Source: a virus. From it: DNA of 64,000 bases. A program made the translations under genes and the position numbers. Positions 1 through 64,000 of the stretch are shown here, in pieces. The first letter of the stretch is position 1. Each line of letters begins with the position of its first letter. Under the pieces are notes generated by a model. That model did no database searches, was not told where the DNA came from, and was given only the letters and a program-made list of their open reading frames with translations. Where the stretch lies: positions 12,168-76,167 of the IMG/VR virus record IMGVR_UViG_3300046804_003617; one strand, given 5' to 3'.

Positions 1-463
1 ATATACAAGACCATACATATCTCATGGTGCGTTGTGGCACACCAAAGTATTTCATCAATGCGCTTTCGTCGTATACGATTCTATTGCCATCTATGACTTC
101 ATAAATAAAAGGATATTCGTGTGGTCCCATACTCGCCAACGGATATGAATGTGTATGCTCTATGGCGGCAGGATTGAACCGACGAGAATACAGCACATCC
201 GTGTCAGTGAACATAAAATGCTGTTCGTCTGGGAACATATCCATAGTAAGAAGCGATAGTTCCGCCTTATAGAAATGAAAACTGGGATAAGACGGAATAG
301 GTGCCAAGCGCACTTTCTTTACCTTGTTAAACTCATATACCGAATCAAACCCGATGGTATAGTATACTATGCGGTCATTTTCGCGCAGCCTTGGCAACAA
401 GGTCTGTATGCAGGAAAACGCCTGATATTCGCAGTTCTTGTCTGTGTATAAAAATATGATCAT
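1..463 (-). CDS. Putative GT-A fold glycosyltransferase (partial, runs off the window start)
   Basis: Not in the ORF track. ATG at 463 overlaps the upstream stop (ATGA). Translation MIIFLYTDKNCEYQAFSCIQTLL...FYKAELSLL...HFMFTDTDVLY has a K...hhhhDxD pattern typical of GT-A enzymes. Confidence 0.6.
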   Translation of the reverse strand, partial: MIIFLYTDKNCEYQAFSCIQTLLPRLRENDRIVYYTIGFDSVYEFNKVKKVRLAPIPSYPSFHFYKAELSLLTMDMFPDEQHFMFTDTDVLYSRRFNPAAIEHTHSYPLASMGPHEYPFIYEVIDGNRIVYDESALMKYFGVPQRTMRYVWSCI

Positions 464-2445
464 AACTTTGTGGCAAATATTGATTCGCTGGATCCGGCAT
501 ATTCTTCCACCGGCTTGTTGATAGCTTCTTCCACCTTGTATCCCATAGACTCGACACGTTCGATGAGCTTGCGATACTTTTCCTTATAATCTTTTTCAAA
601 GAAATGGCATTCTATGAACATGGTGTCTATATGCTCCGCCAATGCGGGGTCCATATTCTCGATGACATTATATTCCGATCCTTCAACGTCTATTTTAAGC
701 AGATTGATGTGCTTCAGTCTATCAACCAGATCCTTTATGGTGATGGTTTCCACGATTGTCTTTTGACTTGGAAGCAATCCAGCACGATGCTGTGCTATAT
801 TTTCTGGTGGTATGGCGCTGCTGATGATTGAATTCTCTGGGCAATTATAAAACGTGATTGGCTCATTATTATGACTCAGCGCCTTGTCTATCACTGTCAC
901 ATTGTCGTTGAATTCATAATTGCGTCTTAAATCGGCCACGGCTTCGGCGTTGCATTCCACGGAAGTGATCTTTCTTGAAATCTTGCTGCGAATCAAGAAT
1001 TCTGTGAATACTCCGATATTTGCACCAATATCCACGGCAACCGGATATTTGGTATTTTTATTCAGCCATTTGGCGTATTTTCCAAGCACAAAATATTCCG
1101 AATAATTATACCAGTAAGGTGCACGATTGCTCAGTGATATGGTCGGAACATTCACAAATTTTCTGAAGAATGGTTCCTCATACAATTGTTCTTGTGTATC
1201 TTTTTTATACACGCAAAACTTTATACCGGCAACGTGCTCATCTTTTTCATAGTCTCTGGTCTGCTTTGCGATTGGGATCATCCAATAATAGCAGTTGGCT
1301 GGAAAAGATGGATATTCCGTTGACCATAGTATGGCGTCGGACTTGTATTCTCGCAATGCCACGATGATAGGGAAATCAACCCCACGACCAGAACTATATG
1401 TCATTTTTTGCTCGTTGATGTCCCAAGTCGCCTGAAACAGATAATCGTTGTGCAATATGGTATGAGGTGTAGAAGATTTTGTTTCCATTTGTTTTATTCC
1501 TAATTTATTTAAAATTTTGTTTATATTGGCATCTTTTGATCCGAAATCAAGATATTCTATGTTTTCGTATTTGTCATACATTCCGAGATATACTGGAAGG
1601 TTGTATATCAATGATGGTATATTATATGATATGGCTTCTCGGATTACAAGCGGACTTGTTTCCTTGTCGTGCACGGTTCCACGCGATGTGAAAAGGAATA
1701 GATCCGCTGCTTGATAAAAATTCTCGACATCTTTTCTTTCATCCCACCATTTACAATTGCTTGGGAAGTTTTTCATTATAGGTTGCCAATAATCCCTGAA
1801 ATTGTCCGCTTGGTTTCCCACGAAATGAAATTGTATCGGCTGTCCAAGCAAGCTTCTGGCATATTCCACTATTTCCAATTGGTTCTTGCGTGGAGTAAAT
1901 AGCCCGACGTTAATCACGTGCTTCAGCTTTGGATCCAATCCCAACACCTTCAACGCCTCTTCACGTGGCTTGCGTGGATTTATCACGATTGGATATTCAT
2001 ATACATCCATCGGAATATCCAAAGATTTCAACGACTCCAATTGATATCTGCTTACGAACAGTATCTTGTCGGGAAAGAACACTTTGTTTTTTGGATCAAA
2101 GCTGCTGTCGTGGGATGTTTCGATGAGTTTGTATGGACGATCCTTGCGATATAGTTTCTTGGCAATTTCGCCGTCCATAAAATATTCCGGCATTTCTTCA
2201 AGATGCACCACTTCCGGATTTATCTTTTCTATATGGTCGAGTAGCTTTGGTCTGTCGTAATTCACAGATATGAATCTGTCTTTCAACAGTTCAATTATCT
2301 GGTTCTTTTGGATGGTGAATCTGCCGTGGTCTGCGTATTCTATGCAATATACTTCGTGTTCTTTGTTCAACACTTGTATCTTCTTCAATAGAAACTGTGG
2401 ACACCCACCTGTAGAAAGATGGGGAGCAATATAAAGAATACGCAT
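460..2445 (-). CDS. GT4-like (GT-B) glycosyltransferase fused to a C-terminal FkbM-family methyltransferase
   Basis: N-term MRILYIAPHLSTGG, VGLFTPRKNQ, ADLFLFTS, E-x7-E (ETSPLVIRE). C-term VDIGANIG and LLKIDVEGSE are FkbM motifs. Confidence 0.85.
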   Translation of the reverse strand: MRILYIAPHLSTGGCPQFLLKKIQVLNKEHEVYCIEYADHGRFTIQKNQIIELLKDRFISVNYDRPKLLDHIEKINPEVVHLEEMPEYFMDGEIAKKLYRKDRPYKLIETSHDSSFDPKNKVFFPDKILFVSRYQLESLKSLDIPMDVYEYPIVINPRKPREEALKVLGLDPKLKHVINVGLFTPRKNQLEIVEYARSLLGQPIQFHFVGNQADNFRDYWQPIMKNFPSNCKWWDERKDVENFYQAADLFLFTSRGTVHDKETSPLVIREAISYNIPSLIYNLPVYLGMYDKYENIEYLDFGSKDANINKILNKLGIKQMETKSSTPHTILHNDYLFQATWDINEQKMTYSSGRGVDFPIIVALREYKSDAILWSTEYPSFPANCYYWMIPIAKQTRDYEKDEHVAGIKFCVYKKDTQEQLYEEPFFRKFVNVPTISLSNRAPYWYNYSEYFVLGKYAKWLNKNTKYPVAVDIGANIGVFTEFLIRSKISRKITSVECNAEAVADLRRNYEFNDNVTVIDKALSHNNEPITFYNCPENSIISSAIPPENIAQHRAGLLPSQKTIVETITIKDLVDRLKHINLLKIDVEGSEYNVIENMDPALAEHIDTMFIECHFFEKDYKEKYRKLIERVESMGYKVEEAINKPVEEYAGSSESIFATKL

Positions 2446-2475
2446 AACCTTATATTAAAACATTTACGCCACTCG

Positions 2476-3117
2476 TCAATCTTTTTTATTCAATACTTTG
2501 CTGATTTCCGCGTTGACTTTCTTTAATTCTTTTTCAGCTGCCTTGATTTTCTTCAAGCAAGTTACCCAGTCCTTCTGAACATGTTCTTTCAATTCTCCGC
2601 GAGCTTCATTGCTCCATTCTTCGACCATACCGGTTGAATTTGCCCAAGTCATCGTCTTTGATTCTTCGCTTTCCAGATAGTCTTTGCTTTCTCTGAGCTT
2701 TTGCTTGATATCGCCCAGATATGCTAATTCGTTTTCAAGAAGCTTCTTTGTTTCATACAGCTTGAATTGACCCTTGGCTCTCAGATCAGTCTCTTCATTT
2801 GAAATGCAATCCAAGCATTTCTTGGTACGATAAAACATCTTGCGGTCCTGCTTTGTTCCCCAACGTATTTCTCTACCGCAGCACTCACACTTATCGTTGA
2901 CTTCTTCACGTATGATATCCATAACACGAGTGACTGCTTGTGGACCACTCGCGGTCTGCACCCAATTCTTTCCGCTGGCATCTGTCCAAGTTTCGCCTTC
3001 TTTGCGAATAATATACTTGTCCTTGTCCCCAGTATATCCCACTTGGATGAATGGCCGTTCTCCAGCCAGATAACCTTTTACAATATCAATGTTGCTTTTA
3101 CCTTGTGCTCTCTTCAT
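2476..3117 (-). CDS. Hypothetical protein with Cys pairs (possible Zn-binding) and C-terminal coiled coil
   Basis: 213-aa ORF with CECC and CLDC; co-oriented and tightly packed. Confidence 0.7.
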   Translation of the reverse strand: MKRAQGKSNIDIVKGYLAGERPFIQVGYTGDKDKYIIRKEGETWTDASGKNWVQTASGPQAVTRVMDIIREEVNDKCECCGREIRWGTKQDRKMFYRTKKCLDCISNEETDLRAKGQFKLYETKKLLENELAYLGDIKQKLRESKDYLESEESKTMTWANSTGMVEEWSNEARGELKEHVQKDWVTCLKKIKAAEKELKKVNAEISKVLNKKD

Positions 3118-3149
3118 AGTGTATAACCTTTGTTGGTTATATATATGAC

Positions 3150-6044
3150 TCAGTCGGCAGTTTCTGCTCCGGACTTTATTCTTTTATCTATAAAAAGACG
3201 CAAAAGATACACGATATATGCCTCACCGGCATATTTGTTGGTAAGAACAGCCTGAGTGACATTATTCAGCTTTTGCTGCAAGAAAGCCAGCTGACTCTCC
3301 GTCTTTGCTGTGCTGTCTGGATCAACTTCTCCGCTGGCTTTGATCTCGTTCCACTTTGCCTGTATTTCCTTAAGTTCCTTTTGTGCGGATGCCAATACTT
3401 CATTTGCGCGAGTTCTTACTGCTTCGGGTGAAGCATCAATTCCTTGTGCTTTCAATGAATTATATACTTCGAGTGTAACTTTGTTTGCGGAAGCATCGTC
3501 TGTGACATCTCCCACCTTTGCTTTTGCGGCGGCGATGGTTTTATTAAGTGTGGCGGCGTGAGCGGTTGTCATACCAAGAACCTTGGTAAGAAATGCACCA
3601 TCAAGAACCTTTTCAGCATTTCCAACTGCCTTACGAGTTCCCCAAGTCTTTTCAGCAATCTTGTGAAATATTTCAGAAGTGCCCTTGATAAAAACAGGCT
3701 CATCGGGAAGATTGATTTTCAACACAACGCCTTCAACTGGATATTTACGAGAAGCGTCTGAACTTAGGAACGTATTGATGCGTTCGGCATACTTGTTGAG
3801 CACTCCTTGCATCTGATCCTTGACCTTGCGGATGATCTTTTTTAAAGCGTCCTTCTCGGGACTTTCTTTGCGAGTTTTCAACAATGCTGCTGCTTGTGAT
3901 AGTTTGGCTGGGTCGCCAACGAGCTTTTGAATTCCGGAAAGATTAAATACCAATCCTTCTCTGCTCAGTGATCCGTGCTTGCTGATATTGTACACTTTCC
4001 ATTCTGGATCACTTGTGCTTTCAACCATATCCAATATTTCTTCGGACGATTCTTCTCCGTGCTTTTCACAGGTTGCTCCAAAGCACACAAACGCTCCCCT
4101 GTTTCCAAGTTTGGATTTGTTGTATTTGGTGGAAGCAAACACGATATCACCAAGCTCATCGCCCTTATGGGTCAATACAGGAAACATTTCAGATGTGATC
4201 TTGAATGCGCCGTGTTTCTTTTTTATTGCCTGCAACTTTGTTTGCAATGGCTTGTATCCGTTCAGGAACTTCAGTGCCTCATAGAAATGAACGGTGAATG
4301 GATTATTCAGCTTTTCCGCGTTGGATATGGTTACTTCTCCGCTGTTGGCGGATTCTACAAAGAATTGACCAGACGCATTCAATCCCCATTTGCAGGGAGA
4401 GCCATCAAGTTTTTCAGTGACTGATGCATTATTGGCTACGCTCAGATCCATTTTACCCTGTTTTACCAGTGGCTGGATACGGCGTAGAAAGTCCAAGAAT
4501 TCAGCGTCGGTCATTTCATTTGCACCTGAGAAACGCTGGATGGAAAGTTTGTTTGCTTCTTCAAGCCTTGGATGTAGCAGATCCGGCTCCGCCGCTTGGC
4601 TCTTTGCCATATTTTCCTTATATGCGTCGATGATCTCTTTTCTGAATTGCGGGAACTTGAAATCCTTGGACTTGAACAAAGCATACACTTTTTCAAATGT
4701 ATCAATGTCCGCGAATGTCTTGTCTTCACCAAACAGGAACTTTGCCACAAAATCCATATCCGTGGACTTTAGCTCTCTGCTAACTTCCTTGCGCTTGCCC
4801 TTGGCATCAACCGTGAACTTTTGCAGGAAGAATCCTTCTGCCGGTGAAAGCATATATTTCTGCTTCAAACCATTTGGTCCAGCGTCTTCAATGATCTTGG
4901 AAAGTATTTCAGATATCAGCAGGTTTCTGAATTTTGCCTTGTATTGACTTTCGGGGGCACCGGAATAAAACTTTTCTCTCCAGCTTCTCACACCAAGCAT
5001 AACATCAACCTGCACATATGGCTCTTTGTTTGGATCTTCACTGCCGTCCTTGTTTACAAATGGCTGGTTGACAGCCTTTCCAAGCAAATGAAACTGAAAC
5101 AGTCCTTTTGCCGGTTTTCCTGCCGGAAACTTCTTTGATAATGCATCAAACAGAGCATCCTTGTCAGCCGTAGGAGGCAGCTTCAAGAACTTAAGCATAT
5201 CTTTTGTATCAACTGCGATGTCTATATCTCCCAGCAATGGCTTGCTGAAGTTTCCTATTTTGGAGTATTGGATCTTGCCGAGACCATTGTCTTTCAGTAC
5301 TTGTGTTATTGTTGGGTCAAGGTTTTCACGCCTCACCGCAGAGACTTCGACATCAAACATTTCTCCACCTTCTTTGAGCTTCTTCTTGGCTGGTTTTTCC
5401 GGTGGAACATATCCGGCGGCTTCCTTGAATTTATCAGAGAGCAGCTTTGCTATCTTAGGATCATACCAACCGAAGATCTTATCAAATGTTTCCTTGCTTG
5501 GATTTGACGCGATCATACCACGGATTTCGGTTCCGCTAAGTTCCTTGCCGTCAACTTTAAGGGAAAAATGTGGAATAACAATCAGATATCCGTGCTTTGT
5601 GAAATCTTCAAGGTTGTTCTTGTTCTTTTCATAAAACTGTAAGTATGCTGGAGAACCATCTTTCTTTACGCCGCCAACGTTGAATCTTTCAGCGTCTTTC
5701 TTTCCGAATCCAAATACTATGGCGGAGTTTTCGGGAAGCATATCCAATACTTCCGTTGCAATATATGGGTTCTTCACTTGAACAATCTTGTCAGCGGGAA
5801 CTCCATACTTTACCCACACTGCTTTCTTTTCAGCAAAGCTTAATGGGCTATCTGGCAATTCTACCTTATCGGATGTGACAACGAAAGTTTTATCTACACC
5901 AAACTTGTCGGCCAAATACTTGTATGCCTGATAATGGTGCGGTCCTGCTGGATGGAAACGGCCAGGATAGATGGCGTATACTTGATTGCTGTTTACGATT
6001 TCGTTATATAACTGTTCAATGATTTGCTCGGTAAGTTTGTCCAT
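3150..6044 (-). CDS. Three-domain fusion: HIGH-type cytidylyl/adenylyltransferase + pol-beta-type nucleotidyltransferase + ATP-dependent RNA-ligase-like domain
   Basis: YPGRFHPAGPHH and LSGTEIR (HIGH NTase); GDIDIAVD and VQVDVM (pol-beta NTase); VTEKLDGS, SEMF, VEGVVLK, FIKG (covalent NTase motifs I, III, IV, V). Confidence 0.75.
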   Translation of the reverse strand: MDKLTEQIIEQLYNEIVNSNQVYAIYPGRFHPAGPHHYQAYKYLADKFGVDKTFVVTSDKVELPDSPLSFAEKKAVWVKYGVPADKIVQVKNPYIATEVLDMLPENSAIVFGFGKKDAERFNVGGVKKDGSPAYLQFYEKNKNNLEDFTKHGYLIVIPHFSLKVDGKELSGTEIRGMIASNPSKETFDKIFGWYDPKIAKLLSDKFKEAAGYVPPEKPAKKKLKEGGEMFDVEVSAVRRENLDPTITQVLKDNGLGKIQYSKIGNFSKPLLGDIDIAVDTKDMLKFLKLPPTADKDALFDALSKKFPAGKPAKGLFQFHLLGKAVNQPFVNKDGSEDPNKEPYVQVDVMLGVRSWREKFYSGAPESQYKAKFRNLLISEILSKIIEDAGPNGLKQKYMLSPAEGFFLQKFTVDAKGKRKEVSRELKSTDMDFVAKFLFGEDKTFADIDTFEKVYALFKSKDFKFPQFRKEIIDAYKENMAKSQAAEPDLLHPRLEEANKLSIQRFSGANEMTDAEFLDFLRRIQPLVKQGKMDLSVANNASVTEKLDGSPCKWGLNASGQFFVESANSGEVTISNAEKLNNPFTVHFYEALKFLNGYKPLQTKLQAIKKKHGAFKITSEMFPVLTHKGDELGDIVFASTKYNKSKLGNRGAFVCFGATCEKHGEESSEEILDMVESTSDPEWKVYNISKHGSLSREGLVFNLSGIQKLVGDPAKLSQAAALLKTRKESPEKDALKKIIRKVKDQMQGVLNKYAERINTFLSSDASRKYPVEGVVLKINLPDEPVFIKGTSEIFHKIAEKTWGTRKAVGNAEKVLDGAFLTKVLGMTTAHAATLNKTIAAAKAKVGDVTDDASANKVTLEVYNSLKAQGIDASPEAVRTRANEVLASAQKELKEIQAKWNEIKASGEVDPDSTAKTESQLAFLQQKLNNVTQAVLTNKYAGEAYIVYLLRLFIDKRIKSGAETAD

Positions 6045-6049
6045 ATTCT

Positions 6050-6057
6050 TATAAATA
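6050..6057 (-). promoter_or_regulatory. Putative phage late promoter (TATTTATA on coding strand)
   Basis: One of about 14 copies lying just upstream of start codons. Confidence 0.6.
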
Positions 6058-6086
6058 TATACAAAACTCGCATTATAGACGAGTTT

Positions 6087-6971
6087 TTATAGAGCAAGAT
6101 TCAATTGTCTAAGCTTTTTATAATATGGTATAGACCAAGCAAATTCCGCAGGAAAATTTTCTATATTGGCTTCAAAGTCGTAGGTATATTCCTTGATTGC
6201 GGAAAGATAATGGTCTTTGATTGTTATCTTATCCGATTTAAGAGTGTTATATAGAGTTATATTGGCGGCGTGCTTTACATATATACCAAAAAATTTCTTG
6301 GTTATTGTTTCTCCGTCTTGGAATAAATCCTTATATTCTTTTTTTCTTGCCAATATTCGTGGCATAGTATGTCTTAGCAAAAACATATCCGCATCTTCCT
6401 CGTTTCGTCGAAGCATTTCTTTGATGATTTTTGCTCGGAATCCGTAGCAATTCGAAAGCAGCCCTCTTGCAACTCTTTCGCTATACATATCCAACTTTGC
6501 TGGCAACTGCGGATGCCTGTAACAATAGCAGGTTCTGGTAGAATCCACACCTATAGAAACCGCATCCCAAAGAATAAGACTGTTTTTTGGAAAATCCAAT
6601 TCTGATATTTCTGGAGACAACCAATCGTCATCATCCAATGGTATGATAATATCGTCATCGCGCAATGCCATCAATTCCTCTCTGGCAGAATCTTGGATAT
6701 GAACATATGGCAGCTTCCACGTGCTTTTTATTTTTTTGTCCACGTGGTTATAAATGATACGATCAGATATGTTTTTGATGCAGCTTAGTTGTATTTGATG
6801 AACCTTTTTCCGGTAATCGTGTATAGAAATCTTGAATAATTTATCGAATTCTTCCGCACATTGTCTGGCATCCACTGCCATACTTCCGTGACCAACTTCC
6901 GGCATCATACTTTCTTTGAATAGTGCTCGTATAAAAAATACAATTTTGTGGTTCTTTTTATTTTCGGTCAT
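6087..6971 (-). CDS. Putative GT-A/GT2-like glycosyltransferase
   Basis: IIIPLDDDDWL motif. The likely start is MTENKK at 6971 (ATGA overlap with the upstream stop) rather than 7109. Confidence 0.55.
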   Translation of the reverse strand: MTENKKNHKIVFFIRALFKESMMPEVGHGSMAVDARQCAEEFDKLFKISIHDYRKKVHQIQLSCIKNISDRIIYNHVDKKIKSTWKLPYVHIQDSAREELMALRDDDIIIPLDDDDWLSPEISELDFPKNSLILWDAVSIGVDSTRTCYCYRHPQLPAKLDMYSERVARGLLSNCYGFRAKIIKEMLRRNEEDADMFLLRHTMPRILARKKEYKDLFQDGETITKKFFGIYVKHAANITLYNTLKSDKITIKDHYLSAIKEYTYDFEANIENFPAEFAWSIPYYKKLRQLNLAL

Positions 6972-8140
6972 GGCAACAGATATTTGTAATACTTTTTGAT
7001 ATGACCAAGCTTTCCTCCAGTATTCGCTATACTTCCCATATAATGAACGGTTACAGAATCCGGATTGGTAACTGTGCGAGTTTCTTCGGTATTTACCGGT
7101 ATAAAACAAAATTGGTCTTTAAATTTAAATATATTAGATATCATTAATATGTTAAAGTACGTATTCATGAAACTTTGTTCGAAAAAGTATTGACCCGGCC
7201 ACTTCTGGGCAAATTCGTAAATGTTTTTGAAATGTTTGATCATGGTCGAAGTATTCATAAAGAAAAACTGACCAGCATTGAACGCAAATATACATTTGAA
7301 ATCTAGCACTGCTATATGAACATCCGAGTATTGTTGTATCGTGTGATATACGGACCTGTGCAATGTCTTGTCAATTCTGTGAGATGCGCTGTAAAATACG
7401 TTTGGTCTGACTCTTTCTTCAAAAATTTTGGAAAGATCTCCCACGATCAATATGTCCAAATCCAAAAACAATATTTTCTTATAATCGTTTATTTTCTCAA
7501 ACTCATAGATTTTTAGCTTCTGCATAGATGCTTCAACTGTATCCACAATCTTGTGCATTATGAGATAATGAACGTTGAAATGCTTGATGAGGGGCATTTT
7601 TTCTATTAATTTTTTGGTACGCTTGTCTGTTATGAACAACAGATCAAAGTTCTGATAGGGCTGTTTCTTGAGACCCTTAAGCAAGTATTTCAATAATTCT
7701 ATATACCCAGAATCTCCGAAAGCTGAAAAATATATCAAATTCTTTTCGCCTTTAATGTTGTCATCTATCTTTATATCTACGCCTCGTTTTATCCACTTCT
7801 TCAGCATTTTTAGCGATTTTTCATCGCCAAGTTTATCTGGATTTTTGATGAATTCTAGACCTCCATTAATAACGGAAAATTCTTTGTCTTTTTTTCTAAG
7901 CGCTATTCTTCGTCTCCAAGTTTTGTCTCTTGAAAATGGACAAAATTCAACAGAATCGCAAGATTCATATACATCATCGGGTATGATAATAAATTCCTGT
8001 GCATTGTGATTAAGCACCATCATTTCCTGCTTTGATATTTCACGTGTATAAATTGCCTTGTTATTTTTAACGGCAACAACCAATACGTGCAATATTTCGT
8101 TGAGATTTCCTATATGCGTATAGGGTATTTTTATATTCAT
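6968..8140 (-). CDS. GT8-like glycosyltransferase
   Basis: KLKIY...KKILFLDLDILI, FNAG, FEQSFMN and VHY motifs. Confidence 0.75.
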   Translation of the reverse strand: MNIKIPYTHIGNLNEILHVLVVAVKNNKAIYTREISKQEMMVLNHNAQEFIIIPDDVYESCDSVEFCPFSRDKTWRRRIALRKKDKEFSVINGGLEFIKNPDKLGDEKSLKMLKKWIKRGVDIKIDDNIKGEKNLIYFSAFGDSGYIELLKYLLKGLKKQPYQNFDLLFITDKRTKKLIEKMPLIKHFNVHYLIMHKIVDTVEASMQKLKIYEFEKINDYKKILFLDLDILIVGDLSKIFEERVRPNVFYSASHRIDKTLHRSVYHTIQQYSDVHIAVLDFKCIFAFNAGQFFFMNTSTMIKHFKNIYEFAQKWPGQYFFEQSFMNTYFNILMISNIFKFKDQFCFIPVNTEETRTVTNPDSVTVHYMGSIANTGGKLGHIKKYYKYLLP

Positions 8141-8151
8141 ATAACCTTTTT

Positions 8152-8180
8152 ATTAGATACTAAATCGATTGTTTTGTCAA
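8152..8180 (-). promoter_or_regulatory. Sigma70-like promoter TTGACA-17-TCTAAT
   Basis: Perfect -35 and 17-bp spacer upstream of the GT8-like gene. Confidence 0.55.
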
Positions 8181-8189
8181 ATTAAAACT

Positions 8190-8444
8190 TTAAGCGTAGT
8201 TGATATTCACAAATATATACCTCAAGTCGGTATTTCCACCACCATTCCAGCTACCAGCAATGAGCTTTGTGTCAAAACTTATTTCCTGCGCTGGAGAATA
8301 TTGAATTTTTTCATATAGCTGCGCCAAGTCTGTACCATTGCTCTTAAAGCCAGTGTTTGCCGTAGCAGAGGACGTTCTCGGCTTAAATATACTATCCAAA
8401 TCTGTGTCTACTCCACTTATTCTAACTTTGAATCCGGATGCCAT
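8190..8444 (-). CDS. Small tail-fibre-associated protein, paralog 2
   Basis: 84 aa; shares NGTDLAQLYEKIQYSPAQEI and DLRYIFVNINYA with its neighbour; lies downstream of the tail fibre. Confidence 0.7.
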   Translation of the reverse strand: MASGFKVRISGVDTDLDSIFKPRTSSATANTGFKSNGTDLAQLYEKIQYSPAQEISFDTKLIAGSWNGGGNTDLRYIFVNINYA

Positions 8445-8475
8445 ATATGTTTAAATATTAAACCATTATTAGTTT

Positions 8476-8712
8476 TTAAGCGTAGTTGATATTTACGAAT
8501 ATATATCTGAGATCCACGCCTCCGGTTTTGAACCCCGTATTGAAATTTATCTCTTGTGCTGGAGAATATTGAATTTTTTCATATAACTGTGCCAAGTCTG
8601 TGCCATTGCTTTTTATTCCGACATTTGCTCGCGCCGCACTGGTTCTTGCTTTAAACACGCTGTCCAAGTCGGTGGGCGTTCCGTTTATTTTTACTGTATA
8701 ATTGGAAGCCAT
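8476..8712 (-). CDS. Small tail-fibre-associated protein, paralog 1
   Basis: 78 aa; starts 3 nt after the tail fibre stop; has internal xDL..[IL][FY] repeats. Confidence 0.7.
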   Translation of the reverse strand: MASNYTVKINGTPTDLDSVFKARTSAARANVGIKSNGTDLAQLYEKIQYSPAQEINFNTGFKTGGVDLRYIFVNINYA

Positions 8713-8715
8713 ACA

Positions 8716-11700
8716 TTATTTATTCTTCAGCTCCAATAATTGCGATTTGACTTCTTTTAATTCTGCTGATAGTTCTTTTACTGCGGCAATAAGTGCGGCG
8801 GTTAATTTACCATATTCCAATCCAGAAATATTACCATCTTTGTCTTTGTTGACGATTGTTGGTATCAGTTCATTTACTTCTTCTGCGATCATGCCTATGT
8901 CGTTGGTTACATCCTTATTTTTCCAATCGAATGTGACTGGACGCAACTTTTGTATCATATCCATACCATTTGTCAAATCTTTAATATTTGTCTTGAATCT
9001 TCTGGATGATGTGCTGTTAAATGATACTGCGGTAACTGCTCCGCTTGAATCAAGAACAATGTTTCCTCCACCAACTCCCACTGTTCCGCTGAATGATCCT
9101 CCACCGGTACAATCAAATCCTCCGGTTCCTACTTCCGCTCTTCCGCAAACAATAGTGGAGGCTCCTCCACCAAACTGGAATTTGCTACTTGCATATTTGA
9201 ATTCTGCACCAGCAAGTGTAAGTACTCCTAGATCATTTAGTTTTGTAGAATACCCAGATCCAAGTTGAATAGAGGCGGCGGCACCTCCTCCGGTCAATAG
9301 AAGAGGATACGAACCGGTCAATCCAATCGTTGCTTGGTTTGTTGATGCATCGATACTCAACCCATTTCCTGTTATCTTTGCTGCGGAATTTGTTGCGCTC
9401 GATAATCCCCCCGCTCCTATGTTCCATCCGGCAATAGTTCCTGAATTTGTCGCGGTCAACGACGTTGCCGTGACAGTTCCCGATATTGTTGCTGATGTGG
9501 CGGTCAATGCGCCTCCAGAAGTGACTTGGAATGTTCCGCTGTTTATATTCAATGTTCCACCAGTTATGGAAACATCCGCACAGCTTATGTTTCCGTTACT
9601 ATTCAACGTCGTAGAACCGGCAGTCAATGTTGTGGACCCAATGGTCCATCCACCAATACTGCCGCCGCTATTGGCGTTTAAGGTAGAAACCGTCAGAGTA
9701 CCATTACTGTTTAGTGTGGTAGAGCCGCCGGTCAAGCTGCTTGCGCCTATGGTCCATCCACCAATACTACCACCACTGCTTGCGTTTAATGTTGAAACTG
9801 TAAGCGTTCCGTTGCTATTTAGAGTCGTGGAACCGCCCGTCAACGTACTTGCACCAATAGTCCACCCACCGATACTACCAGCACCGGCGGTAACGGTGCC
9901 ACTTACAGTAGCAGATGACAAATTCGCCGAAGTCGCAGTCAATATTCCAGACGGACTTACACTGAAATTCGTAGAACCTGTGATAGAACCATTACTATTT
10001 AATGTCAATGCGCCTCCAGTTATGGTACTACTTCCAATAGTCCATCCACCAATAGTACCGCTTGTTGAAGTTATCTTTCCGGAAATATCCGCCGCACTCG
10101 CGGTTACACGGCCATTTGAATCAACTCTAAACGCCCCGCTTCCTATATTTAATGTACCACCAGTGATAGTACCTCCGCTTATGGTTGGAGAATTTATTGT
10201 GAGTGCAGCGTTTATTGTTCCGGCATTGATCTTGTTTGCATCCAAATTGCGAATATATGCCTGATCCATATACACTCCACTAATGTCAACGAGGAATGGA
10301 GTAATAACACTTCCTTCATCTCCCAGAGTATTCACAACCTTAAACGTATCCGCTTGTATTATAAATGAAGAGGACGCGACGCTCGATGCTATTTTATATC
10401 CAGCAACTCTGTTTCCGGCTGTGACTGCCAGTACATACTGGGCTTTCAAACTTACTACAGAACCGGATACCGCCGCTGATGTGGTCTGTGTCGTTGATAT
10501 ACTTGCGCTTAAATTTGATCCACTTATATTAAGTGCGCTTGTCAAGTTGTTGATGCTAGTTGCGGCTGACGAACTGTTGTTCGTGACTGTGTTGCTGAGA
10601 CTATTAATGTTTGATTGTAAAGTAGAGCCGCTCGTATTAAGAGCGCTCGTCAAGTTGTTGATGCTGGTCGCGGCTGAAGCACTATTTGTGGTAAGAGTAC
10701 TGTTTGTCGTGGTAATGCTCGAAGCCAGAGACGAACTGTTTGTGGTGATCGAACTACCCAGGCTGTCCATGCGGGTCGCCGCAGACGAACTGTTCGTGGT
10801 GACCGTGGTGCTCAGGCTATTGATGTTCCCCTGCAAGGTCGAACCGCTTGTGTTGAGGGCGCTCGTCAAGTTGTTGATGCTGGTCGCGGCTGAAGCACTA
10901 TTTGTTGTGATAGTACTGTTTGTCGTGGTGATACTTGATGCCAACGACGAGCTATTTGTCGTGATTGAACTACTTAAACTGTCCATTCTAGTAGCCGCAG
11001 ACGAACTGTTATTTGTGACAGTGTTATTAACAGTGTTTATATTGGACTGCAACGTTGACCCGCTGGTATTAAGAGCACTGGTCAAGTTATTGATGCTGGT
11101 CGCCGCTGAGGCACTATTCGTGGTAACGGTGCTATTCGTTGTTGTTATGCTGGAGGCTAGAGAAGAACTGTTTGTTGTAATTGAACTACTCAGACTATCC
11201 ATACGAGTAGCAGCCGAAGAACTGTTGTTTGTGACAGTTGTGCTCAGACTATTGATGTTCGATTGTAATGTCGAACCACTTGTATTCAACGCGCTTGTTA
11301 AATTATTTATGCTGGTCGCAGCAGATGCGCTGTTTGTCGTGAGAGTGCTATTAGTTGTTGTGATACTGGATGCCAACGAAGAACTGTTTGTGGTGATCGA
11401 ACTGCTCAGAGTATCCATCCGAGTAGCTGCGCTTGAACTGTTATTCGTGACCGTGGTACTTAGACTATTAATATTCGATTGCAATGTCGAACCACTGGTA
11501 TTCAACGCACTCGTCAGATTATTGATACTGGTTGCTGCGGACGAACTGTTCGTCGTCACGGTACTATTTGTCGTTGTGATGCTGGATGCGAGTGAAGCGC
11601 TATTTGTAGTAATAGAACTATTCAAGCTGTCCATTCTTGTGGCTGCTGAAGAGCTATTATTCGTGACGGTTGTACTTAAGCTGTTAATATTTGACTGAAG

Positions 11701-14700
11701 AGTCGAACCACTGGTATTCAGCGCACTTGTTAGATTATTCAAGCTCGTAGCAGCAGATGCGCTATTTGTGGTAACAGTACTATTCGTCGTTGTTATGCTG
11801 CTTGCCAAAGAAGCGCTGTTGTTTGTAATTGAACTGCTTAAGCTATCTATACGAGTTGCCGCTGAGGCGCTATTGTTTGTAACTGTAGTACTGAGAGTAT
11901 TGATGTTGGACTGCAACGTAGAGCCGCTTGTGTTCAATGCGCTCGTAAGATTGGTTATACTGGTTGCGGCAGAAGCACTGTTGGTTGTAACCGTGCTGTT
12001 TGTTGTCGTGATACTAGAAGCCAGCGAAGCACTGTTGGTTGTGATGGAACTTCCGAGGCTATCCATACGTGTGGCGGCGGATGAACTGTTTGTCGTGACC
12101 GTTGTGCTTAACGTATTAATATTCGACTGAAGAGTTGAACCACTAGTATTTAGAGCACTGGTTAGGTTATTGATGCTTGTTGCTGCCGATGAGCTATTTG
12201 TTGTAACCGTGCTGTTTGTTGTCGTGATGCTGGACGCAAGAGAAGCACTATTGTTGGTAATAGAGCTGTTCAACGTGTCCATCCTTGTAGCCGCAGACGA
12301 ACTGTTATTTGTGACGGTCGTGCTAAGAGTATTAATATTTGACTGTAAACTTGAACCACTTGTATTCAACGCACTGGTTAGGTTATTAATACTTGTTGCT
12401 GCCGATGAACTATTGGTCGTTATTGTGCTGTTTGTGGTGGTAATACTACTTGCCAAGGATGCACTGTTCGTTGTAATCGAACTGCTGAGACTATCCATTC
12501 TGGTCGCAGCAGATGAACTGTTATTAGTTACAGTGTTGCTCAGTGAAGTGATGTTTGATTGCAACGTAGACCCGCTGGTATTCAAAGCACTTGTGAGATT
12601 GTTTATACTTGTTGCAGCAGATGAACTGTTTGTTGTAACCGTACTGTTTGTTGTTGTGATGCTTGACGCCAGCGATGAACTATTGGTTGTGATTGCGCTG
12701 TTCAAACTGTCCATACGAGTTGCGGCGGAAGAACTGTTTGATGTGACCGTGTTGCTTAACGATGTAATATTTGACTGCAACGTTGAACCGCTTGTGTTTA
12801 AAGCGCTTGTGAGATTGTTGATACTTGTGGCAGCGGACGAACTGTTTGTCGTTACCGTGTTCTGAACCGATGTGATATTCGACTGTAATGTGGAGCCACT
12901 GGTATTAAGAGCACTCGTTAGATTATTTATTGATGTTGCCGCTGATGAGCTATTCGTTGTAACTGTATTGTTTACTGTTGTGATACTTGAAGCCAGCGAC
13001 GAACTGTTATTGGTGATTGAACTATTTAAAGTGTCCATCCGCGTTGCTGCCGATGAACTGTTGCTGGTTACCGTATTGCTTAGTGAGGTGATATTTGATT
13101 GTAATGTGGATCCACTTGTATTCAACGCACTTGTCAGATTATTGATGCTGGTCGCGGCGGATGAGCTATTTGTGGTAACCGTGCTATTTGTGCTGGTAAT
13201 GCTGCTTGCCAACGACGCGCTATTGTTAGTAATAGAACTTGATAGAGTATCAATCTTTGTTGCCGCAGATGAACTGTTTGTAGTTACAGTGTTACTTAAA
13301 GATGTTATGTTTGACTGTAGTGTAGATCCACTTTGATTCAGTGCGCTGGTCAAGTTGTTTATACTTGTGGCTGCGGATGAACTGTTTGTCGTGATGGTGC
13401 TATTTGTGCTGGTAATACTCGATGCCAAAGAAGAACTGTTGTTCGTGATGGAACTATTAAGCGTATCCATACGTGTTGCAGCAGATGAACTGTTTGTGGT
13501 AACAGTATTGCTCAACGATGTAATATTGCTTTGTAGAGTAGATCCACTGGTATTTAGTGCAGCCGTTAAATTATTAATGCTTGTTGCCGCCGAAGCACTG
13601 TTTGTTGTTATCGTGCTCTGGGTTGATGTGATCGAAGCATTTAGCGAGGCGGAGGCGTTGGTATAAGAAGAACTCAGAGTCGTCAACTGTAGTGCGAGGG
13701 ACGAGCTTGCGGTTGTCAACGAACTTCTCACATCGGTGATAGATGCCGCCAATGATGCGCTGTCCAATGAACTGGATTGACCAGCCGATATAGAATCAAT
13801 TCTTCCGGCAAATGACGAGGATGTATTGGTAAATGTGGTATTCGCCGTTGTTATAGATGCCGCCAATGAAGCACTGTTGTTTGTTATAGAACTGGACAGC
13901 GTGTCGATCTTTGTTGCGGCAGACGAACTGTTGTTGGTGACAGTTGTGCTCAGAGTATTGATGTTGGACTGCAACGTAGATCCACTGGTGTTCAGCGCCG
14001 ATGTCAAATTATTGATACTCACCGCAGCAGAAGAACTATTCGTTGTTATGGTTGACTGCGTGCTTGTGATAGAAGAGGCGAGAGAAGCACTTGCGTTAGT
14101 AATGTTGGTGGATACAGTGTCAACTCTACCGGCCAGAGATGAACTGGCTGTGGTCAAGGTATTGTTTGTTGTTGTAATGCTTGCCGCAAGAGAAGAACTG
14201 TTGGTTGTTATAGAACTGCTGAGTCCATCCATTCTCGTTGCTGCGGATGAGCTATTGGTTGTCACCGTTCCTTGCAACGTCGTCAGTGAACTTGCGAGAG
14301 AAGAACTGTTTGTTGTAACATTTGAAGAAATGGTATCAACTTTGGAAGCGAGTGATGAACTTGCATTTGTCAATGTTGTATTTACTGACGAAATTGATGA
14401 AGCAAGTGAAGCGCTGTTACTGGTAACTGTACTTGACAGGTTGTTTACTGCCGTGGCAGCAGATGCGCTGTTTGTAGTAACGGTGGATTGTGTGCTGGTG
14501 ATGGAAGCGGCAAGAGAAGAACTTGCATCAGTAAATCCGGATGATATACTATCAACCTTAGCAGCAAGAGAAGAACTTGTATTGGTTAAAGTAGTGCTTG
14601 TGCTAGTTATTGATGCGGCAAGTGACGAGCTATTAGTATTAATGCTGCTTTGCAATCCATCCATTCTCAATGCTGCGGATGAACTATTTGTAGTAACTGT

Positions 14701-16389
14701 TGTGCTTAACGATCCTATATTTGATGAAAGCGAAGAAGATGCGTCTAAGTAAGACGAACTTAATGTAGTCAGCTTTGCCGCTAAAGATGAGCTTGTGGTT
14801 GCCAGCGTGTTGTTTACTTGGGTTATGGAAGCAGCGAGAGAAGCACTGTCCAGTGATCCTGTTCCACCAGCCATTGCAGCAATAACATCTATTCTATTGG
14901 CAAATGACGAGGATGTATTGGTAAATGTCGTGTTTGTGGTGGTGATACTTGCAGCCAATGATGCGCTGTTGTTTGTGATCGCACTTGACAGTGTATCTAT
15001 TTTTTGTGCGGCGCTGGAACTGTTTGTTGTTATTGTTCCCTGAACAGAAGTTATTGTGGACGCAAGAGATGAGCTATTAGTTGTGACCGTACTGGACAGA
15101 GTATCCATTCTTGTAGCCGCCGACGAACTGTTTGTTGTCACAGTGCTACTTAACGTATTGATATTTGACTGTAAACTTGAACCACTTGTATTTAAAGCAC
15201 TTGTCAAATTGTTTATACTTACTGCTGCCGAAGAACTGTTGGTGGTGATTGTTCCGTTGGTGGTGGTGATGCTGGAAGCCAATGATGCACTGTTTGTGGT
15301 TACTGTGCTGCTAACCGTATCTATTTTGGCAGCAAACGAGGAAGAGTCGGTGGTCACTGTTGCATATACACTTTGTATGGATGATGCCAGTGAAGCGGAA
15401 TCTTGGGTGACTCTGTTGCTCACGCTGCTTAAGCTTGAAGAAAATGATGCCGAATTTAAAGTTATTGCCGAAGCAAGAGAAGCGGAAGCATCGGTAACAG
15501 AAGAACGTATTGAAGTAGAAACAGATGCGGCGGACGCAGAGTTTGCGTTTATGCTTGCATACGCAGCGGAAATATTGCTATTGATGGACTGCGATACAAT
15601 ATACAAAGAAGAAGAAACCGTCTGTATGCTGGCGGATATTGCAGCTATGCTGCTGGAAGTTGATGATACAAGAGAAGAGGAAACTGAATTTATTGTGCTA
15701 TACAAAGATGCGGTGGCAGAATTCAAGTTTTCAAATACCTGAGAAACGGATGCCGAGTTCTGAGTCACCGCCGATGCCAAAGATGAAGATGCGGTGTTTA
15801 TTGCCGAATAAACTGCTACCAAACTTTGGGTTATTGATTGATCTATGGAAGCGGACGTAGATGCTAAAATTTGCGGGACTATATCTTGAATACTCTGGGA
15901 TACTATACTTGAAATTGAAGAAGAGATTACAGTGTTTACATCTCCCAGACTTTGTGATATTTGATTATTAAGGGATTGTGATACTGCATTTAATTGTGAA
16001 ATACTAACCGAAGATGTTGGTAGTCCAATAACGGCCCCAGCACCATATTGTATACTTAATGTGCCGTCATCTTGGTCGGTGAGTCTTATATTTCCAACGT
16101 AAATACTACCAGAACTTACATACAAGTCTTTCCATCTGTTTGAGGGACTGCCCAGATCATATATAGCATCTGTTATAGGAACCAAACTTTGGGATATTTG
16201 AGACCCATCAAATGTTCCTCCCGTGGTATATGCCAAACTGTTCCAAGCAGTAGCTCCATTGCCTATCTTCAATTTTCCAGTATCGGTCTCGAATCCAGCT
16301 TCACCACTCGAAAGTGTCGGGTTTACAAACGACCAGTTTGCTGCCGTGTCTCTTCTTAGCTGTATTTTTTGGATTGCGATGGTTGACAT
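8716..16389 (-). CDS. Giant tail fibre with Mtd_N/hyaluronidase-type N-terminus, 18-residue coiled-coil repeats, DUF1983-like domain, GGWTIG repeats and C-terminal S74 intramolecular chaperone
   Basis: IQLRRDTAANW..NPTLSSGEAGFETDTGKLKIGNG; YDLGSPSNRWKDLY; VAGYKI..FIIQADTFKV..PFLVD..VYMDQAYIRN; TSSRRFKTNI..LRPVTFDWK..GMIAEEV..LIAAVKEL. Confidence 0.9.
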   Translation of the reverse strand: MSTIAIQKIQLRRDTAANWSFVNPTLSSGEAGFETDTGKLKIGNGATAWNSLAYTTGGTFDGSQISQSLVPITDAIYDLGSPSNRWKDLYVSSGSIYVGNIRLTDQDDGTLSIQYGAGAVIGLPTSSVSISQLNAVSQSLNNQISQSLGDVNTVISSSISSIVSQSIQDIVPQILASTSASIDQSITQSLVAVYSAINTASSSLASAVTQNSASVSQVFENLNSATASLYSTINSVSSSLVSSTSSSIAAISASIQTVSSSLYIVSQSINSNISAAYASINANSASAASVSTSIRSSVTDASASLASAITLNSASFSSSLSSVSNRVTQDSASLASSIQSVYATVTTDSSSFAAKIDTVSSTVTTNSASLASSITTTNGTITTNSSSAAVSINNLTSALNTSGSSLQSNINTLSSTVTTNSSSAATRMDTLSSTVTTNSSSLASTITSVQGTITTNSSSAAQKIDTLSSAITNNSASLAASITTTNTTFTNTSSSFANRIDVIAAMAGGTGSLDSASLAASITQVNNTLATTSSSLAAKLTTLSSSYLDASSSLSSNIGSLSTTVTTNSSSAALRMDGLQSSINTNSSSLAASITSTSTTLTNTSSSLAAKVDSISSGFTDASSSLAASITSTQSTVTTNSASAATAVNNLSSTVTSNSASLASSISSVNTTLTNASSSLASKVDTISSNVTTNSSSLASSLTTLQGTVTTNSSSAATRMDGLSSSITTNSSSLAASITTTNNTLTTASSSLAGRVDTVSTNITNASASLASSITSTQSTITTNSSSAAVSINNLTSALNTSGSTLQSNINTLSTTVTNNSSSAATKIDTLSSSITNNSASLAASITTANTTFTNTSSSFAGRIDSISAGQSSSLDSASLAASITDVRSSLTTASSSLALQLTTLSSSYTNASASLNASITSTQSTITTNSASAATSINNLTAALNTSGSTLQSNITSLSNTVTTNSSSAATRMDTLNSSITNNSSSLASSITSTNSTITTNSSSAATSINNLTSALNQSGSTLQSNITSLSNTVTTNSSSAATKIDTLSSSITNNSASLASSITSTNSTVTTNSSSAATSINNLTSALNTSGSTLQSNITSLSNTVTSNSSSAATRMDTLNSSITNNSSSLASSITTVNNTVTTNSSSAATSINNLTSALNTSGSTLQSNITSVQNTVTTNSSSAATSINNLTSALNTSGSTLQSNITSLSNTVTSNSSSAATRMDSLNSAITTNSSSLASSITTTNSTVTTNSSSAATSINNLTSALNTSGSTLQSNITSLSNTVTNNSSSAATRMDSLSSSITTNSASLASSITTTNSTITTNSSSAATSINNLTSALNTSGSSLQSNINTLSTTVTNNSSSAATRMDTLNSSITNNSASLASSITTTNSTVTTNSSSAATSINNLTSALNTSGSTLQSNINTLSTTVTTNSSSAATRMDSLGSSITTNSASLASSITTTNSTVTTNSASAATSITNLTSALNTSGSTLQSNINTLSTTVTNNSASAATRIDSLSSSITNNSASLASSITTTNSTVTTNSASAATSLNNLTSALNTSGSTLQSNINSLSTTVTNNSSSAATRMDSLNSSITTNSASLASSITTTNSTVTTNSSSAATSINNLTSALNTSGSTLQSNINSLSTTVTNNSSSAATRMDTLSSSITTNSSSLASSITTTNSTLTTNSASAATSINNLTSALNTSGSTLQSNINSLSTTVTNNSSSAATRMDSLSSSITTNSSSLASSITTTNSTVTTNSASAATSINNLTSALNTSGSTLQSNINTVNNTVTNNSSSAATRMDSLSSSITTNSSSLASSITTTNSTITTNSASAATSINNLTSALNTSGSTLQGNINSLSTTVTTNSSSAATRMDSLGSSITTNSSSLASSITTTNSTLTTNSASAATSINNLTSALNTSGSTLQSNINSLSNTVTNNSSSAATSINNLTSALNISGSNLSASISTTQTTSAAVSGSVVSLKAQYVLAVTAGNRVAGYKIASSVASSSFIIQADTFKVVNTLGDEGSVITPFLVDISGVYMDQAYIRNLDANKINAGTINAALTINSPTISGGTITGGTLNIGSGAFRVDSNGRVTASAADISGKITSTSGTIGGWTIGSSTITGGALTLNSNGSITGSTNFSVSPSGILTATSANLSSATVSGTVTAGAGSIGGWTIGASTLTGGSTTLNSNGTLTVSTLNASSGGSIGGWTIGASSLTGGSTTLNSNGTLTVSTLNANSGGSIGGWTIGSTTLTAGSTTLNSNGNISCADVSITGGTLNINSGTFQVTSGGALTATSATISGTVTATSLTATNSGTIAGWNIGAGGLSSATNSAAKITGNGLSIDASTNQATIGLTGSYPLLLTGGGAAASIQLGSGYSTKLNDLGVLTLAGAEFKYASSKFQFGGGASTIVCGRAEVGTGGFDCTGGGSFSGTVGVGGGNIVLDSSGAVTAVSFNSTSSRRFKTNIKDLTNGMDMIQKLRPVTFDWKNKDVTNDIGMIAEEVNELIPTIVNKDKDGNISGLEYGKLTAALIAAVKELSAELKEVKSQLLELKNK
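10450..15800 (-). repeat. Coding tandem repeat: 54-nt (18-aa) units organised as a 216-nt (72-aa) super-repeat
   Basis: TTNSSSAATSINNLTSAL / NTSGSTLQSNINSLSTTV / TNNSSSAATRMDSLSSSI / TTNSSSLASSITTTNSTV repeated; boundaries approximate. Confidence 0.85.
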
Positions 16390-16419
16390 GATGTGTTATA
16401 TGTGAATGCCTACCTATAA

Positions 16420-18507
16420 TTAGTAGTTTGCGCCAATTGGATCTATAAATATTCTAGATTTTAATGGAAAAAGCTGCTTATTATATGTAAAAGTATATGA
16501 ATTGGTGCCATATGCCAGCTTCTGGGAACTGTCGTACAATTCTACCTCTATTTCATAATGTTCGTTGGGAATATGCGCAAAAATGGGGATTTTCACCAAA
16601 AAGCTGTCTATGGAATAATCCAAATCCTGATATGGAGTTATTGATACAGATGATATATACCAAAATCCACTCATCGGAACAAACATTATGGTTCCATATT
16701 TTTCATCTTGGTTAAAAAATGTATTCTCGTATAATTCATTTGCCCCATAGTTGTATGCGCTGTCTATATAGCCTATCATGGTTTTGATACCATTGCTTAT
16801 TCCGTATATATACAATTTTGCATCTGCTGAGTTCCCGGCCGCCGCCTTTACTCTCATACTAAACTTATATAAAGTATTTTGGCGATACTTAATGGGATTA
16901 CTGTCATGAATAGTTCCAGAAAGAACATTTTCTTGTGAAGTAGCATACGAAGATATACTTGGTATGTTTGTCAGTCCTATATATGAAGCGGTGGGATATA
17001 TTGCACTGTTTAAAAATGCCTGTGTGTTGGCATACCAGTAGGATTTTGACCCAAATGAGTATGAAACATATTGAGCATTCTGAGAAGCCGCGTCTGTATT
17101 GTCTTTGTATATCACATAATCCGTTTCATTATAGTTTCCGGTGTGACCAATATATGCGCCGTCTATGAGAACAGAATTATCGTGAGAAAAAGTGCAGCTT
17201 CCATTCACAAACCAATGTGATGACATATGCTGCTGAGAATAAAAGTAACTTGGATTGTTATATACTCCACTGTCAAATTTTGTGGTGATTATGGCTTCGT
17301 CCGGACGAATATAACCCTGAGTAAGCAATGTTCTGTCGGCTGGAGTGTTCAGGCTGCGAGCATATATCTTATAAGATTCCAAATTACCACATAATGTTCT
17401 TATATTGTTGCATTCCACTCCCACAACTGAACGATATTTTGTTGACGCGGATGTTGTGGCTCTTGGTAAATTTTGAGGTATTTCCCTATAGAATATTTCA
17501 AATTGACCATCTGATATGCTTAATATGTAGAAATTTTTCTTGTGAAAAACGACTTGCTTGTCCGGATCGTCCTCTATTCTTACGTCCTTAAGTCTGACAA
17601 GATTGTTTTTTGAATATGGAGAATCCTCGTTTGATCTGCTAATAAGCTCATATACAGTGGAAAATGGTATATCCAATAGCAATGATGTTTCATTTACAAC
17701 CTTGCTTATTTTTGCAACAAAATCCGTGTTAAGAGTTCCCTGAAAAACTTCCTGATAATCGTTATAGCGAAATTGCGATACGGTTGGGTTTTTCAAACGA
17801 ACATATTCGCCTTCCATCGAAGAACTAAATCTGGTTCCCGATTTAAGATGCAATTGATAAATTGCTGTATCAAACTGATAATCATAATCTCCATTTGTGT
17901 TATTTTTTGGACTTACCGCCGTAGCCGAGAAGCTTCCGGAAGCCAATCTGTATGAACCTGTTGGATATACCGGAGACTGATATATCTCCGCACGAGTTTT
18001 GATATATGGAGTATCAAAAAATCTTATTTCAGAATCTGTTGGTTTAGTTGTATCTATGAGAACATTTCTCGTCCATATTACTTCCACACTTTGCAATTTG
18101 TTGCTTGCTGGAGGTTCTGTCGTAAGAGGTAAGCGTTCATCGTCCTTTATCTTGTATCCAGTGCCCTTATAAAAGGCAACGCTGCCACTATAATCCTCCA
18201 CATTCAACCCGATTCCACGAACCTGTAATTTTCCAACGCCGTTGGTGGTGTCAATTGGAACAGTAACGTGATATAAATGACCAGTATTCGTTTCTTCGGC
18301 AAATCTGGCGTTATCTGGCATCACCTTATCACACGCCAATTCATTGTTCAACACATCATAAACTTTGACAAATATTGGCTGACCGGGTACCAAATATGGT
18401 GACGGGTTTATCGTGAACGAGTTTTTTCCGGCATAAAACCTATCACTATAGCCGGTGAGGAAAAAGTAAGTATTGGAGTTATAATCCGAATCGAATAGTT
18501 TAGCCAT
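16420..18507 (-). CDS. Probable virion/tail structural protein
   Basis: 695 aa, rich in Y/S/T/N; late-type motif upstream; immediately upstream of the tail fibre. Confidence 0.6.
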   Translation of the reverse strand: MAKLFDSDYNSNTYFFLTGYSDRFYAGKNSFTINPSPYLVPGQPIFVKVYDVLNNELACDKVMPDNARFAEETNTGHLYHVTVPIDTTNGVGKLQVRGIGLNVEDYSGSVAFYKGTGYKIKDDERLPLTTEPPASNKLQSVEVIWTRNVLIDTTKPTDSEIRFFDTPYIKTRAEIYQSPVYPTGSYRLASGSFSATAVSPKNNTNGDYDYQFDTAIYQLHLKSGTRFSSSMEGEYVRLKNPTVSQFRYNDYQEVFQGTLNTDFVAKISKVVNETSLLLDIPFSTVYELISRSNEDSPYSKNNLVRLKDVRIEDDPDKQVVFHKKNFYILSISDGQFEIFYREIPQNLPRATTSASTKYRSVVGVECNNIRTLCGNLESYKIYARSLNTPADRTLLTQGYIRPDEAIITTKFDSGVYNNPSYFYSQQHMSSHWFVNGSCTFSHDNSVLIDGAYIGHTGNYNETDYVIYKDNTDAASQNAQYVSYSFGSKSYWYANTQAFLNSAIYPTASYIGLTNIPSISSYATSQENVLSGTIHDSNPIKYRQNTLYKFSMRVKAAAGNSADAKLYIYGISNGIKTMIGYIDSAYNYGANELYENTFFNQDEKYGTIMFVPMSGFWYISSVSITPYQDLDYSIDSFLVKIPIFAHIPNEHYEIEVELYDSSQKLAYGTNSYTFTYNKQLFPLKSRIFIDPIGANY

Positions 18508-18528
18508 AGGTTTTTATATTCCTATGAC

Positions 18529-18536
18529 TATAAATA
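18529..18536 (-). promoter_or_regulatory. Putative phage late promoter (TATTTATA)
   Basis: Upstream of the tail-fibre operon. Confidence 0.6.
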
Positions 18537-18540
18537 TATA

Positions 18541-21500
18541 TCAGACGCTATTATCTATCTTGCTGAACCCGTTTTCCTTCTTGACTTCAAGCTGCTTGTC
18601 TACCATATCACGCATAGCATCAAGATGGCTTATTATAATGATAAACTCGAAATTGCGCTTCAAATAATCGAACAAAGCGTGCAACATAGGTATATTGCTA
18701 CCGTCCAATGCACTGAAACCTTCATCTACCACAAGGAAGTTAGGTCTTGGGAGGTTACTTACGTTAATGAGTGCAACACGAAGTGCCAACCCAGATATAA
18801 ACTTTTCCATACCAGAGCATAGTTCCAATGGCCATTTGCGGTCTTCGTATTTGATATATACGTTGACGTTCTTGCCATCAGTTTCAATACCCATACTAAA
18901 TTCAACGATATGAGATAGGATGTTGTTCACTTCCTGTTCAATCTTTGGGATGGCATCTGAGATGATCTGATATGGCACACCATCTTTGCCCACCGCTGAT
19001 GTATAATATTGATATGCTCCAAGATCATCCTCATATTGTTCAATTGTGGATAGTTGTTTTTCTGTTTCTTTCAGTTGATCGCCAAAGGATACCTTCTTGC
19101 TATATGCATCCATATACTCTTTTTCTATGTTCTTGAGTTTGGATGATACGTTTGACACCTTGATCTTCAGGTCCGTGACAATATCTTCAATGGCTTTGTT
19201 GCTTTCCACGATTTCCTTAGACTTTTCGTACAGTTCGATCTGATCCTGTAGTTCTTTGATGCGAACCGCGTTCTTTTCAACACCGGATTTAAGATTCGAC
19301 TTTTCCAGTTCTTTCTTTGAAATGAACGCGGTAAGAGAATTTACGCGATCTTTCAATTCGACACTTTGTTCGTATTTAGACACATATTCGGCATATGTTT
19401 CCATCTCTGCTTTTACTTTGGATAATGCGTCCGAGAGATCCTTTGCTTCGGCTTTATCCGCCGCAAGACTTTCGCGTGTGGATATGGCATCCTTGACGAA
19501 GATATTATCACAGCAGTATTTGCAGTTGGGATCATACTCGTGCTTGTCCAGATGAGCCAGCTTCTTCAGCTTCTCGCTCACAATGGCTTTCAGCTTATCC
19601 ATTTCATTTTCTATGCGTTGCTTGCTTCTTGCCAGCGATTGATACTTGTCGTTCTTTTCCTTAAGATCGTCTGGAAATTCTTTCAATTTATTGGCGGCTT
19701 CGACATACTCGGGCTTTTTGGAAGACACATCAGCGTCGATCTTTTCAATGGTTTCCATCGCTTGCTTGTTTTTTAACACAAGACCATCACGCTCGCGCAC
19801 GATGGGCATTATGTTGGTTGGAACATTTTCCAGTTTTACGATGTTGGCTTTTTGTGCATCGATCTGAGTATCCAATTCGTTCTTTTTTGTTGTATTTTCT
19901 TCCTTCTGAAAGTTCAGGTCCAGTAGCTTGGATTCAAGCAATTCAACGTCGTTTTTGATCTGAGATATTTTCTTGAGGCCATTTTCTTTATTGAACAACT
20001 TTACCGCGCCAGATAGTTCTTTTGTCTTGTCGGCGGATAAGGAAGCAAGCTTATCGAACAAATTAAGACCGATGAATTGACTCAGTAGTTCTTTGCGTTC
20101 TGTCTGACCCATATCAATGAATGAGCCTTGATTGCCTTGTAGAGCGAGAGTGGTAAGAACAAAATCATCATAGTCGCCAAGATAATCGCGGATGATTTCA
20201 TTAGTGCTGCGACGAGCCTCGCTATTTAGGCTTACCTTGTTGTCTTTTTCGATTTTATAGAAATTAACATCAACCTTGACGTTGTTTTTCTTGTCACGCT
20301 TGCCTTCGCGTTCGATGACATATTGAATGTTATTGATTTCAAACGTGAACTTGCCGCTAAACGACATTTTTTGAGAATTCATCACGTGAGTTGCCTTGAA
20401 TGCTCTGGCGCTCTTGTCAAAAACAGTAAAGCATAGCGCATCCATAAGCGAACTTTTGCCGCTGGCATTTGCCGCAAACAATCCATATACATCTTCAAGC
20501 TTGGTGAAATCAAGCACGTTCTTTTCACCATAGCTGAACATATTGCTGAATTCAAACTTGATCGGCTTCCATCGGATATTCCGCGATGTATCTTCTTTGG
20601 TCAACGACGCATTAAGTTCCTTGTTGATCTTGCAAACCGTCTCCACAGTTTCGTCGTCCATCACATCCACAAATTTCTTCTTCAGATACTCCGAGATGAT
20701 CTTGTTCTGATAATCAATGTTGCCGATTTGATTCAGATTGGAAATATTCTGTGCTTGAGCAACCTTGGTGGCACCATCCGTGTCTACTCTAACATAAATA
20801 AGATCGCTGATTTCATACTTCTTGCGCAGTTCATTGATGACTTTCTTTACCTCTGTTGCGACACTCTCTTTGCACCGAACTCGCAACTTTGGTTTCTTTG
20901 GCATATCAGTTATGTCAGTAATCAACTTGCCGTCATCAATCTCTATTGTAAAATATCCATAGTCATTCGGTATTTCAACGTGAGAATATGTTCTTTGCTT
21001 AATGTCCCATAGCGAGAATCCGTGACCAAGCAATGCTTCGCCGTGGTTCTGCTGAATAAGTGAACCCGCATATCGTATGATTGGCTTTTCATTGGTCTTG
21101 TCATATGCTTGCAAGTCCTGAATCATATGAATATCGCCAAGCATAGCCATATCGTGACCATCAAACAGTTCGTTTGTGATAGTCTTATCGGTAACAGCGT
21201 ATCCTACATCGGTCTGAGCGTTAAGCACTCCACCGTGGAATAATGCAATCTTATCATCAAAAGTCATCTTAATCTTTTTGGATACATTCTTCATACGAAT
21301 GTATTTGGTAGGATCATCGAACACGCTCATATTGTTAATGAGCAAATTGGCCACACCATACAATCCTGTATTCTTCAAATAAAACAAACGCTTGTGCTTC
21401 AGGTTGTCAACGATAGGAGAAATACTGTCAAGTCGAGTGACGTTGGTGAGCAAGCAGTCGTGATTACCCGCAATAACAATTGTTGGACGAAGTTCCGCCA

Positions 21501-21747
21501 GTCGATGAAAGAATTCACTGGCAAGTTGAACTGCTTCCGGAGACAAATCTACCTTGCTATGCAACGTATCTCCGGTATTTATGATGACGGTATTCTCGGG
21601 AGTATTTAAAATTTCAGCATACAGCGTCTCGAACGCCTCTCTATATTCCTCGTGGCGCTTTGTGAGACGAATATGAATGTCGGATATGTGCACAACATAA
21701 TCAATTCTATCCAAGCCTATATCCAGTTTTTCAAATGTATCTACCAT
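18541..21747 (-). CDS. Fused SbcD(Mre11/gp47)-SbcC(Rad50/gp46) recombination nuclease-ATPase
   Basis: HISDIH, GDTLH, GNHD, GDIH phosphoesterase motifs; Walker A AANASGKSS, zinc hook CKYC, signature CSGME, Walker B VVDEGF, H-loop ISH. Confidence 0.92.
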   Translation of the reverse strand: MVDTFEKLDIGLDRIDYVVHISDIHIRLTKRHEEYREAFETLYAEILNTPENTVIINTGDTLHSKVDLSPEAVQLASEFFHRLAELRPTIVIAGNHDCLLTNVTRLDSISPIVDNLKHKRLFYLKNTGLYGVANLLINNMSVFDDPTKYIRMKNVSKKIKMTFDDKIALFHGGVLNAQTDVGYAVTDKTITNELFDGHDMAMLGDIHMIQDLQAYDKTNEKPIIRYAGSLIQQNHGEALLGHGFSLWDIKQRTYSHVEIPNDYGYFTIEIDDGKLITDITDMPKKPKLRVRCKESVATEVKKVINELRKKYEISDLIYVRVDTDGATKVAQAQNISNLNQIGNIDYQNKIISEYLKKKFVDVMDDETVETVCKINKELNASLTKEDTSRNIRWKPIKFEFSNMFSYGEKNVLDFTKLEDVYGLFAANASGKSSLMDALCFTVFDKSARAFKATHVMNSQKMSFSGKFTFEINNIQYVIEREGKRDKKNNVKVDVNFYKIEKDNKVSLNSEARRSTNEIIRDYLGDYDDFVLTTLALQGNQGSFIDMGQTERKELLSQFIGLNLFDKLASLSADKTKELSGAVKLFNKENGLKKISQIKNDVELLESKLLDLNFQKEENTTKKNELDTQIDAQKANIVKLENVPTNIMPIVRERDGLVLKNKQAMETIEKIDADVSSKKPEYVEAANKLKEFPDDLKEKNDKYQSLARSKQRIENEMDKLKAIVSEKLKKLAHLDKHEYDPNCKYCCDNIFVKDAISTRESLAADKAEAKDLSDALSKVKAEMETYAEYVSKYEQSVELKDRVNSLTAFISKKELEKSNLKSGVEKNAVRIKELQDQIELYEKSKEIVESNKAIEDIVTDLKIKVSNVSSKLKNIEKEYMDAYSKKVSFGDQLKETEKQLSTIEQYEDDLGAYQYYTSAVGKDGVPYQIISDAIPKIEQEVNNILSHIVEFSMGIETDGKNVNVYIKYEDRKWPLELCSGMEKFISGLALRVALINVSNLPRPNFLVVDEGFSALDGSNIPMLHALFDYLKRNFEFIIIISHLDAMRDMVDKQLEVKKENGFSKIDNSV

Positions 21748-21750
21748 AAA

Positions 21751-22722
21751 TTATTTCCCCAATCTTAACCGAGTTAATGCCTTGAAGTCAAGCATATCCG
21801 TTTCTTTAACCTGCTCCAATGTTTTTTCAAAGCCAAGCACGTTCGGATCCTTGCCTTCCAGTTTTACGAGCTTTGCAACCTTTCCGAGAGATTGAACAAA
21901 CTGTGCTATTTTAACTGCACTAAACATAGCATCATCGTCCAATACAATGTTTACTTCGGGGCATTTGCTGTTGGCAATCGCCGTTTTAAGTTTCTTGCTC
22001 ATCGTCTTGCCAAATAATGGGATGGCGTTGCGTCTTAGTGAAATAGCATCAAGTGCTCCTTCGCACAAGTAAATGGGGAAGTCAAAGTCTACGAGGTTCT
22101 CGAATCCGATTATATCCTTCGACGCTTCGCTATTCTTATACTTGTAGCCATCGTCATAATAGCTGCGGCAACTATAGAAGTTAAGATTATTGTCTTTGTC
22201 GTATGATGGAAATACAAGTCGGTTGGCGAACGGACCCTTTACACAATATCCAATGTTGTATTTCACGATATCACAAAGAGTAAGTTTGCGCTTCTTGGCA
22301 TAGTTCTTGGCAATTTTGTAATCTCGCGTTCCATCGTCATAAGCGAGGCTGCGAAAATCATACGGCAACTCTATCACGATATGATCATCTGTCTCTTTCT
22401 CTCCAAGAGCATTAAGCAACTTGCTTTCAAAAAGTGAACTTAAACTTCTGCGTGGCTTTGACCCGCCAATCTTTTCAAGCGTAGCAAACATCTCCGGACC
22501 TGCCTTGACACGCTTGAACAATGAAAATATTCCACGCCCCTTTGTTCCACACACCCAGCAGTTCCAAGGCTGTGGCTCATCAAGACATACTTCAAGTTTC
22601 CGCTTTCTGTGATGACAGAACGGACAATGATATGTAAGATTATTGCCTTTGCGAAGCCTACCGTCTTCTTTCAACACTCTGTTGATAAGAGCAGTAAGTT
22701 CCGAAGTTTTGAGAGTAGACAT
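21751..22722 (-). CDS. DNA primase (Zn finger + TOPRIM)
   Basis: HCPFCHH...WNCWVCG; RLVFP; LCEGALDA; IVLDDDA; KDPN. Confidence 0.88.
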   Translation of the reverse strand: MSTLKTSELTALINRVLKEDGRLRKGNNLTYHCPFCHHRKRKLEVCLDEPQPWNCWVCGTKGRGIFSLFKRVKAGPEMFATLEKIGGSKPRRSLSSLFESKLLNALGEKETDDHIVIELPYDFRSLAYDDGTRDYKIAKNYAKKRKLTLCDIVKYNIGYCVKGPFANRLVFPSYDKDNNLNFYSCRSYYDDGYKYKNSEASKDIIGFENLVDFDFPIYLCEGALDAISLRRNAIPLFGKTMSKKLKTAIANSKCPEVNIVLDDDAMFSAVKIAQFVQSLGKVAKLVKLEGKDPNVLGFEKTLEQVKETDMLDFKALTRLRLGK

Positions 22723-22732
22723 TTACCCCATT

Positions 22733-22760
22733 ACTATAAGGATAACTTGCTATTAGTCAA
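22733..22760 (-). promoter_or_regulatory. Sigma70-like promoter TTGACT-16-TATAGT
   Basis: Upstream of the primase gene. Confidence 0.5.
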
Positions 22761-22769
22761 ACTATAAAA

Positions 22770-23261
22770 TCAACCCGCCAAACTGAGCACGATAGCATCT
22801 CTTACATCTTCCATTCGTTTTTCCTCATTGCCCTTTTTATTGAGAACTGTCCATTTGGTCATATCATACATTCTATCAATGCTTTCTTTAACAAATACTT
22901 TGGGTTTTACACCTTTGATTCTGGCGGCTCCAAGTGCCTTTTTACGAGCAGTTTGTGCGTGAATGCTCTCGACGGTCACACCATAATGATTTTCAAGTAT
23001 AAAACCAACTACAGCCTTGTTTTTGACCAGTTTTATAATGACTTGTTGAGAAGTGCCGCCGCCAGCAAAGCCAAATAAACTTTCTTCTATCATTATTTTA
23101 TCAAAACTATGACCAACCAGAGTTTTTATAATAAGGTCGGCTTTGTCTTTATACTTTTCAGCGTCTGAAATATCAATATAGCCGCAAGCTAATATTAGCT
23201 TATCTTCTGTTATCGCCCATCCACACGTAGTTGTGGATAAATCCAATCCCAACACTTTCAT
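22770..23261 (-). CDS. RuvC-like Holliday junction resolvase
   Basis: VLGLDLSTTTCGWA, IMIEE, EDVRDAI (RNase H-fold catalytic residues). Confidence 0.82.
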   Translation of the reverse strand: MKVLGLDLSTTTCGWAITEDKLILACGYIDISDAEKYKDKADLIIKTLVGHSFDKIMIEESLFGFAGGGTSQQVIIKLVKNKAVVGFILENHYGVTVESIHAQTARKKALGAARIKGVKPKVFVKESIDRMYDMTKWTVLNKKGNEEKRMEDVRDAIVLSLAG

Positions 23262-23280
23262 ATAACCTTTTTATAATAAA

Positions 23281-23550
23281 TCAACCGTAATATTGGGTGT
23301 TGTTGTGTTTCAATACGTCTTTGGCGTAATTTTTTCCAGCGGAAGTAAAACCACCACGACCAAATTCGGCTGAATGCACATCGTTTCCGGTTATTCCACG
23401 CGCAGTGCCATTGATCATATCTGTTACGGCTCTATCTGTTCCAACAAATTTGGCAGTTCCAATATCTCCACCCAATCTTGACGAAGATTCATATCTCGCT
23501 TGTAGATTGGTGGTCAGTGATGTTCTATTGATAGAAGGTAGTTGTGGCAT
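23281..23550 (-). CDS. Small hypothetical protein (probably late/virion)
   Basis: 89 aa; AGGAG RBS and TATTTATA (23573-23580) upstream. Confidence 0.65.
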   Translation of the reverse strand: MPQLPSINRTSLTTNLQARYESSSRLGGDIGTAKFVGTDRAVTDMINGTARGITGNDVHSAEFGRGGFTSAGKNYAKDVLKHNNTQYYG

Positions 23551-23572
23551 ATATATTTCTCCTGTTATTTAT

Positions 23573-23580
23573 TATAAATA
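23573..23580 (-). promoter_or_regulatory. Putative phage late promoter (TATTTATA)
   Basis: Recurring motif. Confidence 0.55.
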
Positions 23581-23585
23581 TATTG

Positions 23586-26500
23586 TTAGGTGTCGAAACG
23601 AACGACAATATTGAGCGGCCAATCGATCAAATTCTTGACCGGTCTACCCATTTTACCAACGGCCACCAGTTCATTTCCCTGATATAGTCCAATCGTCGTT
23701 ATGAATGGAGCCAGATATGAACCGGTTGGATCATATGATGAACTATACTGGTATTCATTAAAGTATGGAAGTATCTTGTTGTAATCTGTGCGGCAGTATG
23801 GATTCAGATATTCGTTTATATCTTTGACATAAATTCTGGTGGATGAAATAGACAGCAGGGGTTCCAATTTCTGCGGAATAAGTCTTTCTAGATAATACAG
23901 TGACAGTATGTTTCCGTCATTCATATTTATTTTTCCGTCACCATCTATGTCAAGAATTCCGGTGTCCACCAATTTTGTTTGGATATAATCAAATGCTTCT
24001 CTGGTAAAAGAATTAAATGAAGAACTTGCCAAATATGCGGCTTCGAAGCTTTCTTGCAACAGCACATCCTCGGATTCCAATTGAAGTATGTCGTTATTCC
24101 ACCAGCTATAGTCTGCTCTTGAATCTTGTTCGAGGACTATGCCGTTGTCGTCAAATACGAATTCTTCGAAGAATTTTTTCTTTTGAAGATATCGCATTAT
24201 CAAATCCACATCCAAAAAGTCAAAAACTCCGTCTTGGTTTACGTCGAACAATAATTCAGTTTTTACCAATGTTGTTGGGTTTGTGCTATAATTGAATTCA
24301 CCGGGACGGATTGAACACAGATATTCATGTTCGAATATCGTATGTCTTCCTTGATAGGTCATATCAAATCCAGATGATCCTGTACCGGTGAATATACTGG
24401 AATAATTTGATGCGGTAGTGGTTAGAACAAAATAACCATTCTTATAAAATGAATTTCCAATCAACGGACTTTCTTCATAATCGGCAAGATGATACACGAA
24501 AACGGAACCAGAATAATTGGATGGAAAATCGACAAGATTGTTTGGATCATACACGGACGCTGTAGCTTCCGGTGTAACTAGATTTACCACGGGAGAACCA
24601 ACCACCAGAAAATCAGAACATACACACGTGGAATAACCAAATAAATACGCAGGTTTGTTGGATTCTTTATTTCTCTTGACCATGCCAGTCAACTTCCAGT
24701 TTTCAGACACATCGTCGTATTTGTAAACATGAACTCTTCCAAGAACCGCCCTTGGATCTTCTGAAGACGTTGTTTGATAGCTATAATCTTCTAGAATATA
24801 TTGTCCATCATAATAGTCCACAGATCTTCCTACTTTATCCGGCCAAGAAGTTACTGCCGCATATATTCCTCCAATCGACACCGCTTTTCCAAAATTGTTA
24901 TTGTATGTATATTGTCTGTCTCCGAACGTCTTCAATACTTTGAAGTAGCCCAGTTCATTACACAAATATATATTTTTGTAAAGATATGCGGCACCAAGTA
25001 TGTTGGCGGAGCCAGTATATGAAGAATATGGTATGAATGCCTTGTCTCGTGGGCAGGAAATTATGGCATTGTCTCCGCTGATTGACACGGAGTTTCCAAA
25101 TCCATCCTTTGTAACGGTGGCATTTGTTACATCTATCGCATACAAATTCGAAGACATATCCAAGTCTCCATATGTGGCGTCGCGAGTAACAATTCTATAC
25201 TCGGACCAAGAAGCTGTGGGACATTCTCCATATGACGCGGAGTAGTATGAACAAGTAAAGAATGCGGCATATCCATTTCCATTTTTGTTGGTTCCTACAA
25301 GCAGGCTGCTGGAATCCAATGACACCGACCATCCAAAATTGTCTCCGGTCGATAAAACGCTTGGAACTATGGTTGCTTCATATACCCAAGTGTAACTTGC
25401 CGACCAAGCGGCTGGAGGAAGTTCCGCCTCACCGTATAAATAATATGAGCCAGATTCAGATATAATATCTTCACAGAAGCTGTTCTGCGTCACCACACTC
25501 TGCCAGAAAGAACTGGTTTCTATGTTGTCGCAACCGGTACTGAAATACTGTTTTCTTCTGTAAATGTATACTGCGCCAGACCCACTTACTTGTGGTGCTC
25601 CCACCGCCAGCAGATCTTTGTCGAGAGATACTGAATATCCGAATTTGTCTCCGTCACTGCCTCCCTGCAATATATTGATTAATCCCCAGTTGTCTGTTCC
25701 GCCCTTATATTTGTCATATACGAACACATAACCAGAGTATGAACTAGTGGTGAAGCAAAAAGAACCGGACGGTGATCCCACTGCCAAGAAATTATCCCTT
25801 ACACATACTGAGTGACCAAATGTATCCGTGAAATATGACGCACTAGCTTGTAAATCGTGTATTGTATACGGAAAAGTGTCATCTATATCAAGTCCATTAA
25901 GAACATCTTCTTGGTTTAAAGGACAATCAAACTTTTTCACCAACCTGTGACCATCAGTGTCGTCGTCATATTTGAATATAGCCGCATATCCTCTTCCGTG
26001 AGAAATCAAATTGGTGGAATCTATCGTAGATCCAACCGCGATATATTTGTACCATGAATTTACAGATTCACCAAAGTGTTCATTCTCCGGTTGGAATATT
26101 TCCACGACGGAACTTGTATCATACAAATATGCAGCCGAACCAGAATAAATAACATCCATTCCCAACGCATAATATTCTTTGGCCGTTGGTACGTTTATTT
26201 CAGTCAAACTTCCGTCAAGATTTCTGAGATAATACTGTACGCTGCCTGTATCCCAAAATGGTCTAGGATATACATTCCTTGGTGCACCCAGCATGACTTG
26301 ATTTGAAAAATGAGACCCAGAAATGTAAAGATTGGTATATCCGTCGTCTTTTATTCTGTATTGTTCATGTATGTTAGAATTATCGACGATGTCTATCGTA
26401 AGCGGTCTAACTTTTTCTCCAAACGAATTATGATTCAACGCCAAAGTCACCACTTTATCGTGTATATTTCTTATTTCTTTTTTACCAGAAACAGCACCGA

Positions 26501-26819
26501 TGCCAGGATTTTCAACACCAAACAGTTCGGAAAAATTTGTGCTATTGCGATAAAACATCGCATCCGTCAAGCTGTATATGTTTCTATAATACTTTCCAGA
26601 AGAATTGATTGGTTCATATGAAGCCGAATAATACGGACTCCCAGATGGATAGAAAATGGAAGTCAGTTTCTTGCCGTGGTTTATTTCGCACAGGTCTGAA
26701 TAATAGGTATTATATCCATACAAATCGACCGATCCAGAACTTATGCTCTGAACTCGCCAACTCTTGTAGGCATTAAACGGTCTTATTGTGATATCCCCTG
26801 CGGAGAACTGCTTTATCAT
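23586..26819 (-). CDS. Virion (baseplate/tail) protein with FG-GAP beta-propeller and paired EF-hand/dockerin-like motifs
   Basis: Repeats FGESV, FGHSV..LAVGSP, FGYSVSL..LAVGAP, FGWSVSL, FGNSVSI, FGKAVSI, FGYSTCV; DVNQDGVFDFLD and DIDGDGKINMND; C-terminus similar to 26862..27956. Confidence 0.75.
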   Translation of the reverse strand: MIKQFSAGDITIRPFNAYKSWRVQSISSGSVDLYGYNTYYSDLCEINHGKKLTSIFYPSGSPYYSASYEPINSSGKYYRNIYSLTDAMFYRNSTNFSELFGVENPGIGAVSGKKEIRNIHDKVVTLALNHNSFGEKVRPLTIDIVDNSNIHEQYRIKDDGYTNLYISGSHFSNQVMLGAPRNVYPRPFWDTGSVQYYLRNLDGSLTEINVPTAKEYYALGMDVIYSGSAAYLYDTSSVVEIFQPENEHFGESVNSWYKYIAVGSTIDSTNLISHGRGYAAIFKYDDDTDGHRLVKKFDCPLNQEDVLNGLDIDDTFPYTIHDLQASASYFTDTFGHSVCVRDNFLAVGSPSGSFCFTTSSYSGYVFVYDKYKGGTDNWGLINILQGGSDGDKFGYSVSLDKDLLAVGAPQVSGSGAVYIYRRKQYFSTGCDNIETSSFWQSVVTQNSFCEDIISESGSYYLYGEAELPPAAWSASYTWVYEATIVPSVLSTGDNFGWSVSLDSSSLLVGTNKNGNGYAAFFTCSYYSASYGECPTASWSEYRIVTRDATYGDLDMSSNLYAIDVTNATVTKDGFGNSVSISGDNAIISCPRDKAFIPYSSYTGSANILGAAYLYKNIYLCNELGYFKVLKTFGDRQYTYNNNFGKAVSIGGIYAAVTSWPDKVGRSVDYYDGQYILEDYSYQTTSSEDPRAVLGRVHVYKYDDVSENWKLTGMVKRNKESNKPAYLFGYSTCVCSDFLVVGSPVVNLVTPEATASVYDPNNLVDFPSNYSGSVFVYHLADYEESPLIGNSFYKNGYFVLTTTASNYSSIFTGTGSSGFDMTYQGRHTIFEHEYLCSIRPGEFNYSTNPTTLVKTELLFDVNQDGVFDFLDVDLIMRYLQKKKFFEEFVFDDNGIVLEQDSRADYSWWNNDILQLESEDVLLQESFEAAYLASSSFNSFTREAFDYIQTKLVDTGILDIDGDGKINMNDGNILSLYYLERLIPQKLEPLLSISSTRIYVKDINEYLNPYCRTDYNKILPYFNEYQYSSSYDPTGSYLAPFITTIGLYQGNELVAVGKMGRPVKNLIDWPLNIVVRFDT

Positions 26820-26824
26820 ATAAG

Positions 26825-26832
26825 TATAAATA
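26825..26832 (-). promoter_or_regulatory. Putative phage late promoter (TATTTATA)
   Basis: 5 nt upstream of ATG 26819. Confidence 0.6.
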
Positions 26833-26861
26833 TATTAACTGGGGGATATTCCACCACCAGC

Positions 26862-27956
26862 TTATATATCTATCTTAATTTTTATAAGGCACTCGTTCGT
26901 GAAGTCTTTGAGCAATGGTTGGCTGAGTTTGGCGACTGCTACAAGGTCGTTGCTTTCATTATACAAGCCAACCGTGGTAATATACACCTTTGGATCGGTA
27001 TAAAAGTCGCTAAATCTCAATTTGCCATAATCGGCACTGGTAGTATCGGAAACAACGAATGTAGGATTATTGCTATAGTTGTATTCTTGATTCTTAACGC
27101 GAACGAAAAAGTGTCTTGCGGCAACATACTCAGTGGATCTCGCTTTGAACGATCTGTATTGTGCGCCGACCTTGATTGATCTGAATAATACATTTTGCAT
27201 TCTTGCGAATTGACCACCCAATCCATTTACTGGATCGTATAACGATCTTCCGTCAACGGTTCCTACCAAAGTATTCAATGCGGTGGGATTTAATACAACG
27301 ATTCCCAAGTCAGGATACATTGATCCGATTGCTTCATAATTTTTTGTCTGCACTGCACCGTCCGCAACGGTTCCTCTTATGATGTTATATCGCTTTCCAC
27401 CTGTCTGGGTTCCGGTGTCCGGATTGTCTTTGGAGTCATCTATCAAAGTGATATATCCTTTGGATCCACTAAGGGTCATTTCAAATTGGCCTGGATCCAA
27501 TCTGTCCTTGTATTTTGTGCTTCTGAAAGATATAGTATAAACTGAATCTGAATCTACATATGTTTGATTTCCGTTGGAATCAGATTGCACAAAAGAAAAC
27601 TTCGAATCACCGGGAGCCAACAACAGGTTTCGATATTGGTTATAGATAGCCTTGGTCGGATATATCAAACTTCCCTGAGAAGTATTGGTGTCAAATGTTG
27701 ACGATCCAGAACCGGCATAATGTCCGAACGTCAATGAGAAATAAATGTCCGCGCTGGCAGAAGCGATTGGATAATCATATACATTTGTATAGTACAATCC
27801 ATTCAATGGTTCAAACAATGAAGATGATGGGACGGTTTGAACACTGCTTGTGTAAAACTGAGACCATCCAATTTCGCCGTCACTCCACAACCCAGTGGAT
27901 ACTGGCTGAGATCTTCCTGCTACAATGTCCGTGGAGTCGAATTGCTTAAAAATCAT
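26862..27956 (-). CDS. Virion structural protein (baseplate/tail region)
   Basis: EYNYSNNPT..YITTVGLY..LVAVAKLSQP C-terminal domain shared with the downstream gene; lies in the baseplate module. Confidence 0.7.
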   Translation of the reverse strand: MIFKQFDSTDIVAGRSQPVSTGLWSDGEIGWSQFYTSSVQTVPSSSLFEPLNGLYYTNVYDYPIASASADIYFSLTFGHYAGSGSSTFDTNTSQGSLIYPTKAIYNQYRNLLLAPGDSKFSFVQSDSNGNQTYVDSDSVYTISFRSTKYKDRLDPGQFEMTLSGSKGYITLIDDSKDNPDTGTQTGGKRYNIIRGTVADGAVQTKNYEAIGSMYPDLGIVVLNPTALNTLVGTVDGRSLYDPVNGLGGQFARMQNVLFRSIKVGAQYRSFKARSTEYVAARHFFVRVKNQEYNYSNNPTFVVSDTTSADYGKLRFSDFYTDPKVYITTVGLYNESNDLVAVAKLSQPLLKDFTNECLIKIKIDI

Positions 27957-27967
27957 ATGCGTAAGTA

Positions 27968-28597
27968 TTAAGATCTGACATTAACAACTACTGGGATGGA
28001 AACAGATCCTCCGCTTTCATTACCAACCACGGTCAATGTTGTGCTGGTTGTAGTTGTCAAAGAAGCGTTTGGTACAAATCTAAATCTGATACCAAGAGCG
28101 ACTTGAGCGGTTGTGGAAGAAACGTCGCCAATAAATGTTGGGATAGTTGCCGTAGTTGCGGATTGTAGCTGTTCGCCAATGATTGTTCCTACGTCCTTGT
28201 TGGTCAATATTGCGGTATATCCCAATGTGGTGTTATATACTGGGTTTGTGCTTGGGACAATAACGATTTCTCCCTTATAATCCTTGTCAACATAAATGGA
28301 AGTCTGACCAAGTGAAATGACAGGGATAGATGTTTGACCGGATGGCAATGTGACGAGCTTGTATTTTAACACTTGTGTTTCATCCGTGAACGCTTCGAAC
28401 ACTGGTGTGTTTCTAATTGCCAAATCATAGTATGCCGACCCCTGTGGGTGGTTTGGCTGATACAGGCTATAATCAATTTCGTCGTCGGCCAGCGCATACG
28501 AGGTTATGTTCAGGCCACCCTTGGCAGCAAGTAGTTCTCTTCCCTTCTTTGTAAGAACCGCATCTACGGTAATTGTTTCGTTATTGATGTATGCCAT
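27968..28597 (-). CDS. Virion structural protein (baseplate/tail region)
   Basis: VDAVLTKKGRELLA..ITSYALADDEIDY N-terminus as seen in large-phage baseplate-region proteins; variant late motif at 28613-28620. Confidence 0.65.
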   Translation of the reverse strand: MAYINNETITVDAVLTKKGRELLAAKGGLNITSYALADDEIDYSLYQPNHPQGSAYYDLAIRNTPVFEAFTDETQVLKYKLVTLPSGQTSIPVISLGQTSIYVDKDYKGEIVIVPSTNPVYNTTLGYTAILTNKDVGTIIGEQLQSATTATIPTFIGDVSSTTAQVALGIRFRFVPNASLTTTTSTTLTVVGNESGGSVSIPVVVNVRS

Positions 28598-28649
28598 ATA
28601 GGTATCTTTCTAAATAAATATATATGTTAAAGTCTTTTTTTCGTATTTT

Positions 28650-31600
28650 TTATATCGTTTTTACTATAACCGCTTCACTGTTATCCAATAGGCCGGTTTT
28701 GGGGTCTACGGTAGTTTTTTTGTTCTGACTACTCTTTTTCCACTTATAATTAATCTGAGAGTTGGTAGCCAGATTTTGCTGATATCCGTTCAATTCCTTT
28801 TGGGAAAACTGCTTTTTACTGAATCTGTAATGATTATATCTATATCCTTGTAGCAACGTTGATGTTGATGGATAATTTTCCATAGAATATATCTTTCTGT
28901 AGGCCAAGCTTTGCGCCAATGGACCAAACAGTTCTTTGGATGTATAACTCACAAATTCGTTAAGCAATGAACCTGTTGGATTATCCGCCAAGAAATATAG
29001 GTTATATGCCGTCTTATCGTTTGCGGTGTTTCCTGTGCTTTCTCCGTATATAGTTCCTTCGAATAACTGTCTTCCGTCGTTGGTGGTATCAAACAACCCG
29101 GAATATACCACATATTTTCCATTCTGAATCAGACTGCCGGAAATCATTATACCAGGACTGAAAATATTTCCTTGAATGAACGAAGTTGCACCAGGATTCT
29201 GAATAGTATCCAAACCGGCTATTGCACCGGATACTACACCAACAACATTATGAGCAAAAGACATTGTATAGTCATTCCAGCCACGAAGATTTGCATCAAA
29301 GTATAAGCTTCCGCTAAAATACGTTCCACCCAAACTTGTATAAAATGATGCGGTCATCGGATACTTGTTTGGTTCTACCAACTTTGCCAAATTCAATTTC
29401 GTATATGTTCTTTCAATCGTTTGGGTTTTTCCTCTATTGTCATTTATAATTTGATCTTCGGTCAATTGGGAATTTGGAGAAACATATCTGGAATAAACTT
29501 GATATTTTTTCTTGTATTTTACCACATCTGCTCTATAGAATTGGTCGTTGTAGTATGTTATTCCATCGTCAGAATATACAGAGAATCCATATTTGTCATC
29601 TTCTATAGGAAAACATACCTGATTTACATCGGAATATAGGGAAGATCCTCTGTATTCCGTTTTCATTGTTCCGATCTTTTTCGGATCTTGCACGGCTGTT
29701 ATATTCTTGGTTCCATCCGCAACGCCAGTTTTCTGAGCGATGTTCTCCTTTGTCAAGGGACGCATCTGCAATTTTGGTCTTTCTAGAATATTTGGTTCAA
29801 TCAACATACCATCAACCAATTTTGCTCTGGCTGGTACCACGCTTTTGATATACTTGAACATCGACTTGTCAAAATAGAAGCGAATGATGTTCATGAAAAA
29901 TGTGAAGTCTATACTTCCAAATCCTTGATCATAATATATCTTCTTGAATGTTTCAAATTTGCTATATGTTCGTTGATATACGTCGGCGGGATTTCCGATT
30001 AAATCGTTCAAAGGAAACTCACCGAAGAATTTTATGATTTCGGTATTTTGTATTTCGGCAGGGGAAAAGAATATTCCCAACTTATTTGCGTCCACGGTCA
30101 ATAGCTCACTGGTCTTATATGAAGCGCGAGTCTCGGACGACAGATTGGACAATAACTCCTGTTCTACATAATTTATTTTATTGTTTCTGAATTTATTTGA
30201 TCCATAGTCCGGCAAATTCATGGTAAACCGCACATCATATCTTGAAAATTGATATGGGAACATCGATTCCGCAGATGGTTCGCAATAATTCTCTCTTTCA
30301 GCCACCGACAAAGATTGTGGAAAATTGACGACTTCGAATGTCGGGAAATCGGAACGAAACGCTAAATTGTTTAATTCTATTTTTCCAGAAGAGTCGTACA
30401 GGTCAAGAGGACGTTCAAACGATACTCTATACAAATTTTTCTCCACCATTTCTTGGGGAGTTTCCAAATCATAAGAATTTCTGCTCAATGTGTGTTTAGA
30501 AAATCTTTCATTCGATAATGGATTTTCCCATATACGTATGTCATCTATATTTCCAAAAAATGCTTCGGGATCCATACTCAGTGAAGCAGTTGATTGGTTA
30601 TAATTTCCTATATAAAGATACTGACCAGACTCAAAAGAATTGTTGTAGCTTCCGCTTAAGAACACACTCGAAGTTGCCGAATATGTCACTCTGTCATCTT
30701 CAGATTTCTGGAGAATTAAATCGTACCTGGTAGGATACTCATTGATAGAGGCGGTTGCTAAAAATTGTTCCACGACGTAATTTCTCCGTATCATTGCGTG
30801 ATAGGAATTTCCATCAAACATTGGTATTCTGTTTGTGGTGGAAGTTTTTACATTTCCAAAACCATCATCGATGCTAAAGAACAATCTTCCCCAATCGTTT
30901 CCTTTTTCTCTTACTGCACCCACCACCCAATAGTCTGAACAATTTACCAATCTGAAAACATTTCCTTGCGCGTGGGTTTTATTTGGGTCGAATCTGAAAT
31001 TAAATTCAATAGTCTTGGCGCTTCCTGTCCAGTTAAACTTGAAATATTCCCCACTTCCGCTGAAGTATGGTTCATACTTGACATCCTCAATTATATAGAG
31101 AGATTTGTCTACCAAATCGCTGGTGCTTTGTATTCCTCCGTATTCCTTGATCTTTATGATATTCTTTGGAATTCCAAAACAAGATATAAGCGCATTCAAT
31201 GCGGCTTCGGTTCCTTTGGTCTTGTATATGAAAGGAAGAGTATTCAAAATACGCTTCCAGATTATCTGATTTCGTTCTTCTTCGGACAACGATCTGGATT
31301 GTGAATATAGAACGGAATCTCGATCAAAGTCTTTGTTTGCAAATGAAGATAGCAACAACGGAAGATTTTCTTTGGATATCTCGGCATCCCAACCAAGTGA
31401 ACGTAACATATCTCCAACTATTTGCATAGATATTCCAGAATTTGGAGAACTTGAATATTGATTTTTTGCCGTGTATTGCTTTGCCGCCAATGAAACATTG
31501 TCGAAGAAGTGACCAACCATTCCCACAAACTTGATATAATCCGCGTTGTTCTCCGCATCTTCTATCATAAACTGCGGTAAATTGTTTATCAATGATCCAA

Positions 31601-33329
31601 GATTGTTCTTATCATACAGTGACGCGGATGTATAACCATCATAGATCGCCGCATGTTCTTCATACCAAGCTGGATTTTTGTAAAGAAATTTCTCATATCC
31701 ATCCATACTAGCTTCCAACTGGTCTATCTGTTCGTTGGCGTCGGATTTCTCTTTTAAATAAAACGTATCGTTTGGATTCAACGTCAATCCGGCGTTAATA
31801 GTTTGTATTTCAGAATAAAGAGCCTCTATTTGATTTTTCTTACTGGCAAATGCCTTGACTCGTAAGTCCGCCGAAGAGAAATTTACGAAGTTCTCAAAAC
31901 TTCTATAATCTGTTGTATCTATGAATCCAGAATTTTTTGCTTCTATTTTGTATTCTAGTTCCGTTTGCAAACTTCCAGTTTGACCTAAAAGCTGTTCCAT
32001 TGAAAGCGTTTCGGTGGAGTTACCTTCGTTTTCTACCTTGATGAGAAAGTTTGGTCCGCGCAGAGGAATAGTGTTTACAGAAAACGCGGAGAAATAATAT
32101 ACATTTTGTATCAGTGGCAAGAATCCAAAATCGCAAGTGATCCAAACATCAGTTCCCAACCCTATGTTTGTAGGTAATGCACCTATCAACTTAAGAGCTA
32201 AACTATCATAAAATTTAGGATCAGCTGACGGCAACACTTTTCTATTTGTTATTGATATCTTGGTTCCATCCGAAAAATTCAGATAATACTTGAAGTACCC
32301 CGAAAGATCTATGTTATGTTTTTCTTCTATTCTCGAAATTGCGGGATAAAATACAGCATTATAAAATATTGTTTGAAGAAACTCTATTATTCTTGAATAT
32401 GACTGTGGTTTGGTATTTACTAAGCGATTTAGTTCATGATCGATCACGAACGAGAAAAGGCTATAATAGTAATCTTTTATTTCTTGAAATGTCGTGCCGG
32501 TGTTATATCTGGTGTATAGCCAGTTTTTGAACTGGTCATATATTCCAAGAATATCATTTGTAGCGATTTGTCCATTGGTGCGATAATTTCCTTTTTTGAC
32601 TCCGTAATATACATCAGTCAAAAAACAAATAGCATCTATATCTTTCTTGAAACTATAATTAAACTTGAAATCAGCAGACCCAGTTTTATTCTGAGCGTCC
32701 GCTGCTTCATATATTTTGAACAATTCCGGTTTCGATATTCTGTATATCAAATCGTCGATAACTTCTTTTACAAAAACTTTACCATTGGAAAATACTGAGA
32801 AATCGAGATTGATCTGATCCTTCGATCCTTTCGTGGCTTTTGGAATTATTGTTATCTCGGAACGATTGCTTGAAATTGTATTGATAATAAGTTTGTTTTG
32901 TGAGTCTCTTTCGTTTCCAACAATGTTTCTTCCAAGTTCGGCGTAAATTTTGTAATTGCCGCCCTGTATCCCAAGTTTATCAAATTCTTTTCTTACATCA
33001 AAAAACAAAGACTGAGTCACTGTACCAGTTATCACATAATCGCTGGTATATTCCAAGTAGTCATATTCTATATATTGATTGAACGCATCATAGAATGATT
33101 TTGTATATGGAGTATATGTTCCATTTGAATATATCATCGACGACGTTATTGGAGTGCCATCAAGATTATATACTTCAAACTTTACATAGTCTTCCTTGGA
33201 TTTTCCAAACGGAAAGTCCAAAGAAGTAATTCCTTCTGTATAAAATTGCAGATCTTCCTGATTCAAAAATGAACCATATCCCAACGAAGCCGTTGGCAAG
33301 TTGATGTACTGCATCTTATCAAGATTCAT
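28650..33329 (-). CDS. Large baseplate wedge/tail protein with P2 gpI-like segment and LamG-like domain
   Basis: IWKRILNTLPFIYKTKGTEAALNALISCFGI (gpI/gp7-like); TIEFNFRF...FFGNIDDIRIWENPLS (LamG-like). Confidence 0.7.
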   Translation of the reverse strand: MNLDKMQYINLPTASLGYGSFLNQEDLQFYTEGITSLDFPFGKSKEDYVKFEVYNLDGTPITSSMIYSNGTYTPYTKSFYDAFNQYIEYDYLEYTSDYVITGTVTQSLFFDVRKEFDKLGIQGGNYKIYAELGRNIVGNERDSQNKLIINTISSNRSEITIIPKATKGSKDQINLDFSVFSNGKVFVKEVIDDLIYRISKPELFKIYEAADAQNKTGSADFKFNYSFKKDIDAICFLTDVYYGVKKGNYRTNGQIATNDILGIYDQFKNWLYTRYNTGTTFQEIKDYYYSLFSFVIDHELNRLVNTKPQSYSRIIEFLQTIFYNAVFYPAISRIEEKHNIDLSGYFKYYLNFSDGTKISITNRKVLPSADPKFYDSLALKLIGALPTNIGLGTDVWITCDFGFLPLIQNVYYFSAFSVNTIPLRGPNFLIKVENEGNSTETLSMEQLLGQTGSLQTELEYKIEAKNSGFIDTTDYRSFENFVNFSSADLRVKAFASKKNQIEALYSEIQTINAGLTLNPNDTFYLKEKSDANEQIDQLEASMDGYEKFLYKNPAWYEEHAAIYDGYTSASLYDKNNLGSLINNLPQFMIEDAENNADYIKFVGMVGHFFDNVSLAAKQYTAKNQYSSSPNSGISMQIVGDMLRSLGWDAEISKENLPLLLSSFANKDFDRDSVLYSQSRSLSEEERNQIIWKRILNTLPFIYKTKGTEAALNALISCFGIPKNIIKIKEYGGIQSTSDLVDKSLYIIEDVKYEPYFSGSGEYFKFNWTGSAKTIEFNFRFDPNKTHAQGNVFRLVNCSDYWVVGAVREKGNDWGRLFFSIDDGFGNVKTSTTNRIPMFDGNSYHAMIRRNYVVEQFLATASINEYPTRYDLILQKSEDDRVTYSATSSVFLSGSYNNSFESGQYLYIGNYNQSTASLSMDPEAFFGNIDDIRIWENPLSNERFSKHTLSRNSYDLETPQEMVEKNLYRVSFERPLDLYDSSGKIELNNLAFRSDFPTFEVVNFPQSLSVAERENYCEPSAESMFPYQFSRYDVRFTMNLPDYGSNKFRNNKINYVEQELLSNLSSETRASYKTSELLTVDANKLGIFFSPAEIQNTEIIKFFGEFPLNDLIGNPADVYQRTYSKFETFKKIYYDQGFGSIDFTFFMNIIRFYFDKSMFKYIKSVVPARAKLVDGMLIEPNILERPKLQMRPLTKENIAQKTGVADGTKNITAVQDPKKIGTMKTEYRGSSLYSDVNQVCFPIEDDKYGFSVYSDDGITYYNDQFYRADVVKYKKKYQVYSRYVSPNSQLTEDQIINDNRGKTQTIERTYTKLNLAKLVEPNKYPMTASFYTSLGGTYFSGSLYFDANLRGWNDYTMSFAHNVVGVVSGAIAGLDTIQNPGATSFIQGNIFSPGIMISGSLIQNGKYVVYSGLFDTTNDGRQLFEGTIYGESTGNTANDKTAYNLYFLADNPTGSLLNEFVSYTSKELFGPLAQSLAYRKIYSMENYPSTSTLLQGYRYNHYRFSKKQFSQKELNGYQQNLATNSQINYKWKKSSQNKKTTVDPKTGLLDNSEAVIVKTI

Positions 33330-33547
33330 AATTCATAAAATGTTGGGTCAATTTTTGTTTCCACTTTTGTGGAAATATAGACCATATTTTTCAATTGAAT
33401 TGTTATTGCCGATTTGAAAAGTTTATCCTTACTGTTTTGTATAAACAAGTTTCCATTGTCATCTATGTTGGGAACAATCGACCCGCTGCTCAATAAAGCC
33501 AATATGTCAGATTGATCGTATCCACTTAGATTTGGGTTTGGTTTCAT
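33326..33547 (-). CDS. Small hypothetical protein in the baseplate operon
   Basis: ATGA-coupled to both neighbours. Confidence 0.65.
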   Translation of the reverse strand: MKPNPNLSGYDQSDILALLSSGSIVPNIDDNGNLFIQNSKDKLFKSAITIQLKNMVYISTKVETKIDPTFYEL

Positions 33548-34887
33548 CTCGAAATCTTGAATGCTGTTGGAATTGTGAACGTGTTTATCGATCCGCTTTG
33601 TTCGGATCTGATTTCGACCTTGTAGTATCTTTCTGAAGGAAGGCCGCTTGTGTCCAGCATAAAATAATTTCCATATGAATCATAACTTAATCTTGTATAA
33701 TCGTCGTATGGAAGAATTGTTTCTTCGCTTTCTGCGTCCTTGATCTGATAAAAGCTGGACGATGGTAGGTAATATGGAGATAGATAATCCGATACCTTAT
33801 TGGTGAATGTCTTGATAGGATAACGTTTTCTTGCAGAAACATCCATTCTTACGATTGAACCAAACTTGTATTCCTGTGCCATATTCTTCATATTGACCAC
33901 GGCGTCTCTTAGTATGATTGCATCAGATCCGCTGGTATTTATTATGGCATCGTGCCAGCATACATCCAAGTATGGGGAATATATTGTATTGGTTTCTTTG
34001 CTGAAGAATTTTAGTGTACCATAATCGACGGAACTTGACTCATCACTATGCATTATGATAAATCCTTCATTCACGATTTCTCCATTGATCCAAGCATTTA
34101 CTATCGGAGTAACGTTCATTCTTACATCGGACGTTTGATAATTGAAATATTGATAGCAGGCGTATGTTGGGAATGAACCACTCAATGACGCGGACGATGG
34201 AACTTCGTAATCACAATATTCGCAATTTGGAAATTCGTTGTATTTGCTTATGTTTGCATACTCGGCATAACCAGATCCGGAGGCTTTTGATCCGCTGTTT
34301 ATCCACCATACACCACCTCCGGTGCAATCTAATAGTGAACCTGTATCCCACCATTTTTGAAGCTGATCTGCGGTATTGAATTTCCAGTTTGCTCCATCGG
34401 ATATAGAATATCCATCATACTTGTATCCAGTGCCCATCGCCCAAGATTGTGATACTGGATACGCCGCAAGAGAATAACGAACGGGAACTTCCTGAGACTC
34501 ACATACTTTCAGGTTAAGATAAAATTGTGGATCTGAAATTTGTCCGCTGGAAATTGACTGCGATATAGTTGTTAGATCAAAGTGCAATAGTGCGCGAGAT
34601 AAAACTGCACCCATAGTGGTAGGTCCACTTACATCCATTATGGCACTGGACACTGGTCTTGGATCGACGGATCCAGAATCAAAAGAAGAAGAAAATGGAC
34701 CATCCAATAGTTCCAAACTGGAACTTGTATAGTATACAACTACAGGAATTGTGGTAGTACTTGAACAACTATATCCAGAAACACGCTTCTCTACTTCAAT
34801 CAGTTCATCCAACCCCATATTCTTGTACATATACGGCGGATAATTTGTTATGAAAGTATCTTTAGTTGGATATAAAAAGTAGTGCAT
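33544..34887 (-). CDS. Virion structural protein (possible DNRLRE-like domain)
   Basis: KDTFI..N.G.DE, SRALLHFDL, VSQSW.MG.G, NEGFII, FFSKET..YSPYLDVCW pattern; late motif at 34906-34913. Confidence 0.6.
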   Translation of the reverse strand: MHYFLYPTKDTFITNYPPYMYKNMGLDELIEVEKRVSGYSCSSTTTIPVVVYYTSSSLELLDGPFSSSFDSGSVDPRPVSSAIMDVSGPTTMGAVLSRALLHFDLTTISQSISSGQISDPQFYLNLKVCESQEVPVRYSLAAYPVSQSWAMGTGYKYDGYSISDGANWKFNTADQLQKWWDTGSLLDCTGGGVWWINSGSKASGSGYAEYANISKYNEFPNCEYCDYEVPSSASLSGSFPTYACYQYFNYQTSDVRMNVTPIVNAWINGEIVNEGFIIMHSDESSSVDYGTLKFFSKETNTIYSPYLDVCWHDAIINTSGSDAIILRDAVVNMKNMAQEYKFGSIVRMDVSARKRYPIKTFTNKVSDYLSPYYLPSSSFYQIKDAESEETILPYDDYTRLSYDSYGNYFMLDTSGLPSERYYKVEIRSEQSGSINTFTIPTAFKISR

Positions 34888-34905
34888 TTGCTATATTCTT
34901 TACAT

Positions 34906-34913
34906 TATAAATA
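34906..34913 (-). promoter_or_regulatory. Putative phage late promoter (TATTTATA)
   Basis: Recurring motif. Confidence 0.55.
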
Positions 34914-34943
34914 TAGTTCCCAACCAATAAATGGAGGCTATAT

Positions 34944-36899
34944 TTATGCTACTCTACCTACTATGTCTTTAGTCGGAAATCTTACTTCAAATACACTTGG
35001 GTCTATGGATGGATATACAACGTTATCTATTGTAGCTTTGTCAATATCATACTCGTATTGGGAGTAATCGCCGTCTTTCAGAGTTAGGTTCTTGATTTTC
35101 AATGAAGTCACGGACTGCACTCCATCAACTTTGGCAATTTCCAGCTGAAGTCTGCTTAGATTGATTGGTTGGCAGAACTGAGCATTATTGATGTCAAAAT
35201 ACTGTTGGACCAACTTTAGGCAATTTGCCAATACTTCGCGCTTATTATAGTTTTTATAAGTTATGATGCTAAACTCTACGCCGATATTGATGATATATCC
35301 ATCCATCAAATTGACGCTATCAGTCAGAATTCTATACTGATTTAGGTAATTTTTTAGATTCTGGCGAATTGCCTCGTTTGAAATAATAAGGCGTTGATTA
35401 TTGTCGTAACACAGAAGGTATAGATTGATGGCAAATGGATTGTTTTTGTCCGGATTCACGCGGTTGATGGTACCAGGAGAAAGGCTACCAGTTTGAATAG
35501 AATATGGGCTTGCTTGTATGTTTGCCAAATCCAATTGTGTATCTGTTACCGCGTATGCCTTTGCAATAGAACCATATTTTGATGGCATAGCATATGCGCG
35601 CACGGTATAATCCTTTTGGGTGACTGCGCGATTTTGTGCGGCGAAGTTTGCAAGAGCATTATTTCTTATCTCATCGTTTGTTTCTGCCCCTTTTCCTCCA
35701 CTTGCCGGTATAGGATTGTTTACCCTCACGGATCTGCGGACAAGATTTGTAAGATTTAATTCCAAATCGCTCAATTCGGTCAAATCTCCAAAAAATTCAA
35801 CGCTGCTTACGTTTTTTATGCTATTAGCGTTGACGTTGCTTGTTATTCCTCCGCCGACGACATAACGAATAGTCAATGTTGTGTTTGCTGGCGCTTGTCC
35901 AAATGCCTTTGACGAAAGAAAGTTCGATGGGTCGTATGAAATATTTTCCGCTCTGAATGTCGTTGGCTTGTTTACCGTGAACGCATTGGGCACTACCAAC
36001 TCATCATCCTTGATGCCAACGCCAGATCCAAATTCCAAGAATGCGGTATTATCGGCGTCAACTCCGGTCACAAATCTTTTTGATGTGCGAAGATATCTAA
36101 GCAAGAACGGAGTGGTATCTCTGTATGCCGACATAGTTACATCGTTTTTGTATATGTTTTCGTAATCCACTGGCACAAGATCTTGGGCAAGATACTCTGT
36201 TTCGTGCCAGCGATTGCCATCCGAATCATATACATCCAATACTTCTATTACATTTGTGTCGTCCAAGTATACCTTGAAAAATGGTATAGGATCTGTGATA
36301 GAAACCGTCTTGGATACGATTTTTCCAGAAAACGCATCCACGCTTTTCTTCAACACAAAAAATTCCGGCTGTCCTGCCGTATTACGTTGAAAAACCGAAA
36401 CTTCCAGTGGATCGTTTTTTGTATCCACCGTGAAATCCACCGGAGAATTCGTAATAAAAGATATGTTAGAATCACTCGTGGTTACCATACCAGGCTTCAA
36501 AATCTGAGAATAGCTCAAGTCGGGAATCATTTCACCGTTTGTATCAGTTTTTGATGGAACTAGCTGGTATACATCCAATTTTGTGACCGATGGCGTTGTG
36601 GTCTTTGCTTTATATCCCATCGACTTTGCTGCATCTATGATATTCTTACGCTCTTCGGAGTTTACCAGCATAGATTCCTTGAACTGATAATCTATGTAAT
36701 ACGAAAGAACATCGCCAACATACGCCGCCATTTCTATGAACATCATACCAGGTGAAGCATCGCTGAAATCCTTATATGTGTTTGGGTAATACGTCTTGGC
36801 AAAATCCATCAACGATTGTTTAAGTTGGGAAAAATCCTTGTTAAGATACTTAATATCTTTTTTGTCGGGTTGAAATGATTTTGGAGTATCAAGTATCAT
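34944..36899 (-). CDS. Baseplate wedge protein (T4 gp6 / baseplate J-like)
   Basis: YLNKDFSQLK, SPGMMFIEMAAYVGDVLSYY, LEFGSG, YVVGGG..SNV, ASGGKGAET, AQNRAVTQKDY. Confidence 0.88.
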   Translation of the reverse strand: MILDTPKSFQPDKKDIKYLNKDFSQLKQSLMDFAKTYYPNTYKDFSDASPGMMFIEMAAYVGDVLSYYIDYQFKESMLVNSEERKNIIDAAKSMGYKAKTTTPSVTKLDVYQLVPSKTDTNGEMIPDLSYSQILKPGMVTTSDSNISFITNSPVDFTVDTKNDPLEVSVFQRNTAGQPEFFVLKKSVDAFSGKIVSKTVSITDPIPFFKVYLDDTNVIEVLDVYDSDGNRWHETEYLAQDLVPVDYENIYKNDVTMSAYRDTTPFLLRYLRTSKRFVTGVDADNTAFLEFGSGVGIKDDELVVPNAFTVNKPTTFRAENISYDPSNFLSSKAFGQAPANTTLTIRYVVGGGITSNVNANSIKNVSSVEFFGDLTELSDLELNLTNLVRRSVRVNNPIPASGGKGAETNDEIRNNALANFAAQNRAVTQKDYTVRAYAMPSKYGSIAKAYAVTDTQLDLANIQASPYSIQTGSLSPGTINRVNPDKNNPFAINLYLLCYDNNQRLIISNEAIRQNLKNYLNQYRILTDSVNLMDGYIINIGVEFSIITYKNYNKREVLANCLKLVQQYFDINNAQFCQPINLSRLQLEIAKVDGVQSVTSLKIKNLTLKDGDYSQYEYDIDKATIDNVVYPSIDPSVFEVRFPTKDIVGRVA

Positions 36900-37306
36900 A
36901 TATTACCAGTGTTTATCGCTGTTTCCAGTGTTTGGGTTTGTGTTATTCCAGCACTAGGAACTGTAAATAGTATTTTAACGCCAACCTTATACTTGTTTCT
37001 GTATTCCGTATCGTCCGTATTCACTTGAATTTGGCTGATATTGACATAACTCATCCAGCGATTTATGTCTTTTCGTATAGTATTCTCAATCAATGGAGTT
37101 ATATCGTCTGTGTAATTTTCAAACAATATACTCCACAATCCTGAACCAAATTCTGGGTTCATTCTACGTTCACCTTTTCTGGTTCTCAGTAGAACATTCA
37201 TATTTGACTTCACCTGATCCACCACAGTGTAGCTTTGGTTGAAAAATCCTTGTGGCCCATGTGCTATGGGAAGAACTATACCATATGTTTGTGTAGGTGT
37301 TGCCAT
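36896..37306 (-). CDS. Baseplate wedge subunit, gp25/gpW-like
   Basis: LLRTRKGERRMNPEFGSGL motif; adjacent to the gp6-like gene. Confidence 0.88.
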   Translation of the reverse strand: MATPTQTYGIVLPIAHGPQGFFNQSYTVVDQVKSNMNVLLRTRKGERRMNPEFGSGLWSILFENYTDDITPLIENTIRKDINRWMSYVNISQIQVNTDDTEYRNKYKVGVKILFTVPSAGITQTQTLETAINTGNI

Positions 37307-37312
37307 CTATTT

Positions 37313-37762
37313 TTATGCAGGGCGTTTTGCTTTTGCCTTGGCGTCCACTGCCTTCAAAAGTTTGCTATAATCTTTTGTAAGAGCATTTGCTACTGCCGCA
37401 ACTTCTTTATTTTCGTTTAAAACTTCTTTCGGAAGATTTTGTATTGTATCTATAGCAGATGGAGTTGGTTCCTCTAATGGAACTCCCCCCACGGTTTCAT
37501 TCAATACTTGGTTTAGCAGTGGATTCTTTGTGAACATCTTTGGAGCAGGTGCTGGCTGCTTCTTGACCGGTTCATCCAATCCGACATTGAAATTAGGCTT
37601 TCTGACTTGAGCTTGTTCTGGCTGCTTTCTAGATTCCAGAATCGCTGCCGAATTCTCTGTCATTTTTTCTGCTAGAACTTCCATCAATATTTGTGGAAGA
37701 GCGTTATGAACTTCTTCTTTTACAAGAGTTCTTATAATATCTACTAGTTCGTTCTTTTTCAT
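37313..37762 (-). CDS. Hypothetical late protein
   Basis: 149 aa; N-terminus MKKNELVDIIRTLVKEEV; TATTTATA at 37780-37787. Confidence 0.7.
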   Translation of the reverse strand: MKKNELVDIIRTLVKEEVHNALPQILMEVLAEKMTENSAAILESRKQPEQAQVRKPNFNVGLDEPVKKQPAPAPKMFTKNPLLNQVLNETVGGVPLEEPTPSAIDTIQNLPKEVLNENKEVAAVANALTKDYSKLLKAVDAKAKAKRPA

Positions 37763-37779
37763 ATATATATGATGCTTTA

Positions 37780-37787
37780 TATAAATA
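37780..37787 (-). promoter_or_regulatory. Putative phage late promoter (TATTTATA)
   Basis: Recurring motif. Confidence 0.6.
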
Positions 37788-37804
37788 TATAGTATTTTTG
37801 ATAA

Positions 37805-38758
37805 TTAGCTGTTTGGAGGAAAGGTAAATGCCTTCAGATTCGATCCCACATTACTAACAGATTGGTTTACATTGCTGCTTGCGCTCTGTAGTATGCCCTG
37901 ACCTTGATCGGATGATACTTTGATATCCGGAAATCCGGACAAATCCGGTTTTGGTGCCGGTATTTCTATTGTGTTACCGTCCGGATCAGTTGTTGTTTGG
38001 GGAGGATTTGCTCGGTTGAACTGATCCACAAAAGAATCTTTTGCACTATCCACTACTCCACTCAATTGACCTTCCACACCCCCGACTTGGGATTTCAGAT
38101 TATTGGCCCCCGTAGAATCCAATGCTCCTTTCAATTGATCTCCGACCTGACTTTTTAGGTCATCGACCACGCCACTAAGTAGATGTTTTACCAATTCGCT
38201 TGGGTTTGCAGACATCGCTGCCTTCAGCACGGAAATAGCCGCTGCCGCCATTCCCATATTTATTTTCAATCCTGGTGCAAATGGCGGAACGATTGTTTTG
38301 TATTTTGCAATCTGTTCTCCTATGAATTTTGGTCCTGCCCCAAGATTTATTCCCGCCATATCTATACCAGGAAATTCTGGAAGTTTTGGGAATTGCAATC
38401 CTTGCAAATTGACATTCATTTGTGGAAGTGCTGCATTGAACGAGGGCAATGACGATGGAACCCCCAACGTATTTAGTGCTTGCCCCACCGGAGGCAATGA
38501 AGTTGGCATACCTATACCGGATGCAACCTGCCCAATGCTCGTAGGTGTTCCCAACTGCTGTCCAATTCCACTCAAATTCAAATTTGCTGCACTTGATACT
38601 GTTCCAGTGATATTGACCGTCGGAGAACTTATAGATTGTAGTGACAAATTTGGAGCAGAAACGGGATTTAAGAAACTTGGTCCAGATGTTCCTACACTTA
38701 CGGATGGCGAGGATATGGATGGTGCTTGCGGAGCTTGTATTAATGGTATATCAGGCAT
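37805..38758 (-). CDS. Pro/Ser/Gly-rich protein downstream of the spike gene
   Basis: 317-aa ORF starting 3 nt after the spike stop. Confidence 0.6.
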   Translation of the reverse strand: MPDIPLIQAPQAPSISSPSVSVGTSGPSFLNPVSAPNLSLQSISSPTVNITGTVSSAANLNLSGIGQQLGTPTSIGQVASGIGMPTSLPPVGQALNTLGVPSSLPSFNAALPQMNVNLQGLQFPKLPEFPGIDMAGINLGAGPKFIGEQIAKYKTIVPPFAPGLKINMGMAAAAISVLKAAMSANPSELVKHLLSGVVDDLKSQVGDQLKGALDSTGANNLKSQVGGVEGQLSGVVDSAKDSFVDQFNRANPPQTTTDPDGNTIEIPAPKPDLSGFPDIKVSSDQGQGILQSASSNVNQSVSNVGSNLKAFTFPPNS

Positions 38759-38761
38759 ATA

Positions 38762-40186
38762 TCATCCTCCCAAAAATACTCTACTGCTCATCAGTGAACT
38801 AAGCTGTGATCTCAAAGCGGTCAAACTCATCTGAGACGCATATAGAGATTGCATCTGTTCTCCCCACGCAATGATAGAGGGCGGCATTGTCGGCGTAGTT
38901 GGACCAAGCTTTGTGAAGTGGAAGTGTGCAATAAGTGCTGTCAGCATCTGTATTTGCGTGTTTACATTCAATAACATCCAATCGCACAATGCATACAACC
39001 ACAATACCGTGGTTCTTCCAAGCAATGCCGGTTGATCATTCGCGCCTTCAGTGTTAAAATTCAGATATATCTTTGAAGCATTAAGGGTCATTATGCCCTT
39101 GTTTGATGTGATTGTTGTATTTCCATAAGAATTCAGGCTTAACACCTGATCCGTGGCGATTGTAAGCATTTTCTTGGAAAAGAACATCATTTCGTTTGCT
39201 CTGGATGAAAAGACAATTCTATCACTATTGATTACAACCTGATCTCCATCAAATTTTGGCATAGGAATGCCTTTGGTGACATTCACCAAACCGGTAGTGG
39301 TAGTTGGAACAAACGATGATATAGTTTTTCCTGATGTAATATGAATAGATGAGCCATCCTTGTTTATGTCTTCAAGCGTGTATCCTTTTCCAGTTTTTCC
39401 CTGAGATAATTTTACAGGAGCTTGGCGATTTCTTATCAAGATCATCGGATTTCCACCGTGGTCGGAATATTCTCCCAAGCCACTGTCATTTCCACGATTG
39501 TTATCGTATGCACCAAACCTTATGGAAGATCCAAATCTCGATTGCAGGATGGTATCTCCTTCATATGCCTTTAGTGAGCGAATCTTTGGATTAAACTTGA
39601 AATAGCTTCCAAGCACTCCGGTATAATCTTCTCCTCCCCCAAAGTTCATCTGAGATTTTGGTCCAGTATATGGTTGACCGGTATATTCATTTATGTTTTC
39701 ATCGACGAATCCAGAGTTTCTTTCTGCGGAAAAATCCGCGTTGGCGTTTATGGTGGAGTTTACATTAAGCTTTCTGGTATAAAAATACTTATCCATGTAT
39801 TGACCAACCACTACTATTTCATTCATCAATGGATATTCAACCACTCCGGTATTTTCCAATGGATAAGCCCAATATAACACTTCCTTCTCTGTATTTTTCT
39901 GGCTGTTCAGAAATCTGAATTTTATTCTGCCTATCCAAGAAAAATTCTTGTCGTTTCCATCCGGTTTGCTGCCGTCTATGTTTGGGGGCCAAGTTTCACC
40001 ATCCAATGTTGCATCTCTCATTATTGGATGATTTTCATCCATCACCACATCCAACACAACAGCTTCTTCCAATTCATAGAAAAACACGGAGTCCGGTTTT
40101 CTTTCAATCACAAAACGTTTTGACGCAAGCATATCATCTTGCTTTGTGCTTTGCTCTCCGCGTTTCTCTACGATTTCGTAAGCCAT
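38762..40186 (-). CDS. Baseplate central spike/hub protein (gp5/gpV-like)
   Basis: OB-fold-like GRIKFR..WAYPL..YPLMNEIVVV; EGDTILQSRFGSSIRFG; GDQVVINSDRIVF beta-helix; C-terminal HxH (AHFH..GPT). Confidence 0.72.
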   Translation of the reverse strand: MAYEIVEKRGEQSTKQDDMLASKRFVIERKPDSVFFYELEEAVVLDVVMDENHPIMRDATLDGETWPPNIDGSKPDGNDKNFSWIGRIKFRFLNSQKNTEKEVLYWAYPLENTGVVEYPLMNEIVVVGQYMDKYFYTRKLNVNSTINANADFSAERNSGFVDENINEYTGQPYTGPKSQMNFGGGEDYTGVLGSYFKFNPKIRSLKAYEGDTILQSRFGSSIRFGAYDNNRGNDSGLGEYSDHGGNPMILIRNRQAPVKLSQGKTGKGYTLEDINKDGSSIHITSGKTISSFVPTTTTGLVNVTKGIPMPKFDGDQVVINSDRIVFSSRANEMMFFSKKMLTIATDQVLSLNSYGNTTITSNKGIMTLNASKIYLNFNTEGANDQPALLGRTTVLWLYALCDWMLLNVNTQIQMLTALIAHFHFTKLGPTTPTMPPSIIAWGEQMQSLYASQMSLTALRSQLSSLMSSRVFLGG

Positions 40187-40189
40187 AAA

Positions 40190-40567
40190 TCACTTCTGTT
40201 TCTTGTCAGGAGCTTCCAATTTTGCCACTTGTTTGGCGGTTTCTTCAACGGTGGCCATGAGTTGCTTGCGTTCTTCTTCTGTAAGAAGCATGGATCCACC
40301 CTCTCCATCAGCACCCCCCTTACCGCTTATCATTCTTTGAATAATAGCGGCAAGTTTCACCAACTGTTCATCGTTACGGATACCGACATCGAAATACTCC
40401 TTCAACAGCGGAACAATCATAGTGGCATCGTTGACCGTTTTGATCATATCACGGAGATCTGTGATCAAAATATCAATCTGCTGCTTCTTCTCTTCACTGT
40501 TTTTCACTATGTCTTTGCATAGATCAGAGAAATTCTTGCCCTTGAATATTTCGATGTCGTTATCCAT
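40190..40567 (-). CDS. Hypothetical helical protein
   Basis: 125 aa; TATTTATA at 40571-40578. Confidence 0.7.
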   Translation of the reverse strand: MDNDIEIFKGKNFSDLCKDIVKNSEEKKQQIDILITDLRDMIKTVNDATMIVPLLKEYFDVGIRNDEQLVKLAAIIQRMISGKGGADGEGGSMLLTEEERKQLMATVEETAKQVAKLEAPDKKQK

Positions 40568-40570
40568 GAC

Positions 40571-40578
40571 TATAAATA
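40571..40578 (-). promoter_or_regulatory. Putative phage late promoter (TATTTATA)
   Basis: 3 nt upstream of ATG 40567. Confidence 0.55.
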
Positions 40579-40595
40579 GTCTTTATAATATATAT

Positions 40596-41510
40596 TTAGA
40601 CTCTTGCCCCGCTGATTGTGCCACGGTTAAGATATTCTTCTGCGATGTTTTTCTGGGTAGACTTCATCTTGTTGATTACCTTGGTTATCTTCTGGGTCTG
40701 ACAGTCTGCGATTTCTCGTATATACAGATACAATGCTTTCTTATTATAAACATCAATTCTGTCGGCATTTCTGAAGATTTCGATTACGGCGTGGGCAATC
40801 TTAAGGTCTTTTTCCTTGGTAAACATCTTATGAACATTTCTATCCCAGTATTCTACCATAAGTTCTATGAATTCACGAGTTTCGCTTTCCTGTTTCTCGT
40901 GTTCCGGTTCAATCACAAACTCGCCGGATTCGCCTGTTTGTTCGCATATTTCAACGTGCTTCTTGAAACGCTTGTATGTGGTGTTGTTGTCTAAAATAAA
41001 CCAATTCTTGGCAACAATGCTGAAGTAGCTGAATGCCTTACCTTTGCCTGGCTCATACTTGTCTATATTAGCCACCATATGTGATATAGCTTGCTTTTGA
41101 ATTTCAAGGGGACTTACGTCAGCATAACTGAATTTGAACGTGTTATAAACGTTTTCTGCTATCTTGAAAAAGGCTTGCTGAATATGCGCATTATAGATTT
41201 TGTCCTTTTCTCGCGGATCTTCGGACTTGTTGTATGCGATGATGGCAGCTTCTGTTTCTGGAGTAAAATAAACATTTGAACCTCTTGATGGAGATCCTTC
41301 AGTTTTCTTGTTTTTTGCTCCCTTTGGTCTGCCTCTTGGTCTTTTTATTACGTCGTGAACTACTTCGGCTTGGTGTTGTAGCACCACTTTTTTTATCTTT
41401 TTATTGACCTTGTTCTTTTTCTTGGTCTTGATTATCTTTTTGATTTTCTTGACTTTTTTGACTTTGGCTTGTTTTTTGATCTTTTTAAGAATTTTCTTCT
41501 TTTTCTTCAT
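40596..41510 (-). CDS. Phage sigma factor (gp55-like, late transcription) with Lys-rich N-terminus and AT-hook
   Basis: YFTPETE.AI..YN, FFKIAENV, KYEPGKGKAFSYFSIVAKN (sigma region 2-like); KRPRGRPKG AT-hook. Confidence 0.72.
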   Translation of the reverse strand: MKKKKKILKKIKKQAKVKKVKKIKKIIKTKKKNKVNKKIKKVVLQHQAEVVHDVIKRPRGRPKGAKNKKTEGSPSRGSNVYFTPETEAAIIAYNKSEDPREKDKIYNAHIQQAFFKIAENVYNTFKFSYADVSPLEIQKQAISHMVANIDKYEPGKGKAFSYFSIVAKNWFILDNNTTYKRFKKHVEICEQTGESGEFVIEPEHEKQESETREFIELMVEYWDRNVHKMFTKEKDLKIAHAVIEIFRNADRIDVYNKKALYLYIREIADCQTQKITKVINKMKSTQKNIAEEYLNRGTISGARV

Positions 41511-41513
41511 ATT

Positions 41514-41768
41514 TTATTTGATTTTCTCGTCAAACTCTTTGGTGATTCTTACGATTTCGGTGAATATAAATCCAACATCATCGTCCTTCTCGAACAGATT
41601 TCTGTCATCCACTGCCTTTATTCTTGTATACACCTGATCTATTTCATTGCGAAACATATCAAGCCAATCCTCATATACTTCAATCTTTTTGACGAGATTG
41701 TAGCACGCATATCCCAGCGCGCAAGTCGCCAAGAAAAATATAACCATTAACGTCCATAGTATCCACAT
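41514..41768 (-). CDS. Small membrane-anchored protein
   Basis: N-terminal hydrophobic helix followed by a coiled coil. Confidence 0.7.
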   Translation of the reverse strand: MWILWTLMVIFFLATCALGYACYNLVKKIEVYEDWLDMFRNEIDQVYTRIKAVDDRNLFEKDDDVGFIFTEIVRITKEFDEKIK

Positions 41769-41773
41769 AAATT

Positions 41774-41929
41774 TTATTCTTCGTCTTCTTCGTCGTCTTC
41801 CTCGACTTCATAACCAAGCTCCTCCTTGATTATGTATAATGCTTCTTCGACGGATGGCCAACTGCGGCTATCAAGAGCATATTCCAATAGTTCTTTGACT
41901 TCTTCGATGTTATCTGGATCAATTTTCAT
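41774..41929 (-). CDS. Small acidic protein (51 aa)
   Basis: Below the ORF-track cutoff. MKIDPDNIEEVKELLEYALDSRSWPSVEEALYIIKEELGYEVEEDDEEDEE fills the gap exactly and has an ATGA overlap with the def stop. Confidence 0.7.
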   Translation of the reverse strand: MKIDPDNIEEVKELLEYALDSRSWPSVEEALYIIKEELGYEVEEDDEEDEE

Positions 41930-42543
41930 ACGATTTTCCATCCTTGTTCTACGAGTTCAAGGGCTTTCTTGTATTTTATATATTGGGTCTCTCCGTTTTT
42001 TTCCACAATTACCTTATCATTTCTGCCGTGTTTGACCTTTTTTTCGACTTGCTTGATAAATTTGGTTCCTTCGTCGATCATAAGTTTCCCATTCAAGTGG
42101 TCTATTTCGTGCTGCACACAGATGGATTCCAGTATTCCTACATCGTCATACACGCTTTCTTTTGTAGGAGGATTTGTGTCCGGACCAAATGGAATTGGAT
42201 TGGCGTGATTAAGAGTGGATACTGTGACTCTCATTCTACGCAATGTATTGCAGCTTTTACCGGGCAAGCTCAAGCAGCCCTCCAGATAAACAATCTTGTC
42301 TTCACTTGTCTCGGTTATGACGGGATTCATCAAAATAACAGGTGCTTGGCCTTTTCTGGCTCTGATCACAGAAACGCTTTTGGATATTCCAATTTGGTTG
42401 GCGGATAGTCCAACTCCGCCAAACGGCAAAGAATCCAATGTTTCTATCAGCTTGTTTGCTATTTCTTGACCTTCTTCTATTGATGCAACCGGACTTGTCG
42501 GCTTGCGTAGATAATCCTTATCTTTGACTATTTTGTAACTCAT
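41926..42543 (-). CDS. def: Peptide deformylase
   Basis: GVGLSANQIG, EGCLS, QHEIDHLNG; likely start MSYKIV at 42543. Confidence 0.92.
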   Translation of the reverse strand: MSYKIVKDKDYLRKPTSPVASIEEGQEIANKLIETLDSLPFGGVGLSANQIGISKSVSVIRARKGQAPVILMNPVITETSEDKIVYLEGCLSLPGKSCNTLRRMRVTVSTLNHANPIPFGPDTNPPTKESVYDDVGILESICVQHEIDHLNGKLMIDEGTKFIKQVEKKVKHGRNDKVIVEKNGETQYIKYKKALELVEQGWKIV

Positions 42544-42618
42544 GTATGTGAATGATTTATAGATACAATTCACATATATATCTATTTGTTTTACTTTGTC
42601 AAATTATAATAAAACAAA

Positions 42619-44160
42619 TTATGGCTGAGGACGGTTGAAATGTTCCTGTTCTCTAAGAATGGGGGATGGTGCTGGTGGTGGTTCTGGTATTGGTTCCATA
42701 CGTTCTCTCAGTTCCGCATCATAGTCATCCTGTATTTCGGGCTCTGAACTTGGTTGTGGAGTTTCTGATGGTATAGGAGTTGGTTCCGGAGTCGGGGTTG
42801 GTGTAAAAGTAGGTGTGGAAGTTGGAGTAGGAGTTGGTTCCGGAGTGGACGTTGGTGTGGGACTTGGAGTCAATGTTGGTGTTGGTGTCGGGGTAGGAGA
42901 CGGAGCAGGTTCATCTTTCTTCTTTTTCTCCGCCAAAACATTATACGCGAGAATCAGACACACTGCGAGCGGATCAAATACCGCCATAATAGACCATATG
43001 AAATAGTTCACCGCTTTGTCCAAGGGAATACCAAGACTGTTTGCTATGAACTTGAATGTGCCTACATCGGTATGCACGATCTTCTCTTTCAGTCCAGTAT
43101 TTTCATTTCTTAAGTTCTGTATATTGGTCTGGTATTCTGTTATCTTCTTTTTTCCAGCCTCTTCCATATCTCCCTTTTTGCCGTTCAGAGAAGTAACTTT
43201 GTTGTCAGATTCTTTGTTGTATGCGTCTATGGATGCTGTGATTTCCTGCACTTCGCTTTCCAGCTTCTTTACATTTGCTTCTATGTCTCCTCGCTGGCTT
43301 TTGCTTCTGTTTTCGATGGCGGAAACACGATCATTATATTCCTTTACCTGTGTCGCGTATTGTCCACGCAGCTTTTCTATTCTGTCCTGAACAGCCTTGA
43401 TCTGAGCATCGATGTCGCCGCGTTCTTTTGCCTGACCTTCCTTGACCGCTCTTGCTTTATCTAATCCATTTTTCTTAAACAGTCCGCCGGAACCTTCTTC
43501 CATCCATTTCTGAACTTCCTTGTCTAATATTTCCAAACGAGAGTTGTATAGCTTGATCTGTTCAAGCTCGCGTGCTATGTCGGTGTCAGTAGATGTTTTT
43601 GACAATTCGAGTGCTTGCTTTGCCGCCGCAATATCCGTCGAAGCATCTTGATTTGTATTAGCAGATTTGCGGACGTTTTCTATTTGCCTGTTCTTCTGTT
43701 CTATCAGTTGAAGCTTTTGTTCTATGAACTTTTTTCTGTTTACATCCACCGCCGCTATTTCTTCTACGTTATAGTCCGATTTCTTTATCGTTTCTATTTC
43801 TTTCTCATACTCTTTTATCTTAACATTGTTGGCTTCTATATTCTGCTCATACCCTTGAACTGTTATGGATGTTGCATTGTATCCTGCACTTAAATACCCG
43901 TATATTCCAATGGATGTAATACCCATAAGGAACAGTGTGGCAATCAACATATATGACTTCATCCACCATCCTATATCTTTCCACTTCTGCTTCAAAAATG
44001 TCGCGGTTATCAGTTTGCCTACTTCCAGTGCAGTTCCCATCACAACGATACTTATGCCTCCACCAACAAACAAAAGCTTAAGTCCTATAATGCTGAAATA
44101 CGCACCGCATATCGATATTGCGATACCGCTTAACAGCACTAAAATTGCCAATATATTCAT
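42619..44160 (-). CDS. Membrane protein with long coiled coil and C-terminal Pro-Thr repeat
   Basis: Three N-terminal TM segments (YFSIIGL, LEVGKL, TSIGIYGYLS), coiled coil, a TM with VFDPLAV, then (PT)n; likely start MNILAIL at 44160. Confidence 0.75.
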   Translation of the reverse strand: MNILAILVLLSGIAISICGAYFSIIGLKLLFVGGGISIVVMGTALEVGKLITATFLKQKWKDIGWWMKSYMLIATLFLMGITSIGIYGYLSAGYNATSITVQGYEQNIEANNVKIKEYEKEIETIKKSDYNVEEIAAVDVNRKKFIEQKLQLIEQKNRQIENVRKSANTNQDASTDIAAAKQALELSKTSTDTDIARELEQIKLYNSRLEILDKEVQKWMEEGSGGLFKKNGLDKARAVKEGQAKERGDIDAQIKAVQDRIEKLRGQYATQVKEYNDRVSAIENRSKSQRGDIEANVKKLESEVQEITASIDAYNKESDNKVTSLNGKKGDMEEAGKKKITEYQTNIQNLRNENTGLKEKIVHTDVGTFKFIANSLGIPLDKAVNYFIWSIMAVFDPLAVCLILAYNVLAEKKKKDEPAPSPTPTPTPTLTPSPTPTSTPEPTPTPTSTPTFTPTPTPEPTPIPSETPQPSSEPEIQDDYDAELRERMEPIPEPPPAPSPILREQEHFNRPQP

Positions 44161-44184
44161 ATTAAAATAAATATCGTATATACC

Positions 44185-44216
44185 AAAAAACAAAACCCCG
44201 AAACTTTGTCTTCGGA
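44185..44216 (-). terminator. Probable rho-independent terminator
   Basis: On the minus strand, tccgaa...ttcggg followed by ttttgtttttt. Confidence 0.5.
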
Positions 44217-44242
44217 TATCTTTTGTTCGTGCCGACTAAACA

Positions 44243-45064
44243 TCACGCGGTCGCAACGTCCAACAATTTTGCTTTTGATTTTATCAAATTAAACAGTTGT
44301 TGCGGATCTATTTCATCCGCAACTTTTAACTTTTCCAAATCAACTTCTTCGGCTACTTTTTGTGCGGAAACAAGCTCATCTACGCTAATTATACCGGCTC
44401 TCGCCAACAAATGTGCAACAAACTCCGAACAAAAAAACTGGTCTTGACCCGTCTCTTCGGCGTTTATTTTTGATTTTTTGAATCTATTGACCAAATTCCA
44501 CATTTTCGGAAATTTTTCCTTAATCTGTCTGATTATTCCCTTGCTATCATATCCCTCTTCACCGGCCTTTAGCATCGACTTCAATTGTTCATATGCTTTG
44601 ATTATTTTTGACTCGTCGCCGCCGAGGTTGAAAATTATATAATTTTGCGGGTTGTCTTTTATTTCACTTCCGTCTCTGAAACCAACTCCCGATGTTACCG
44701 CATCCAGTATTCTACCATCGCTCATAACAAATCCGGCGTGATTCACTCCTTGCAAATCGCCGTGGATAATTTTATTCACGATTTGTATACCGGATCCAAA
44801 ACTGGTCTGTTTATCCGGATTTAATTTTTCCTGACCCTTTTTAATTGCCCTCGCAACAATCGGAATATTTCCTCCCAATTTTGCAGCCAAATCCAAAAAT
44901 ATTACAGGCAGATTGAATTTTGTTATATCAAAAAATACTTTTATACCAGGAACTTCGGTCTTCCATTGCCCAGACTTGGCATCTTTAACGACGGGATCAA
45001 TTTCTTGAAGATTTATTTCTTCGATAGCTTCTCGGATCAATGCTCTGAGTTCGGACTTCTTCAT
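44243..45064 (-). CDS. Permuted papain-like (YiiX/YebB, NlpC/P60 superfamily) enzyme
   Basis: His before Cys: NHAGFV...GYD...FFCSEFVA...IDPQQL; N-terminal leader MKKSELRALIREAIEEINLQE. Confidence 0.75.
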   Translation of the reverse strand: MKKSELRALIREAIEEINLQEIDPVVKDAKSGQWKTEVPGIKVFFDITKFNLPVIFLDLAAKLGGNIPIVARAIKKGQEKLNPDKQTSFGSGIQIVNKIIHGDLQGVNHAGFVMSDGRILDAVTSGVGFRDGSEIKDNPQNYIIFNLGGDESKIIKAYEQLKSMLKAGEEGYDSKGIIRQIKEKFPKMWNLVNRFKKSKINAEETGQDQFFCSEFVAHLLARAGIISVDELVSAQKVAEEVDLEKLKVADEIDPQQLFNLIKSKAKLLDVATA

Positions 45065-45100
45065 ATTATAATAAATGAGGTATACTCATAAATATATATA

Positions 45101-45134
45101 AAAAACAAAAAACCCAGATTTTGCTCTGGGTTTT
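45101..45134 (-). terminator. Rho-independent terminator
   Basis: Stem aaaacccaga/tctgggtttt plus U-tract directly after the MTase stop. Confidence 0.75.
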
Positions 45135-45137
45135 ATA

Positions 45138-45923
45138 TCAAGCTGTTACGTCAAAGAATTCCGTCTTTTCTTTGACAACCTTGTTGTCTTCGTGCCATTT
45201 GATTCTAGTTTGGCACTTCTCATAATACTCTGGACTAATTTCCGAGCTATAGCAATTGCGGTTCAAGTGCTGACACGCGATGTATGTTGTAGCAGAGCCG
45301 CCAAATGGATCAACCACAACGTCGCCTTCGTTAGTATGCTTATTGATAAGCTCTTGGAACAGTTCGAGTGACTTCTGAGTGGGATGAATGCGATCAATTT
45401 CGCGCTTACCTTGATAAATAGGATATTCATAGATACCATTGTCATACTCAGAATTGAATGTAGCCTTTCCTCCCTTTACACAAGATATGGCAATCTCACG
45501 AGCATTGCTAAGATATGTTGCCTTGGAATTGATCGGCACAGGATTGGTCTTTACCCATTCGATGAAACGCAACTTGCCAAACTTGTGCTTTTCAAGCAGC
45601 TTGCTTAGTGTTTCAATCTTCCAAAGATCAAAGAAGATGATGCAAGATCCGCCATTCTTCAAGATGCGGCTGAACTCCTTGATAAACTCTTCAAGATTAT
45701 CCAAAGTAAAGTTATTGTCCCAATCACCATAGTTTGTCTGGATGGCATACTTGGTTCCATACTTCGCCTTTGATTTCTCATCATCGCTGGCATTGAACAA
45801 AGCATCCATACCAGTCTTTTTGGAGATGATGTATGGAGGATCAGTAAGCACAAGATCAACGGTCTTGCTCTTGATCTTTTTAAGCATTTCCAACCCGTCC
45901 ATATGATGATATCCGTAATTCAT
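45138..45923 (-). CDS. DNA methyltransferase (N6-adenine/N4-cytosine, beta class)
   Basis: LTDPPY, HPTQKS, VVDPFGGSATT. Confidence 0.9.
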   Translation of the reverse strand: MNYGYHHMDGLEMLKKIKSKTVDLVLTDPPYIISKKTGMDALFNASDDEKSKAKYGTKYAIQTNYGDWDNNFTLDNLEEFIKEFSRILKNGGSCIIFFDLWKIETLSKLLEKHKFGKLRFIEWVKTNPVPINSKATYLSNAREIAISCVKGGKATFNSEYDNGIYEYPIYQGKREIDRIHPTQKSLELFQELINKHTNEGDVVVDPFGGSATTYIACQHLNRNCYSSEISPEYYEKCQTRIKWHEDNKVVKEKTEFFDVTA

Positions 45924-45932
45924 ATGGATACA

Positions 45933-45960
45933 ACTATATGGTTATAGTATAAAATGTCAA
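45933..45960 (-). promoter_or_regulatory. Sigma70-like promoter TTGACA-16-TATAGT
   Basis: The -35 overlaps the TGA of the upstream gene; lies upstream of the MTase. Confidence 0.55.
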
Positions 45961-47486
45961 GCAGTTTTATTAATCTTTTTCTTGGTAGATATGAATCCTA
46001 TTGGTCTATTCGAAGGATCGTTTGATAGTCCGTTCCAAGAAAATCTAAAACTCATATTTTGAAAATTTTCAGTTTTAATTTCTAAATTATTATTTTTTTG
46101 ATCCATATCGATGGTAACTTGATATGCAAAGGATCCATAATTTAATATACCGTTTAACAATTCCACTGCTTTGGCGTTTTTATTTAAAACTTTTACTATA
46201 TATGATCCCATCGGATAGTAGATATATCCATTTAATTTTGAGTTTTTCTGGTCATACATCAAGCCCAGTGTTTTGTCTGACGTTTTTGACCCACCCAAAA
46301 TTTGATATACAGAATTTAGCCCGGAAATAAAAGCATTCTTGTCAAGGTTGGCGACAACGAAGTTAAACCATTCGTTTAAATCATCCTGAGACAAAGATTT
46401 TAAAGTTGGTCCATTATTTGGAACTGACATATTATTTAATAACCGTATAATCTCCGCTTTCTTATCTTGTAAACGAGTATTATAAAATTCTTCTATGTTT
46501 GATACAGTTGTTCTTATTTTGGATACATTCATCAAAGATTTAATAATTCTATATTCATCTATATTACGTTGTATTAATAGATTATTTGGCTCTCCGCTCA
46601 CGTTGATGAATTTATCCAAAATAAAGTTTAAATTCGCCATACCGGTGGAACTTCCTTCTTTGGATTTTACGCTAAAAAATGTTTCTGGAACAGTATCTAT
46701 TTTATAATCCCAGAAAGGGGAATTTGATTCTGGAGAAAATGATATTTTCTTTGCCTTTTTATTAGTGGATAAACTATGCAATCCCGCTAAAACTTCTCCA
46801 AAATTTTTACTTAATATCGAGATGTCTTTAGAATTAATTTTAAAATCTCCTTGAATTGAATAATTTTTACTATATTCTTGAAGAGGCTCTTCTAGAGGAA
46901 CGTCAATCGTAATTCCTGATACCGCTTCTATACATTTGTGCAGATACTTTTTTATTTCGTTATATTCTGGCTCTGGATATACCGTCTTAATATTGTTGAA
47001 CACAAAATATGCTAATTTTTCTTTACTATCAAAGCTTTGTCCTACCAGATCTAAACTGCTCGGTGCAAATTCTTTGGAATTTGTCCCGCCCGGAATCACT
47101 GCTCCTATTATCTCCGAAGAATCTTTTGGAGTTTCCGCGTCTGTCGGTTTTCTTATAGCATTTAAATTTAAAAGACCCTCCAATCCAGAATCTAACATTT
47201 TTACTTTGGCATATTTTCCACTTTTTATTGTTCCTTTCCTTTCCGTTCCAGAAGATTTTATTTCTATAAAATCGGGGTCAAGTATGTTCAATTCTTGCCG
47301 CATTGTCACAGAATCGATTGGATTATAATCTGTTCCAAATAATTGCGAATCTTTTTCTACTTTATATATTTTTTGGGGGTCATACACTCTCTTAACATAC
47401 CAGTCCCAAGTAACGCCCTTAGAGCAATTTCCCATCAAATTAACCTCGTTTTGGATACTTTCCAATATACTTTTCAGCTTTATCAT
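45957..47486 (-). CDS. Hypothetical protein, possible PD-(D/E)xK-type nuclease
   Basis: KNFGEVLAG...SPFWDY...FSVKSK pattern; MIKLKSILE leader; AT-rich; TATTTATA at 47492-47499. Confidence 0.5.
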   Translation of the reverse strand: MIKLKSILESIQNEVNLMGNCSKGVTWDWYVKRVYDPQKIYKVEKDSQLFGTDYNPIDSVTMRQELNILDPDFIEIKSSGTERKGTIKSGKYAKVKMLDSGLEGLLNLNAIRKPTDAETPKDSSEIIGAVIPGGTNSKEFAPSSLDLVGQSFDSKEKLAYFVFNNIKTVYPEPEYNEIKKYLHKCIEAVSGITIDVPLEEPLQEYSKNYSIQGDFKINSKDISILSKNFGEVLAGLHSLSTNKKAKKISFSPESNSPFWDYKIDTVPETFFSVKSKEGSSTGMANLNFILDKFINVSGEPNNLLIQRNIDEYRIIKSLMNVSKIRTTVSNIEEFYNTRLQDKKAEIIRLLNNMSVPNNGPTLKSLSQDDLNEWFNFVVANLDKNAFISGLNSVYQILGGSKTSDKTLGLMYDQKNSKLNGYIYYPMGSYIVKVLNKNAKAVELLNGILNYGSFAYQVTIDMDQKNNNLEIKTENFQNMSFRFSWNGLSNDPSNRPIGFISTKKKINKTA

Positions 47487-47491
47487 ATTAC

Positions 47492-47499
47492 TATAAATA
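47492..47499 (-). promoter_or_regulatory. Putative phage late promoter (TATTTATA)
   Basis: Between the dnaK terminator and ATG 47486. Confidence 0.6.
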
Positions 47500-47511
47500 T
47501 ATATAAACTAT

Positions 47512-47543
47512 AAAAAACAACCCCACATTTCTGTGGGGTTGTT
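47512..47543 (-). terminator. Rho-independent terminator after dnaK
   Basis: 12-bp stem aacaaccccaca/tgtggggttgtt with U-tract. Confidence 0.8.
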
Positions 47544-47605
47544 AGGGGTGACTGAACTCATATCACCCTCCACCAGTCAGCATAATGGCTGACACATATA
47601 ACCTT

Positions 47606-49462
47606 TTAGTTTACTACCTCTGCATCTACCGTTTCGCCGTCCTTAGCTGGCTTTGGTCCCTTGTCTTTATATACAAGTTCGCCAAGCTTGCTAAGTTCGG
47701 AAATAGCATCTTTCATCTTTGACACATCATCGCTTTCAAGGGATTTCTTAGCATTTGATATACCTTCGTTGACCTTGGTCACGATGCTGTCTTCATACTT
47801 GTTGTCTTTTAGCTGCTTCTCCCAGCCATAGATCATATTATCAAGACTGTTCTTGGTTTCAAACTTTTCCTTTGTAACCTTGTCTTTGTCGGCATTGGCT
47901 TCAGCATCGGCTTTCATCTTTTCAATTTCATCCTTGGATAGACCAGAGGAATTCTGAATTGTGATGTTCTGCACCTTGCCTGTGCCAAGATCTTTGGCGG
48001 ACACGTGCAGAATGCCGTTGGCATCAATATCAAATGTGACTTCGATCTGAGGAGTGCCACGAGGGGCAGGCGGAATGCCGTCCAGCTTGAAGTTGCCAAG
48101 ACGCTTGTTGTCGTTGGACATAGGACGCTCTCCCTGCAACACAACAATGTCAACGGACGGCTGATTATCGCTGTATGTCGAGAATACTTGTGATTTCTTG
48201 GCGGGGATGGTCGTGTTTCTTGGGATCATTGGTGTCGCCACGTTACCAGCAGTTTCAATTGCAAGTGTGAGTGGAGTAACGTCGAGCAATAATACATTAT
48301 TGACTTCACCCTTCAACACGCCACCTTGCACGGCGGCTCCAACTGCCACAACTTCGTCTGGATTTACACCTTGATTTGGAACCTTGCCACCAAACTTCTT
48401 GGCATAATCAACAACCTTTGGCATTCTGGTCATACCACCAACAAGAACAAGCTCGTTCAGTTCTGAATTGGACATACCGGCGTCTTTAAGACAGTTCTTG
48501 TATGGAGCATCCATACGTTCAAATAACTTTTCACAGATCTGCTCCATCTTTGAACGAGAAATGTTCAAGTTCATATGTTTTGGACCAGATGCGTCGGCTG
48601 TTATGAACGGAAGGTTGACATCGTATGATGTAGCTGATGACAATGCTATCTTTGTCTTTTCTGCTTCTTCACGCAAACGCTGAATAGCCATATTGTCCTT
48701 GGACAAATCAACGCCGCTGTCCTTCTTGAACTCGGCAATCATATAATCCATGATAGCCTTGTCCCAATCATCGCCACCAAGGTGTGTATCACCGTTGGTT
48801 GCCTTCACCTCAAATACACCGTCCCCGATTTCGAGGACGGTAACGTCAAACGTACCACCGCCAAGGTCGAATACGGCAATCTTTTCGTCCTTCTTTTTGT
48901 CCAGACCATAGGCTAAGGATGCTGCGGTGGGTTCGTTGATGATACGCAGAACTTCCAAACCAGCAATAGTGCCAGCATCCTTGGTAGCTTGACGTTGAGA
49001 ATCATTGAAATATGCGGGAACGGTGATGACAGCCTTCTTTACAGGCTGACCAAGATATGCTTCGGCATCCGCCTTGATCTTACCAAGCACAAACGCGCCA
49101 ATCTGCTGTGGAGAGTATTTCTTTGCTTCGCCATTCTCTGTAACTTCAATCCAAGCATCTCCATTCGGACCTTCCACAACCTTGTATGGAAGGTTTTTGA
49201 TTTCTTCCTGAACTTCGCTGAACTTTCTGCCAATAAGTCTCTTGGCAGAGAAAATAGTATTTTTAGGATTAGTAACAGCCTGTCTTTTAGCAGCCTGACC
49301 AACCAATCTTTCTCCAGTCTTTGTGAAAGCAACAACCGATGGAGTCGTGCGAGCACCTTCGGAGTTGGTGATTACTGTGGCTTCACCTGCTTGCCAGACC
49401 GCCACGCACGAATTCGTCGTGCCAAGGTCAATACCAATAACAATGTCATTTGATTTACTCAT
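47606..49462 (-). CDS. dnaK: Hsp70 chaperone DnaK
   Basis: [46 protein letters not shown]; likely start MSKSND at 49462. Confidence 0.97.
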
Positions 49463-49523
49463 AAATTTGGTTGTTGAGCCATATACATTGGCATATGGCC
49501 CAACATTTGTCAACTTTTATTTT

Positions 49524-49976
49524 TTATAGGAGTTTTATTTTTTGTGCCTTCTTTTCTTCAACGGTGACACGCGGAAGTGTGACCTTCAGTGTGCCGTTTG
49601 TAAAGTCGGCTTTGATTTTATTCTTATCAATTCCTTCACCGACAGTGAAAGAACGTGTGAAGCTGGAACGCTTGATTTCCTTGTAGATATAGCGACCTCT
49701 GCTGCCATTCACAGACTCGGGAGCCTGCTTTTTGCCGCCACGAATAACAAGTGTATCTCCTTCCAGTTCAACTGAAACATCATTCTTGTCAAGACCGGCA
49801 AGATCGGCTTCAAGTTCATATTTGTCGTCATATTCAACAACATCAACTTTTGGATAGCTGACCTTGTTATAAGACCCGGCGAACGGTGTTACGCCGAAGT
49901 TATTGAAAACATCGTCAAATAGACGATCAAATGGGGTGAGAAACTCATCCCGTGTGTATTTTGTTAGTGTACTCAT
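49524..49976 (-). CDS. Small heat-shock protein (Hsp20/alpha-crystallin)
   Basis: YPKVDVVE, ADLAGL, EIKRSSFTRSF, A.FTNGTLKVTLP. Confidence 0.92.
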   Translation of the reverse strand: MSTLTKYTRDEFLTPFDRLFDDVFNNFGVTPFAGSYNKVSYPKVDVVEYDDKYELEADLAGLDKNDVSVELEGDTLVIRGGKKQAPESVNGSRGRYIYKEIKRSSFTRSFTVGEGIDKNKIKADFTNGTLKVTLPRVTVEEKKAQKIKLL

Positions 49977-50082
49977 ATTTTATATCCTTTTGTTTATATC
50001 GGCTCCATTATGGACACCGACATATACACTATATCACGTTTCGTGCCAGAGGTTTTGACACACCTCTTCCCTCTAAAGACAC

Positions 50083-50107
50083 AAAAAAGGGCACCATTTT
50101 GGTGCCC
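50083..50107 (-). terminator. Rho-independent terminator
   Basis: gggcacc/ggtgccc stem with U6 on the minus strand, after the HD gene. Confidence 0.7.
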
Positions 50108-50137
50108 CATTTTGTCACACGCCTGAGACGCCTTGTC

Positions 50138-50815
50138 TCAGCCTTCTCGCTTCGCAACATCGTGTTCAGCATTGCAAGACAGATAGTCCGCAACGTGAAT
50201 AAGACGAGCAAGATTATTTCTCAGACCCTTTTCAGGATCGTAAGTCTTTAGATAAGAAGCAGATGCTTCGTCATACATTCCATCCGACAGCTTGATGGCA
50301 AGAGTTTCTTTCCAAGTTAGAGCAATACCAAAACGCTGTAGATTATACAATGCTCTGTCTGTAACTTTCCAAAATTGGTTCTTGGTGTTATGCTTAAACA
50401 ACAACCCTTGCTTGTTCATAGACCATTCATCTGTATTTGGAAGATAATATGGTCCGGTTTCGTCACCAAGCTTGCCAAGATCGTGGTGAATAGCAGCCAT
50501 AATGCGCTCTTCATCGGTATAATCAATCTCTCCACCAATGGTCTCGTATAGCTTCTGTACACCTCTACTGGTCTTTTCTACATCCAATACGTGCTGTAGA
50601 TATCCACCAGTATGAGCGTTATGATAATGCTTCTTTCCAGAAGCAGGAGCAGTGGCAAGCTGCAATCCAAGATTATCCTCGGAATACATCACCAACAATC
50701 TTTCCAATCTTTCGCCGCTGAACTTTTCTTTCAAGAAATCGATGAAATAATCATAGTTTTCTTGGATCTGACTTTCGTTTAAATCTGAACCGTGTCTAAA
50801 TGTTTTATCACTCAT
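50138..50815 (-). CDS. HD-domain phosphohydrolase
   Basis: APAS..YHNA..GGYLQH, HHDLGK, IHVADY. Confidence 0.85.
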   Translation of the reverse strand: MSDKTFRHGSDLNESQIQENYDYFIDFLKEKFSGERLERLLVMYSEDNLGLQLATAPASGKKHYHNAHTGGYLQHVLDVEKTSRGVQKLYETIGGEIDYTDEERIMAAIHHDLGKLGDETGPYYLPNTDEWSMNKQGLLFKHNTKNQFWKVTDRALYNLQRFGIALTWKETLAIKLSDGMYDEASASYLKTYDPEKGLRNNLARLIHVADYLSCNAEHDVAKREG

Positions 50816-50824
50816 AATGACGAC

Positions 50825-50853
50825 ACTTTATCAAAGATATATGTGCCAGTCAA
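50825..50853 (-). promoter_or_regulatory. Sigma70-like promoter TTGACT-17-TAAAGT (extended TG)
   Basis: Upstream of the HD gene. Confidence 0.55.
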
Positions 50854-50863
50854 ATTATAAGAA

Positions 50864-52561
50864 TCAACATTCTTTTCTTATTTCTTTAGCGTAATGATGT
50901 ACTCGGTTGTGATTGACAAGCGATGCCATAAGCACGGCGCTGCGCAATCTTCCTTTTTTCATCGTCTGGTATGCCTGACTCATTATGGTCTGCTCGAAAG
51001 GTGCGGCGAAAATGGTTTCAAGGAATATCTTGTAGTTTCCTGCCTTGGTCATAACGCTTGGCCAATTGCTGTAATATACATCTCCGACCAAATAACTGAG
51101 ACCATCAATGCAACCGGATTCTTTCCAACGCATACGATGCTTACCATCTGGGAAATATTTGTTCTTCACAGTTTGCGGAACATTGTGCCAAGCCCATTGC
51201 TTATGATGATCACCAAAGAACTCGCTGAATGAGATCTTGATGAAATCCAGTTTTTCCTCCTCGACTATCTTGATGCATTTTTCCAGCCAGTTATCACAAT
51301 GCATATTAAGTCCATTCTTGCACAATATGTTCTTATCCTGCATAAGCATATCGTCTTCAAACCACACGATATATTTGGCTCCACTGTCGTGGAAATGCTT
51401 TGCTGCCCATTGACGAGCACCACATACTCCCATATTACCCTTGCGTATGACTTCAAATCCATACTTCTTGGCAATCTCATCAAATTTAATCATCGCGTTC
51501 TCGTCTATGCTGTTGTCGATGAGATATTTGTTTGTTCCGTTAAGCAGTTCCGGATTATATTTCTCCATACTGTCAATAAGCAGCATAAGCTGGTCCGGAA
51601 TGTTGAAACAAGTGATATACAAATTTACTCCCTTGCCGGATTTGTTCAATGCAACCTCTTCCTCGCTTTGAAAATATTCGACATCGTCTGGTATATTCGT
51701 CTTTGATATGCTTATTTCCTGCTTTGGCAAAGGCATTTGCTTTACTCTTTCGAAAAATGTGGATACCAATCCATCGCTGTTGATCATCTCGACATTTGTA
51801 AGCTCCGGATGCAAATACGTAATCAGTGTGAATACACTTTCTTCAGTTCCCATATATCCTTCACTCAGCGTATTATTCAGCAGGTTGTAATATATTCCAT
51901 TGATCTGTGAAAGCACTTTCTTGTTTCCTCCGAAGAATCCACCACGAGCCACGCGGTTCACCTTTGCGTTGGCATATCTGTTCATCGCATCAATCTGAAA
52001 TCCGTGGACTTCCGTGTTGCTTTCGTATGGAAAACACACAAACAAAAACTTGTTCAACAATGGCTCCAATTTTTGAATCACATTATCGTGACTGAAATAA
52101 CCGGCGTGAACGGTCTGCGTCAGTCCGGCATCTATCCAACAATAGTTTTCGGAATCAAACGGGTTGAATATGGCAGCATCATTCAACAAGAACATTTTGC
52201 TCATAACCAGAGGATTGTATAATTCCAGCTTTGCCTGAGTTGACTCTGCCAACCAACCCACCTGATTATACCAATCCGGATCTTTTCGTATTTTGTCCAC
52301 TTTGTCGAACAAAGAGAACCAAGTTTTGAATTCGTCTGCGCTTTTTATTCTTATGTCAGTGCCTACCGACCCTTGTCGCATATTCAACACCATATCCTCG
52401 TGCTTCTTATCCACATAAACAACCATTGGAATATTTTTGCACGCTCTTAGCAGACGATCAAAATGCTGAAGATATTGTTCAAATGGACGCTTGAATCCGG
52501 TATCCAAATCTCCGCGTTTCAAATCAAACAGTCCAGTTACAAGTGTAGTGTTATAATTCAT
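50864..52561 (-). CDS. HtrL/YibB-like glycosyltransferase fused to a second GT-A domain
   Basis: TTLVTGLFDL, SKMFLL..A..NPF.S..YCWIDAG, GGFFGG (HtrL-like); C-terminal LIDNS, N.GVCGAR, WFEDDM. Confidence 0.72.
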   Translation of the reverse strand: MNYNTTLVTGLFDLKRGDLDTGFKRPFEQYLQHFDRLLRACKNIPMVVYVDKKHEDMVLNMRQGSVGTDIRIKSADEFKTWFSLFDKVDKIRKDPDWYNQVGWLAESTQAKLELYNPLVMSKMFLLNDAAIFNPFDSENYCWIDAGLTQTVHAGYFSHDNVIQKLEPLLNKFLFVCFPYESNTEVHGFQIDAMNRYANAKVNRVARGGFFGGNKKVLSQINGIYYNLLNNTLSEGYMGTEESVFTLITYLHPELTNVEMINSDGLVSTFFERVKQMPLPKQEISISKTNIPDDVEYFQSEEEVALNKSGKGVNLYITCFNIPDQLMLLIDSMEKYNPELLNGTNKYLIDNSIDENAMIKFDEIAKKYGFEVIRKGNMGVCGARQWAAKHFHDSGAKYIVWFEDDMLMQDKNILCKNGLNMHCDNWLEKCIKIVEEEKLDFIKISFSEFFGDHHKQWAWHNVPQTVKNKYFPDGKHRMRWKESGCIDGLSYLVGDVYYSNWPSVMTKAGNYKIFLETIFAAPFEQTIMSQAYQTMKKGRLRSAVLMASLVNHNRVHHYAKEIRKEC

Positions 52562-52562
52562 A

Positions 52563-54164
52563 TCAACGTTTCTTAATAATTGTATTTTCTATAATCAATG
52601 CATCCATTTTGGTATTGTCGAATACCGTGAACGCCTCTTTTATGGTAGAAAGTATGGGTTTTCCGTTTACATTGAAGCTGGTATTCAGCAATACTCCGAT
52701 GCCATTGACCTTTTCTACTTCTCCAATAAGATCATATAGCCACGGATTTGTTTCTCTTTTCAATGTCTGCACTCTGGCGGTTCCATCCACGTGAGTGATC
52801 GACTTCAGTTTCTCTTTATATTCATCGCGCACATTGAAAGCAAAACTCATATAAGGAGAATCCTGCAATGCCTCGAAATATTTGTTGGCGTCTTCAATTC
52901 TTACCACTGGAGCAAATGGTCTATACCATTCTCTGTTCTTCACCTTTGCGTTCAATATATCCTTCATTTCCGGATAGCTCGGATCGCAGATTATGCTTCT
53001 GTTACCAAGCGCTCGTGGACCGTGTTCGGCATTACCTTTGGCAACACCCACGATTTTTCCGCCACAAATATATCTCGCCAATTCTGGCAAAGATATATTA
53101 TCGGATACATCAGTGTTATATGAACGATCATATATGTAATAACTGATAGAATCTATATCCAACAGGGGCATGCCAGAATATATCATTTCGACAGGAGTGG
53201 TAGGCTTTAACACGTGCAGAACGGCGCTCGCAGCCAAACCACAATCGCTTGGATTCGGCGGAATAAACATATTTCTATTATATCGCTTCTTGATTTCGGT
53301 ATTCAGCAATACATTCAATGCACATCCGCCGGTAATTCCTATGGCATAATCCGGATATTTTCTGAAATGCTCGTCTGTTACTTCAAAAAATACCTCTTCA
53401 AATGCTTTTTGTGATGTGGCAGCAATATCATACGCCAGTTCTCCTTCGAATCGCTTAGACGCATCGAATTTCAACCCGATCTTTTTTCCTATGATGTCAA
53501 TTTTCTCCGGAATATTCTGGGTATATACTTTTGTTCTGTAAAAATCCTTGAATGCTTCCATCCACTCGGTTCTTACTTTTCCATACCCACACAATCCCAT
53601 CAATTTTCCACTGTAAACGAGATTTCCATCATCAAATCCACCCTCTTGTCGAATGGGAGCAAGATAATGCCCAAACGTCATATATCCTCCCATATCATAT
53701 GGAGCAGAAAATAGCAATTGCGGGTCTTGTCCTTTGCCTTCGCAGACATATCCGTTGAAAAATCCATCATTACCACCGCCGTCAAACGAAATGATCACCA
53801 TTTTATCATATGGTGACTGATAATATGTGCCAATCGTGTGCAAATAATGATGAGTCAAGTTGTGCAGATAGTCTTTGCACGGAATACTCTCCTCATACTT
53901 CATGTATATGCTTACTCCGTCTATGACATTGATGGCGTGAGAATAACTCGTTACGCAAGTATCAAACTTTTCTATGCCATAGCGACGTTTGATATATTCA
54001 CATATCTGCTTGATATGAATTTCCGGTGTAGGAATGGATTTATACTGACAGATTCCGGAATTTTTGTATCCATTGAACCTTTCCATTTCTATGGCATATA
54101 TTTTTTCACCAACATTGAACGCGATTGCGCCATTATGAGAACCGTGTATGGAAATTATGTTCAT
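52563..54164 (-). CDS. O-carbamoyltransferase (NodU/CmcH family)
   Basis: H.SHN, ERF, HH..H, DGGG, GKLMGL, GGCALN, D.G, EHGPRALGNRS, K.REWYRPFAP, HVDGTARVQT, LNTSFN. Confidence 0.92.
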   Translation of the reverse strand: MNIISIHGSHNGAIAFNVGEKIYAIEMERFNGYKNSGICQYKSIPTPEIHIKQICEYIKRRYGIEKFDTCVTSYSHAINVIDGVSIYMKYEESIPCKDYLHNLTHHYLHTIGTYYQSPYDKMVIISFDGGGNDGFFNGYVCEGKGQDPQLLFSAPYDMGGYMTFGHYLAPIRQEGGFDDGNLVYSGKLMGLCGYGKVRTEWMEAFKDFYRTKVYTQNIPEKIDIIGKKIGLKFDASKRFEGELAYDIAATSQKAFEEVFFEVTDEHFRKYPDYAIGITGGCALNVLLNTEIKKRYNRNMFIPPNPSDCGLAASAVLHVLKPTTPVEMIYSGMPLLDIDSISYYIYDRSYNTDVSDNISLPELARYICGGKIVGVAKGNAEHGPRALGNRSIICDPSYPEMKDILNAKVKNREWYRPFAPVVRIEDANKYFEALQDSPYMSFAFNVRDEYKEKLKSITHVDGTARVQTLKRETNPWLYDLIGEVEKVNGIGVLLNTSFNVNGKPILSTIKEAFTVFDNTKMDALIIENTIIKKR

Positions 54165-54835
54165 TGTCTGAATTCTTTGGCGTATTCCGCGTATGTTGAT
54201 GTTGTATAATAGTGATATGTGGTCTTTCGCTTCAACAGATCAGACATATCTTCTTCCGGCCATCCGTGGTTGATCAAGATCGGATACGATGATATGAAAT
54301 TTCTGGTTTTTTGCAATGTCGTATAGAAATAATGGTCAAGTTGATCATATTTTTCGTATGACCAGCCAAGAATGTCCTCGTACATAGATTCTTTGACTAT
54401 CAATGCGTGTGCGGACTTTGCGGCTTGAATTTTACCGACATTTTCATCCAACTTTAGCAATGGCGCGTGGAGAATTGTACCAAAGAACATAGCATCCCAG
54501 TTTATTTTTTCGGACTGGTCAAGAAACTTCATCATCGCTTCCTTGTATGATAAGTGATAATTTCCCATTCCGGTTGACGGCGGATCCATAACATAAAAAT
54601 CGTCCTCGAATACAAGGTAAGATTTCCATCCTCTGGCAATGGCGGTTCTTACAATCTCTTTATGCGCCTCGCCACATCCTGCATACTCTCCTTTTACGAT
54701 TCCTGGCATCCTTTCCATTCCAGAAATCTCGAATTTGGCGAATTGATCTTCGCACTGCTTTTTACGATCAGTGCGATGATCCATATTGATATAAAACCCT
54801 CCGTCCGCAACTTTTCTTCCGTAGAATGTAATCAT
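54161..54835 (-). CDS. GT25-like glycosyltransferase
   Basis: YINMDHRTDRK, GC..AH, LVFEDDF. Confidence 0.78.
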   Translation of the reverse strand: MITFYGRKVADGGFYINMDHRTDRKKQCEDQFAKFEISGMERMPGIVKGEYAGCGEAHKEIVRTAIARGWKSYLVFEDDFYVMDPPSTGMGNYHLSYKEAMMKFLDQSEKINWDAMFFGTILHAPLLKLDENVGKIQAAKSAHALIVKESMYEDILGWSYEKYDQLDHYFYTTLQKTRNFISSYPILINHGWPEEDMSDLLKRKTTYHYYTTSTYAEYAKEFRQ

Positions 54836-56136
54836 AGACTTCCTACCATTCTTTCACCCCATCCTTTTGATTTGCTGAACGGCCAGACAACCCAATGATG
54901 TGGCTTATCCGATGTATTGAATGTTCTCCAAAGTTTGATATATCTGTCGCCTTTGGGGTCTCTTGCTTCTTTCAACAATCTTTCTATTTCCGCTTTGTCG
55001 GCATCTTGTCTGTGAATCAGAGAATTATCCTGTTTTTCAAACGCCACACACCAGAATTCATAATCATCCAACTCGTATTTATTGATTGGAAGATCGATGC
55101 AGTGTTTGAATATCTGTAAGAATGAATCCTCCCACTCCTGTTCAGTTTCATATTTGTGATACTTGTTTGGTGGATACGCCTTGTCAATTGTTTCCTGCTG
55201 GACTGCGCGCTTTCCAAAATGCAACCCTGCATATTTCTCATAATCGCGCAATGATCTGACTTTTCCGAATCCATATACTCCCCAATCAATGGTTTCGTGC
55301 TTTTCTCCGTCCATAGAGAACAGAATACGATTGCGACGATGGCAGAGATGATTTCTTTCTCCCCAATCCTTTTTGTCTGGAATATTGCTGGTATTATTTG
55401 ATCCGTGATCATCCCAATGCTTGGTTCTGCCCTTGCGGGTATATTCGTGCCAAGCGATTATGCGATGAGGGTGGAACAAGTCGTAACCGTGTGTGAATGC
55501 TCGAACTGCGATGCTGATTTCTTCACCGTGAAAATAATATTCCGGATCGTGCGGAACTTCTTTGCAAAATTCTCCGGAAGTGAAACAGAAATGTGCCGAA
55601 TAAAATCTTGCTGGTACGGGTGCACTAAGTTCTTTCCAATTGTCGATTGAAGCTGGTAGGAAAAATACAGCACCTTCCGGAATGAATCTGTCAAAGTCCA
55701 TTCTCCACGGAGTTTGAACTCTTGCTTCTGGATCTTTATCCGGATCAAACGATGGAATATATCCCGTAAGCAATGGTTTCTTGTGTCCCATCTCCTGCAA
55801 CTGATTATACATTTCAATCACTTGCTCGTCCCAATTTTTTACAAACCGATGGTGTGAGTCCAACTGTAGCGTGTATTGCTCACCATCATATCTTTGCTGT
55901 ATCTGGTTTCTTGCCCAGCACGCCCCTTTACTCTGCATATAAGGAATGTCTATGATCTTGACATTTGGAAGATCTTTAATCTCGTCGATATTCTCTTGTG
56001 GAGAATGTTGCCAAGCAATACAGAACACAAGGTTCTCTGGCCATTTTGCATTTGATATGCAGTCCTTTACAGTGGGGACAAGTTGGGGATCGCGGTAAGC
56101 GGCAATTTGTATGAAGATTTTTCCATTAGAACTCAT
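54832..56136 (-). CDS. GT60-like polypeptide N-acetylglucosaminyltransferase (Skp1 Gnt1/GlcNAc family)
   Basis: IFIQIAAYRDPQL, SKGACWAR, LQLDSHHRF..NWD, VPHDP..YFHGEEI..VRAFTHGYD. Confidence 0.82.
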   Translation of the reverse strand: MSSNGKIFIQIAAYRDPQLVPTVKDCISNAKWPENLVFCIAWQHSPQENIDEIKDLPNVKIIDIPYMQSKGACWARNQIQQRYDGEQYTLQLDSHHRFVKNWDEQVIEMYNQLQEMGHKKPLLTGYIPSFDPDKDPEARVQTPWRMDFDRFIPEGAVFFLPASIDNWKELSAPVPARFYSAHFCFTSGEFCKEVPHDPEYYFHGEEISIAVRAFTHGYDLFHPHRIIAWHEYTRKGRTKHWDDHGSNNTSNIPDKKDWGERNHLCHRRNRILFSMDGEKHETIDWGVYGFGKVRSLRDYEKYAGLHFGKRAVQQETIDKAYPPNKYHKYETEQEWEDSFLQIFKHCIDLPINKYELDDYEFWCVAFEKQDNSLIHRQDADKAEIERLLKEARDPKGDRYIKLWRTFNTSDKPHHWVVWPFSKSKGWGERMVGSL

Positions 56137-56191
56137 ATAACCAATTAGTTTACTATATTCTTGTATATATACAAGTTATAATAAATAATTA

Positions 56192-56989
56192 TCAACAAGA
56201 ATTGGAAGTGAGAGTTACGGTTCCTTGCTGAACGGAAAGTATTCTATTTGCGCACGCTACTCTACTCACGGTTTCACCTGGCCGCAGTAAACTGTTATAA
56301 TAACGTAGCAGTTCTCCCGACCAGACTATATAGTAAAAATCTAATACTCCAAAACTATCGGCGGAACCGTCTGCATAATATGTCGGCAACGAACCAGAAG
56401 CAAAACTACCCGTGATAGTGACATTTCCCCCTCCCAAACTCACTAATTGTACTACTGGATTAAGTTGGTATATGCTACTTGATATTGATACTGATTCTGG
56501 TACACTCCATCCTTGAAAATAGCTTCCTGTATTTATCGTCGCTTTAAGAGTCAATCGATCTCCCACGGAAATTATTCCGGTGGATGGTGCACCTATAACT
56601 TCCGCAGTACCAAACGCAACGTTGTTTGATATTACTGTATAATTTACGGTAGTTCTAAACGGAGTCTCTGTTGGAGTTGGTGTGGGTGTTGTGCTCGTTC
56701 CCGGCGCAGAAGATGGTGTGATTGTAGGAGTAATTGATATCGTGGGTGTAGGAGTCGGAGGCACGTATGTGGCATACGGTGTTCTCGTAACAATCATGGT
56801 CTTGGACGGAGTCACAGATACGGTTTGTGTTGGTGTAGGAGTTGGAGGAATTTCTTTCCAACCAGAATTTCTAGTATCATTTTCCGTTTTGATATAAAAT
56901 TTTTCTTCGTCCGTAGTTACATCGGACCCTTTCAATCCGAACACGGAATTTTCTGGACTTTTATGTACTAAAATTCTTTCGTGATTCAT
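56192..56989 (-). CDS. Pro-Thr-rich (mucin-like) probable virion protein with Ig/InlB-repeat-like domain
   Basis: N-term SPENSVFG..FYIKT..NSGW, (PT)n tracts, LKAT..GSYFQGW. Confidence 0.65.
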   Translation of the reverse strand: MNHERILVHKSPENSVFGLKGSDVTTDEEKFYIKTENDTRNSGWKEIPPTPTPTQTVSVTPSKTMIVTRTPYATYVPPTPTPTISITPTITPSSAPGTSTTPTPTPTETPFRTTVNYTVISNNVAFGTAEVIGAPSTGIISVGDRLTLKATINTGSYFQGWSVPESVSISSSIYQLNPVVQLVSLGGGNVTITGSFASGSLPTYYADGSADSFGVLDFYYIVWSGELLRYYNSLLRPGETVSRVACANRILSVQQGTVTLTSNSC

Positions 56990-56992
56990 AAG

Positions 56993-57310
56993 TTATGATG
57001 ACCAACTCGGTGATGGAGTTTGTGTTGGGGTCTTTGTTTGTGTTGGTGTCTGTGTTGGTGTTTTCGTCGGAGTTGTTGTATAGGTAGGAGTATTAGTCAA
57101 TGTAGGAGTAGGCGTAGGAGTGTTGGATACTGGCGGGGTGGGGGTAGGCGTGAACGTAGTATTATCATTTCCTACGTATTCCCATCCTATGTTTCTGGAA
57201 TCGTTTTGCGTTTTTGTATAAAAATTTCCATCGTCCGCTCCAAGAGTAGCACCCAATATTCCAAACACCGATCTTTCGGGATTTCCTCTTGGAGGTATAG
57301 ATCTTCGCAT
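56993..57310 (-). CDS. Small Pro-Thr-rich protein, paralog of the N-terminus of 56192..56989
   Basis: NPERSVFG..FYTKT..NIGW followed by TPTPTP/TPTQ repeats. Confidence 0.65.
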   Translation of the reverse strand: MRRSIPPRGNPERSVFGILGATLGADDGNFYTKTQNDSRNIGWEYVGNDNTTFTPTPTPPVSNTPTPTPTLTNTPTYTTTPTKTPTQTPTQTKTPTQTPSPSWSS

Positions 57311-57315
57311 AAAAA

Positions 57316-64000: not shown

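What the first reader, a model, noticed from the sequence alone, without database searches (positions are those of the whole stretch)
10450..15800. About 1800-aa nearly uncharged coiled coil with strict 18-residue period
Seen: roughly 100 units of 18 aa grouped in 72-aa super-repeats, made almost only of S/T/N/A/L/I/V. Each unit carries [NT]S[SAG]S in the same register, except for two short loops (..GGTGSLDSAS, ..GQSSSLDSAS). Known: an 18-residue (7+11) period gives 3.6 residues per turn, a nearly unsupercoiled bundle, at about 0.15 nm per residue. Inference: a fibre shaft of roughly 250-270 nm with the motif aligned in a stripe. With so few charges, solubility may depend on glycosylation.
Basis: partly seen in the sequence, partly recalled or inferred. 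Interest (0 to 1): 0.7.

Follow-up and report, generated by a model that had tools for sequence, protein, structure and literature searches.

The report
Giant uncharged coiled-coil phage tail fibre
An uncultured jumbo phage encodes a 2,557-residue tail fibre whose roughly 1,850-residue shaft is almost certainly a nearly straight, almost charge-free helical rod about 270 nm long, an extreme version of a shaft type found in other phage fibres.

Summary
One minus-strand ORF (window 8716-16389, 2,557 aa) holds a rod (aa 126-1975) that is 90% S/T/N/A/L/I/V and 3.6% charged. Ninety 18-residue units stay in one register from aa 331 to 1956, broken only by a +4 and a +2 glycine loop.

The hydrophobic period is 3.60. 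Hydrophobic pairs are depleted at i+2 and enriched at i+4, i+7 and i+11. AlphaFold2 folds aa 985-1200 as one helix (pLDDT 92). A second model (aa 1-700) is also helical but has low confidence.

Each unit reads as one hendecad plus one heptad with Asn at position d.

The rod lies between domains that are trimeric in solved relatives: Mtd_N at the N-terminus; then Phage_Tail_Tip (gpJ-type), GGWTIG repeats and a Peptidase_S74 chaperone.

Its closest relative is a siphovirus-type central tail fibre with a ~230-aa rod of the same units. [quoted passage not shown]

Repeats are 89% identical in protein but only 37% at third codon positions, so every position is under selection.

The phage encodes an Aah/TibC-type serine O-heptosyltransferase, but fibre-less relatives encode it too.

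Verdict: a new variant of a known kind. No trimer model or experiment was possible. The scan had noted this same stretch before, but no look-alike on other DNA.

The parts
8716..16389 (-). Whole fibre gene, 2,557 aa (P0001)
   Evidence: Only long ORF here; the plus-strand ORFs over it are shadows of the repeat.
16015..16389 (-). N-terminal anchor, aa 1-125; Mtd_N at aa 9-47 (16249-16365)
   Evidence: PF18454 64.6 bits (cut-off 26.3). Weak PF12219 endosialidase match at aa 43-96. PDB 6x3m hyaluronidase N-terminus, E 8e-4. Conserved in 5 orthologues.
15400..16014 (-). Degenerate start of the rod, aa 126-330
   Evidence: Hydrophobic period 3.63-3.75. Spacing i+2 0.27x, i+4 1.9x, i+11 2.0x of expectation. 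Helix in the low-confidence AF2 model.
10522..15399 (-). Strict 18-residue register, aa 331-1956, 90 units
   Evidence: Profile scan; period 3.60; AF2 single helix for aa 985-1200, pLDDT 91.9.
14842..14883 (-). Loop 1, aa ~503-516 (AMAGGTGSLDSAS), +4 residues
   Evidence: Register break 40 instead of 36. Helix break at aa 509-514 in the low-confidence AF2 model. Same loop in orthologues L003 and L005.
13756..13797 (-). Loop 2, aa ~865-878 (SISAGQSSSLDSAS), +2 residues
   Evidence: Register break 38 instead of 36. Followed by the same SLDSASLAASIT block as loop 1.
10522..13761 (-). Most regular part, aa 877-1956: 72-aa super-repeats (four unit types)
   Evidence: TRF 216/432-nt period. Protein identity 89%, DNA 73%, third codon position 37%.
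10054..10488 (-). Phage_Tail_Tip (gpJ-type tail tip fibre) domain, aa 1968-2112, directly after the rod
   Evidence: PF09327 38.9 bits (cut-off 22). PDB 9ze4_N E 0.004, lambda gpJ 8jvm/8xcj E 0.004-0.03. 47% identity to P0012 over 271 aa.
9490..10053 (-). GGWTIG beta-type repeats, aa 2113-2300 (36-aa period)
   Evidence: GGWTIG at aa 2114, 2174, 2210, 2246. TRF 108-nt period 9596-9884. phrog_496 tail fiber.
9010..9489 (-). Distal region, aa 2301-2460, presumed receptor-binding part
   Evidence: Position only. No family match.
8719..9009 (-). Peptidase_S74 intramolecular chaperone (aa 2461-2513) and C-terminal helix
   Evidence: PF13884 51.3 bits (cut-off 22). PDB 6f45_A (S16 long tail fibre tip) E 1.9e-8.
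8190..8712 (-). Two tandem paralogous mini-proteins (78 and 84 aa) directly downstream
   Evidence: ORFs 8476-8712 and 8190-8444. No family match for the 84-aa one. Role unknown.
6968..8140 (-). GT8-like glycosyltransferase, first gene after the fibre and mini-proteins
   Evidence: PF01501 25.4 bits (cut-off 24.3). Not found in the fibre-less relatives' loci.

Best explanation
The gene encodes a homotrimeric tail fibre of an uncultured jumbo myovirus-like phage.

Domain order:
- An N-terminal Mtd_N-type domain docks the fibre on the virion.
- Residues ~126-1975 form a parallel three-stranded alpha-helical coiled coil.
- Then come a gpJ-type Phage_Tail_Tip beta-prism, a GGWTIG beta-helical segment and a distal binding region.
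- A C-terminal Peptidase_S74 intramolecular chaperone trimerises the tip and then cuts itself off.

Rod geometry: the repeat is 18 residues over 5 turns, that is one hendecad (core positions 4, 8, 11 = L/A, I/M, L/T) plus one heptad (15 = V/I/L at a, 18 = Asn at d). At 3.60 residues per turn the bundle is almost unsupercoiled. I estimate a left-handed pitch of ~65 nm, against ~15 nm for heptads. The rod would be ~270 nm long.

Two glycine loops probably act as hinges or docking sites. They divide the rod into segments of about 56, 52 and 163 nm.

The ~60-70 Asn-at-d layers would point into the core and hold anions or water, as in trimeric autotransporter stalks. The surface is a continuous Ser/Thr/Asn coat, possibly O-glycosylated.

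Function: a very long, semi-rigid reach-out fibre that widens the capture radius and presents the distal tip to the host surface.

Shown: sequence anatomy, helical periodicity, helix prediction for one fragment, domain identities, homology of rod plus tip to central-fibre modules, and purifying selection.

Inferred: trimeric state, anion layers, length, hinges and function.
For: - Periodicity 3.60 throughout aa 230-1956.
- Hydrophobic spacing i+2 0.15x, i+4 2.0x, i+7 2.7x, i+11 3.0x of expectation. The same holds in the non-repetitive aa 126-330, in contrast to the C-terminal beta region.
- AF2: aa 985-1200 is one helix, pLDDT 91.9. aa 130-699 is helical with breaks at the loop, but at pLDDT 42.
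- Only 1 Pro and 1.8% Gly in 1,705 aa.
- Pfam coiled-coil families hit the rod: Apolipoprotein 160 bits, SF-assemblin, DUF1664.
- Most of the 99 sequence relatives have 18/36/72-residue repeats with a 3.6 period and a normal 15-30% charge, typical of soluble helical rods.
- Flanking domains Mtd_N, Phage_Tail_Tip and Peptidase_S74 all score above their cut-offs. Their solved relatives are trimers (PDB hits; established knowledge).
- The F7 pyocin central fibre has a solved trimeric coiled coil directly N-terminal to the same type of beta-prism (bioRxiv 10.64898/2026.01.28.702463).
- 18/5 is an accepted coiled-coil periodicity (PMC4786415). N@d layers coordinate chloride in trimeric coiled coils (PMC13580157).
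Against: - No multimer model or experiment exists, so knobs-into-holes packing and oligomer state are untested.
- Three of the five AF2 models of the first fragment scored 67, 66 and 41. The second fragment scored only 42.
- Only ~18% of rod residues are L/I/V/M, so per-residue stability would be low.
- A coiled-coil surface with almost no charge is unusual and unexplained.
- Hydropathy power at 18/8 = 2.25 is as strong as at 3.6, although the spacing test explains it as a harmonic.
- A helix prediction from a shallow alignment is also what He et al. obtained for fibres that can switch to a beta-prism. It therefore does not show that the helix is the only state.
Confidence: 0.62

Rival explanations
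1. Metastable coiled coil that switches fold. The rod is assembled as a helical trimer. On receptor binding it converts, starting from the Phage_Tail_Tip beta-prism seed, into a compact beta-prism. This shortens the fibre several-fold and reels the virion to the cell, as shown on a 163-residue scale for the F7 pyocin central fibre.
For: - Rod plus tip is homologous to the distal module of gpJ-type central fibres. P0012 has Phage-tail_3, Phage_Tail_Tip and S74, with 47% identity over 271 aa spanning rod end and tip. PDB 9ze4_N aligns over coil plus prism, E 0.004.
- The seed domain directly follows the rod.
- By my reading of the unit consensus, the published SxSxxMxxLxS pattern fits positions 3-13 of units B-D, and the reverse pattern fits positions 6-16.
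- Near-invariance of small surface residues despite saturated synonymous sites is what a two-fold constraint would produce.
- He et al. predict the switch in 21 of 24 phage central fibres.
Against: - With ~60% S/T/A the pattern is expected by composition alone.
- The protein is not a central fibre (no hub domains), and the phage appears contractile-tailed (baseplate wedge gene), so it needs no such motor.
- All units are direct repeats, with no alternation of strand direction.
- A 1,850-residue switch is ten times larger than anything observed.
Confidence: 0.15
2. Natively beta-structured fibre. The 18-residue unit is one turn of a triple beta-helix, beta-prism or solenoid with Asn/Ser/Thr ladders. 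That would make it a natural strand-loop-strand substrate for the phage's Aah/TibC-type heptosyltransferase.
For: - Hydropathy power at period 2.25 is as high as at 3.6.
- Ser/Thr/Asn-rich composition and TxT-like strings recall beta-helices.
- TIGR04414-type enzymes act on beta-helical autotransporter passengers.
- AF monomer predictions cannot see an intertwined beta-trimer.
Against: - i+2 hydrophobic pairs are 0.15x of expectation, and there are no alternating hydrophobic runs.
- Almost no Gly or Pro is available for turns, apart from one Gly per 72 aa.
- No hexapeptide pattern.
- AF2 gives a helix at pLDDT 92.
- Charged homologues look like classic helical rods.
Confidence: 0.1
3. Disordered, mucin-like glycosylated tether. 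The Ser/Thr-rich region is an extended, heavily O-glycosylated linker rather than a folded rod.
For: - 60% Ser+Thr+Asn.
- Several glycosyltransferase genes lie nearby, including a protein serine heptosyltransferase.
- Polar-core coiled coils are routinely predicted as disordered (PMC13580157).
- The scan has reported poly-Ser phage fibres beside sugar genes in other genomes.
Against: - A tether needs no exact 3.60 hydrophobic period held over 1,800 residues.
- It also needs no 89% amino-acid conservation of every position at saturated synonymous sites.
- AF2 predicts helix, not coil.
- Both ends are trimerising domains.
Confidence: 0.05

Closest known systems
Distal module of gpJ-type central tail fibres: coiled coil, then Phage_Tail_Tip beta-prism (F7 pyocin CFP, He et al. 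2026 bioRxiv 10.64898/2026.01.28.702463; lambda gpJ PDB 8jvm/8xcj; metagenomic P0012)
   Same: A coiled coil directly followed by PF09327. P0012 has the same S/T/N 18-residue units, the same junction (47% identity over 271 aa) and the same S74 end.
   Different: There are no hub or FN3 domains; an Mtd_N anchor takes their place. The rod is ~1,850 aa, against 163 aa in F7 and ~230 aa in P0012. The part of the PDB 9ze4_N coil that aligned reads as heptads in my reading, whereas this rod keeps a strict 18/5 period. The phage appears to have a contractile tail.
Proximal coiled-coil shaft of lambda-type side tail fibres (Ur-lambda gpStf residues 102-393; PMC12617516)
   Same: A trimeric helical shaft with a hinge in a phage side fibre. 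Earlier scan notes describe it as Ala/Ser-rich and low in charge.
   Different: Per those scan notes it has a heptad period and is ~290 aa (~54 nm) long; the paper itself does not mention heptads. No sequence match was found here. This rod is six times longer, 18/5-periodic and Ser/Thr/Asn-rich.
Stalks of trimeric autotransporter adhesins with Asn-at-d layers and mixed heptad/hendecad/pentadecad periods (Hartmann et al. 2009; PMC13580157, PMC4786415)
   Same: Long surface fibres built as trimeric coiled coils, with non-heptad periods and polar Asn core layers that bind anions.
   Different: No homology. TAA stalks are charged on the surface and interrupted by neck and head domains. Here one period is held for 90 units.
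Tail fibres and spikes matured by a C-terminal Peptidase_S74 intramolecular chaperone (endosialidase type; S16 gp37 tip, PDB 6f45)
   Same: PF13884 at the C-terminus, at 51 bits, with a Ser...Lys motif (SSRRFK) at its start.
   Different: The shafts of the characterised members are mostly beta-structured or short coiled coils.
AIDA-I/TibA autotransporters with their Aah/TibC heptosyltransferases (PMC4358343)
   Same: A repeat protein rich in Ser, encoded in the same genome as a TIGR04414 enzyme with the four iron-finger cysteines.
   Different: The known substrates are 19-residue beta-helix repeats, not helices. Here the enzyme is fused to a GT4 domain, lies 10.7 kb away and also occurs in fibre-less relatives.

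Membership tests
Alpha-helical coiled coil, non-heptad 18/5 | Hydrophobic periodicity within the accessible range (about 3.5-3.8 residues per turn) | tested here: met
   3.60 in all segments from aa 230 to 1956, and 3.75 in aa 126-230. i+4/i+7/i+11 enriched, i+2 depleted.
Alpha-helical coiled coil, non-heptad 18/5 | Continuous helical secondary structure | tested here: met
   AF2 gives one helix for aa 985-1200, pLDDT 91.9. aa 130-699 is helical but at pLDDT 42, so that part is inconclusive.
Alpha-helical coiled coil, non-heptad 18/5 | Knobs-into-holes packing in a defined oligomer (here a parallel trimer) | not testable with these tools
   Only single-chain prediction was offered. The trimer is inferred from the flanking trimeric domains.
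Trimeric coiled coil with N@d anion layers | Asn at the heptad d position, recurring in register | tested here: met
   Position 18 is Asn in 42 of 60 units, three residues after V/I/L at position 15. Ion binding itself is untestable here.
Peptidase_S74 intramolecular-chaperone tail fibres | PF13884 domain at the C-terminus above the gathering score | tested here: met
   51.3 bits against 22; PDB 6f45_A E 1.9e-8.
Peptidase_S74 intramolecular-chaperone tail fibres | Autocatalytic release of the chaperone at a Ser-Lys dyad | not testable with these tools
   The SSRRFK motif is present at aa ~2462-2467. Cleavage needs an experiment.
gpJ-type central tail fibre protein (tip attachment protein J) | Phage_Tail_Tip (PF09327) domain after a coiled coil | tested here: met
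   38.9 bits against 22, aa 1968-2112.
gpJ-type central tail fibre protein (tip attachment protein J) | N-terminal hub domains (Phage-tail_3 / HDII-IV, FN3) | tested here: not met
   No such Pfam or PHROG match; the N-terminus is Mtd_N. So it shares the distal module but is not a central fibre protein.
Fold-switching coiled coil (F7 pyocin type) | SxSxxMxxLxS pattern per strand, and a coil-to-prism alternative state | tested here: inconclusive
   By my reading, the pattern fits unit positions 3-13 and, reversed, 6-16. It is expected from 60% small residues. No alternative-state modelling was possible.
Beta-solenoid or left-handed beta-helix with 18-residue turns | Alternating (i, i+2) inward hydrophobics, or a hexapeptide [LIV]-G-x4 pattern with regular turn residues | tested here: not met
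   i+2 pairs are 0.15x of expectation. Core positions 4, 8, 11, 15 do not fit a period of 6. 1 Pro and 1.8% Gly.
Substrate of an Aah/TibC-type heptosyltransferase | Enzyme of TIGR04414 encoded with the substrate | tested here: inconclusive
   The enzyme is present at 358 bits against 200, with the cysteine tetrad. It is also present in fibre-less relatives. Modification is untested.

The most novel reading that the evidence does not exclude
The 1,850-residue rod is a spring-loaded fibre. It is assembled as a ~270 nm coiled coil and, once the tip binds, zips from the Phage_Tail_Tip seed into a beta-prism several-fold shorter, dragging the jumbo virion to the cell surface. The requirement to fit two folds, possibly together with serine glycosylation, would explain why every surface position is a conserved small polar residue.
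Probability: 0.15. Interest if true: 0.9.

Novelty: new variant of a known kind. Interest (0 to 1): 0.55.

Why it matters
If the rod is what it appears to be, it would be among the longest and most regular non-heptad coiled coils found in nature. It has ninety 18/5 units, about 18% hydrophobic residues, an Asn layer in most units and almost no charge.

It would be a natural test case for how polar a coiled-coil core and surface can be. It would also test whether sequences predicted to be disordered are in fact rods.

For phage biology it shows that the short coiled coil plus beta-prism module of siphovirus central fibres has been expanded tenfold and moved onto a side-fibre anchor in a jumbo phage.

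It also gives a concrete candidate pair for virion glycosylation: a Ser-rich fibre and a phage-borne Aah/TibC-type protein heptosyltransferase.

Finally, it is an extreme case on which to test the newly reported coil-to-prism fold switch.

Tried and rejected
- Megablast of 19.6 kb of flanking DNA against 50,697 phage records gave no match.
- tblastn of the whole protein against phages matched only the two ends, because the low-complexity filter hides the rod.
- The word-index protein search gave 6 weak hits, none covering the rod well.
- PDB sequence search on the rod gave only compositional matches: a LIM-domain repeat protein and a coronavirus S2 helix at E 0.003. I did not use these.
- Hit P0075 of the representatives search is a false friend (Asp/Cys calcium-type 18-mers).
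- Literature searches for '18-residue repeat', '36-residue', 'octadecad', and hendecad with tail fiber found no description of an 18/5 phage fibre rod. The phiCbK hit was irrelevant.
- The second AF2 run (aa 1-700 with 5 orthologues) was low confidence. I use it only as a weak indication.
- The left-handed beta-helix idea (18 = 3 x 6) was rejected on core spacing.
- The equally strong 2.25-residue hydropathy peak is a harmonic of three hydrophobic positions per unit. The i+2 depletion resolves it.
- A strict fibre-glycosyltransferase linkage was rejected. GT4-FkbM and the heptosyltransferase persist in relatives without the fibre.
- A link to the 'moraphage' lineage (PMC12619734) was considered. 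It is not supported by the DnaK affinities, which point to Verrucomicrobiota rather than Bacteroidota.
- The ESM Atlas gave only a sub-threshold lead to PF09327. Pfam then confirmed it.
Full report
**Observation**

The region lies inside a single minus-strand ORF, window 8716-16389, of 2,557 aa. The plus-strand ORFs listed over it (for example 10283-11698) are shadows of the repeat. The local reversal of GC skew at 10-16 kb reflects its codon composition.

Residues 126-1830 are 29% Ser, 20% Thr, 12% Asn, 11% Ala, 8% Leu, 6.5% Ile and 4% Val. D+E+K+R is 3.6%, and there is one proline.

Self-identity peaks at lags 72, 144, 36, 108 and 18. TRF reports a 216-nt period over 10568-13554.

A profile built from the regular part finds units in one register from aa 331 to 1956, which is 90 units. 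There are only two breaks. One is a +4 insertion at aa ~503-516 (AMAGGTGSLDSAS). The other is a +2 insertion at aa ~865-878 (SISAGQSSSLDSAS).

**Architecture**

Pfam places these domains, all above their gathering scores:
- Mtd_N at aa 9-47.
- Phage_Tail_Tip (PF09327, the gpJ-type tail tip fibre domain) at aa 1968-2112, directly after the rod.
- Peptidase_S74 (intramolecular chaperone of endosialidase) at aa 2461-2513.

Between the last two lie 36-residue GGWTIG repeats that match tail-fibre PHROGs.

PDB sequence matches agree:
- A streptococcal phage hyaluronidase N-terminus (6x3m).
- Lambda gpJ (8jvm, 8xcj) and a 'tip attachment protein J central straight fiber' chain (9ze4_N).
- The S16 long-tail-fibre tip (6f45).

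The window belongs to a 76-kb IMG/VR record that CheckV rates 36% complete. It carries a baseplate wedge gene, SbcCD, primase and DnaK. A 297-kb relative is rated complete. This is therefore a jumbo, probably contractile-tailed phage.

**Anatomy of the repeat**

Hydropathy Fourier peaks fall at harmonics of 18, including 18/5 = 3.60 and 18/8 = 2.25, with similar power. The 3.60 value holds in every segment from aa 230 to 1956. The degenerate start (aa 126-230) gives 3.75.

In the unit (consensus SSSLASSITTTNSTVTTN and three variants), the hydrophobic positions are:
- position 4: L or A, alternating
- position 8: I or M
- position 11: L or T
- position 15: V, I or L

Position 18 is Asn in about 70% of units. 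The spacing is 4-3-4-3-4. I read this as one hendecad (a, e, h) plus one heptad with Asn at d.

Hartmann et al. describe 18/5 as the result of one stutter spread over two heptads. They put the undistorted helix at 3.63 residues per turn (PMC4786415). From these figures I estimate a left-handed pitch near 65 nm, so the bundle is nearly straight (inference).

Asn at d forms anion-binding layers in trimeric coiled coils (PMC13580157). Their presence here is inferred.

**Helix or strand?**

The 2.25 peak could suggest beta structure, so I counted spacings between L/I/V/M/F residues.

| Spacing | Rod, observed/expected |
|---|---|
| i+2 | 0.15 |
| i+3 | 1.2 |
| i+4 | 2.0 |
| i+7 | 2.7 |
| i+11 | 3.0 |

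The non-repetitive aa 126-330 show the same pattern (0.27, 1.0, 1.9, 1.8, 2.0). The C-terminal beta region does not. This is a helical stripe, and the 2.25 peak is a harmonic.

AlphaFold2 on aa 985-1200, with an alignment of the protein's own repeats, gives one uninterrupted helix with mean pLDDT 91.9. The five models scored 92, 91, 67, 66 and 41.

A second run on aa 1-700 with five orthologues gave helix from aa 130 to 699, with breaks at 281-285, 509-514 (loop 1) and 620-623. Its mean pLDDT was only 42, so it is weak evidence.

The trimer is inferred from the trimeric nature of the flanking domain families.

**Relatives**

An exhaustive HMMER search of 1.84 billion representatives with aa 330-760 found 99 proteins at E <= 1e-3, the best at 1e-29. 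Most have identity lags of 18, 36 or 72 and a hydrophobic period of 3.55-3.62. Their charge is an ordinary 15-30%, for example the unit VESGYKSADSALSGTVSSLSETVASNDSALSKRIDT.

Of 29 relatives scanned, 8 carry Phage_Tail_Tip, 4 carry Phage-tail_3, 4 carry Peptidase_S74 and 2 carry the T5 pb4 spike domain.

The 18/36-residue rod is thus a recurrent, apparently undescribed-as-such module of phage fibres. The query is its low-charge and long extreme: 1,791 rod residues flagged, against at most 981 in any other hit.

The closest relative, P0012, is a gpJ-like central fibre (Phage-tail_3, Phage_Tail_Tip, S74). It has ~230 aa of the same S/T/N units and is 47% identical across the rod-tip junction.

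**Selection**

Ten consecutive 72-aa super-repeats are 89% identical in protein but 73% in DNA. Identity is 89%, 93% and 37% at codon positions 1, 2 and 3.

The serine codon class is fixed per position. Position 1 is AGY in 44 of 45 cases and position 2 is TCN in 44 of 44.

Synonymous sites are therefore near saturation while almost every residue is held, including the surface Ser/Thr/Asn. Ordinary coiled coils do not constrain their surface in this way. This needs an explanation: glycosylation sites, lateral packing, or compatibility with a second fold.

**Phage relatives**

Fourteen IMG/VR loci share the upstream 695-aa gene. Five of them (L003, L005, L006, L011, L014) have the orthologous fibre. 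It has the same N-terminal domain, 36/72-residue rods and the same GTGSLDSASLAASIT loop. In all five the contig ends inside the rod; L006 is still open at 2,425 aa.

Five others go straight on to the glycosyltransferase genes. The complete 297-kb genome has no match to rod plus tip. The fibre block is accessory.

**The fold-switch precedent**

He et al. (bioRxiv 10.64898/2026.01.28.702463) show that the 163-residue trimeric coiled coil of the F7 pyocin central fibre converts to a beta-prism on cell binding. The conversion is seeded by the beta-prism strands that follow the coil. They predict the same switch for 21 of 24 siphophage central fibres, and report an SxSxxMxxLxS pattern in which small residues are exposed in the coil and buried in the prism.

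The present rod belongs to the same module type and sits directly on such a seed. By my reading of the unit consensus, it satisfies the pattern in both orientations. With 60% small residues that is expected by chance, and I could not model alternative states. I keep this as the most novel reading that is not excluded.

**Glycosylation**

Directly downstream lie two mini-protein paralogues, a GT8-like gene, two unassigned ORFs and a GT4-FkbM fusion.

About 10.7 kb beyond the fibre, outside the window, a 664-aa protein fuses a GT4 domain to a full-length TIGR04414 Aah/TibC-type O-heptosyltransferase (358 bits, cut-off 200). It retains the four iron-finger cysteines.

TibC heptosylates serine, not threonine, in autotransporter passengers (PMC4358343). 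A phage-borne protein serine glycosyltransferase makes virion glycosylation likely, and this fibre an obvious candidate.

Two points weaken the link. The enzyme is conserved at 61-63% identity in relatives whose loci lack the fibre. Its known substrates are beta-helical, which would fit the GGWTIG segment better than the helix.

**Verdict**

Rivals are the fold-switch variant (0.15), a natively beta fibre (0.1) and a disordered tether (0.05).

The object is a new variant of a known kind: a phage tail fibre with a trimeric helical shaft and an S74-matured tip. Four things make it remarkable: its length, its strict 18/5 period, its lack of charge and its position-by-position conservation.

Noticed in passing
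G000:C1 about 9470-11464 (locus L097:1303-3297, minus strand), outside the window: A 664-aa fusion of a GT4 glycosyltransferase with a full-length Aah/TibC-type autotransporter O-heptosyltransferase (TIGR04414, 358 bits), with the four iron-finger cysteines kept. A protein serine glycosyltransferase in a phage. It is conserved in related phages.
   Followed up: partly
window 8190-8444 and 8476-8712 (minus strand): Two tandem paralogous mini-proteins (84 and 78 aa) start 3 nt after the fibre's stop. They share N- and C-terminal blocks and differ in one loop. The rod has exactly two Gly loops, each followed by SLDSASLAASIT. A docking relation is only an idea.
   Followed up: no
window 47606-49513 (minus strand); loci L017-L020: The phage DnaK is 72-74% identical to DnaK on contigs of freshwater 'Opitutae' MAGs and 63-66% identical to other Verrucomicrobiota. 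This is a host lead, unless those contigs are mis-binned phage.
   Followed up: partly
window 3150-16389 compared with L007, L008, L010, L012, L013, L015: The block from the fibre to the 964-aa ORF (about 13 kb) is absent between the conserved 695-aa gene and the GT4-FkbM gene in several related phages. A complete 297-kb relative has no match to rod plus tip. The fibre is an accessory cassette.
   Followed up: partly
window 16420-18507 (minus strand); L003-L006, L011, L014, L016: The conserved 695-aa protein just upstream has no family match. In several relatives it ends in a run of about 15 glycines. It may be a structural partner of the fibre.
   Followed up: no
L006:12251-12700: The orthologous fibre in L006 carries a ~70-residue Gly/Ser/Thr/Ala tract (GTSGTSGGSGAA repeats) between Mtd_N and the rest of the N-terminal domain. 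The tract is absent from the window's protein.
   Followed up: no
window 10000-16000: GC skew turns positive (+0.1 to +0.23) only over the rod, and long plus-strand ORFs (up to 471 aa) open there. Both are by-products of the Ser/Thr/Asn codon repeat on the minus strand.
   Followed up: yes
window 52563-54164 (minus strand): A Nol-type carbamoyltransferase (phrog_1601, E 5e-119) lies in a second cluster of modification genes, possibly for sugar decoration.
   Followed up: no
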